From NCBI GenBank assembly GCA_045651325.1, contig JAZRSB010000021.1:10603-42602 (forward strand): a stretch of 32,000 bases of DNA, read 5' to 3'. The translations under genes and the position numbers were made by a program. Below are positions 1-32,000 of the stretch, piece by piece. The notes under the pieces are model-generated. The model was not told where the DNA came from, made no database searches, and saw only the letters and a program-made list of their open reading frames with translations. The first letter of the stretch is position 1. Every line of letters starts with the position of its first letter. Source of the DNA: Candidatus Spyradenecus sp. Its GTDB lineage: Bacteria > Verrucomicrobiota > Verrucomicrobiia > Opitutales > UBA953.

Positions 1-1503
1 GAAGCCGTTCCACGAAGCGCTCAAATCGTTGCAACCGACGGTAACCGGACGGGTTTTGTCATATTTTTTGAACAGCGAAACGAGGTCTTTGGCGATTGCA
101 ATCCCGTCGCTTGCGCCCTGCTCGGCGATTTCGTTCCCGGCGGACCAGGCGATAACGCAGGCGTGATTACGGTCGCGCAGGACGAAATTGCGCACGTCGC
201 GTTCGCGCCAGTCATTCCAGAAAAGGTTATAGCCGTTGGCCTTGCCTTCTTTGAGATGTTTCCAACAGTCGAAAAGTTCGTTATCGACGAGAATACCCAT
301 GCGGTCGCAGAGTTCGAGCAATTCCGGCGCGGGCGGATTGTGCGCGGTCCGAATCGAATTCACGCCGAAGCTCTTCAGGATTTCTATCTGGCGTTCAATT
401 GCGCGCTTGTGGACGGCACCGCCGAGCGGCCCGAGGTCGTGGTGCTGGCAAACGCCCTTAATCTGCACGCGGCGTTCGTTCAGATAAAATCCGTCGGGCT
501 TCCATTCGGCCTTGCGCACGCCGAAAATCGTATCCTTGCGGTCGGTCGTCTTCCCGTCAATTTTGACCGTTGTCCGCAACACATAAAGCGACGGCGACAC
601 CACGTCCCAAAGCTTCGGATTATTCAGCGTAAATTCCGCATCCACCGTCTTCTGTGCGCCGGCGGAAACACTCGCTACGGGCAGCGTCTTGCTGACAAGC
701 GGCTTGTCCTTCTTGCCGACGAGCGGGTAAACGTCCTGAGTGATTTCCACTTTCACGGGCGCGCTTTCCGTATTGGCGACCGTCGTTGCAACGGCAATCT
801 TGGCACTGGCGGCGCGATAATCCTTCGGCGGTTTTCTGTCGTTGATTTTTTTGATGCCCTTAATTTCGGGAACCGTCACGAAAACACCCCAATGCGCAAT
901 ATGCACGGGATTTGCCTCCGTAATCCAAACGTGGCGGTAAATGCCCGCGCCCGGGTACCAACGCGTCGAGTTCTGTTTGTTTTCCGCACGCACGGCGACA
1001 ACGTTTTTCGCGCCGTACTTCAAATACTTCGTGATATCGACGCGGAACGAGTTGTAACCGTACTTCCACTCGCCGGCAAGCTGACCGTTGACATAGACCT
1101 GCGGCGTCATCATCACACCGTCAAAATCGAGAAAGAAGCGATTGCCCTTGGAGGCGGCGGGGACGGAAAACTCCTTACGATACCAACCGACGGCGTCCCA
1201 CGGCAACGAGGCCGTCTGATTCGGTTTATGCGGCAGAAAACGGCTTTCCACGCCCCAATCGTGCGGGAGGTCGAGCTTGCGCCACTTGCCGTCGGAGTAA
1301 CCGGGCTTGGCCGCTTCCGCACCGGGATCGTTAGCCGCCAAGCATTGCTCGTCTCCGCCGAACTTCGCGAAACGCCAGTCGAAGTCAAAGGTCTGGCGGA
1401 CGCCCGGTTTCCCGAGCTTGAGATATTTATCTTCCGCAAAAAGCGTCCCCGCAACGGGAACCAGCAGGATAGACGCGAGTGCAAGGGGCTTGAGAAAATT
1501 CAT
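1..1503 (-). CDS. Glycoside hydrolase family 2 (beta-galactosidase/beta-glucuronidase-like), secreted; first 501 codons only, 3' end beyond window edge
   Basis: Absent from the ORF track because it runs off the edge. Hand translation of the minus strand from ATG at 1503 gives MNFLKPLALASILLVPVAGTLFAEDKYLKLG... (signal peptide). GH2 hallmarks follow: LPHDWGVE, WYRKEF, FDGVMMTPQVYVNG, GAGIYRHVWI, NSIRTAHNPPAPELLELCDRMGILV, NHACVIAWSAGNE. It stays in frame to position 1. The listed 163..1509 (+) ORF is its antisense shadow. Confidence 0.85.
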   Translation of the reverse strand, partial: MNFLKPLALASILLVPVAGTLFAEDKYLKLGKPGVRQTFDFDWRFAKFGGDEQCLAANDPGAEAAKPGYSDGKWRKLDLPHDWGVESRFLPHKPNQTASLPWDAVGWYRKEFSVPAASKGNRFFLDFDGVMMTPQVYVNGQLAGEWKYGYNSFRVDITKYLKYGAKNVVAVRAENKQNSTRWYPGAGIYRHVWITEANPVHIAHWGVFVTVPEIKGIKKINDRKPPKDYRAASAKIAVATTVANTESAPVKVEITQDVYPLVGKKDKPLVSKTLPVASVSAGAQKTVDAEFTLNNPKLWDVVSPSLYVLRTTVKIDGKTTDRKDTIFGVRKAEWKPDGFYLNERRVQIKGVCQHHDLGPLGGAVHKRAIERQIEILKSFGVNSIRTAHNPPAPELLELCDRMGILVDNELFDCWKHLKEGKANGYNLFWNDWRERDVRNFVLRDRNHACVIAWSAGNEIAEQGASDGIAIAKDLVSLFKKYDKTRPVTVGCNDLSASWNGF

Positions 1504-1575
1504 ACATGAAAGCATATCGCGCACGGTACGGCGCGTCCACGCTATTTTCTCGCCCGGAAGGCCCCGGAGCCCCTG

Positions 1576-2262
1576 TTACTTCCGCTCTCTCAGCAGCTTT
1601 TCGACGGGCAAGCCGGTCGCGCGAGCCAGTCCGCGCATGAAAATCCAAAGCGCCGCCGTAATGAAAACCATACACGGAAGTACGATGACCGGCCAGGACA
1701 ACGAAAGCATTTTCCCGAGCTCCGCATTGAAGGCTTCGAGGTCGCTTGCGGGATCGCTGACGACAATCCAGCGCGCGAGCCAGAAATTCAACACGGCGCT
1801 AAGGACGAAAGACGCCACCAGGAGCCACGACGCCCGTTTCAGCGAACGTCCCAAATCGTCCTGTGTCCCGCGGGAGATACAAGCGGCACGAATCGCCTCC
1901 GTATCAAAAATTTTTTCGTTAAACAAAATCTTATCGCCCATCTTCCGGGAAAACACCAAGGCTACGGCAATCAGCGCCGGAATGAGGGCTTCCTTGACGG
2001 CCACCCAAAGCGGAGAAAGCTGCATCAGGCCGACACCGCCCGTCAGCAAAGTCCCCGCAAAGCCCAAAATCGAAATCCAATTGGCTTCGCGGCGGCGGAC
2101 GTAGTCGTAAAAGAAATAACCGCACGGAAACGCAAGGGCGATAACCAGGCGCCACGCCGGCGGAATTTGCGGGAACCAGTCTCCGCCTTTCGAAAGAATG
2201 AGTGCGGGAACGGCGATGTTCGCCGCAAGGCTCAACCAGGCATTTTCGGATTTTTGCTCCAT
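1576..2262 (-). CDS. Polytopic inner-membrane protein, VC0807-like / septation-protein-A-like family (function unknown)
   Basis: ORF 1576..2373 trimmed to the ATG at 2262 (MEQKSENAWLSLAANIAVPALILSK...). It has several hydrophobic helices. Motifs recalled from the VC0807-type family are ALAFPCGYFFYDYVRRR, LLTGGVGL, KEALIPALI and FNAELGKM. The upstream extension of the track ORF is Arg/Cys-rich and overlaps the tkt terminator. Confidence 0.6.
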   Translation of the reverse strand: MEQKSENAWLSLAANIAVPALILSKGGDWFPQIPPAWRLVIALAFPCGYFFYDYVRRREANWISILGFAGTLLTGGVGLMQLSPLWVAVKEALIPALIAVALVFSRKMGDKILFNEKIFDTEAIRAACISRGTQDDLGRSLKRASWLLVASFVLSAVLNFWLARWIVVSDPASDLEAFNAELGKMLSLSWPVIVLPCMVFITAALWIFMRGLARATGLPVEKLLRERK

Positions 2263-2325
2263 GGAAAACGATAAAAACAGCTTCACGGCTCCGATGCAAC
2301 GCGAAGGCGACGGACAAACGACAAT

Positions 2326-2362
2326 AAAAAACCTTCCCGCCGCAGAACGGGGGAAGGTTTTT
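2326..2362 (-). terminator. Rho-independent terminator downstream of tkt
   Basis: Plus strand reads AAAAAACCTTCCCGCCGCAGAACGGGGGAAGGTTTTT. This is a GC-rich stem (ACCTTCCC.../...GGGAAGGT) flanked by an A-run and a T-run. On the minus strand the stem is followed by TTTTTTATTG, 20 nt after the tkt stop. Confidence 0.6.
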
Positions 2363-2381
2363 CGGAGCAACAAAGCTCAGA

Positions 2382-4367
2382 TTAGCGGCAAGCGGCAACC
2401 AAATTGTCAACCGACATACCCATCGCTTCGAGCACGACATTGCCGGGAGCGGAGAAGCCGAAGCTGTCCGTGCCCAGAACCTTGCCGTTGAGTCCGACGT
2501 ATTTCCACCACATTGTCGAAATACCGGCTTCAATCGCGATGCGATTCGTGCAGGCGGCGGGAAGCACTTCTTCGCGGTATTCCGGAGCCTGCTTGTCGAA
2601 GATTTCCATCGACGGCATGGAGACGACACGCGTTCCGGCGCCGAGCTGTTCCGCTGCCGCAACCGCCAACTGCAATTCGCTGCCCGTCGCGATGATGATG
2701 CGTTCGAGCGCCGCCGTTTCTTTCACGGCAATATAAGCGCCCTTCAAGGTGCCCGCACGACGCGTCGCCGCCGGAATCATTTCCAGCGCGGGGACGTTCT
2801 GGCGGGAAAGGCAAAGCGCAACCGGACCGTCCTTGCGGGCAACGGCGTATGCATAAGCCGCAGCCGTTTCTTCCGAATCCCCCGGACGAATAACGTCGAG
2901 ATTGGGAATGCAACGCAACGACGAAACGAGTTCCACCGGCTGGTGCGTCGGACCGTCTTCACCGACGGCGACGGAATCGTGCGTCAGAACGTAGTAAACC
3001 GGGAGCTTCGCGAGTGCGGAGACGCGGACGGCACCGCGTGCGTAGTCGATGAAGGTCAGGAAGGTCGAGGCCATCGGCTTGAAGATGCCGTAATAGCCGA
3101 TACCGTTCGTGATTGCAGCCATCGCGTGTTCGCGAATGCCGTAGAAAATATTGCGTCCCGCCGGCGTTTCGACATCGAAGTCGCCGCCGTCCTTGATATA
3201 GGTTTTGACGGAGGAGAAGAGGTCTGCCGAACCGGCGAGCATGAGCGGGTTCTGCTTGGCGAGTGCATTGAGTGCCGCTTCGCCGGAAACGCGCGTGGCA
3301 TTGTTGTTGGCTCCGAATTCGGGGATGAGTTCAAGGAGCGCTTCGGCAGTCCCGTGGTCGCCGGCAACGCCCTTGTCGAGAAGGGCGGCGAGTTCCGGAT
3401 TTGCGGTCTGCCACGCGGCAAAGGTCTTTCCCCAAGCCTGATAAGCGTCTTCACGGCGTGCGGCAAGCGCAGCAAAGTATTCGCGTGTTTCCGGGGAGAC
3501 GTAGAAGCGTTCTTCCGGAAGGCCCCAACCCTTGCGCGCCGCGTCCGCGAACTTCGCGCCGCCTTCGCCGTGCGCCTTGGTCGTTCCCTCAACTTCGGCG
3601 ACGCCCTTACCGATGAGCGTCTTGCAAACGATGATTTTCGGGCGGCCGTTCTTGTGCGACTTCGCGTCTTCGTAAACGCGAATCAAATCCGCGATATTGT
3701 GCCCGTCTTCCAAAAGCCAGGCATCCCAACCGGCCGCCTGGAAACGGAGCATCGTATCTTCGCGCTGGGTTTTATCCGCCGGGGCGTCGAGCGTAATGTC
3801 GTTGGCGTCGTAGAAAAGAATCAGGTTGTCGAGGCCGAAACGCGCCGCAAAGGAAGCCGCTTCATAAGAGATGCCTTCCTGCAGGCAACCGTCTCCGCAG
3901 AGGCCGACGACGACGTGGTCAAAAATCTTGTGTTCTTCGGTATTGAACTTCGCGGCCGCCATCTTTTCGGCGAGAGCCATCCCGACAATATTGCCGATAC
4001 CCTGACCGAGCGGTCCCGTTGTTGCCTCGATACCGGGCGTATCGCCGAATTCGGGGTGACCGGGCGTGAGGCTGCCGCGCTTGCGGAAGGCCTTCAGGTC
4101 GTCCAACGAAATTGCAAAGCCCGCCAAATGCAACCACGCATAGCTGAACATGCTCCCGTGCCCGGCGGAGAGCACGAAACGGTCGCGATTGATCCATTTC
4201 GCATGCTTGGGAGCAACGTTCAGGCAACGGCCGAAGAGCGCCGCGCCGATTTCGGCAGCGCCGAGCGGAAGCCCCATGTGCCCGGACTTGCAGCCGGCAA
4301 TTGCGTCGATAGCCAAACCGCGGGCCTCATCGGCCGCGCGCGTCAATGCGTTAATTTCAGTGGTCAT
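2382..4367 (-). CDS. tkt: Transketolase
   Basis: ORF 2382..4523 trimmed to the ATG at 4367 (MTTEINALTRAADEARGLAIDAIAGCKSGHMGLPLGAAE...). Classic transketolase motifs are SGHMG, RDRFVLSAGHGS, GPLGQGI, GDGCLQEG, THDSVAVGEDGPTHQP. The 52-codon N-terminal extension in the track would overlap the tRNA-Gln gene and its terminator. Confidence 0.95.
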   Translation of the reverse strand: MTTEINALTRAADEARGLAIDAIAGCKSGHMGLPLGAAEIGAALFGRCLNVAPKHAKWINRDRFVLSAGHGSMFSYAWLHLAGFAISLDDLKAFRKRGSLTPGHPEFGDTPGIEATTGPLGQGIGNIVGMALAEKMAAAKFNTEEHKIFDHVVVGLCGDGCLQEGISYEAASFAARFGLDNLILFYDANDITLDAPADKTQREDTMLRFQAAGWDAWLLEDGHNIADLIRVYEDAKSHKNGRPKIIVCKTLIGKGVAEVEGTTKAHGEGGAKFADAARKGWGLPEERFYVSPETREYFAALAARREDAYQAWGKTFAAWQTANPELAALLDKGVAGDHGTAEALLELIPEFGANNNATRVSGEAALNALAKQNPLMLAGSADLFSSVKTYIKDGGDFDVETPAGRNIFYGIREHAMAAITNGIGYYGIFKPMASTFLTFIDYARGAVRVSALAKLPVYYVLTHDSVAVGEDGPTHQPVELVSSLRCIPNLDVIRPGDSEETAAAYAYAVARKDGPVALCLSRQNVPALEMIPAATRRAGTLKGAYIAVKETAALERIIIATGSELQLAVAAAEQLGAGTRVVSMPSMEIFDKQAPEYREEVLPAACTNRIAIEAGISTMWWKYVGLNGKVLGTDSFGFSAPGNVVLEAMGMSVDNLVAACR

Positions 4368-4389
4368 CTCGAATAAATTAAAACGTAAG

Positions 4390-4419
4390 TTTATACCGTT
4401 CCGGAGCCTTCCGTGCGAA
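4390..4419 (-). promoter_or_regulatory. Possible sigma70-type promoter for tkt
   Basis: Minus strand reads TTCGCA-18 nt-TATAAA (plus coordinates 4414..4419 and 4390..4395). It lies between the tRNA terminator and the tkt ATG. Hexamer match only. Confidence 0.25.
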
Positions 4420-4440
4420 CATTTTTTAACGGGAAAGCAC

Positions 4441-4467
4441 AAAAAAGTCCCGTACGGCGTACGGGAC
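4441..4467 (-). terminator. Rho-independent terminator of the tRNA-Thr/tRNA-Gln unit
   Basis: Minus strand reads GTCCCGTAC-GCC-GTACGGGAC (perfect 9-bp stem) followed by TTTTTT, 9 nt after the tRNA-Gln CCA end. Confidence 0.8.
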
Positions 4468-4475
4468 TTCAAAAG

Positions 4476-4550
4476 TGGTTGCCCGACCAGGATTCGAACC
4501 TGGACTAAATGAGTCAGAGTCATTGGTGCTGACCGTTACACTATCGGGCA
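4476..4550 (-). tRNA. tRNA-Gln (anticodon CUG), CCA encoded
   Basis: Hand-folded cloverleaf, 75 nt. Acceptor is TGCCCGA/TCGGGCA (U1-A72, typical of bacterial tRNA-Gln). Anticodon arm is AATGA-CTCTGAC-TCATT with anticodon CTG. T arm is CCAGG-TTCGAAT-CCTGG, followed by discriminator A and CCA. Confidence 0.9.
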
Positions 4551-4559
4551 ATGTTAAAC

Positions 4560-4634
4560 TGGAGCCAGAAGTCAGGATCGAACTGACGACCTATCGCTTA
4601 CAAGGCGATTGCACTACCACTGTGCTATTCTGGC
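4560..4634 (-). tRNA. tRNA-Thr (anticodon UGU), CCA encoded
   Basis: Hand-folded cloverleaf, 75 nt. Acceptor is GCCAGAA/TTCTGGC and D stem is GCAC/GTGC. Anticodon arm is ATCGC-CTTGTAA-GCGAT with anticodon TGT. T arm is GTCAG-TTCGATC-CTGAC, followed by discriminator T and CCA. Confidence 0.9.
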
Positions 4635-4679
4635 CTCCGGCATCTCGCCTTTCCGTTCGGAAAAGCAAAATAGGGTTTT

Positions 4680-4709
4680 GATAATTTCATTTTCCCGCAC
4701 ACGCGTCAA
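4680..4709 (-). promoter_or_regulatory. Possible sigma70-type promoter for the tRNA-Thr/Gln unit
   Basis: Minus strand reads TTGACG (4709..4704), an 18-nt spacer, then ATTATC (4685..4680), about 45 nt upstream of the mature tRNA-Thr 5' end, in an AT-rich divergent intergenic region. Confidence 0.3.
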
Positions 4710-4775
4710 CCCAATTCATTCGGAAAAATGAAAATTATTTCACGCCTCCAAAAATCTCTTCGAGAAAATTTACCA

Positions 4776-4803
4776 TTGAAAAAAAAGCGGCATTCGATAG
4801 GAT
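4776..4803 (+). promoter_or_regulatory. Possible sigma70-type promoter for the PEGA/SHOCT lipoprotein gene
   Basis: TTGAAA (4776..4781), a 16-nt spacer, then TAGGAT (4798..4803), about 48 nt upstream of the ATG at 4852. Hexamer match only. Confidence 0.25.
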
Positions 4804-4851
4804 TTTGGGAAACTTATTACTTTCTAAAAAAGCTACAACCCGAAATCACTT

Positions 4852-5589
4852 ATGAACCTCAACCTCATTAAATACTTGTCTCTGTCGGCTTTTTGTGCGG
4901 CCGCAGCCGGTTGCGCAAGCTATGACAACTCCGTCCGACAGGAAGTTACTTTCTATTCGGAAGACACTCCCGCAGTGACCGTCTCCCTCAACGGACAGGT
5001 CCTCGGCGAAACGACATGTTCGGCGGTTCTCGACCGTGCGGCAAGCTACACGGTGGAATTTTCCAAGCCGGGTTACATCACGGCAACCTACGACCTGGTC
5101 CCCTTCGCGGACCCGGATACGGGTATCGCCGCCTTCGTAGACGAAGTTTATTGCCCGGAACTCGAAGTCGCTCCGGTAGCCGAAGCCGTCCCGGCGGAAG
5201 AACCGGCCGTAGAGGTTGAACCCGCGGTCGAACCGGTCGCCGAAGAACCGGAAGTCGAACCGGCAACGGAAGAGGAAGTTGTCCCGGCGGAAGAACCGGA
5301 AGTTCCCGCAGAAGAGGAAGCGGATCCGGAAGTCGCTCCGGCAGAGTCCGAACCGGCAACGGAAGAAGAAGCTGTCCCGGCGGAAGAACCGGCCGTAGAA
5401 GAACCGGTCGCCGCTGAAGAAGTTCGCCCCCTCCCGCTCCCGGTTCCGGTTGTTGAAACGCGCACTTTGGCCGAAATCGAAGCCGAACTCATGGAACTCA
5501 AGCGTCTCCGCAAGTTGAACCTTATCTCCGCGGAAGAATTCGACAAGCGCACGGCAGAACTCGCCGACGAAGTCAATCGAATCTACTAA
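4852..5589 (+). CDS. Lipoprotein with an N-terminal PEGA-like domain, an acidic Pro/Glu/Ala/Val repeat linker and a C-terminal SHOCT-like helix
   Basis: The signal peptide ends ...CAAAAGC|ASYD (lipobox-like AAGC). The PEGA-type beta domain is VTFYSEDTPAVTVSLNGQVLGETT...YTVEFSKPGYITATYDL. About 100 aa of (E/P/A/V) repeats follow. The C terminus LAEIEAELMELKRLRKLNLISAEEFDKRTAEL fits the SHOCT pattern. Confidence 0.7.
   Translation: MNLNLIKYLSLSAFCAAAAGCASYDNSVRQEVTFYSEDTPAVTVSLNGQVLGETTCSAVLDRAASYTVEFSKPGYITATYDLVPFADPDTGIAAFVDEVYCPELEVAPVAEAVPAEEPAVEVEPAVEPVAEEPEVEPATEEEVVPAEEPEVPAEEEADPEVAPAESEPATEEEAVPAEEPAVEEPVAAEEVRPLPLPVPVVETRTLAEIEAELMELKRLRKLNLISAEEFDKRTAELADEVNRIY
5160..5420 (+). repeat. 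In-frame tandem repeat, 93-bp (31-codon) period, inside the lipoprotein gene
   Basis: GTCCCGGCGGAAGAACCGG occurs at 5188, 5281 and 5374, exactly 93 bp apart. GAACCGGCAACGGAAGA(G/A)GAAG(T/C)TGTCCCGGCGGAAGAACCGG occurs at 5257 and 5350. The repeat encodes EPATEEE(V/A)VPAEEP... Confidence 0.85.
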
Positions 5590-5606
5590 TCCGGAGTTCA
5601 AACCCG

Positions 5607-5640
5607 AACGCCCTCGTGTGAATCCACGAGGGCGTTTTTG
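5607..5640 (+). terminator. Rho-independent terminator after the lipoprotein gene
   Basis: AACGCCCTCGTG-TGAATC-CACGAGGGCGTT followed by TTTTT, 18 nt after the stop codon. Confidence 0.8.
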
Positions 5641-5685
5641 TTAAAAAGAATCGCACCCGACGCTCCGGCATTATATGTTCGTTCC

Positions 5686-7536
5686 ATGAAATCGTTCCTC
5701 AAGTCCTTTTTCGCGAGCTACTTCGGCTCCTGCCTCGGAATCGCGACACTCGCAGGCCTCCCGTTTCTCCTCGTAATTTTAGCCCTCTGCTCCCTCGTTT
5801 CCGAAAGCGTCTCCGGCAACGCCGCGCCGCTTCGCCCCGGAAGCTTTCTCGTCATCGATCTTTCCCGCGGTTTTTCGGACCACCCGACGTTCAGCGCCTA
5901 CAACCGCAACGACACCCTGCTCTCCCAAGGATACGGCGCTTACGGCTTGCTCGACACGCTCCTCGCCATCGCCGAAGCCAAAAAAGACCCGAAAATTTCG
6001 GGCATTTTCCTCTCGGGCGCAGACTGTCCCGCCGGGCTTCCCACACTTGAGGAACTGCGGAAAGCGCTGAGCGATTTTCGCCGGTCCGGGAAACCGGTCC
6101 TCGCCTATCTTCCCTCGCCGACTCTCGGGAATTATTTTCTCGCAAGCGCCGCGAACAAAATCTGGATTCACCCGCTTGCCGAAATTCCCCTTAACGGCCT
6201 TAGCTCGGACGGTATTTATTTCAAAAAAGCACTCGAAAATATCGGCATCGGCATTCAAATCGTCAAAGTCGGCAAATTCAAGGCCGCCGTGGAGCCGATG
6301 ATTGCGGACACGATGAGCGACGAAGACCGCCGCCAACGGGAAACCGTCCTTCGCACGCAGTGGAATTGTATTCTCGACGGCATTGCGAGCGGACGGGAAA
6401 TTGCGCCGGAATTACTTGAGGATCTCTCCGAGCGGGACGGCTTCGTCGATGCTCAAAATGCGCTGGAACAGCGGCTCGCCGACACGGCATTTTACAAGGA
6501 CCAGGTTATCGGCGCCGTTTGCACCTTCGGTATCCCCGACGACCGGATTAATTCTTTCCGCCAAATCGACCTCGCCGATTACATTGAGCAAAAATCGATT
6601 GCCGCCATCCCCGCTCTCAACGAAGCTCCGGCGGATGTCGAAAACCAAATCGCCGTCGTCTATGCCGAGGGCGAGATTGTTGACGGCTACGGAGCCATCG
6701 ACAATGTCGGCGGAGAACGCCTCGCCGAGATGATTCGCGACCTGCGCGCCAATCCGAATGTCCTCGCCGTCGTCCTGCGCGTCAACAGCCCCGGCGGGTC
6801 CGTGTTTGCCAGCGAACAAATCCGCAGAGAGCTGGAATTGGCCGCACAGGCAATGCCCGTTGTCGTATCGATGGGCGACGTCGCGGCAAGCGGCGGTTAC
6901 TGGATTTCCACGCCGGCACAAAAAATCTTCGCCGACTCGACCACCGTCACGGGCTCCATCGGCGTTTTCGGCGTGTTGCCCAACCTCGAAGCGCTCGGCA
7001 ACAAAATCGGGATCTCTACAGCCGCGATTACCAGCGCGCCGCTTGCGGAACTCGGGACAATCCGCCGCCCGCAAACCCCGCGGGAACTCGCGGTTTTCCA
7101 AAAATCGGTGGACAACATTTACGAGCGCTTCACCCGGCTCGTTGCCCAAAGCCGCAAGCTCCCGCAGGCCCGCGTAAAAGAACTCGCCGAAGGTCGTATC
7201 TGGGACGGCAACACCGCCAAGCAGCACGCGCTGGTGGACGAAATCGGCGGGCTGGCAGCTGCGATCAATTATACCCGCAAGCTCTTGGACACCCCGAACG
7301 CACAATTGTGCCAGTACCCGGGCGCGGTCAATCCCTATCAGCCGCTTGCGGATGCCCTCGCAGCTCCGGAAAACGCTCCTTTCATTTTCGCCGCCCGTAC
7401 GCTCGGGGAAAAGAATTCGCCGACCGAAACGCTCTCCCGCGAATTCAAAACGCTCTGGAAAAACCTGCGCGCACTCAACGATCCGAACTGCATCTACGCA
7501 CGCCTTCCCTGGGATTTTACGACGGAAACCCGATAA
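5686..7536 (+). CDS. sppA: Signal peptide peptidase SppA, 67K (two-domain) type, S49 family
   Basis: ORF 5638..7536 trimmed to the ATG at 5686 (MKSFLKSFFASYFGSCLGIATLAGLPFLLVILAL, a TM anchor). The track start overlaps the upstream terminator. There are two ClpP/crotonase-like halves. S49 motifs are VLRVNSPGGSVFASE and GDVAASGGYWISTPAQKIFADSTTVTGSIGVFG. Confidence 0.9.
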   Translation: MKSFLKSFFASYFGSCLGIATLAGLPFLLVILALCSLVSESVSGNAAPLRPGSFLVIDLSRGFSDHPTFSAYNRNDTLLSQGYGAYGLLDTLLAIAEAKKDPKISGIFLSGADCPAGLPTLEELRKALSDFRRSGKPVLAYLPSPTLGNYFLASAANKIWIHPLAEIPLNGLSSDGIYFKKALENIGIGIQIVKVGKFKAAVEPMIADTMSDEDRRQRETVLRTQWNCILDGIASGREIAPELLEDLSERDGFVDAQNALEQRLADTAFYKDQVIGAVCTFGIPDDRINSFRQIDLADYIEQKSIAAIPALNEAPADVENQIAVVYAEGEIVDGYGAIDNVGGERLAEMIRDLRANPNVLAVVLRVNSPGGSVFASEQIRRELELAAQAMPVVVSMGDVAASGGYWISTPAQKIFADSTTVTGSIGVFGVLPNLEALGNKIGISTAAITSAPLAELGTIRRPQTPRELAVFQKSVDNIYERFTRLVAQSRKLPQARVKELAEGRIWDGNTAKQHALVDEIGGLAAAINYTRKLLDTPNAQLCQYPGAVNPYQPLADALAAPENAPFIFAARTLGEKNSPTETLSREFKTLWKNLRALNDPNCIYARLPWDFTTETR

Positions 7537-7544
7537 TCACCGCC

Positions 7545-8282
7545 ATGCCTACACTCGCCCAACAAGTCATCGACGCGACGCGCGAACTCTCCGACGCCGT
7601 CTCCGCCCTCCGTTTTTCGGATCCCGTCGCCTACGTTTACAATCCGCTCGAATATGCGCGGGAAACCCACGAAGCGTTTCTTGAGCGCTACGCGGCCAAC
7701 AAAAAGCGCGTCATTTTCATCGGAATGAATCCCGGCCCCTTCGGCATGGCTCAAACCGGCGTGCCGTTCGGCGAAATTGATGCCGTCCAAAACTGGCTGG
7801 GCATCTTCGGATTTGTCGGTCACCCCGAGCGTGAACACCCCGCCAAACCGGTTGAAGGCTTCGCCTGCAAGCGCTCGGAAGTCAGCGGAAGAAGGCTTTG
7901 GGGGCTGTTTAAGGAACGTTTCGTTACCCCGGAACGCTTCTTTGAAGAACACTTTGTCACGAATTTCTGCCCCTTGCTCTTTACGGCAGATAATCCCCGC
8001 GGAAAAAATCTCACGCCGGAAGACCTCGTCCCCGAAGAACGCAACGCCGTGCTCGCGCCCTGCGACACATTTCTGCGCCGGCTGACGGAATTGCTTGAGC
8101 CGGAATGGCTCGTCGGCGTCGGCGCCTTCGCTCAAAAGGCCGCCATGCGGGCCTGCGACGGTCTTCCCGTAAAATATTCGACCGTCATCCACCCGTCTCC
8201 CGCCTCGCCGCTCGCCAATAAGGGCTGGGCGGAGAACGCCTCGGGTGCGCTCGTCCGCAACGGCATCTGGCCCGCCGCCTAA
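7545..8282 (+). CDS. SMUG1-type (family 3) uracil-DNA glycosylase
   Basis: ORF 7308..8282 trimmed to the ATG at 7545 (MPTLAQQVIDATREL...), 8 nt after the sppA stop. It carries the near-canonical SMUG1 motifs GMNPGPFGMAQTGVPFGE and HPSPASPLANKGW. By recollection, colinear similarity to vertebrate SMUG1 runs along the whole length. Confidence 0.85.
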   Translation: MPTLAQQVIDATRELSDAVSALRFSDPVAYVYNPLEYARETHEAFLERYAANKKRVIFIGMNPGPFGMAQTGVPFGEIDAVQNWLGIFGFVGHPEREHPAKPVEGFACKRSEVSGRRLWGLFKERFVTPERFFEEHFVTNFCPLLFTADNPRGKNLTPEDLVPEERNAVLAPCDTFLRRLTELLEPEWLVGVGAFAQKAAMRACDGLPVKYSTVIHPSPASPLANKGWAENASGALVRNGIWPAA

Positions 8283-8303
8283 TTTTTCATTTCCTGTATC
8301 CCT

Positions 8304-10343
8304 ATGAGCTACGCCATCTCACGCTTTAACACAATCCGCCGGAAAACCCGCGAAGTACTCGTCGGCGGCAACGTCGGCATCGGAGGCAACAATCCGGTCC
8401 GTATCCAGTCGATGACGACATCGAACACGCTCGACGTCGCCGCGACCGTCGCCCAGTGCATCCGTCTCGCGGAAGCCGGAAGCGAGCTGATTCGCATCAC
8501 GGCCCCGAGTGTCGCCGCGGCACAAGCGCTTAAACCGATCCGCGAGCAATTCCGTGCCGCCGGATTTTCACAGCCGCTCGTCGCCGACATTCACTTCCTG
8601 CCGGCAGCGGCGATGGAAGCCATCGAACACGTCGAAAAAGTCCGCATCAACCCGGGCAATTACGCGGACAAACGTTCCGCCGAAGCGCGCGACTATACGG
8701 ACAAAGAATACGCGGAAGAGCTTGAGCGCATCCACGCCGCCGTTGCTCCGCTAATCCGCCGCGCCAAAGAACTCGGCCGGACGCTGCGTATCGGCACGAA
8801 TCACGGCTCGCTGGCGGAACGCACGCTGCGGCGCTTCGGAGACACGCCCGCCGGCATGGTGGAAGCCGCCCTTGAATTCGTCCGCATTTGCGAAGCGGAA
8901 AACTTCCGCGATCTCGTGCTTTCGATGAAATCGTCGAACCCGAAGGTCATGATTGAAGCCTACCGCCTTGCCGTCGAAAAAATGAATGCCGAGCACATGG
9001 ACTATCCGATTCATCTCGGCGTCACCGAAGCCGGAGAAGGCGAAGACGCCCGCATCAAGTCGGCAATCGGAATCGGTTCCCTCCTCGTTGACGGCATCGG
9101 CGACACCATCCGTGTATCGCTCACCGAAGACCCGTGGCACGAAATTCCCGTTTGCCGCGAACTCCTCTCCCGCATCCGCCCGGAAAAGGCTCTGATTTCG
9201 GGAAGTATCGCCTCGAGCCCCGTCTGCGACCGCAGCGTTAATCCGCTCGACTATCACCGCCGCGACATTGTTCCGGTAACGCTCAACAAGCGATGCGACA
9301 TCTCCGTCGCAACGCCGCCGCGTGTTTTTGCCTTTGCGGATGTCGAAAAGCCGCTGGCCCAAATTATCAGCGATATTCGAGAAGCCAATTCCAAGACGGC
9401 CCCGATCGAAGGCATCGTGCTTCCCGTTGCCACGCAGTCCGACCTCGCCGCCGCCTGCGAAGTGCAGTGCGCCCTCGAAGACGAAGTCCCCGCATTTATT
9501 TTCGACCCGGTAAAAGACAGCGTCCCGGAGCTCTTTGAAAACTTCCGTCCCTCGCGCAAATCGGCCTCCTACATCCAGCGCCGATTCAATCCGGCAAATG
9601 CGGAAATCATTCCGTCCTGGGTCGAGGTCTGCCGCCAAAAAGGCGTCGGACTCGTCGTCGATTCCACGGCCGCCGCCCGCTCCGCCGTGCTTCCGGAATT
9701 GCGCGATTTCCCGCAGGAAAAACTCATTTTCACGACGAGCCGCAAATCTCCCGGCGTCCACGTCGTCGGCGCTTACCGCCAATTGGCTCAAGCTTTGGCC
9801 AATGTCGGCATTCGCTCGCCGATTTGGATTCGCGCCAGCGCCAAAAACACGATTCTTCCTTTCTCGAAAATTCCGACGGAATCTCCGGACGAAGCTCCGG
9901 CACTCGAGGCCGCCCTGCTCGCCGGGCCTCTGCTCTGCGACGGTATCGGCGACATTCTCTCGGTCGAAACCGCCGGCGATCTCAAGAAGAATCTTCAGCT
10001 CGCCTACGCCGTCCTCCAAGGCGCCCGCACCCGCCAAACGCGGACGGAATACATTGCCTGCCCGAGTTGCGGACGGACGCTTTACAACATCCAGGAAACC
10101 GTGCGTGAGATCAAGGCCCGCACCTCGCACCTCGACGGCGTGACCATCGGTATCATGGGTTGCATCGTGAACGGGCCGGGCGAAATGGCGGATGCCGATT
10201 TCGGCTACGTCGGCGGCGCTCCCGGGAAAATCAATCTCTACGTCCGCAAGGAATGCGTCGCCACCGGCATCCCGCAAGCCGAAGCCGTTGACCGACTTAT
10301 TGCTCTGATTAAGCAGCACGGCCGCTGGAAGGAACCGTCCTAA
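8304..10343 (+). CDS. ispG: 4-hydroxy-3-methylbut-2-enyl diphosphate synthase IspG (GcpE), long form with inserted central domain
   Basis: The N-terminal TIM barrel has RRKTREVLVGGNVGIGGNNPVRIQSMTTS, RITAPS, VADIHF, RINPGN, LRIGTNHGSL. The C-terminal 4Fe-4S domain has YIACPSCGRTLYNIQE...GCIVNGPGEMADADFGYVGG. About 270 extra residues lie between them, as in plant, chlamydial and Bacteroidota-type IspG. Confidence 0.93.
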   Translation: MSYAISRFNTIRRKTREVLVGGNVGIGGNNPVRIQSMTTSNTLDVAATVAQCIRLAEAGSELIRITAPSVAAAQALKPIREQFRAAGFSQPLVADIHFLPAAAMEAIEHVEKVRINPGNYADKRSAEARDYTDKEYAEELERIHAAVAPLIRRAKELGRTLRIGTNHGSLAERTLRRFGDTPAGMVEAALEFVRICEAENFRDLVLSMKSSNPKVMIEAYRLAVEKMNAEHMDYPIHLGVTEAGEGEDARIKSAIGIGSLLVDGIGDTIRVSLTEDPWHEIPVCRELLSRIRPEKALISGSIASSPVCDRSVNPLDYHRRDIVPVTLNKRCDISVATPPRVFAFADVEKPLAQIISDIREANSKTAPIEGIVLPVATQSDLAAACEVQCALEDEVPAFIFDPVKDSVPELFENFRPSRKSASYIQRRFNPANAEIIPSWVEVCRQKGVGLVVDSTAAARSAVLPELRDFPQEKLIFTTSRKSPGVHVVGAYRQLAQALANVGIRSPIWIRASAKNTILPFSKIPTESPDEAPALEAALLAGPLLCDGIGDILSVETAGDLKKNLQLAYAVLQGARTRQTRTEYIACPSCGRTLYNIQETVREIKARTSHLDGVTIGIMGCIVNGPGEMADADFGYVGGAPGKINLYVRKECVATGIPQAEAVDRLIALIKQHGRWKEPS

Positions 10344-10389
10344 TACGGCGACATCCGGTTTCAGCCCGCCTGCCGCCGAACGTCCGCAA

Positions 10390-10425
10390 TAAAAAAAGTC
10401 CTCCCTTTTACGGGAGGACTTTTTT
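10390..10425. terminator. Bidirectional rho-independent terminator between convergent ispG and GH84 genes
   Basis: AAAAAAAGTCCTCCC-TTTTAC-GGGAGGACTTTTTT. The stem is flanked by an A-run and a T-run, so it can terminate both strands. Confidence 0.8.
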
Positions 10426-10444
10426 GCGTATCGCAGAAGCGAAA

Positions 10445-12901
10445 CTATTTCGTACGAATGATTTCGAAGACCTTCACCGGCTTGTCTTTTTCCGGATTGA
10501 TCTGAATTGCACCGTCGGCATTCACCTTCACGCGTTCGGGGTGAGACGCAATGACGTGAACCTTGCGGAAGCCCTTTTCCGCGGGAATCGTCGTCGTGCT
10601 TGCAAAGCTGTAGCCGGAACGCGGATCGCCGTCGGTCATCGCCGCACGGGAACTGGCCTTAGCATCTTCGGGAATGTCGAATTTGAATTCGTTCAGTTTA
10701 ATGCTGATCGGCTTCCCGGAATTGTTGACGTAGCGGAAGAAGCGAATCTTCTGCTTTACATCCAACGAGTTCTGAAGCTCGGCGCCGTTATTGCGCGTAT
10801 TGAAGCGCGTCCACGTCGTTCCGTCCTTGGAGATTTCGACGTGACCGCTCTTGGACGCATCGGGGTTTTCAAGCTTCAGGTGGATGTAATTGCCGTAAAT
10901 GCCTTCCGGAAGTTCAATGCCGACATACTGCTTCGGGCCCAACGTAATCGGTTCGAACTTACGAATGCGCACGTACTTACCGTCGCGCTGTGCGACATCC
11001 TTCTTCATCTGGCTGACATCGGAAACCACCTTGTACAGGACTTCGCCGGAGCCCGCTGCAACGGCCTGTCCGCCCAACTGCTTGTGGAATTTACCCCACT
11101 CGGCGAGGAAGATTTCGTTGAGGAACGGCATAACGACGCGTTCGGCCACCTTGCTCGGATTGCGGTGCGGGGCGCCGATCTTGTCGGCATGGCCGGCCTG
11201 CGCTTCCATCGTGCGTTCACGCGAGTCGTAGAACTTCGCCGCCTTGGATGCAAATTCTTCGCGTTTTTTCGCATCCGTCGCCGTGATGAATTTCACCGTG
11301 GCTCCGCCGAATTTTCCGGTTTCGCCGAGAGCGCGCACCCAGAATTCGACTTCCTCCCAAAGCGCCGGATTATCCGACGGCACGAGCTTGATGAGCTCCT
11401 TGGAAGCCTTGTTCATTTTGGCAAATTCTTCCATCAGCTTCTTTTCGTTCGCCTTGGAAATTTTCCCGCTCTTTTTATACTCGTCCAACGCGGCGTCGAT
11501 GACGGGCTTAAACTCCACGGATTCTTCGCGGCGATAACCGTGGCCGTTCGGCCCCTGGTCGGAACTGTGGTTGGCGAGCGTCTGCATGGCACCCGCGTAT
11601 TGCGGGAAGAGCTGGCGAATCCCGGCCTTCCAGGACTTTTCGGAATTGAAATCGTCGATATTCCAGCAGTAGTCCGCAACGCCGAAGAGCGCGATTTTCG
11701 AAGCTTCCGGCTTGTCCATCGGATTGGAGACGAGGCCGGCGTACTTGCCCTTATTTTCCTTCGCCAAGCCGTAGGTGCGGCCGAGGAGAAGCGAGCTGGC
11801 GCAGTAATCAACGACCGGCCAGTTCCACCAGATGTACGGCGGGCGCTTGAGGCGCTTCGAGACCCAGTCCACGGTATCTTCCGTGATGTCGGTACAAACG
11901 GAATTGCCGGTCCACATCACGCGGATGCTCGGCTGAAGCTTGTTGCCGAGAATGTCCAGATAATCACCGCCGGACCATCCCTTGTTATATTGGCTCGGGC
12001 ACATGATGAGCGGAGCAACGTCGGTCTTTTTCGCGAGGAAATTATCGACCACGTAATTGCAAACTTCCGCCTGCAGGTCGGCGTCATGCTTGAAAATGTC
12101 GTCGAAAAACACGCCGAAGGAACGCACGCCGAGGCCGTACATCAGTTCGAATTTTTCGACGAGTTTCTTCATGTTTTCGCGGGCGTTCGTCGGATTGGTA
12201 ATAATGCTTCCGACGTGTGCCGCCCAAACGAAGTCCACGCAGTTGTCGTGCGCCGCCTTAATTTGCTTTTTCAGGAGTTCCGCCGTTTCTTTCGGGTACG
12301 GTTCCCACCAGCGCGCGTGGTGATACGGGTCGTCCTTCGGGCCGTAGATGTAGGTATTGATCTTGTATTTCCCGTAGAAATCGAATTGGCTGAAGCGGGC
12401 TTCCGGAGTCCAAGGACGTCCGTAATAGCCTTCGACGGAACCGCGGTAAGGCACGTCCGGCCAGTCCAAAACCGTCCCGCAGGCCAATTGTCCGTCGGCT
12501 TCAATCATTCGCGCCATCGTCTGAACGGCATAGAATTCCCCGGCGGAATCCAGAGCGCTGACAACGATTTCCTTGGGCGAAATTTTCAGAAAATAGGCCC
12601 CGGCACAGGGCGCGGTCTTTTCGGCTTTGAGCATTTTCTTCAGCGTCGCGCCGTCCTTTTCGACGCTCACGACGAGGCTTCCGGCCGGCATCAGTTTTTT
12701 CTCTTTGAAGACGGCGGTCAAGGGCGCGTACTTGCGGACCGTGCCGGTTGAAAGCATCTTGGCGTCGATGCTCTGCCCGCCGGCTTCCTTGACGAGTTGC
12801 GGAACCGGGTAAATATCTTTCGCGGAAGCACCGAACGCAAACGGGACGGCAAACGCGGAAAGAGAAAGTGCCAAAAATAAAGAGAGTGTCGGGGATTTCA
12901 T
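10445..12901 (-). CDS. Secreted GH84 beta-N-acetylglucosaminidase (O-GlcNAcase/NagJ-like) with a C-terminal discoidin (F5/8 type C, CBM32-like) domain
   Basis: Signal peptide is MKSPTLSLFLALSLSAFAVPFAFGA. An N-terminal GH20b-like domain is present. GH84 catalytic signatures are YRGSVEGYYGRPW, KINTYIYGPKDDPYH and the catalytic Asp pair in GVFFDDI. The C-terminal beta-sandwich is ...HLKLENPD...VEISKDGTTWTRF...RFFRYVN. Confidence 0.9.
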   Translation of the reverse strand: MKSPTLSLFLALSLSAFAVPFAFGASAKDIYPVPQLVKEAGGQSIDAKMLSTGTVRKYAPLTAVFKEKKLMPAGSLVVSVEKDGATLKKMLKAEKTAPCAGAYFLKISPKEIVVSALDSAGEFYAVQTMARMIEADGQLACGTVLDWPDVPYRGSVEGYYGRPWTPEARFSQFDFYGKYKINTYIYGPKDDPYHHARWWEPYPKETAELLKKQIKAAHDNCVDFVWAAHVGSIITNPTNARENMKKLVEKFELMYGLGVRSFGVFFDDIFKHDADLQAEVCNYVVDNFLAKKTDVAPLIMCPSQYNKGWSGGDYLDILGNKLQPSIRVMWTGNSVCTDITEDTVDWVSKRLKRPPYIWWNWPVVDYCASSLLLGRTYGLAKENKGKYAGLVSNPMDKPEASKIALFGVADYCWNIDDFNSEKSWKAGIRQLFPQYAGAMQTLANHSSDQGPNGHGYRREESVEFKPVIDAALDEYKKSGKISKANEKKLMEEFAKMNKASKELIKLVPSDNPALWEEVEFWVRALGETGKFGGATVKFITATDAKKREEFASKAAKFYDSRERTMEAQAGHADKIGAPHRNPSKVAERVVMPFLNEIFLAEWGKFHKQLGGQAVAAGSGEVLYKVVSDVSQMKKDVAQRDGKYVRIRKFEPITLGPKQYVGIELPEGIYGNYIHLKLENPDASKSGHVEISKDGTTWTRFNTRNNGAELQNSLDVKQKIRFFRYVNNSGKPISIKLNEFKFDIPEDAKASSRAAMTDGDPRSGYSFASTTTIPAEKGFRKVHVIASHPERVKVNADGAIQINPEKDKPVKVFEIIRTK

Positions 12902-13026
12902 GGAAACGATTCAAACGTTCCCGTGCGTGCAGGTCAAAAGAAAAGCCCGTAAAAATAAATTCCCGCCGGCTCGAGAAAGCGGAAAAAACGATTGCGGGAA
13001 ACGGCAACGAAAAGCATAGTTTTAAC

Positions 13027-13329
13027 ATGGATTTGATTTCCCCTATTTTCTTCGGACTCCCTACCGGAGTCACCATCTTCATCGTCGTTGTCGTCATTCT
13101 CCTGCTTTTCGGCGGCAGCAAGATTCCGGAACTGGCCCGCGGCATTGCCCGGGCACGGAAGGAATTTAAGAAAGCGACGGACGAAGTGGAACGCGAATTC
13201 GCCGAAAGCGAAGAAGATGAGATGCGCAAGGAAGCCCGCCGCAAAATCATCGAAGAGGAAGAACGCGCCGCCATTCGTGCACGCATCGAAGCGGAAGAAC
13301 GCGCCAAGACCGATGCCGGCAAGCAGTAA
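13027..13329 (+). CDS. tatA: Twin-arginine translocase subunit TatA/E family with a long charged tail
   Basis: ORF 12868..13329 trimmed to the ATG at 13027. MDLISPIFFGLPTGVTIFIVVVVILLLFGGSKIPELARGIARARKEFKKA is the TatA TM helix plus amphipathic helix (FGxxKxPE). A Glu/Arg-rich tail follows. Confidence 0.8.
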   Translation: MDLISPIFFGLPTGVTIFIVVVVILLLFGGSKIPELARGIARARKEFKKATDEVEREFAESEEDEMRKEARRKIIEEEERAAIRARIEAEERAKTDAGKQ

Positions 13330-13362
13330 TCCGCGCCACAACGCCCCGACCCAGTTTTAGTC

Positions 13363-15468
13363 ATGAAAAAAATTCTCACCAGCCTGTTTCTCGCACTCTG
13401 TGCGATTTGCACTCCGCTCGCCGCTCAGGAGTGGAACCCGCCCTCCGCCTTCGGATTCGGCGCAACCCAGAGCGGCCCGTCCACCTCGGTCGCCGTGTTC
13501 TCCGGTGCCGACAACATTCCCGCCGGCGAAAGCTTCTCCCTGCTCGCGCGCATCACGATGAAGCCGCACTGGCATGTTTACTGGAAAAATCCGGGCGAAG
13601 CCGGAATGCCGCTCTCCATCGAGTGGAACTCCGTCCCCGCCGGCGTCACGCTCGGCCCATGGCGCTGGAGCCAACCGAAGTACTATGCGCTTCAGGGACT
13701 CGGCAGCTACGTCTATGAAGACGTCGCCTACGTCGAAATTCCCGTCACCCTCGCCAAGGACCTTCCCGCCGGCTCGCTAAGCCTTTCCGGCACCGCCTCG
13801 TGGCTTGCCTGCGACGACAACGGTTGCTACCCGGAAGAAGCCCGCGTCAGCGTAAAATTCAACGTGCTCGCTCCGGGTTCGGAACGCATCCCCGCCAACC
13901 CGCCGCTCGTTTTCGCCGATGCCGAAAAGCTCTTCCCCAAGAGCGGTGCGCTCAGCCTGAGCTACGTGAAAAATGCGGACAGCGTCACGGTCACCGTCAA
14001 GGGCGATGCCGCCCGGACGCTTTCGGACGCCGCACGTTTCTTCCCGGAATCCGCTAAATTTTCCACGGCAGCCGCCACGGCCGTCCCCGTCGTCGGCAAC
14101 GGAACGCTGAGCTTTACGCTTCCGCTCAACGAAGGTGAAACGATTGAAGGCCCGGGCGATGTCGCCGGCGTCCTGATCGGCGGCAACGGCGAATCCTACG
14201 AAGTGCTTCCGGGCGACAACTCGGCCGCCGAAGCCGCTCCCGTCGCGGCATTCAGCTTCGACCTCGCATTTCTCGGTCTCTTGGCCCTCGCCTTTGCCGG
14301 CGGCCTCATCCTGAACCTCATGCCCTGCGTCTTCCCGGTCCTCGGCCTGAAAATTATGCACTTCGTCGGCAAATCCGGAGAAGACAAGAGCAAGATTGCC
14401 CGCCACGGCTTTGTCTTCGGCGCCGGCGTCCTGATTTCGTTCTGGGTACTCGCAGGTATCCTCGTCGCGCTCCGCAGCGGCGGCGAACAACTCGGCTGGG
14501 GCTTCCAACTTCAGGAACCGGGCTTCGTGTACGGCATGATCCTGCTGATGCTCGTCTTCGGTCTGTCGATGTCCGGCGTCTTCGAATTCGGCGCAAGCGC
14601 CACGAGCGTCGGCGGCTCGCTCACGGAAAAATCCGGTTATGCCGGGTCCTTCTTCTCCGGGGTTCTCGCCGTCATCATCGCGACTCCCTGTGCGGCTCCG
14701 TTCCTGGCTCCGGCGCTCGGAAGCGCACTGGCCCTGCCGCCCGTCCCGTCGTTCTCCTTGTTCACGGCCATCGCCGTCGGCCTCGCCGCGCCGTACGTCA
14801 TTCTCTCCTGCGTTCCCGCCCTGCTGAAATTCCTCCCGAAGCCCGGTGCCTGGATGGAAACCTTCAAACAGGCAATGGCGTTCCTGCTCTATGCGCCCGC
14901 GCTCTACTTCGCCTGGGTGCTCCTGGGCCAGATTGAAGATCCCTTCGCCCAGCGCGACCTGCTGATCTCCTTCGCCGTCATCGCCCTCGCCTGCTGGATC
15001 TACGGACGCTGGGCCGTCGCCTGGCGCAGCCGCCTCTCCCGCATCACGGGCACTCTGGTCGCACTCGTCCTTTTCGCCGGCACAATCTTCTATTGCACAA
15101 ACCTCATCTACGGCGAAAAGGAAGACGAATGGGTCGCCTGGTCGCCGGCCGCACAAGCCGAAGCCTTGAACGACGGTAAGATTGTTTACATTGACTTCAC
15201 GGCACGTTGGTGTGCGACCTGTCAGGTCAACAAAGCCGTTTACTCGAATGACGCGCTCCAAGCCGAATTCAAGGCCGCCGACGTCGTCAAAATGCGTGCG
15301 GACTGGACAAATAAGGACGCGACGATTGCCGCCGAACTCCGCAAGTACGGCCGCGCCGCCGTCCCCGTAAACGTCTTCCTGAAAAAGGACAAGGCTCCCG
15401 TAATTCTCGGAGAACTCTTTGCAGGCCCCGGCACCGTTTCCGCCGGACTCGAAGAAATTTCGGAATAA
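13363..15468 (+). CDS. DsbD-family thiol:disulfide interchange protein (N-terminal periplasmic domain, CcdA-like membrane core, C-terminal thioredoxin)
   Basis: A signal peptide is present. The DsbD-alpha-like domain has WHVYWKNPGEAG...WLACDDNGCYPEE. The membrane core has conserved Cys in LNLMPCVFPVLGLK and IIATPCAAPFLAPALG. The thioredoxin domain has FTARWCATCQVNK. Confidence 0.88.
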   Translation: MKKILTSLFLALCAICTPLAAQEWNPPSAFGFGATQSGPSTSVAVFSGADNIPAGESFSLLARITMKPHWHVYWKNPGEAGMPLSIEWNSVPAGVTLGPWRWSQPKYYALQGLGSYVYEDVAYVEIPVTLAKDLPAGSLSLSGTASWLACDDNGCYPEEARVSVKFNVLAPGSERIPANPPLVFADAEKLFPKSGALSLSYVKNADSVTVTVKGDAARTLSDAARFFPESAKFSTAAATAVPVVGNGTLSFTLPLNEGETIEGPGDVAGVLIGGNGESYEVLPGDNSAAEAAPVAAFSFDLAFLGLLALAFAGGLILNLMPCVFPVLGLKIMHFVGKSGEDKSKIARHGFVFGAGVLISFWVLAGILVALRSGGEQLGWGFQLQEPGFVYGMILLMLVFGLSMSGVFEFGASATSVGGSLTEKSGYAGSFFSGVLAVIIATPCAAPFLAPALGSALALPPVPSFSLFTAIAVGLAAPYVILSCVPALLKFLPKPGAWMETFKQAMAFLLYAPALYFAWVLLGQIEDPFAQRDLLISFAVIALACWIYGRWAVAWRSRLSRITGTLVALVLFAGTIFYCTNLIYGEKEDEWVAWSPAAQAEALNDGKIVYIDFTARWCATCQVNKAVYSNDALQAEFKAADVVKMRADWTNKDATIAAELRKYGRAAVPVNVFLKKDKAPVILGELFAGPGTVSAGLEEISE

Positions 15469-15474
15469 AACAGC

Positions 15475-16395
15475 ATGAAGCTTCCCGTCGCGCTCGTCCC
15501 CGCCGTCTGCCTGTTCGCACTTCCCGCAACGGCAGACACGTTTTCCGCTTGGGACGAGAACGACTACTGGGGCTCCTGGTCGGATAAATACTACACGAAT
15601 CACACGCGATTCGGCTATACCTACGACTCCGTTTCAAGCCCGGGCGAGCATTATTTTTTCTCGTTCGGACAGGAGATGTACACGGCGGCGGACAGAACCG
15701 CGTCTGTTCCGCCGGCAAATGACCGCCCCTACGCCGGCGTTTTCTACGTCTCTGCCGGCTTTGCCCAAAGCAACGCCAATCTCCTCAATGCCGTCGAGCT
15801 CCAGCTCGGCGTCACCGGTCCTGCGTCGGGAGCGGCCAAAAGCCAGCATAATTACCACTCGCTCATCGACGAATACACGCCTGCCGGCTGGGATTCACAG
15901 GTGAAAAACCAAGCGGCCGTCAATCTGCTGAGCGAAACCCGAATGCGCACTCAACTCTCCGGAAATCCCGGCGAGGGCTACGCGAGCGACGCCATCGTCC
16001 GCGGCTTCTTCTCGCTGGGAACGGTACGCACGCAACTCTCGGGCGGCGTCCAGTTCCGCTACGGCATCAATCTCCCGCAAGATTTCGGGTACGTCCCGAT
16101 GCGGCAAAGCACCTCCGTCGTCCTCAAGCCGAATACCCCCGCAAGCTTTTACGTCTTCGCCGATTTCCAAGCCGACCTGAACGTTTACGACGTCACGCTC
16201 GGCGGCGAATTACTGCGAAAACACGAATCGGACATCTATGCCTACCCGCTGACGGCAGAATTCACCATCGGTGCGACGGCGGTTTACGGAAACTGCTCCG
16301 TGACGTTCTTCCAATCCTTCCGAAGCCGTGATTTCTCCTCGGCCGACAGCCCGTTTTTCGCGTTCGGCGGGCTCCGGCTCAGCTACTCATTTTAA
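15475..16395 (+). CDS. LpxR-family lipid A 3-O-deacylase-like outer-membrane protein (DUF2219)
   Basis: A signal peptide is present, then WDENDYWGSWSDKYYTNHTRFGY, GQEMYTAAD, NDRPYAGVFYV, LQLGVTGPASGAAKSQHNYHSLI...PAGWDSQVKNQAAVNL. This pattern is characteristic of LpxR/DUF2219 beta-barrels. The protein ends in F. Confidence 0.78.
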   Translation: MKLPVALVPAVCLFALPATADTFSAWDENDYWGSWSDKYYTNHTRFGYTYDSVSSPGEHYFFSFGQEMYTAADRTASVPPANDRPYAGVFYVSAGFAQSNANLLNAVELQLGVTGPASGAAKSQHNYHSLIDEYTPAGWDSQVKNQAAVNLLSETRMRTQLSGNPGEGYASDAIVRGFFSLGTVRTQLSGGVQFRYGINLPQDFGYVPMRQSTSVVLKPNTPASFYVFADFQADLNVYDVTLGGELLRKHESDIYAYPLTAEFTIGATAVYGNCSVTFFQSFRSRDFSSADSPFFAFGGLRLSYSF

Positions 16396-16401
16396 CCGAC
16401 C

Positions 16402-17061
16402 ATGAAGCTCGCCTCTTATCTGCTCATTGATGCCTCGTCGCCCGCCTCCGCCATTGTCGCCCGGCTGGATGCCGGCGGACGCGCCTGGGCTCAATTTACG
16501 GAAGAGCCGAGCGCGGCCCTTGAAGGCATCTTTACGGCCGCCGAACGGGTCTGCCCGCAGTTTTCCCCGTCCGGTTTTCTCTTCTGCGAAGGCCCCGGCT
16601 CCATTTTGGGAATACGCATCGCCGCCGCCGCAATTCGCGGACGCAACGCCCTCGGTCCGGCCGTCCCCGTGATGGCATTCCAAAGTCTCCGCCTCGTTGC
16701 AAGCCTGCTTCTGCGCCGTTTCCCGGAAGAAAAAAACTTCGCCGTACTCGCAGAATCGCGCATGAACGCCTGGAACCTCCTGCTTGTCGAAGAAGGCGTC
16801 CCCGCCGAAAACTTCCGGGAAGTTAAAACCGCGGAACTTTCCGCTCTCTCCTTGGAAAAGGTATTTCTGTTGCCGCAACGCCGTCCCGCACCGCCGCCGA
16901 TTCCGACGACGCCCGTGAACCCGGCCCGGCTCCTGCAGGACGATCCCGCCGTCTTCGCCGACACGCCCGCACTCCTGCGCGACTGCGGCGGGCTTCCGGA
17001 CGCCACCAATACCGCCGCGGCATCCGGCTACGCGAAATGGACGCCGGAGCGCCACCGCTAA
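16402..17061 (+). CDS. tsaB: Divergent TsaB (YeaZ)-like tRNA t6A complex dimerisation subunit
   Basis: N-terminal ASKHA-like pattern is LLIDASSPASAIVA...FLFCEGPGSILGIRIAAAAIRG (compare the TsaB pattern ILAIDT...GPGSFTGxRIG). Size is about 220 aa. It is more divergent than typical TsaB, so confidence is only moderate. Confidence 0.55.
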   Translation: MKLASYLLIDASSPASAIVARLDAGGRAWAQFTEEPSAALEGIFTAAERVCPQFSPSGFLFCEGPGSILGIRIAAAAIRGRNALGPAVPVMAFQSLRLVASLLLRRFPEEKNFAVLAESRMNAWNLLLVEEGVPAENFREVKTAELSALSLEKVFLLPQRRPAPPPIPTTPVNPARLLQDDPAVFADTPALLRDCGGLPDATNTAAASGYAKWTPERHR

Positions 17062-17067
17062 GCCCGT

Positions 17068-17112
17068 AAAAAAACAAAAAAAACGTTCCCGCAAACACGG
17101 GAACGTTTTTTT
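17068..17112. terminator. Bidirectional rho-independent terminator between the convergent tsaB-like gene and the paralog pair
   Basis: AAAAAAACAAAAAAAACGTTCCCG-CAAACA-CGGGAACGTTTTTTT. An 11-bp stem is flanked by an A-run and a T-run. Confidence 0.8.
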
Positions 17113-17128
17113 ATCAACGGCTCAATCC

Positions 17129-17863
17129 TTATTGAGCGGCAGCTTCCGAAGCCTTCTTCTGAGCGGCGAGGAATTCTTCCTCGTTCACCTTCGTGTAGAG
17201 CTTCGATTCGACAATTTCCATGAGGTAGTCGCGAGCCAGAGAGAAGCCGTACTGCTTAATCATCAGATCATTGTTCTTGATCAGGTTTTCTTCCGCCGTC
17301 TTGACGTTTTCCAGTGCCTTCGCCTTTTCTTCGCTTTCCGGCATCTTCTTGATGGATTCGTTGAGCGCAACGAGCTGCTGGCGCAGATTGTGCATCACCT
17401 GAACATTGTGGCGGAACTGCGTGTTCGCGTCCGCACCCGGAATTTCGGCGATAAGGCGGAACTTGTCGTCGCCCTTAACCAGCAGCTGTTCGGCCGGAAC
17501 GGAAGCATCGTCCTTAGCGGCGGCGTATTCCGCGTCCGTGAGTTTGAGGAAGATGCGCGTCTTGAGGATCTGGTGGAGGTAGTCGCGAGCCAAGGAATAG
17601 CCGTAAGCGCGGGCCATTGCCTGATTGTTTTCTTCGAGCTTCTTGACGATTTCCTTGCTCTTTTCGAGAGCCGCCGCGCGTTCCGCATCCGTCAACGCCG
17701 TCTTTGCGCGCTGATTCAGTTCAACAACCGCCTGACGCTGGCGTTGAACGACCTGGACGTTTTGAACAAACTGCGTATTCGCTTCAACGGTATTAATCGT
17801 AGAAACGTGGATGAATTTCTGACCGTTCTGCTCGATAAAGTCGAGTGCTGTATTTTCTGCCAT
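17129..17863 (-). CDS. Hypothetical protein, internally duplicated (2 x ~110 aa) coiled-coil module, paralog B, with no signal peptide
   Basis: It starts MAENTALDFIEQNGQKFIHVSTINTVEAN..., exactly where the mature part of paralog A begins. The two modules share NVQV, YG(Y/F)SLARDYL and (T/N)(D/E)(A/E)E(Y/F). I recognise no family. There is a weak resemblance to Skp/OmpH-type chaperones, which is speculative. Confidence 0.6.
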   Translation of the reverse strand: MAENTALDFIEQNGQKFIHVSTINTVEANTQFVQNVQVVQRQRQAVVELNQRAKTALTDAERAAALEKSKEIVKKLEENNQAMARAYGYSLARDYLHQILKTRIFLKLTDAEYAAAKDDASVPAEQLLVKGDDKFRLIAEIPGADANTQFRHNVQVMHNLRQQLVALNESIKKMPESEEKAKALENVKTAEENLIKNNDLMIKQYGFSLARDYLMEIVESKLYTKVNEEEFLAAQKKASEAAAQ

Positions 17864-17893
17864 GATGGGTTTGTACTTAAGGGTGAATAAAAA

Positions 17894-18754
17894 TTATTTT
17901 GCGGGTTCCGTGGTGAGCGTTTCGTCTTCAAGCTCCTTTTGAGCTTCGGCGCGCAGGAATTCTTCTTCCGTCACCTTCGTATAAAGTTTCGAAACGGCGA
18001 TTTCCATGAGGTAGTCACGAGCGATAGAGTAGCCGTAGAACTTCACCATCTGCTCATTGGCCTCGAGGAATTTCTTCTCGTTCTCGGCGAACTGGGCTTC
18101 CGCCTTCTGCTTTTCTTCGCCTTCGGGCATTTTCTTGAGCACTTCGGCAGCCTGGCGCAGGTGATTACGCATCGCCTGCATCTTCTGGACATTCGTGCGG
18201 AATTCCAAATTGCCCTGCTCATTCGAAATTACGGAAACGCGACGGTACTTGTCATCGCCCTTAACCAAAAAGTCTTCGCCGACTTTGAGGTCCTTTCCCT
18301 CTTCCTTCATCTTCGCATACTCCTCTTCCGTGAGCTTCAGGTAGATGTAGGTTTCCACGGGAACATGGATATAATCGCGGGAAAGCGAATAGCCGTAGCT
18401 ATTCGCCATCGTCTGATCGCCCTTATTGAGCTCTTCCGTCAATTCCTTAATCTTTTCGTCCGTGGCCTTGCGTTCTTCTTCCGTGAAGGCCATTTTACGA
18501 TGTTCGTTGAGCTTAATCAGGGTTTGGCGCAACTGAGAGATAATCTGAACGTTACGTGCGAATTCCTGATTGGCCTCGACCGTGGAAAGAGTCGAGACAT
18601 GGAGAAACTTCAAACCGTTCTGTTCGATGTAATCCAACTTTGTTTCGACGGCACCGTCGTTACCGGAATTTGCGGGAGCCGGATCTTCGGCATAAACAAC
18701 GGCGGAAAGAGCAAAAGCCGTAGCGAGGACGGATAGGATATTTTTAATTTTCAT
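17894..18754 (-). CDS. Hypothetical secreted protein, internally duplicated module, paralog A (with signal peptide)
   Basis: Signal peptide is MKIKNILSVLATAFALSAVVYA|EDP. Two modules are each alignable to those of 17129..17863 (A1~B1, A2~B2): LDYIEQNGLKFLHVSTLSTVEAN..YGYSLSRDYI and DFLVKGDDKYRRVSVIS..YGYSIARDYLMEI..KLYTKVTEEEF. Confidence 0.65.
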   Translation of the reverse strand: MKIKNILSVLATAFALSAVVYAEDPAPANSGNDGAVETKLDYIEQNGLKFLHVSTLSTVEANQEFARNVQIISQLRQTLIKLNEHRKMAFTEEERKATDEKIKELTEELNKGDQTMANSYGYSLSRDYIHVPVETYIYLKLTEEEYAKMKEEGKDLKVGEDFLVKGDDKYRRVSVISNEQGNLEFRTNVQKMQAMRNHLRQAAEVLKKMPEGEEKQKAEAQFAENEKKFLEANEQMVKFYGYSIARDYLMEIAVSKLYTKVTEEEFLRAEAQKELEDETLTTEPAK

Positions 18755-18787
18755 AAGCTTGTAATCGAATGATAAAACTCGCGTTCA

Positions 18788-18816
18788 ACAATACGCTTAA
18801 AAAGTATTCTGTTCAA
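18788..18816 (-). promoter_or_regulatory. Probable sigma70-type promoter for the paralog pair
   Basis: Minus strand reads TTGAAC (18816..18811), a 17-nt spacer, then TATTGT (18793..18788). It lies about 34 nt upstream of the ATG at 18754 and immediately after the secretin terminator. Confidence 0.4.
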
Positions 18817-18839
18817 GATATTTTGCGAAATTTAAAGAT

Positions 18840-18875
18840 AAAAGCAGGGCGAGTCCGAAGACCCGCCCTGCTTTT
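18840..18875 (-). terminator. Rho-independent terminator after the secretin gene
   Basis: Minus strand reads AAAAGCAGGGCGGGTC-TTCG-GACTCGCCCTGCTTTT. This is a long GC-rich stem with one mismatch, a TTCG loop and a trailing T-run, 14 nt after the secretin stop. Confidence 0.75.
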
Positions 18876-18888
18876 GCAAACCTCTCTC

Positions 18889-21849
18889 TTATTGGAGGCC
18901 CGTGTTTTCGTCCGCAACCGGTACCGTGTCGTAATCGCGGTAAATCGGTCCCGAAGAAATGAAGAGGCTCGGATTCGAGTAGGTCGATCCCGTTTGGACG
19001 CCCTTGAAGAGACCGTCTTCCGTTCCTCCGCCGCGAGCCATGAGGTTGGCCGTAACGAAGATGAGGAGATTCTTCTTCGTGATGGACTTGCCCGTCGAAC
19101 GGAAGGCAGAGCCGATGAGCGGCAAATCGCCGAGAACCGGAACCTTATCGTTGACCGTGCGGATTTCTTCGCGCGTCAAGCCACCGATAACAATCGTACC
19201 GCCGTCGTAAACTTCCACCGTCGTGGAAACCTGACGGAGATTGAAGACCGGCTGGAAGAAGCCTGCCGGCGTCGTAACAACGATACCGCCCGCAATTGCA
19301 ACGGCCGTTCCGCCGTATTCGATGAAGCCTTCGAATTCCTTGATTTCCGGAGAAAGCTCAAGCGTAATCGACTTTTCCGTGTTGTTCACACGCGGAAGGA
19401 CGCGCATCTGAATACCGACTTCGGTCGCTTCTTCGTCGAACTGCGGCGTACCCGGCGTAATACCGACGGAAGCATTTCCGTAGCCGCTGTTGTTATTGTT
19501 ATTGTCGTTGTTGTAGCTGTTGCTGCCGCTGACGGAAATTTCCATGTCGTCATAGGACTGCGGCCAACGGAGGAGCTGGACGATCTTAATCGTTGCTTCC
19601 ATTTCCGATTGAACCGTGAGGCTCGGAGCCGCCATGAGGTCCGTTCCGTCGCGTGCGCTGAGCGCGTTCAGGATGAGACGGAGGTCGTAGTTGCCGACCG
19701 TTCCGATAACCCCCGTAAAGGTCGGGAGCGTGTCGATCCCGTAGTTGGGCTGACGCGTCACCTGCGGCGGTTTCTGTGCGAATTCCTTTTCCGAGGCTTC
19801 CTTACCCGGGTGGAAGACACCGTCTTCATCCGTGTATTCGTCCGTCGGCGGCGTGTAAATGAGCGTCTTGGAGTCTTCGGAAATCGTGGCGTGCGCACCG
19901 GCAACCGTACGATTGTTCGTCGTTGCACGCGTGAACATGTCATTGCCTTCACCGCGCGTCAGAGCCCAGTTCGTAACGACCTGGTTCAAGACCGTGCTGT
20001 TGACTTCGATAAACTTCGCTTCGATGTTGACCTGCTTCGTTTCCGCCGTGCTCAAGCTGCGGAGGATGTTACGGATACGGTCCATACCCTTGCGGTCCTG
20101 CGTAACGATGAGAAGATTGGAGGTCGCATCGTAAACGAGCGAGCGGTCACCTTCCCAGTTAACACCGGCGCGGGCCAAGAAGTTCTTGATGCCGATTTCT
20201 TCAGCGTTTTCTTCGGCGACTTCTTCGCCGGAGACGCCGAAGGGGCTGCTGGCACCCGCCGAGGAGGTTTTCTTGCCGGCCATGCGGGCAACCACCTTCG
20301 GGGAAACCGTGAATTCTTCCTGGTCAAGACCTGCGGAACCGATATTCGGCGTAACTTCGACGATGCCGTCCTTGTTCACGTCGTAGCGGTAGCCGACCGT
20401 GCTGAGCATGGTCTTCAACACCTTGTCCATCGGCTGGCTCTTCATCTGCAGATTGACGAGCGGCGGATTCTTATTTTCCGGGTCGATGAGGACGATGTCG
20501 ATACCGCGTCCGACCGGGTCATTAATCACCGAGAGTTCGGAAATCGTGTCGATTGCACGCTGGAGCGGAGCGTCACGCAACGTGACGGCAACGTTGATGC
20601 GCGACATCTTGGCTTCGACCGGATTCGTCTTTTCTTCCGAATCGTCAACGGCGGCGACAGCCGTAAAGGGCATCGCGAGTTTCCACTTTTCGCGGACGTC
20701 CGCAAACATCGTTTCGCGGGTCAGCTCGTGGTTGTATTCGCCCGAATTTGCGAGAATCTTACGGATGCGGATCTGCATCGCCTTGGCTTCCGCATTGTCC
20801 GGCATGTAGAGCAAGGCCTTCTGATAGCTTTCGAGAGCGCTCAGGTAGTCGCCGTACTGGTACTGGGCCTTCCCGCGGAGGAGCGCTTCCTTGCATTCCT
20901 GCTGGGCGCGAATGGCGGTCGGGTTCAGGGTTTCCGGGTTTTGGGCATCGGCCGTGCTACGCCATTCCTGATAGAATGCGGCAAGCTGCTTGTAAATTTT
21001 GTGTTCCTTGCCGAGGAGTTCTTCCACCATCTTCATGTAGGAAGCGGCTTCAACGGCGGAGCGGCGTTCAACCATGTCGAAGAAGTAGCCGGAGTAAACG
21101 AGTGCGCGTTCTTCGTCAATTTCCTTGGAAACTTCGGCGGTCGAGGAAACGTTCGGGAGGAGGAGCTTCGCTTCGTCCAAAGACTTAATCGCTTCGGCAA
21201 GCATGTGGCGGGAGCGTTCTTCCTTCGCACGGGAGAGGGAGCGGCGCGATGCCAACGTGCTTTCGCGGATGGCTTCGCGTTCGGCAGCCGTCATTTCTTC
21301 GGCGAGTTGAGCCGGGTCGAGCTTCGTCATCGCCAGCTGAGCCGCTTGACGGGCGACCGCAATCTTGTCGAAATACGGGCGGGATGCCGGGGTCTTCGGC
21401 AATGCGCTCTGGATGTCGGCCAAGAGGCGCAGTGCGCGTTCCGGATCGGTCGGAGCGAGGAATTCGGCTTGCATGATGGCCGCTTCGGCTTCGCGGTAAA
21501 TCGCATTGCGCTGCTGAATGATGCGTTCGAATTCGCTCTTCGGCGCACCTTCGGTTCCCGCCGTCGCCGCCGACTTAATGTCACGGAGTGCGAGTTCCGC
21601 TTCCGCGAGACGTCCCTTAGCCTGCTCGTTGTTCGGATCAAGCTTCAGGAAGGCGCGATACTTTTCGATTGCGACATCGAACTTCTGTTCGGACGCAGCG
21701 CTTTCCGCCTCGAGGTAAAGCTTGGCTTTGAGTTGATCGTTATCCTCACCTTCTGCAAACGCGCTCGGAGACGCGACAACCGCGCCTGCGAGGGCGGTCG
21801 TGATGAAAGCGGAGGAAATGACTTTTTGGATGCGCAACTGGTTTTTCAT
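18889..21849 (-). CDS. Outer-membrane secretin (PilQ/GspD superfamily) fused to a ~400-aa N-terminal TPR/helical domain; Amuc_1098-type by position
   Basis: Signal peptide is ...AGAVVASPSAFA|EGE. Helical TPR-like repeats include KYRAFLKLDPNNEQAKGRL and YLSALESYQKALLYMPDNAEAK. An N0/STN-like domain is INVAVTLRDAPLQRAIDTISELS. The canonical secretin core is VSTTVEVYDGGTIVIGGLTREEIRTVNDKVPVLGDLPLIGSAFRSTGKSITKKNLLIFVTANLM. Confidence 0.9.
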   Translation of the reverse strand: MKNQLRIQKVISSAFITTALAGAVVASPSAFAEGEDNDQLKAKLYLEAESAASEQKFDVAIEKYRAFLKLDPNNEQAKGRLAEAELALRDIKSAATAGTEGAPKSEFERIIQQRNAIYREAEAAIMQAEFLAPTDPERALRLLADIQSALPKTPASRPYFDKIAVARQAAQLAMTKLDPAQLAEEMTAAEREAIRESTLASRRSLSRAKEERSRHMLAEAIKSLDEAKLLLPNVSSTAEVSKEIDEERALVYSGYFFDMVERRSAVEAASYMKMVEELLGKEHKIYKQLAAFYQEWRSTADAQNPETLNPTAIRAQQECKEALLRGKAQYQYGDYLSALESYQKALLYMPDNAEAKAMQIRIRKILANSGEYNHELTRETMFADVREKWKLAMPFTAVAAVDDSEEKTNPVEAKMSRINVAVTLRDAPLQRAIDTISELSVINDPVGRGIDIVLIDPENKNPPLVNLQMKSQPMDKVLKTMLSTVGYRYDVNKDGIVEVTPNIGSAGLDQEEFTVSPKVVARMAGKKTSSAGASSPFGVSGEEVAEENAEEIGIKNFLARAGVNWEGDRSLVYDATSNLLIVTQDRKGMDRIRNILRSLSTAETKQVNIEAKFIEVNSTVLNQVVTNWALTRGEGNDMFTRATTNNRTVAGAHATISEDSKTLIYTPPTDEYTDEDGVFHPGKEASEKEFAQKPPQVTRQPNYGIDTLPTFTGVIGTVGNYDLRLILNALSARDGTDLMAAPSLTVQSEMEATIKIVQLLRWPQSYDDMEISVSGSNSYNNDNNNNNSGYGNASVGITPGTPQFDEEATEVGIQMRVLPRVNNTEKSITLELSPEIKEFEGFIEYGGTAVAIAGGIVVTTPAGFFQPVFNLRQVSTTVEVYDGGTIVIGGLTREEIRTVNDKVPVLGDLPLIGSAFRSTGKSITKKNLLIFVTANLMARGGGTEDGLFKGVQTGSTYSNPSLFISSGPIYRDYDTVPVADENTGLQ

Positions 21850-21912
21850 GCGGGGCCAATTCGAGTTAAGTGGTTTATCAGAGCTGGGGTCTGGTTGAAA
21901 TTTCGGGTTAAA

Positions 21913-22923
21913 TTATCGTGCGAGGTCTAAAACAACTTGGCGAACCTTGGGGCGCTTCGATTTGCCGTTAGACTCCGATTGTTTGGTTATTGTTGCCTGT
22001 TGAGCGGAAATGTCAACAATTTTGACAAAATAAGTTGCACTTCCCGCTTGGAACGAAGGCTCATTTCCGAGAGAAACCCACGGTTCGGCGGAAGATTCGC
22101 GCGTCATGAGCTCGATTTCGGGCTTTTCCGCTCCGGCGACGAAGGTTTCGCGGTAGCGCCACTCGCGGGAGGAGAACTCGTCGCGGAAAACCGCTTCGAC
22201 GCGGGAGGCGTCGCGGACGAATTCCTCAAGAGCGCGGAACTCTTTATCCTTGTCTTCGTGGTCAACAAAGGTCGCCATATACTTTGTATAGAACGTACCG
22301 TCACCGCTTTCGCTTTCGCCGCGAACGATTTTGAAATCCTTCAGAGCGACGTTTTGTCCGGCGATTTCCGCGGGGCGGCGCGGAGTCAAGGAAATAATCG
22401 TACGTCCTTCGAGTTCTTCCTTGCTCATTTTGACGCCCGCGATACGGCGGAAGTCCACGGAAGCTTCACCGCCCTTGGGATCGGCGAATTTCACGAAGGT
22501 CTGGAAAGCGGTTCCCTTGCCGTCGGCGTTTTTAACGCGGCGCGGCGGCACATCGGACGAGCAGGCAGCGACGCGCAGGCGGGAAAGCGGATTTTCCATC
22601 GACACGAGGCTGATTCCGAAAGGTTCTTCCGGCGGGACGGGCAATTCCTTGGCGATGTATTTCTTTTCCCCGGAGAGCCAGGTCGTTTCCGGCGTGGAGA
22701 ACAGGTCGTAGTTCCATCCCGTTTCCATGTCCAGACTCGGCGAGTTCCATTTTTCGGGAGCGGCGGCAAAAGACTTGTCATCCTTCCATGCGGCGAAGGC
22801 GGAGCCCGAGGGCTTCAGGGAGCCCCCCGATTTGGCTTCCGGCTTCATTCCGAGATAAACGCCGAAACCGGCAAGGCAGGCGACCAAACCCAAAATAAAA
22901 ACAATCTTATCGTAATGCTTCAT
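21913..22923 (-). CDS. Membrane-anchored periplasmic protein in the PilP position (Amuc_1099-type by position); function unknown
   Basis: The N-terminal TM anchor is MKHYDKIVFILGLVACLAGFGVYLG, followed by a soluble beta-rich region. It sits 63 nt upstream of the secretin and 12 nt downstream of the preceding gene. I recognise no motif. Confidence 0.55.
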   Translation of the reverse strand: MKHYDKIVFILGLVACLAGFGVYLGMKPEAKSGGSLKPSGSAFAAWKDDKSFAAAPEKWNSPSLDMETGWNYDLFSTPETTWLSGEKKYIAKELPVPPEEPFGISLVSMENPLSRLRVAACSSDVPPRRVKNADGKGTAFQTFVKFADPKGGEASVDFRRIAGVKMSKEELEGRTIISLTPRRPAEIAGQNVALKDFKIVRGESESGDGTFYTKYMATFVDHEDKDKEFRALEEFVRDASRVEAVFRDEFSSREWRYRETFVAGAEKPEIELMTRESSAEPWVSLGNEPSFQAGSATYFVKIVDISAQQATITKQSESNGKSKRPKVRQVVLDLAR

Positions 22924-22935
22924 TGTGAAAACTTT

Positions 22936-24048
22936 CTATTCGGATTTTTGAGTCTCTTCCTTTTCTTCCTTCTTCTGTCCCTTCGGCGTGATGTATTCCA
23001 AGGTGACGGTAAACAGTTCCGGAACATTTTCCACGATAACCCGGCGGGCGGGCACACGCGGAGCGCTCGCCTGCTCAACGGCGGTAACGGCCGTACCGGC
23101 TCCGAAGAGGTCAAACGGATTGACGGAGGCCGGGGCTGCGACAGCCGGGCCCGACGCGGGAGCATTTTTCGGCGGAAGCATGTCCGGCGTAGCGCGCGAC
23201 GCCTCAATGTCACGCACATAAATCGGATACGATTCGAGGCGTTGCATGAACTTACGCAACACGCCGGTGTCGCCGACAAAAGCGATGCGGAATGCGAGCG
23301 CGTCAACAGCCCGGTCGCGGCGGAGCGACTGGTAGCTTACTTCCTTCGACGCGGCATCCGAAAGTTTCACAAAGCCGGTATCGCCGGATTCGGCAATCGC
23401 ATCCACGACGATTTCGTCGCGTTGCAGCGAGCGGCGTTGCACCTGCGAAAGTTCGAGGCCTTCGCGCGCCATCGCCATCAGCTTCAGATAGGTCGTATCC
23501 GAAGCGGCAAGCACGTTAGCGGCACGCAATTCGCGCTCGTTGTCCTCACGGGCTTCGACAAGCGTCTTCAGCAATGCGCCCGTAACGGCGGCTTCAAGAT
23601 CCAATTTTTCCAGTTTATCCGCCGGAGCGCTTTCGTTTGCGACGAGGTAACGGGAGAAACCGAATCCGCGCGTTGCCGGCGCCAATTCCACATGCTGCTC
23701 TTCGCAGAGGCGCGTCCAATCGCGGTTACGCTCCGTCAGCAGAGACATAAACTGGGTGGCATCGCCCTTGAAGAATGTTTCGAGACGCTTGGGCTGCAGA
23801 AGCGTTCCCACGCGCACCTTCATCGAGTCCTTCAGAGCTTCAATCGAGGCCGTCCCCTGCTCGAGGTTTTCTTCGGAAAGCGCGAGCGTCTTGCGCTTCA
23901 CCAGCTTGTCGAGTTTCTTTTTATTTTTCTCGATCGCCGCTTCTTTCTTTCCGTTGTCGAGCATGGTCGAAACCGAAACGGCGAGTCCGCCGACAAACAC
24001 GATTCCGCAGAGAGCCAAAATCAGGATTAGAGGTAAATTTTTCTTCAT
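22936..24048 (-). CDS. Membrane-anchored coiled-coil protein in the PilO position; architecture resembles the Akkermansia Amuc_1100 family
   Basis: It has an N-terminal TM anchor (MKKNLPLILILALCGIVFVGGLAV), a coiled coil and an alpha/beta domain (AFRIAFVGDTGVLRKFMQRLESYPIYVRDIE). These are followed by an Ala/Pro-rich linker and a short terminal beta segment plus a Lys/Glu tail. This is the same domain order I recall for Amuc_1100. Its start lies 3 nt after the PilM/N gene stop. Confidence 0.6.
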   Translation of the reverse strand: MKKNLPLILILALCGIVFVGGLAVSVSTMLDNGKKEAAIEKNKKKLDKLVKRKTLALSEENLEQGTASIEALKDSMKVRVGTLLQPKRLETFFKGDATQFMSLLTERNRDWTRLCEEQHVELAPATRGFGFSRYLVANESAPADKLEKLDLEAAVTGALLKTLVEAREDNERELRAANVLAASDTTYLKLMAMAREGLELSQVQRRSLQRDEIVVDAIAESGDTGFVKLSDAASKEVSYQSLRRDRAVDALAFRIAFVGDTGVLRKFMQRLESYPIYVRDIEASRATPDMLPPKNAPASGPAVAAPASVNPFDLFGAGTAVTAVEQASAPRVPARRVIVENVPELFTVTLEYITPKGQKKEEKEETQKSE

Positions 24049-24051
24049 GGC

Positions 24052-25797
24052 TTAAAGTCCTTTGTCGGATTTGATACGGAGCGTAAGTGTCAGGGTCGGC
24101 AGATTCGGCTTGGAGAAGTCCGGCTTGTCCTTGATTTTCACGCTTTTATCAACGAATTCAGATGCCTTCAGCGATTCGAGAATCAGGTTGCGGCGCGCTT
24201 CGAAAACGCTGGAATTGTGTTCCGGATTATCGGCATCGACTTCCGGAATCAGCATCGCAAATTTGATTTCGACATCGCAAACGACGCCGGCGGGATTTTC
24301 TCCGTCCGCTTTTTTGAGCGAGCGGCGTACAGCCAACGAATCGAGCCAGATGTGGCGATCCGACGAGAAAATCGTTTCGCCCTCTTCGCCGGTAGCGGTG
24401 CGCGTCTGCAGGCGCGTCAGGCAGGCCTGTCCGTCCGCCATAAAGTCGTTCCAGCGGAAGCGCTTGTCGAGCACGGAGAACACTTCGTCCAGATAAGCCT
24501 TCATCTTCCGGCTCTGTTCGTCCAAATTGGTGAGTTGTTCTTCGCGGTCTTCGAGAACCCGAATCTGCTTCGCTTGGGCCGCACGCATATTTTCGAGCGT
24601 CGCGCCGACATCCGAGAGGTGCATCCAAACCGGCCACGGAGCAAGCGCCAGGAAGACGCCGGCAAGCGCCAGGAAAGGCATCTTCTTCTTGAAATCAAGT
24701 TCCTTGGCGATTTCCGGCGGAAGCAGATTGACGCCTTCGATGCCCGGCATAACGAGCGCGGAGGCTTCGCCGATTACTTCCTGCAACTCAAAGCGTTCGT
24801 TGAAGACCTTGTCCGTGTCCACGCCGGAAGCGCAGGAAAGAAGCGGGGTCACGTCGAGCACTTCGACGGGAACGCGCTGCAGTTCCGACAGTTTCTTCGC
24901 CATGTCCGGCAGGAGCGAACCGCGGCCGGAAATGAAAATTTTCTTCGGACCGACCCCGCCGTTCGCGCGCTTGAACGCGATGAGACGGCGCGTAATGTCT
25001 TGGCTGAGGCGACGGATGAACGAATCCGCAGCCGCAAGAATCGTCGCAGGCACGGGGTCGTCGTACGAGAAGCGGGCCGTTTCCGTAAAATACGCGATTT
25101 TTTTCTGCTCGGCCGCCTGGAATGCAACCCCGGTCGCTTCGGCAAGTTTTTGCGTCACGTAATTGCCGCCGAGACCGATATTGTTGATATCGAAACCGTT
25201 TTCGGTGACAAAGGTGAGATTGGTCGTGTGGGCGCCGACATTGACGATGAGCGCCGGGCCGACGTCTTCCCCGCCCTGCGAGAGCAGGTAACGGTAAGCC
25301 TGAACGTCGAGATTCGTTGCCGGCTGAATCGTGTCGGGAACAATCTTGGCTTCCTTGATGAGCAGGTTTGTAAAGCGTACGATTTCGGTCCGCTTCAAAG
25401 CGAAAATAACGACGCTTTCTTCAACGCCGTCGGAAGCGATAACCTGGCTTCCCCAAACGAGTTCTTCCAGCGGGAAGGGGAAGTTGCTCCGGGCTTCAAA
25501 CGCAATAACGCCTTCACGCTTCGAGGCTTCCACCTGCGGAACACGGACATTGCGGGTCAGCAGGAGCTGGCCGGGGGCAATGACCACGATTTCGCCCTTC
25601 GGCTTCATCGTCGAGAAGATATTGCGCAACGCATTTGTCGCCGCAACCGGCCATTCCTCTTTTTCCGTGTAGTTGTAAACAAGATTTTCGACGACGAGCT
25701 TTTCAAGCACCAGAGACCCCGCATCCGCAGAAAATACGGAAACGGAGACCTGCGTCGTCCCGCAGTTAATTATAGTTTTTGTCGCATTACTGCCCAT
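24052..25797 (-). CDS. PilM-like actin-fold ATPase fused to a PilN-like TM/periplasmic segment (Amuc_1101-type by position)
   Basis: Residues 1-355 form the ASKHA/PilM pattern: IINCGTTQVSVSVF, LIVNVGAHTTNLTFV, IGLGGNYVTQKLAE, IFISGRGSLLPDMAKKLSE. Next come the PilN signature VNLLPPEI, a TM helix (MPFLALAGVFLALAPWPVWM), a coiled coil and a C-terminal alpha/beta domain. Confidence 0.8.
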   Translation of the reverse strand: MGSNATKTIINCGTTQVSVSVFSADAGSLVLEKLVVENLVYNYTEKEEWPVAATNALRNIFSTMKPKGEIVVIAPGQLLLTRNVRVPQVEASKREGVIAFEARSNFPFPLEELVWGSQVIASDGVEESVVIFALKRTEIVRFTNLLIKEAKIVPDTIQPATNLDVQAYRYLLSQGGEDVGPALIVNVGAHTTNLTFVTENGFDINNIGLGGNYVTQKLAEATGVAFQAAEQKKIAYFTETARFSYDDPVPATILAAADSFIRRLSQDITRRLIAFKRANGGVGPKKIFISGRGSLLPDMAKKLSELQRVPVEVLDVTPLLSCASGVDTDKVFNERFELQEVIGEASALVMPGIEGVNLLPPEIAKELDFKKKMPFLALAGVFLALAPWPVWMHLSDVGATLENMRAAQAKQIRVLEDREEQLTNLDEQSRKMKAYLDEVFSVLDKRFRWNDFMADGQACLTRLQTRTATGEEGETIFSSDRHIWLDSLAVRRSLKKADGENPAGVVCDVEIKFAMLIPEVDADNPEHNSSVFEARRNLILESLKASEFVDKSVKIKDKPDFSKPNLPTLTLTLRIKSDKGL

Positions 25798-25829
25798 AGG
25801 ACGTATCGAGAAGAGTTTAAGTAAAGGAA

Positions 25830-26591
25830 TTATTGTTGGACTTCGTCACGCACGATAGACGGTGCGGCCTTGAGGAAGCCGTATCCGCCCGGCGTCAGGT
25901 ACGCGGGGAGGAAGAGTCCCTTGGTTTCCGAAACGGCGGCGTCCGCCCAATTGCAAAGCTGTTCGAAATGTTTCACTTCCTTGATTTGCGCGTCGATGTA
26001 GTTGGCGCGGCGCTTTCCGGCGGCGTCAAAAGCTCCGATGACCATGTCGTTGTATTCGAATTCGACGTAGTAGAATCGCGGCTTCGCGTTGCCGGGCATC
26101 TTTTCCTTGTCGCGCTCGACGATTTCGCCGGGAATATAGAACGTGAATTCCTTCTTGCCGTCATTGACCTTGAGGGCGGCAAAAGTCACGGCCGCGCGGT
26201 AGTAAGTGTAGGCATCGCCCTGCCCGCCGCCGGATTCCGCAACGGCTTTTTCGACCATGGCCTTGCCTCGGCTGCCGCGGGCGCGGGAACCGGTAGCGCC
26301 CTCGGAAGAAAGCGAAGCCGCCGTCTTATCGTAAACCAGGGTTACGCGGAGCTTCACGTTGTTCAGAAACGTCGAAGGCAGGTAATCCTTGTTGGCGTTC
26401 ACCTTAAATTCCACCTTGGTCTGAGCCCATTTGTAGGCGGGATCGGCGTTCGGCATCTGGACAACCTTGAAATCGACTTTTTGCACCTGAATGTCGGGCA
26501 CCTTGGCGGCGACATCTTGGGCGAATGCGGAAACGGCGAGGGCCGCAAGGGCAGAGAACAGTACAAGGAATTTTTTTAAGGGATTTTTCAT
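25830..26591 (-). CDS. Secreted hypothetical protein, first gene of the pilus-like module (Amuc_1102-type by position)
   Basis: The track ORF starts at a TTG (26600). I prefer the ATG at 26591 (MKNPLKKFLVLFSALAALAVSAFA|QD, a clean signal peptide). The protein is beta-rich and I recognise no motif. It lies 32 nt upstream of the PilM/N gene. Confidence 0.55.
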   Translation of the reverse strand: MKNPLKKFLVLFSALAALAVSAFAQDVAAKVPDIQVQKVDFKVVQMPNADPAYKWAQTKVEFKVNANKDYLPSTFLNNVKLRVTLVYDKTAASLSSEGATGSRARGSRGKAMVEKAVAESGGGQGDAYTYYRAAVTFAALKVNDGKKEFTFYIPGEIVERDKEKMPGNAKPRFYYVEFEYNDMVIGAFDAAGKRRANYIDAQIKEVKHFEQLCNWADAAVSETKGLFLPAYLTPGGYGFLKAAPSIVRDEVQQ

Positions 26592-26728
26592 AAAGGGCAA
26601 GATTTAGGGGTTGGAGAGAAAACTGATTGGCATAAATTAAAGGCTTTAGAAGCGCCGTTTCAATCACAAAAACGGAGGAAACCGGTAGGAAAGTTCGGAC
26701 GCCGAAGTCGCTTTACGAAGCGCGGAAA

Positions 26729-27235
26729 TCACCAAACTCCGACAACCGTATCCCGGATTTTACGGGCGGCGTCACGGGAAAGTTGCGGGAATACCTGTGT
26801 TTCCAAAAGTCCGGCCTGCCCGCCCATGTAATTTTCGGAGGTAACGCTAACCGGACGGTTGCGGAAGTAATACTTTCCCGTCCGCATATTGCGCAGCGAG
26901 CAATTCAGCGTCACCGTCATCGTCGTCGTGCTGGCGACATCCGTGTTGCGGGAATTCGTCAGAGAAATCCGGCGCGTCACGTCCGCAATAACGACGGTCA
27001 GCTCCGCCTGTCCGTTATAGGGAACGACTTCCAGGCCGGCTTCATCGTTCAGACGGTCGATGATATTGCGCGCGAGCGTCGCCTGCGTCTGCGCCAGGTC
27101 GGTCATATTTTCCACGGGCGCGAGCATGATGGTCGAGAACGGCAGTTTCCCGCGTCCTCCGACGGAATAGGTGCAGGAGGTGCTCCAAAGCATTCCCGCA
27201 AACAAACAAATAACGATGAACAGGCGTTTAAGCAT
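26729..27235 (-). CDS. lptE: LptE-like LPS-assembly lipoprotein
   Basis: ORF 26729..27385 trimmed to the ATG at 27235 (MLKRLFIVICLFAGMLWSTSC|TYS, a lipoprotein-type signal). The body follows the LptE pattern: PFSTIMLAPVENMTDLAQTQATLARNIIDRL..., AELTVVIADV, TMTVTLNCSLRNMRTGKYYF. Its start lies 4 nt after the BamD-like stop. Confidence 0.6.
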   Translation of the reverse strand: MLKRLFIVICLFAGMLWSTSCTYSVGGRGKLPFSTIMLAPVENMTDLAQTQATLARNIIDRLNDEAGLEVVPYNGQAELTVVIADVTRRISLTNSRNTDVASTTTMTVTLNCSLRNMRTGKYYFRNRPVSVTSENYMGGQAGLLETQVFPQLSRDAARKIRDTVVGVW

Positions 27236-27239
27236 AGTG

Positions 27240-28601
27240 TTAGGCATCTTCTCCGGGTTCGTTAAACACGCGGCGCGAATCGTTGACGGGCGGCTTTTTA
27301 TCTTCCGGGTCGCTCGTCCGCTCCGGCGATTCCGCAGAACGGAATCCCATTTCCTCGAGTGACTGCTGCGAAGGGGCGTCCGCAAAGTCCTTCGTACGCG
27401 GCGCCGGGTAGCGCCCGAAAAGCCAATCGATGAAAGTCAGCTCGGCGCGTTCTCCGCGACGGATCTTTTCTATGCGCTTGCGAGCCTCGGCGGCGGCGGG
27501 AGAATCCGGCGCGTGCGTGAGCGCTTCGTTGTAAAACACGAGCGCCGAACGCATATTGTTGCGTCGCACATAGTAAAAATCGCCCACGGAGAGCCGATTC
27601 TGAGCAATCAGCGAGCGCAGGGCCTCCGTGCGGGAGTACGCGAATTCGGCCTGCGGGTGCTCGGGATAAAGCGTGTAAAAATCGGTATAATAATTGAGAG
27701 CCCGCCGCGTGGACACCTGGTCCCAATCCGCTCCCGGGCAAAGGCTTTCGTAGGTTGCCGCCAAACGCAGATAGGCCTCGGGGACAAGCGGCGAATCCGG
27801 ATGCACGCTGATGAGCTGCTCAAAGGCATCGATTGCCTCTTGCGTCCGTTCGCCCTCGAAGACCTCCGTCGCAATTTCCGAAGCAAAGACGCCTTTTTGG
27901 AAAAGCACACGCGGCGCTATCGAAGACTGCGGTGCCATCGCGTAAAGTTCGTCGTAAAAGCGCAACACCGCCTTGCGGTCCTTCAACCACGGAATACCGA
28001 ACTTACGCGGGCGCACACCCTGGCGTCCCATTTCGGCAATCATGTAGCCCTGCGTCAGCGCATCGGCGATACGGTCCGACCCCGGATAGGTTTCAACCAA
28101 GGTGCGAATGCGCGCAAAAGCATCTTCAAAGCGACGCGTCATCGCCAGAATGACACATTGCTGATACATGGCTTCCGCGGCAAAAAGAGTCGTCGGGAAC
28201 GCGACAATCACCGCTTCGTAAGCCGAACGGGCGGCATCGCAGTCTCCGCTTAAGGTATAAAGCGCAGGTTCTCCGGCGGTATCGGCATGATTCGGCTCCC
28301 GTTGCAGGCTGTAAGCACTCGCCAGGCGCGCAATGGCATCGACGCAAACCGAGTCCGCCAGACGCCAATTCCGCGAACGCACCCAAAGCCCTTCGGCGTA
28401 GGCGCGTACAAGCGCTTCCCGTTCGCCGAGTCGTTCGCCGCGGGCCTCAATCCGGGCCGCGATTTCATTCCAGCGGGCATCCGAGGCTACGGCATTTTCC
28501 GAAGGACCGGCATTGATCGCCGCCTTTTCGTCCGCAGGTTCCGCCCACGCGGGAAGAGCCAGCAAGCCCGTAGCCAACAACGCTGTCGCGAAAGCCTTCA
28601 T
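27240..28601 (-). CDS. bamD: TPR-repeat BamD (YfiO)-like outer-membrane assembly factor, unusually long (453 aa)
   Basis: A signal peptide (MKAFATALLATGLLALPAWA) is followed by repeated TPR-like helices. Examples are AEAMYQQCVILAMTRRFEDAFARIRTLVETYPGS, PEAYLRLAATYESL, YTLYPEHPQAEFAY and MRSALVFYNEALTHAPDSPAAAEARKRIEKI. There is no canonical lipobox, and the tail is acidic and disordered. Confidence 0.5.
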   Translation of the reverse strand: MKAFATALLATGLLALPAWAEPADEKAAINAGPSENAVASDARWNEIAARIEARGERLGEREALVRAYAEGLWVRSRNWRLADSVCVDAIARLASAYSLQREPNHADTAGEPALYTLSGDCDAARSAYEAVIVAFPTTLFAAEAMYQQCVILAMTRRFEDAFARIRTLVETYPGSDRIADALTQGYMIAEMGRQGVRPRKFGIPWLKDRKAVLRFYDELYAMAPQSSIAPRVLFQKGVFASEIATEVFEGERTQEAIDAFEQLISVHPDSPLVPEAYLRLAATYESLCPGADWDQVSTRRALNYYTDFYTLYPEHPQAEFAYSRTEALRSLIAQNRLSVGDFYYVRRNNMRSALVFYNEALTHAPDSPAAAEARKRIEKIRRGERAELTFIDWLFGRYPAPRTKDFADAPSQQSLEEMGFRSAESPERTSDPEDKKPPVNDSRRVFNEPGEDA

Positions 28602-28607
28602 TCCGGA

Positions 28608-29606
28608 TTATTTCCAACGGATGAGCGTCGCGCCCCAAGTAAATCCGCCGCCGAATGCCGTCAAAAGCACCAAATCTCCGGCCTTGAAACGTCCGGCATC
28701 GTAAGCTTCCTTCATGCAGTTCGGAATCGTCGCCGACGACGTATTTCCGTAGTTCTGGAGATTGACACAGAATTTTTCGAGCGGAATGCCGACCTGACGC
28801 GCCACGGCATCAATGATACGCAAATTCGCCTGGTGCGGGATAACGCATTTAATTTCGTCTGCAGAGACATTGCATTTTTCAAGCAGGCGTTTGCAGCAGT
28901 CGGACATCGTACGGACCGCGACCTTAAAGACTTCCTGACCGGCCATGTGCAGGTAGTGAGCGCCGTCGTGGACGGTTTCGTAGCTCGCCGGGCAGGCACT
29001 TCCGCCTGCGGGCAAGCTCAGCAGATCACCGCTCGAACCGTCGGCGCCGAGAATATTGCCGAGGATGCCGACATAGGGCTCGTTGCATTTCGTAAGCACA
29101 AACGCCGCCGCCGCATCGCCGAAAAGCACGCAGGTATTGCGGTCTTCCCAATTGACGATCGAAGAGAGCTTTTCCGTCGAAATAATCAACACGTTGCGAT
29201 AGTCGCCGGCGCGCAACATATGATTCGCGACCTGCATCATGTAGATGAAGCCCGAGCAGGCGGCCGACATATCGAACGCCGGCACGTCCTTGATTCCGAG
29301 CTTCGCCTGCGTACGGCAGGCCGTTGACGGGAAGGAGTGGTCCGGTGTCGCCGTCGCCACGATAATCAAATCGATTTCTTCCTTGGAGATTCCGGCATTT
29401 TCGATGGCCTTTTCCCCGGCCTTCGCCGCCATATCCGAAGCACTTTCATCCGCATCGGCGAGACGACGCTCGATGATTCCCGTACGCGTACGAATCCATT
29501 CGTCGGAGGTATCGACAAGGCGCGTCAAATCGGCATTAGTCAAGCGGCGCTCCGGCGTATAAACGCCCATGCCGCGAACATAAACGGACGGTGTTGGAGT
29601 TCTCAT
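28608..29606 (-). CDS. fabH: 3-oxoacyl-[ACP] synthase III (FabH)
   Basis: Motifs are DTSDEWIRTRTGIIERR, the active-site Cys in DMSAACSGFIYMMQVA, IPHQANLRIID, NYGNTSSATIP and AFGGGFTWGA. Confidence 0.93.
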   Translation of the reverse strand: MRTPTPSVYVRGMGVYTPERRLTNADLTRLVDTSDEWIRTRTGIIERRLADADESASDMAAKAGEKAIENAGISKEEIDLIIVATATPDHSFPSTACRTQAKLGIKDVPAFDMSAACSGFIYMMQVANHMLRAGDYRNVLIISTEKLSSIVNWEDRNTCVLFGDAAAAFVLTKCNEPYVGILGNILGADGSSGDLLSLPAGGSACPASYETVHDGAHYLHMAGQEVFKVAVRTMSDCCKRLLEKCNVSADEIKCVIPHQANLRIIDAVARQVGIPLEKFCVNLQNYGNTSSATIPNCMKEAYDAGRFKAGDLVLLTAFGGGFTWGATLIRWK

Positions 29607-29684
29607 AAGTTAATGGTTTTATGAAACAGCTTTTCCCGCTAAAATGGAATCATAAAAAAACGATTTCCGCCCTTTCCCGCGAAA

Positions 29685-30653
29685 ATGGACACGATTCTCC
29701 ACAATCTCCGATATCGGCGCTACTCCCGACGATTCCGCGTTCCCGTCAACACCTCCCGCGGGCCGGCAACAACACGCGAAGGGCTGACTGTCTCGCTTTC
29801 CGACAATCTCGGCAACCAAGCAAACGCGGAAATTGCGCCCTGGGAAGGATTCGGCTGCGAATCCCTCGATGACGCGGAAAACGCCCTCAAAACCCTCGCG
29901 GCAAGCCCGTTTCCCGCAAGTGAAAAAACAACAATTCTCGCATCCCTGAAAGCGCTTCCGTGCACACAACACGCCCTTTCCGCCGCATTTTTTCTTTCGG
30001 AAAATCCCGAAGCGCGCCACGCCCCCGAGCCGCCGGACACCGCAATTTGCCGGCTGCTCCTGCGCAATGCCGCCTCCACCCCCGAAGCCCTCGCGGCAAC
30101 ACTGCTCGCCGACCGCCGACACCGCAGTTTCAAAATCAAAATCGGGCTCGCGCCGCTTCCGGACGAAATCAATTTCTGTAAAAAAATCCTAAGCCGCTGT
30201 GCCGAGCTCCGTCCCGACGCCCGCATCCGCTTCGACGCCAACGGCGCCTGGCAAACCCCCGAAGCGCTCGCCGCACTCGCCCCGCTCTACGACTTTGCGC
30301 AACTCGAATTCATCGAACAGCCGCTCTCCGCAACGCCGGAAAACGATGCCGCCGTTTACGCGCTCCCGCCGGAACGCGCCGCCAAAACCGCCCTCGACGA
30401 ATCCCTGCGCGAACCGTGGAAAATGCCCGCAGGCACGAACGTCGTCGCCGTCGTCAAACCGCTGCTCATCGGCGATTTCCCGCGCCTGCGCAATTGGTTG
30501 CAGGAAACGCAAAACGCTCCGCGCTTTGTCATCTCCTCGGTCTTCGAGACGGAATGCGGACGCTCCCTCCTGCGGGAACTCTGCCGCGCCACCCGAAACA
30601 ATCCCCGAGCACTCGCCGCCGGAATCGCCACCAACAACGCATTCGAAGACTAA
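29685..30653 (+). CDS. menC: o-Succinylbenzoate synthase-like enolase-superfamily enzyme (MenC)
   Basis: Enolase-superfamily barrel motifs are in order: SFKIKIG, IRFDANGAW, LEFIEQP, ALDESL, VVAVVKP. Size (322 aa) and the short capping domain fit OSBS rather than MR/MLE. No other men genes are in the window. Confidence 0.65.
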   Translation: MDTILHNLRYRRYSRRFRVPVNTSRGPATTREGLTVSLSDNLGNQANAEIAPWEGFGCESLDDAENALKTLAASPFPASEKTTILASLKALPCTQHALSAAFFLSENPEARHAPEPPDTAICRLLLRNAASTPEALAATLLADRRHRSFKIKIGLAPLPDEINFCKKILSRCAELRPDARIRFDANGAWQTPEALAALAPLYDFAQLEFIEQPLSATPENDAAVYALPPERAAKTALDESLREPWKMPAGTNVVAVVKPLLIGDFPRLRNWLQETQNAPRFVISSVFETECGRSLLRELCRATRNNPRALAAGIATNNAFED

Positions 30654-30660
30654 AAGCTAG

Positions 30661-30888
30661 CTCCGGGAATTCGCTTTTTAGAGATTTGCCTACGGGAAGG
30701 GCATGCCCGCTTGTTCCATTGCGCCGCCGGCACGTCAGGGATATAGCTGCATCACGGAGCGGCGCACTTAGCCTTGGGCGAGTTCGCGGGTTTCGACTCC
30801 CGTCTGCACCCGCGGTTATCCCATGTAGTGCACCTCCGGCGCACAGCCCCGAAGAGGCAATTGCGAATAGGGCCGCCCACTTTTCTTT
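30661..30888. ncRNA. Candidate structured RNA, family not identified, in the convergent menC/ribF intergenic region
   Basis: This is a 247-bp GC-rich spacer, whereas other intergenic regions here are AT-rich or are just terminators. Nested long-range complements are 30669-74 ATTCGC/30863-68 GCGAAT, 30686-90 TTGCC/30856-60 GGCAA, 30693-96 CGGG/30848-51 CCCG, 30726-30 GCCGG/30836-40 CCGGC and 30738-43 GGGATA/30817-22 TATCCC. Local stems are 30721-27 GCGCCGC/30759-65 GCGGCGC and 30785-90 CGCGGG/30809-14 CCCGCG. A TTTTCTTT run lies at 30881-88 on the plus strand. Strand and ends are uncertain. Confidence 0.25.
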
Positions 30889-30900
30889 AAGCATTAAGCT

Positions 30901-31866
30901 CTAATCTCTCTCCTCATTTGAGGCGAAAAAATCCGCGGCGGCGAGGCGATCGAGCCGCAGTTGCGCGCGCAGGGCGTCAACGGACTCAAAGCGTTGTTCC
31001 GGGCGCAGAAACTTCAGCCATTCGACGACGATGGCATCGCCGTAGCCCGGTACCTTTGCGCCGTCGGGGCTATCCAACAGAAACGTCTCCAAGAGCGGAG
31101 CCGGTGTTCCCGCGCGTTCCACGGTCGGACGGACGCCGTAATTGGCGACTCCGGGAAACTCCTGAGCGCCGAATTTTACTTTCACGGCATAGACGCCGAA
31201 GCGCGGACGCAGTTCCGGCTCCCAAGGCAGATTCAGGGTCGGGAAGCCGATTGTACGCCCCAAGCGGCGGCCCGAAATAACCGTTCCTGCCGCGAAATAA
31301 TTTTCGCCGAGCATGGCATCGGCCGCTTCCGTTTCCCCGCGTTCGAGGCATTCGCGAATGCGCGTGGAAGAGATTTTCTCCGACTCGAACAAAACGGGAG
31401 CCAACGCATTAACCGACACAGACTGCGCGCGGGCGCTTTCCCGGAGAAGCGCGACATCGCCCCGGCGCCGTGCCCCGAAGCGGAAATTTTCTCCGACGAA
31501 AATCCCGGCGAGAGCGGGAATCGCCTTTTTAAGCGCGGGCACAAAATCTTCCGCCGCCAAGCCGGCGAGTTCCGGAGTAAACGGACAAATAATCGCAAAA
31601 TCCAAGCCGAGGCGCTCGAACAGCACCGTTTTCGTCGCTTGAGAATAAATCAGCTTTACGGCACCTGCTCCGCGAAAAAACACTTCCGGATGCGGGTTGA
31701 AAGTCAGCGCGCCGCAACGTCCGCCGCAATCCCGCGCCATCGCCTGCGCCGCCGAAAACAGCGCGCGATGCCCGCAGTGCACGCCGTCAAAATTCCCGAT
31801 ACAAAGAATAACCGGGCGATCCGAGAGCGAGTGCGGAAAATCCGCGAGTGAACTTAGAGTCTCCAT
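30901..31866 (-). CDS. ribF: Bifunctional riboflavin kinase / FMN adenylyltransferase (RibF)
   Basis: ORF 30901..31905 trimmed to the ATG at 31866 (METLSSLADFPHSLSDRPVILCIGNFDGVHCGHRALF). The spacing from M to GNFDGVH matches typical RibF. The kinase domain has GRRLGRTIGFPTLNL...GVYAV...GVANYGVRPT. The 13-codon extension in the track would read through a strong terminator hairpin. Confidence 0.9.
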   Translation of the reverse strand: METLSSLADFPHSLSDRPVILCIGNFDGVHCGHRALFSAAQAMARDCGGRCGALTFNPHPEVFFRGAGAVKLIYSQATKTVLFERLGLDFAIICPFTPELAGLAAEDFVPALKKAIPALAGIFVGENFRFGARRRGDVALLRESARAQSVSVNALAPVLFESEKISSTRIRECLERGETEAADAMLGENYFAAGTVISGRRLGRTIGFPTLNLPWEPELRPRFGVYAVKVKFGAQEFPGVANYGVRPTVERAGTPAPLLETFLLDSPDGAKVPGYGDAIVVEWLKFLRPEQRFESVDALRAQLRLDRLAAADFFASNEERD

Positions 31867-31915
31867 AAAACAAAACTGATAACGGCGTTCCCTTTGCAGG
31901 GGCACCGTTATCAGT
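31867..31915 (-). terminator. Rho-independent terminator of the upstream beta-barrel gene, abutting the ribF start codon
   Basis: Minus strand has the stem ACTGATAACGG(T/C)G...CCC-loop-GGG...C(G/A)CCGTTATCAGT (31915..31875, about 15 bp in total). TTTTGTTTT follows at 31875..31867, and the ribF ATG is at 31866. Confidence 0.7.
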
Positions 31916-31931
31916 TACGTTCGCATCTTTA

Positions 31932-32000
31932 ATTAGAAGCGGCAGCGAAGACCGATATTGGCCGAATGCGTCGTCGTGTTATCCAAGTCGGATTCCAGCG
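31932..32000 (-). CDS. C-terminal 22 codons of a probable outer-membrane beta-barrel protein (5' part beyond the window)
   Basis: Hand translation of the minus strand gives ...LESDLDNTTTHSANIGLRCRF-stop (TAA at 31934..31932). The alternating hydrophobic pattern and terminal Phe are typical of OMP C-terminal strands. A strong terminator follows. The fragment is very short, so this is tentative. Confidence 0.3.

Follow-up and report, generated by a model that had tools for sequence, protein, structure and literature searches.

Several folding factors offer a frame for the two genes described here. Skp is a periplasmic holdase of outer-membrane proteins, a homotrimer whose beta strands assemble in a shared barrel; it is typically basic and encoded next to bamA and lpxD. 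Prefoldin is the archaeal and eukaryotic 'jellyfish' holdase, whose alpha subunits provide two beta hairpins and are formally comparable to a chain of two modules. Folding factors often exist as periplasmic and cytoplasmic paralogue pairs, like PpiA and PpiB in E. coli. Opitutales and other PVC bacteria are common in the gut yet poorly studied. The 32,000-nucleotide stretch of Candidatus Spyradenecus DNA that was analysed (the window) carries two adjacent genes, A and B, in which a tandem duplication, followed by loss of the signal peptide from one copy, appears to have redirected a periplasmic protein to the cytoplasm, and which would make a clean natural case of such re-targeting.

Both genes lie on the minus strand. 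Gene A (17894..18754) codes for 286 amino acids that comprise a signal peptide, a linker of ~15 residues and two modules, while gene B (17129..17863) codes for 244 amino acids with two modules and no signal peptide. The proteins share 51% identity across 233 residues (E 6e-71), residue 5 of B being paired with residue 38 of A, and orthologues of A are 42-92% identical to the protein of the window. Each protein is internally duplicated, with a module of ~115 amino acids. BLASTP of the protein halves delimits modules A1 (residues ~38-157, 18284..18643) and A2 (residues ~158-286, 17897..18283); the same comparison combined with the family alignment delimits B1 (residues 1-122, 17498..17863) and B2 (residues 123-244, 17132..17497), all four on the minus strand. 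The two halves of A are 29-30% identical (E 1e-14 to 1e-17) and those of B 39-42% (E 6e-26), whereas A1 and B1, like A2 and B2, reach 52%. The module duplication within the gene is thus older than the duplication of the gene. A sequence-only reading of the locus had proposed the two reading frames, their paralogy, the internal repeats and this order of events, all of which hold. Its conserved island (L/F)(H/R)VS is found in three of the four modules and is replaced by FRLIAE in B2.

The amino terminus of A has a Sec type I signal peptide, as read from the sequence (residues 1-22, MKIKNILSVLATAFALSAVVYA, 18689..18754, minus strand), with cleavage before ED and no cysteine. The maximal hydrophobicity over 15 residues on the Kyte-Doolittle scale is 2.41 for A and merely 0.40 for B, which has no hydrophobic segment. 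The stop codon TAA of A is positioned in frame 30 nt upstream of the ATG of B, so that an amino-terminal extension of B is impossible. B was also thought to begin exactly where mature A begins. This is correct for the start of the folded domain of A but not for its mature amino terminus, since ~15 additional linker residues separate the cleavage site from the domain; residues 1-37 of A have a pLDDT below 50 in the AlphaFold model. The signal peptide is kept in all A-type orthologues, and the signal-less start of B, M(A/S)(E/D)..LD(F/Y)IEQNG, is kept across the 12 paired loci, as is the split itself. Having lost the signal, B would remain in the cytoplasm. An exported/signal-less split arose again, independently, in another lineage (L002), whose two copies share 77% identity and group together in 94 of 100 bootstraps. 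A tandem duplicate has thereby lost its signal peptide at least twice in the family. In the neighbor-joining tree the B clade has a bootstrap of 25% and the A clade of 2%, values too low to trace all A-type genes to a single duplication.

Both genes are under strong purifying selection, with dN/dS of 0.05-0.07 for A and 0.01-0.02 for B, which shows that both are functional. B evolves 5-10 times slower than A: it is 99% identical to its orthologue in the related locus L011, where A is ~90% identical.

A and B had been described as members of no recognised family, and scans of Pfam, NCBIfam, PADLOC and PHROGs with both proteins gave nothing significant; neither A by itself nor the module profile had a significant match among PDB sequences. 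A profile search reveals, however, a family that spans Opitutales and other uncultured bacteria and has so far gone unannotated, with 261 cluster representatives at E<1e-3, of which 165 also pass E<1e-10. Most members have 145-175 amino acids (typically ~150), one module and a Sec or lipoprotein signal peptide. Several relatives besides B have no signal peptide, and proteins with three or four modules are present elsewhere in the family. The alignment of the four A/B modules with 42 single-module proteins (46 members) has the motif (A/S)Nx(E/Q)Fx(R/x)NVQ where helix 1 begins and, once helix 2 has ended, MxxxYG(F/Y)S(L/I)xR(D/N)Y followed by (V/L)(T/N/S)xEE; all four modules of A and B carry them. 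One F, one M, two Y and one E are invariant, while conservation reaches 90% or more for two N, one G and one R. Coiled-coil noise was all that Pfam returned, first for 10 members and then for all 46. The source names found for members are all generic, nearly every one reading 'hypothetical protein'; the exceptions are an 'IS30 family transposase' and a 'FlaG/YvyC family' label, the second from JGI. The latter label and weak FlaG matches in 4 of the 46 members (best E 0.027) were judged spurious. Single-module relatives are stand-alone genes found beside a GMC oxidoreductase, a TetR or an ammonium transporter gene, and the gene neighbourhoods of relatives gave no functional hint. The family merits an entry as a domain of unknown function.

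AlphaFold models have a pLDDT of 80.8 for A and of 94 for residues 121-244 of B alone, which correspond approximately to module B2. According to the models and their DSSP assignment, a module is predicted to begin with a beta-hairpin, to continue with two antiparallel helices that make up a hairpin of ~60 residues, and to end with an extended segment and a short helix. The predicted elements are E42-56, H59-88, H92-120, E128-141 and H143-152 in A1, and E162-176, H179-208, H213-240, E248-261 and H263-281 in A2. The carboxyl-terminal beta segment forms a strand only when two modules are modelled together and is coil in the single-module model, as expected if the modules build a core between them. 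Conservation is 0.62-0.64 at the base of the helical hairpin versus 0.46 in its distal part, and the outer hairpin is variable with ~35% charged residues. The near-invariant F, N-V-Q, M, Y-G, R and Y would be located at the hairpin base and in the segment that follows. Foldseek found no significant match to either model in the PDB, nor to the single-module model in BFVD (best E 0.17-1).

Taken as a whole, the locus is best explained, with a probability of about 0.45, by A and B being holdase-like binders that serve two compartments and whose adjacency to a secretin gene is meaningless. In gut Opitutales the module was duplicated first within the gene, giving exported proteins of ~290 amino acids. 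The two-module gene was then duplicated in tandem, the upstream copy A keeping the signal peptide and the downstream copy B losing it, so that B would stay in the cytoplasm. The base of the helical hairpins would act as a conserved core packing modules or subunits, from which the hairpins project as arms. The activity of A and B would most likely be to bind unfolded or partly folded proteins in the manner of a holdase or adaptor, as Skp and prefoldin do. Our best guess is that both are oligomeric, A acting in the periplasm and B in the cytoplasm. Some observations sit uneasily with this reading: no significant homology to a chaperone was found, both proteins are acidic whereas Skp is basic, and the neighbourhoods of relatives are uninformative. 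It is also odd that B, the copy that changed compartment, remained nearest to the ancestral sequence. If the family consists of chaperone-like binders, it would bring an uncharacterised player into the envelope biogenesis of Opitutales and other PVC bacteria.

The strongest competitor of the holdase reading, though less likely, is a role other than that of a chaperone. The family might for example supply coiled-coil proteins that serve the envelope as structural elements or spacers, or act in stress or regulation, with B as a cytoplasmic variant of related binding role. The conserved polar motif (NVQ...QxQRQ, YG(F/Y)S(L/I)xR(D/N)Y) points to one particular ligand or interface more than to promiscuous binding of clients, and the acidity of A and B also speaks for a non-chaperone role. 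The extracytoplasmic relatives, which the holdase reading can claim as well, include membrane-anchored multi-module forms, and a single domain fusion, to the surface-protein domains InlB B-repeat/TSP3, was found in one of the long relatives. None of this indicates a particular alternative. Cys/His clusters suited to metal or redox chemistry are absent, as are informative neighbours and domain matches.

Resemblance to Skp/OmpH had been raised with a question mark in the sequence-only reading. The module could be a highly diverged true homologue, in which case A and B would come from the duplication of an ordinary periplasmic chaperone gene, but this appears improbable. The predicted order of elements is that of Skp (strand(s), long helical hairpin, strands, short carboxyl-terminal helix), and most relatives are exported and have the size of Skp, ~150 amino acids. 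Skp chains 1sg2_A and 1u2m_C are the first two Foldseek hits of the single module (probability 0.97, rmsd 1.1, 57 columns). However, their E value is ~1 and the alignment is restricted to the helical hairpin, a very common motif; when the whole of A is used, Skp falls to ranks 24 and 47. At the sequence level, PF03938 is absent from 46 of 46 family members even at E<=1, as it is from A, B and 10 single-module relatives, and among the PDB sequences no chain of Skp/OmpH is retrieved by the family profile. The hhalign probability is at most 4% against an enterobacterial Skp alignment, with or without one further OmpH sequence from the PDB alignments, the Skp profile being narrow (Neff 1.4-2.0) because the search seeded with E. 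coli Skp gave only sequences at least 79% identical. Mature A and B have a pI of 5.0 and 5.9, respectively, compared to 9.5 for Skp. Neither bamA nor lpxD is present in any of ~30 loci, and B and several relatives have no signal peptide. With no confident match to the Skp/OmpH family, the finding is not reduced to a routine chaperone duplication.

The gene upstream of A had been taken for a secretin gene, and its product matches PF00263 (E 3.3e-30) and carries amino-terminal TPR repeats (18889..21849, minus strand). It lies outside the A-B unit. A terminator proposed between the two genes is supported by a hairpin at 18840..18875 (minus strand) with a 16-bp stem and a UUCG loop followed by AUCUUUAAAUUU; its folding has a z score of -4.3, and none of 200 shuffled sequences folds equally well. 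Hairpins with U-tracts are also found downstream of the secretin gene in L005 and L012, and plausibly in L006. The promoter read at 18788..18816 (minus strand), TTGAAC-17 nt-TATTGT, agrees with the consensus at only 8 of 12 positions and falls below the threshold of the consensus scan, which did not list it. A comparable arrangement, with a CTTGAA(T/C) or CTTGACG box, a 17-18-nt spacer and a hexamer resembling a -10 box, nevertheless recurs upstream of A in paired loci regardless of the upstream gene; a promoter function is proposed for the site. A terminator-like hairpin with a T-run follows B (17077..17112, minus strand), and Rfam detects no RNA element near the two genes. A and B form a separate two-gene unit, flanked by terminators and preceded by a conserved promoter-like box that belongs to it, in agreement with the proposal that they are transcribed separately from the secretin gene.

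This organization bears on the suggestion that A, B or both work with the adjacent secretin/type IV pilus-like machine as partners, substrates or assembly factors (PilM, an Amuc_1100-like protein, p336 and the secretin), a suggestion that is very unlikely. The pair lies directly downstream of that cluster in four lineages only, the window clade (window, L010 and L011), L012, L005 and L006/7, and across these secretin-adjacent loci the identity of A to the window protein goes from 92% down to 46%. The surroundings in the window are envelope-related (BamD-like, LptE-like, LpxR and DsbD). Against the suggestion stand the strong terminator and the promoter-like box of A described above, and the presence of the pair behind unrelated genes in at least seven lineages (L001, L003/4, L008/9/23, L013/14, L015, L024 and L002). 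A and B therefore do not always follow Amuc_1098-type secretin genes. None of the single-copy and single-module relatives adjoins a secretin gene in the loci examined, and neither A nor B has a lipoprotein signal of the pilotin type. The Akkermansia outer-membrane proteome paper makes no mention of the genes next to Amuc_1098. The position beside the secretin gene is best regarded as a lineage-specific gene order devoid of mechanistic meaning, and family members should not be annotated as parts of the Amuc_1100/secretin pilus-like cluster on adjacency alone.

A bolder form of the holdase reading, and a long shot, sees the family as an unrecognised body-and-arms holdase unrelated in sequence to Skp and prefoldin. 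The pairing of an exported with a signal-less copy, which evolved repeatedly, would then be a two-compartment relay: envelope or secretory proteins would be held by B ahead of Sec export, as by SecB, and taken over by A afterwards. It is hardly credible that B is decaying after its duplication, or was called wrongly, with an A-B fusion through TAA readthrough as the real product: the two frames coincide and are 30 nt apart in the window, L010-L012 and L001, and three- and four-module proteins exist in the family, but B combines a dN/dS of 0.01-0.02 and near identity to its L011 orthologue with a conserved signal-less start, and readthrough or frameshift fusion is rejected by the varying frame and spacing of the 12 paired loci, five of which are out of frame, with gaps of 25 to 63 nt.

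Compared to known systems, A and B share with secretin accessory proteins such as pilotins and PilP-type partners the location next to a secretin gene in four lineages. They differ from them by the lack of a lipoprotein signal, by a linkage that is not conserved, by the intervening terminator and by the absence of similarity, no Pfam or NCBIfam match to PilP, PilO or PilN being found. The general design of a beta core with projecting coiled-coil arms is common to prefoldin, which is cytoplasmic as B would be. In prefoldin the beta hairpin is placed between the amino- and carboxyl-terminal helices, which pair with each other, while the helices of the A/B modules are consecutive, joined at the distal tip and flanked by beta elements; there is no Pfam or other sequence match to prefoldin. 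The module family resembles Skp/OmpH (PF03938) in its single-module form, exported and of ~150 amino acids, with a conserved base and variable charged arms. The helical hairpin is shorter than in Skp (~60 versus ~90 residues), and A and B have two modules per chain and a conserved signal-less paralogue. Unlike A and B, the genes of pairs such as PpiA and PpiB do not lie in tandem next to each other, and their enzyme families are well characterised; by analogy with that pair, a single family would supply the exported copy A and the cytoplasmic copy B.

ORFs A (17894..18754, 286 aa) and B (17129..17863, 244 aa) lie in tandem on the minus strand and encode proteins that are 51% identical when aligned end to end (E 6e-71). 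When each protein is split and its halves compared, modules A1 and A2 share 29-30% identity (E 1e-14 to 1e-17) and B1 and B2 39-42% (E 6e-26), which bears out the paralogous, internally repeated genes of the sequence-only reading. Between the genes A1 and B1 are 52% identical, as are A2 and B2, so that the intragenic duplication predates the gene duplication, as that reading had also proposed.

A starts with a typical Sec type I signal (MKIKNILSVLATAFALSAVVYA/ED) whose hydrophobic window scores 2.41, while the maximum anywhere in B is 0.40 and no hydrophobic stretch is present. The in-frame TAA of A precedes the ATG of B by 30 nt, making a longer amino terminus of B impossible. A is thus secreted and B devoid of a signal peptide, as first read. 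The same division is found in 12 of 12 paired loci examined, where the upstream gene carries the signal peptide and the downstream one, without it, opens with M(A/S)(E/D)..LD(F/Y)IEQNG. The intergenic gap is 25-63 nt in these loci; the frame relation between the two genes varies among them, which rules out an A-B readthrough fusion.

Plus-strand ORFs of 252, 265 and 1053 aa are found opposite B, A and the secretin gene (17132-17890, 17939-18736 and 18769-21930, respectively). They are shadow ORFs of Lys/Glu-rich minus-strand genes; homologues and dN/dS back the minus-strand genes only. The GC content of 0.49-0.52 at 17001-19000, compared to 0.55-0.64 across most of the remaining window, is accounted for by A and B, whose coding sequence is Lys/Glu-rich, without recourse to horizontal transfer.

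The dN/dS ratios of 0.05-0.07 for A and 0.01-0.02 for B point to strong purifying selection on both genes. The ratio of B, together with the signal-less start kept in the 12 paired loci, makes it hardly credible that the B gene is an artefact. B changes 5-10 times more slowly than A: the window and L011 orthologues are 99% identical for B and about 90% for A, and those of the window and L005 90% and 59%. Single-copy signal-bearing relatives have 56-58% identity to B and 43-47% to A. Locus L002 has a signal-less copy (9089-9844) followed by one with a lipoprotein signal (10001-10981, protein P0025), the reverse of the A-B order. These copies are 77% identical and group together in 94 of 100 bootstraps, within the single-copy clade, and the pair arose by an independent tandem duplication in another lineage. 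Signal loss after tandem duplication therefore occurred at least twice, which speaks for selection to keep a cytoplasmic copy and against a decaying gene.

Neither A nor B has a counterpart in Pfam, NCBIfam, PADLOC, PHROGs or PDB sequences, in agreement with the earlier failure to recognise a family. When 5.8 billion proteins were searched through a word index, only 28 relatives emerged, all unnamed or 'hypothetical', those with names deriving from Opitutae MAGs. With a profile as query, 261 of 1.84 billion cluster representatives matched at E<1e-3, and 165 of these at E<1e-10. Most members have 145-175 aa, with a single module after a lipoprotein or Sec signal; a few carry two modules and lack a signal (P0036, P0059), others are multi-module and membrane-anchored (P0081, P0116), and one (P0160) fuses the module to InlB B-repeat/TSP3 surface-protein domains. 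The only functional names among members are the JGI labels 'IS30 family transposase' and 'FlaG/YvyC family', one each and evidently automatic. The family is new and unannotated; its history of duplications is tidy, and the signal peptide has been lost repeatedly.

According to MAG labels the two-module forms belong to Opitutales, Opitutia and Puniceicoccales and come from animal guts, under the genus names Ca. Spyradenecus and Ca. Spyradosoma. Four loci (L017, L019, L022, L026) are on contigs of MAGs labelled Enterobacteriaceae, Bacteroidaceae and Sphaerochaetaceae, most likely mis-binned or mislabelled Opitutales; the split matches of the L026 copy suggest a frameshift or assembly error. NCBI taxonomy places Ca. 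Spyradenecus under Lentisphaeraceae, which looks inconsistent, as the near-identical L010 (A 92%) is labelled Opitutales and all other relatives are Opitutia.

Upstream of A is the gene for a secretin of 986 aa that also contains TPR repeats (PF00263, E 3e-30). Ahead of it lies a minus-strand envelope-biogenesis run (21913-28601) encoding the window protein p336, a 370-aa Amuc_1100-like protein whose L006 orthologue matches PF28028 (Amuc_1100) weakly, PilM (24052-25797), p256, an LptE-like protein (26729-27385) and a BamD/YfiO-like TPR protein (27240-28601). The genome, which is Opitutales-like, here carries an Amuc_1100/PilQ cluster of the Akkermansia type. Farther away, two minus-strand tRNA genes (4479-4550 and 4563-4634; Rfam RF00005, 64 and 71 bits) are present. 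The first overlaps the mechanical transketolase ORF 2382..4523, whose Pfam match begins at residue 62; its true start is thus probably further downstream.

The pair was suspected to be a partner of the adjacent secretin. In four lineages (the window with L010 and L011; L012; L005; L006/7) it does come after the PilM/Amuc_1100-like/p336/secretin cluster, and across these identity of A to the window drops to 46%. The idea that these genes always follow an Amuc_1098-type secretin fails, however: the pair is placed after tsaD in L001, in L003/4 it adjoins a yicC-like gene transcribed divergently, in L008/9/23 it follows the gene of a small DMT-family transporter, it has no secretin upstream in L013/14 (p219-LpxR being downstream in L014), and occurs in yet other contexts in L015, L024 and L002. 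No single-copy two-module gene (L016-L022, L025, L027) or single-module gene (L028-L034) adjoins a secretin, the nearest case being a secretin fragment about 9.5 kb away on the opposite strand in L025.

The terminator first noticed between the secretin stop and A is a GC-rich 16-bp hairpin (18840..18875) equalled by 0 of 200 shuffles, and terminator hairpins likewise follow the secretin in L005, L012 and plausibly L006. Downstream of B is another terminator-like hairpin, which has a T-run (17077..17112). The promoter candidate TTGAAC-17-TATTGT (18788..18816), rated good at first, has 8 of 12 consensus positions and is absent from the promoter scan output, but its arrangement recurs: whatever the 5' neighbour, A-type genes are preceded by a CTTGAA(T/C) or CTTGACG box, a 17-18-nt spacer and a T/A-rich -10-like hexamer, the box lying about 60-75 nt before the ATG in L001, L003, L005, L008, L012-L015 and L024. 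Single-copy genes (L016, L017, L019, L020, L022, L025) share instead CTCTTGTCTTTT at a similar distance; the two may be lineage-specific promoter or operator motifs. From sequence, A-B would form a bicistronic unit of its own. These signals and the unrelated neighbours elsewhere make the adjacency a lineage-specific gene order and not functional coupling, and a secretin partner is quite improbable.

The AlphaFold2 models have pLDDT 80.8 and pTM 0.68 for A, and pLDDT 94 for residues 121-244 of B alone, essentially module B2. In the predicted module a beta-hairpin precedes two consecutive ~30-residue helices with a tight turn between them; an extended segment and then a short helix complete it. 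That segment is assigned as a strand of 14 residues in the two-module model and as coil in the isolated module, which suggests that a beta core may form between modules or subunits. Invariant or near-invariant positions (F, N of NVQ, N, M, Y-G, R, Y, E) are concentrated around the base of the helical hairpin and in the stretch that follows it; mean conservation is 0.62-0.64 at the base versus 0.46 in the distal hairpin, which is about 35% charged.

Folding factors are found as periplasmic/cytoplasmic paralogue pairs. This precedent, the topology and the conservation pattern favour an oligomeric protein in which charged helical arms would project from a conserved beta/helix-base core and bind other proteins, probably non-native, with A as the periplasmic and B as the cytoplasmic member. 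We give this reading a probability of roughly 45%, a figure that includes the anatomy of A and B, which is well supported, as is their evolutionary history. A non-chaperone structural or ligand-binding role is possible but somewhat doubtful.

A likeness to Skp/OmpH was raised at the outset. Against membership, 0 of 46 family members match PF03938 at E<=1, a PDB search with the family profile brings up no Skp/OmpH chain, hhalign gives a probability <=4% with a narrow Skp profile (the Skp-seeded search yielded close enterobacterial sequences only), and mature A (pI 5.0) and B (pI 5.9) are acidic while Skp has a pI of 9.5; OmpH-family membership is therefore not shown, and a truly diverged Skp is unlikely. 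In its favour, the order of elements predicted for the A/B module is that of Skp, and the Skp chains 1sg2_A and 1u2m_C rank 1-2 in Foldseek with a single module, at E about 1 and over 57 helical-hairpin columns only (ranks 24 and 47 with whole A). That A and B may work like Skp is a hypothesis drawn from the predicted topology alone.

What the first reader, a model, noticed from the sequence alone, without database searches (positions are those of the whole stretch)
18889..26600. Five-gene PilM/N-O-P-Q-like secretin module of the Akkermansia Amuc_1098-1102 type, with no pilin, ATPase, platform or peptidase gene nearby
Seen: five co-directional genes separated by only 32, 3, 12 and 63 nt. They encode a secreted protein, a PilM actin-fold domain fused to a PilN-like NLLPPE/TM segment, a TM-anchored coiled-coil protein, a TM-anchored periplasmic protein and a 986-aa secretin. 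The order is collinear with pilMNOPQ. Nowhere in the 32 kb did I see a class III (prepilin) signal peptide such as G|FTLIE, a PilB/PilT/GspE Walker-box ATPase, a PilC/GspF platform or a prepilin peptidase. Established, from memory: Akkermansia muciniphila carries the same five-gene arrangement (Amuc_1098 secretin through Amuc_1102). Amuc_1100 is an abundant outer-membrane, TLR2-active protein, but what the cluster assembles or secretes has not been established. Inference: this is a PVC-lineage envelope-spanning machine derived from the T4P alignment subcomplex, possibly working without a cognate filament. It is the best candidate in the window for an undescribed system.
Basis: partly seen in the sequence, partly recalled or inferred. 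Interest (0 to 1): 0.8.

Follow-up and report, generated by a model that had tools for sequence, protein, structure and literature searches.

The report
MUL2-type pilus-like secretin gene cluster
A gut Opitutales bacterium carries a five-gene cluster for an outer-membrane secretin channel and its inner-membrane scaffold; it is a distant copy of the 'MUL2' cluster that Akkermansia needs for mucin uptake, so it is real and well conserved but already a described kind of system.

Summary
There are five minus-strand genes with gaps of 32, 3, 12 and 63 nt. They encode a Sec-exported β-sandwich protein, a PilM domain fused through an NLLP motif to a PilN-like membrane segment, a bitopic coiled-coil protein, a bitopic β-rich protein and a 986-aa TPR-secretin. 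No prepilin signal and no PilB/GspE-type Walker box occurs in the window, nor in 1.9 Mb of related loci.

The window is not from Akkermansia. It is about 97% identical to a 'Candidatus Spyradenecus' (Opitutales) MAG. All five proteins are positional counterparts of Amuc_1102 to Amuc_1098. PilM and the secretin match clearly, the Amuc_1100 counterpart moderately, the Amuc_1102 counterpart through its predicted fold (Foldseek top hit PDB 7DSZ), and the Amuc_1099 counterpart only weakly. The same gene order recurs in about 80 Opitutia loci.

[quoted passage not shown] A. muciniphila encodes PilC elsewhere, so a split pilus-like machine is the leading reading. The filament-free idea could not be tested here.

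Verdict: a new, distant member of a known kind whose biochemical mechanism is still unresolved. Interest is moderate to low.

The parts
25830..26591 (-). g5: Sec-exported Ig-like β-sandwich protein of 253 aa, counterpart of Amuc_1102/Mul2A. Signal peptide with an AFA|Q site at 24/25. It is not a type IV pilin.
   Evidence: No Pfam, NCBIfam or PDB sequence hit. AF2 model pLDDT 80.5. The Foldseek top hits, and the only significant ones, are 7DSZ Amuc_1102 chains at E 2.2e-5, probability 1.0 and target-normalised TM 0.6. hhalign against the Amuc_1102 family gives 53.6%, E 1.3e-4, against ≤0.3% for non-cognate pairs. A24 is nearly invariant, Q25 and the C-terminal Q are invariant, and there is no G-F-T-L-x-E motif.
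24052..25797 (-). g4: cytoplasmic PilM actin-like domain (aa 1-340) fused through a 'VNLLPPE' motif (aa 356-362, nt 24712-24732) to a PilN-like TM segment (aa 373-394), a coiled coil and a periplasmic domain. Counterpart of Amuc_1101/Mul2B.
   Evidence: PilM_2 at 7.8e-18. Amuc_1101_fam at 1.8e-63 and 215 bits, below the cut-off of 650. The family profile hits PDB PilM 3JC8 at 5.6e-28, plus 2YCH and 5EOU. PilN 3JC8_Na is hit only at E 0.36, but in register at 349-437. V356, N357, L358 and P360 are invariant in 18 sequences. The Opitutia HMM hits Amuc_1101 at 1.2e-71.
22936..24048 (-). g3: bitopic protein with an N-terminal TM helix, a coiled coil and a C-terminal αβ domain. Counterpart of Amuc_1100, in the PilO/GspM position.
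   Evidence: Amuc_1100_fam at 6.1e-12 and 45.6 bits, below the cut-off of 180. PDB 6LAF (Amuc_1100) at E 3.9e-4 over aa 212-340. hhalign against the Amuc_1100 family gives 95%, E 4e-8 over 233 columns. No PilO, PilN or GspM Pfam hit in 15 diverse homologues.
21913..22923 (-). g2: bitopic protein with a TM helix at aa 3-25, a conserved linear motif at aa 59-103 (nt 22615-22749) and an all-β domain at aa 104-333. It sits in the PilP/GspC position and is the positional counterpart of Amuc_1099.
   Evidence: AF2 model pLDDT 76, with the motif region below 50. No PDB fold match, TM about 0.12. No Pfam, NCBIfam or PDB sequence hit. hhalign against the Amuc_1099 family gives only 28.8%, E 6e-4, but non-cognate pairs give ≤0.3%. 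The N-terminal 'YDK[IL]' is shared with Amuc_1099. The motif is conserved across 15 diverse homologues.
18889..21849 (-). g1: 986-aa secretin. Signal peptide (AFA|E near aa 32), TPR-rich N-terminal region (about aa 40-380), N0-like domain (about aa 417-501), N1-like domain (about aa 558-599) and secretin domain (aa 730-937) carrying an Asn-rich loop (aa 774-794). Counterpart of Amuc_1098 'PilQ'.
   Evidence: Secretin at 3.3e-30 plus TPR hits. Amuc_1098_fam at 1.4e-103 and 347 bits, below the cut-off of 750. GspD model 132 bits, PilQ model 100 bits. PDB GspD at 1e-15 and PilQ at 5.7e-13. The Opitutia HMM hits Amuc_1098 at 5e-119. The N0 call is my reading of the sequence.
17894..18754 (-). d1: 286-aa exported coiled-coil protein with an internal duplication. 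Possible accessory gene, function unknown.
   Evidence: Lies 134 nt after the secretin with no terminator between them. A d1/d2 pair lies within 4 kb of the secretin in 28 of 47 Opitutia loci that extend far enough. No family or PDB hit.
17129..17863 (-). d2: 244-aa paralogue of d1 without a signal peptide. Possible accessory gene, function unknown.
17077..17112 (-). Intrinsic-terminator-like hairpin (16-bp stem followed by a T run). Probable 3' end of the transcription unit.
   Evidence: It is the only strong terminator-like site on the minus strand between 28700 and 16900.

Best explanation
The five genes are the Opitutales version of the Akkermansia MUL2 cluster (Amuc_1102 to Amuc_1098). 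They form an envelope-spanning module derived from the PilM-N-O-P-Q alignment and secretin part of type IV pilus / type II secretion machines.

Proposed working (inferred):
- The TPR-secretin multimerises into the outer-membrane channel. Its fused TPR region stands in for a pilotin.
- g4 holds a cytoplasmic PilM actin-like domain tied by its own NLLP peptide to a PilN-like bitopic segment.
- g4 pairs in the inner membrane with the PilO-position protein g3 (Amuc_1100-like).
- g2, anchored in the inner membrane, uses its conserved docking peptide and β domain to bridge this pair to the N0 domain of the secretin, as PilP and GspC do.
- g5 is a Sec-exported Ig-like subunit with the Amuc_1102 fold. 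It acts in the periplasm or at the channel and is not a type IV pilin.
- The module is the static half of a split machine. The class-III-signal subunits, the ATPase, the platform protein and the prepilin peptidase are encoded elsewhere.
- Its physiological role is capture or transport of large host or algal glycans across the outer membrane. This has been shown genetically only for Akkermansia.
For: Shown here:
- Gene order, spacing and domains.
- Homology of g4 and g1 to Amuc_1101 and Amuc_1098, and of g3 to Amuc_1100.
- The g5 model matches the Amuc_1102 crystal structure as the only significant PDB matches (7DSZ chains).
- In the hhalign matrix cognate pairs score and non-cognate pairs do not.
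- The PilM profile hits solved T4aP PilM structures, and its next segment aligns in register with PilN.
- The NLLP motif is invariant.
- The five-gene order is kept in about 80 Opitutia loci in unrelated neighbourhoods.

From the literature:
[quoted passage not shown] - Amuc_1098 is an outer-membrane TPR-secretin and the most abundant OM protein.
- Amuc_1100 is described as structurally similar to PilO/PilN.
- PilC is Amuc_1584, and other pilus proteins are encoded elsewhere in A. muciniphila.

The window also encodes GH2 and GH84 glycosidases, which fits a glycan-foraging organism.
Against: - No pilin, ATPase, platform or peptidase gene was seen in the window or in 1.9 Mb of related loci. Their existence in this genome is assumed, not shown.
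- g3 and g2 hit no PilO, PilN, PilP, GspM or GspC model.
- The g2 model has no PDB fold match, so its PilP-like role rests on position and topology only.
- The g2 to Amuc_1099 link is weak (28.8%).
- All NCBIfam hits are below the equivalog cut-offs.
- The function has been tested only in Akkermansia, and I could not read the primary paper.
Confidence: 0.55

Rival explanations
1. A type II secretion-like exporter. g4 acts as a GspL equivalent (a fused PilM-like plus PilN-like protein), g3 as GspM, g2 as GspC and g1 as GspD. Together with a pseudopilus encoded elsewhere, the machine pushes folded glycosidases or surface proteins out of the periplasm. Under this reading the glycan-uptake defects seen in Akkermansia are indirect.
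For: - The secretin scores higher on the GspD model (132 bits) than on the PilQ model (100 bits).
- Its best solved relatives are GspD chains.
- The fused cytoplasmic-domain / TM / periplasmic-domain architecture of g4 is the GspL layout. This is established knowledge of T2SS, not tested here.
- There is a weak GspM-model hit on g4 aa 376-436 at E 0.029.
- Exported glycosidase genes lie in the window.
Against: - The cytoplasmic domain matches PilM families and PilM structures, not GspL.
- g4 keeps the PilN-type NLLP peptide.
- The secretin is far below the GspD cut-off (132 against 351 bits) and has a TPR N-terminus instead of the usual N0-N3 array.
- There are no GspC or GspM hits for g2 or g3.
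- Reviews describe the Akkermansia phenotype as an import defect.
Confidence: 0.2
2. A filament-independent machine. The secretin is a gated large-bore conduit for glycan import. It is held and regulated by the PilM-N/O/P-like scaffold and uses the Ig-like g5 protein as its periplasmic or surface ligand-binding subunit. No type IV pilin, ATPase or platform protein takes part.
For: - The module is never adjacent to pilin or ATPase genes in 127 loci, 1.9 Mb in total.
- It moves as a self-contained five-gene unit between neighbourhoods.
- Its first gene is a Sec-type, non-pilin subunit conserved across the phylum.
Against: - No genome-wide absence of pilins or motors has been shown.
- A. muciniphila has PilC and other pilus proteins elsewhere.
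- In every characterised system PilM-type proteins work with PilB, PilC or PilT. This is established knowledge.
- PVC genomes typically carry many prepilin-type proteins. This is from memory and was not tested.
Confidence: 0.15

Closest known systems
Akkermansia muciniphila MUL2 locus (Amuc_1102/Mul2A, Amuc_1101/Mul2B, Amuc_1100, Amuc_1099, Amuc_1098 'PilQ')
   Same: - The same five genes in the same order with similar sizes.
- A TPR-secretin and a PilM fused to a TM segment.
- An Amuc_1100-like bitopic protein.
- An Amuc_1102-fold first gene with a Sec signal peptide.
- No pilin or ATPase within 10 kb.
   Different: - The host is in a different class (Opitutia), a group that the 2026 survey did not cover.
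- The sequences are very diverged. All NCBIfam hits are below the equivalog cut-offs, and g5 and g2 are undetectable by plain HMM search.
- The NLLP motif is invariant here but reads 'NIDLEP' in Amuc_1101.
- g5 has a conserved R-x-E-V-Q-Q C-terminus that Amuc_1102 lacks.
- The linked d1/d2 genes were not found in the Akkermansia loci.
Type IVa pilus alignment subcomplex PilM-PilN-PilO-PilP with secretin PilQ (Myxococcus, Pseudomonas, Thermus)
   Same: - The order M, N, O, P, Q.
- PilM homology to the solved structures 3JC8, 2YCH and 5EOU.
- A PilN-type NLLP peptide.
- Bitopic coiled-coil proteins in the N and O positions.
- An inner-membrane-anchored β protein before the secretin.
   Different: - PilM and PilN are fused.
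- There is no detectable PilO or PilP sequence or fold membership.
- g2 is anchored by a TM helix rather than being a lipoprotein.
- The secretin has TPRs and no AMIN domains.
- There is an extra first gene with an Ig-like fold.
- There are no pilin or motor genes nearby.
Type II secretion assembly platform and secretin (GspL-GspM-GspC-GspD)
   Same: - A fused cytoplasmic actin-like domain, TM segment and periplasmic domain, as in GspL.
- The secretin scores slightly better on GspD than on PilQ.
   Different: - The cytoplasmic domain belongs to the PilM family, not GspL.
- There are no GspC or GspM hits.
- There are no gspE, gspF or gspG-K genes in the locus.
Archaeal type IV pilins, the published comparison for the Amuc_1102 Ig-like fold (Xiang et al. 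2021, cited)
   Same: An Ig-like β-sandwich body. The g5 model matches 7DSZ.
   Different: - g5 has an ordinary Sec/SPase I signal (AFA|Q).
- It has no class III signal and no long N-terminal α1 helix.
- No pilin structure appears among its top 50 PDB matches.

Membership tests
MUL2 / Amuc_1098-1102 cluster | Five co-directional genes in the order 1102-like, PilM-like 1101, 1100-like, 1099-like, TPR-secretin 1098 | tested here: met
   Window genes compared with the Akkermansia locus L085. The same order is seen in about 80 Opitutia loci.
MUL2 / Amuc_1098-1102 cluster | Secretin and PilM-like protein homologous to Amuc_1098 and Amuc_1101 | tested here: met
   NCBIfam E 1.4e-103 and 1.8e-63. Opitutia HMMs hit Amuc_1098 at 5e-119 and Amuc_1101 at 1.2e-71.
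MUL2 / Amuc_1098-1102 cluster | Scores at or above the NCBIfam equivalog cut-offs for Amuc_1098_fam, Amuc_1100_fam and Amuc_1101_fam | tested here: not met
   347.5 against 750, 45.6 against 180 and 215.3 against 650 bits. These are distant relatives, not equivalogs.
MUL2 / Amuc_1098-1102 cluster | Amuc_1100 homologue | tested here: met
   Amuc_1100_fam at 6.1e-12, 6LAF at 3.9e-4, hhalign 95% with E 4e-8. A profile of diverse Opitutia members alone did not recover 6LAF.
MUL2 / Amuc_1098-1102 cluster | Mul2A/Amuc_1102 Ig-like fold with a Sec signal peptide | tested here: met
   Foldseek hit to 7DSZ at E 2.2e-5, probability 1.0, TM 0.46 and 0.59. AxA|Q site. There is no direct sequence hit. hhalign gives 53.6%.
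MUL2 / Amuc_1098-1102 cluster | Amuc_1099 homologue | tested here: inconclusive
   hhalign gives 28.8%, E 6e-4 over 77 columns, against ≤0.3% for non-cognate pairs. Same size, position and TM topology, with a shared N-terminal YDK[IL]. There is no HMM hit.
MUL2 / Amuc_1098-1102 cluster | Required for glycan (mucin) acquisition | not testable with these tools
   Known only from Akkermansia genetics as reported second-hand.
Canonical type IVa pilus PilMNOPQ | PilM actin-like ATPase-fold protein | tested here: met
   PF11104 at 7.8e-18. PDB PilM at 5.6e-28.
Canonical type IVa pilus PilMNOPQ | PilN and PilO family membership (PF05137, PF04350) | tested here: not met
   No hit at E≤1 for g4 or g3, nor for 15 g3 homologues. 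PilN 3JC8_Na is hit only at E 0.36.
Canonical type IVa pilus PilMNOPQ | PilP lipoprotein with an HR β-sandwich domain | tested here: not met
   g2 has a TM helix, with no PilP Pfam or PDB hit and no fold match.
Canonical type IVa pilus PilMNOPQ | Class-III-signal pilin(s), PilB/PilT ATPase, PilC and PilD in the genome | not testable with these tools
   Absent from the window and from ±10 kb around 127 related loci. The rest of the genome could not be read.
Type II secretion system | GspD equivalog plus GspL, GspM and GspC family proteins | tested here: not met
   GspD 132 bits against a cut-off of 351. No GspL or GspC hit. GspM only at E 0.029 on g4.
Type IV pilin (for g5) | Class III signal (G|F-T-L-x-E) and a long hydrophobic N-terminal α1 helix | tested here: not met
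   The consensus N-terminus is MKNPLxK...AFA|QE. AF2 gives a short low-confidence helix at aa 5-20, then coil, then β strands.

The most novel reading that the evidence does not exclude
The module is a self-sufficient, filament-free secretin machine. It would be an outer-membrane import gate for large glycans, a Verrucomicrobiota alternative to SusC/D, held by a PilM-N/O/P-derived scaffold. The Sec-exported Ig-like g5/Mul2A protein, and in many Opitutia the d1/d2 coiled-coil pair, would be its dedicated periplasmic partners.
Probability: 0.15. Interest if true: 0.8.

Novelty: new member of a known kind. Interest (0 to 1): 0.35.

Why it matters
MUL2 is the locus that produces Amuc_1100, the best-known host-active Akkermansia protein, and it is reported to be needed for mucin uptake. 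How it works is still unknown.

The same module is conserved gene for gene in a different class, Opitutia, which spans gut, freshwater and marine lineages. It is always detached from pilin and motor genes. This argues that it is an ancient, general envelope device of Verrucomicrobiota rather than a mucin-specific adaptation.

The deep comparison also singles out features worth testing:
- the invariant NLLP tether in g4;
- the conserved docking peptide of g2;
- the invariant C-terminus of g5;
- the linked d1/d2 genes.

None of this changes the classification, which is a known kind of system.

Tried and rejected
- **Exact-protein look-up of the window PilM:** not on record.
- **Primary papers:** Davey 2023 and Hughes 2025 are not held, so their content is cited second-hand.
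- **g5 by sequence:** phmmer and a 19-sequence profile against the PDB found nothing. Only the fold search linked it to Amuc_1102.
- **g2:** a single-sequence-template hhalign against Amuc_1099 gave 4%. A first family run was contaminated by over-long ORFs, and after cleaning it gave 28.8%. The fold search gave only noise, with TM about 0.12. The PDB profile search was empty.
- **g3:** a diverse Opitutia profile lost the 6LAF hit.
- **g4 C-terminal half against g3:** hhalign gave 63% over the TM and coiled-coil part only, which is too compositional to count as PilN/PilO paralogy.
- **d1/d2:** no Pfam or PDB hit.
- **Rfam:** only two tRNAs.
- **Promoter scan:** uninformative, with 3 sites found against 4.1 expected.
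- **Rejected, that the window is from Akkermansia:** the best genome match is an Opitutales MAG at 97%, and identity to the Akkermansia proteins is far lower.
- **Rejected, that g5 is a pilin:** it has no class III signal and no α1 helix.

Full report
**Observation.** The minus strand of 18889-26591 carries five tightly spaced ORFs of 253, 581, 370, 336 and 986 aa, with gaps of 32, 3, 12 and 63 nt.
- The last protein is a secretin (PF00263, E 3.3e-30) with TPR hits in its N-terminal half.
- The second has a PilM domain (PF11104, E 7.8e-18) followed by 'VNLLPPE' and a TM segment.
- The other three have no Pfam family.
- A six-frame scan found no class-III prepilin motif. The generic Walker A scan gave two matches, both in stop-interrupted, non-coding frames.
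- All other large ORFs are housekeeping or envelope genes: a GH2 gene running off the left end, transketolase, an S49 peptidase, UDG, IspG, GH84, DsbD, LpxR, LptE, a BamD-like TPR protein, FabH, MenC-like and RibF.

**Organism.** The PilM-like protein is 97% identical to one encoded on a 'Candidatus Spyradenecus sp.' MAG and 96% identical to one on an Opitutales MAG from buffalo colon. The closest named relative of the fourth gene is 'Candidatus Spyradosoma', which NCBI places in Opitutia. The window is from a gut Opitutales bacterium, not Akkermansia.

**Relation to the Akkermansia cluster.** NCBIfam holds curated models for this cluster. Amuc_1098_fam, Amuc_1101_fam and Amuc_1100_fam hit g1, g4 and g3 at E 1.4e-103, 1.8e-63 and 6.1e-12, all well below the equivalog cut-offs.

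I fetched the Akkermansia locus from gut metagenomes using a fragment of Amuc_1100. It has the same five genes in the same order, at 242/612/317/337/907 aa. HMMs built from about 80 Opitutia homologues hit Amuc_1101 (1.2e-71) and Amuc_1098 (5e-119), but not the three small proteins in the reference locus L085 (the Amuc_1100 HMM hit only a 91% variant, L118, at 1.6e-7).

Profile-profile comparison gave a clean diagonal:

| Pair | Probability | E-value |
|---|---|---|
| g3 vs Amuc_1100 | 95% | 4e-8 |
| g5 vs Amuc_1102 | 53.6% | 1.3e-4 |
| g2 vs Amuc_1099 | 28.8% | 6e-4 |
| all six non-cognate pairs | ≤0.4% | ≥0.13 |

The AlphaFold model of g5 (pLDDT 80.5) has the Amuc_1102 crystal structure 7DSZ as its only significant PDB matches (two chains): E 2.2e-5, probability 1.0, target-normalised TM 0.59-0.60. 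g2 shares size, position, TM topology and an N-terminal YDK[IL] with Amuc_1099, but its model has no fold match.

The 'Amuc_1098-1102 type' call is therefore right. These are distant relatives rather than equivalogs.

**Conservation.**
- One scan of species-representative genomes returned 80 loci, almost all labelled Opitutia, Opitutales, Puniceicoccales or Verrucomicrobiota.
- Wherever the contig allows, the five genes occur in the same order, and in unrelated neighbourhoods.
- No locus has a prepilin motif or a GspE/PilB-type Walker A within ±10 kb. The same is true of 44 Akkermansia loci.

**What the parts look like.**
- **g4.** Its profile hits the solved T4aP PilM structures 3JC8 (5.6e-28), 2YCH and 5EOU. 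The next segment aligns weakly but in register with PilN (E 0.36). V356, N357, L358 and P360 are invariant. g4 is therefore a PilM fused to its own PilN-type tether, which is the GspL-like layout.
- **g3.** It has a TM helix, a coiled coil and an αβ domain. It is homologous to Amuc_1100, which the literature describes as PilO/PilN-like.
- **g2.** It has a TM helix, a strongly conserved but low-pLDDT linear motif (aa 59-103) and a β domain. This is the PilP/GspC position and topology, but there is no PilP or GspC membership.
- **g1.** It scores about equally on GspD and PilQ. Like Amuc_1098, it carries an N-terminal TPR region.
- **g5.** It has an AFA|Q Sec site and no α1 helix, so it is not a type IV pilin.

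**Literature.**
- Amuc_1098-1102 has been called a pili-like cluster since 2016-2017.
[quoted passage not shown] Amuc_1102 is Mul2A and Amuc_1101 is Mul2B.
- A 2026 ISME J paper reports the locus across Akkermansiaceae and other Verrucomicrobiales and less often in Chthoniobacterales. Opitutales were not among the orders it surveyed.
- A. muciniphila has PilC (Amuc_1584) and other pilus proteins elsewhere in its genome.

**Interpretation.**
- The best-supported reading is the static alignment-plus-secretin half of a split pilus-like or T2SS-like machine used for glycan foraging (confidence 0.55).
- A T2SS-like exporter (0.2) and a filament-free import gate (0.15) remain open.

**Novelty.** This is a new, distant member of a known kind. 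Small additions are:
- the Opitutia distribution;
- the conserved g2 docking motif;
- the invariant g5 C-terminus;
- a pair of uncharacterised coiled-coil genes (d1/d2) that probably share the transcript here, with a terminator only after d2, and that lie next to the module in 28 of 47 informative loci.

Noticed in passing
window 17129-18754 (-), terminator 17077-17112: Two paralogous genes of unknown function, d1 (286 aa, with a signal peptide) and d2 (244 aa, without one). Each is an internal tandem duplication of a unit made of a β segment, a coiled coil and a 'GYSLxRDY' segment. They follow the secretin with no terminator before them and a strong one after. A similar pair, one with a signal peptide and one without, lies within 4 kb of the secretin in 28 of 47 Opitutia loci, often on the opposite strand. 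The pair was not found next to the module in Puniceicoccaceae or Spyradosoma loci, nor anywhere in the Akkermansia loci. They look Skp/OmpH-like to me, but this was not tested.
   Followed up: partly
window 22615-22749 (-), g2 aa 59-103: This is the best-conserved stretch of g2 (W..P..D...GWNYDLF..PE..W.....KYIAKELP.....PFG). It lies between the TM helix and the β domain and is predicted disordered (pLDDT below 50). It is probably a docking peptide whose partner is unknown.
   Followed up: partly
window 25830-25865 and 26517-26522 (-), g5 termini: The g5 family has an invariant Gln immediately after the AxA signal-peptidase site and an invariant C-terminal ...R-x-E-[VI]-Q-Q. Neither the C-terminal motif nor detectable sequence similarity is kept in Amuc_1102.
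   Followed up: no
window 19468-19530 (-), secretin aa 774-794: There is an Asn/Gly/Tyr-rich low-complexity loop (SGSNSYNNDNNNNNSGYGNAS) inside the secretin domain. Amuc_1098 has a similar NSGYNNGYGYGNNGN stretch at the equivalent place, so this looks like a lineage-specific loop.
   Followed up: no
window 26729-29606 (-): A FabH gene, a BamD-like TPR/YfiO gene and an LptE gene lie directly upstream on the same strand. The two maximal ORFs 27240-28601 and 26729-27385 overlap by 146 nt, so the LptE start is probably further downstream. This neighbourhood is kept only in close relatives (L001, L004-L007) and not in distant ones.
   Followed up: partly
window 4479-4550 and 4563-4634 (-): Two tRNA genes sit back to back just upstream of the transketolase gene. 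The first, at 4479-4550, overlaps the 5' end of the maximal transketolase ORF (2382-4523), so that start is probably over-called.
   Followed up: no
window 1-1575 (-) and 10445-12901 (-): A GH2-like glycosidase gene runs off the left end of the window, and there is a GH84 β-N-acetylglucosaminidase gene. Both fit a host-glycan-degrading gut bacterium. Long antisense ORFs (163-1509 +, 10424-12751 +, 18769-21930 +) are artefacts of the high G+C content.
   Followed up: partly
L012, L013, L014, L016, L025, L037: Contigs carrying Opitutia-type modules at 36-48% identity to the window have record titles naming Sphaerochaetaceae, Bacteroidaceae, Enterobacteriaceae, Klebsiella or Akkermansia muciniphila. 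These are probably binning or taxonomy errors in the public MAGs.
   Followed up: no
window 17001-19000: G+C drops to about 0.50 over d1/d2, against 0.55-0.62 elsewhere in the window. The ISME J 2026 supplement also notes lower G+C at MUL2 loci.
   Followed up: no
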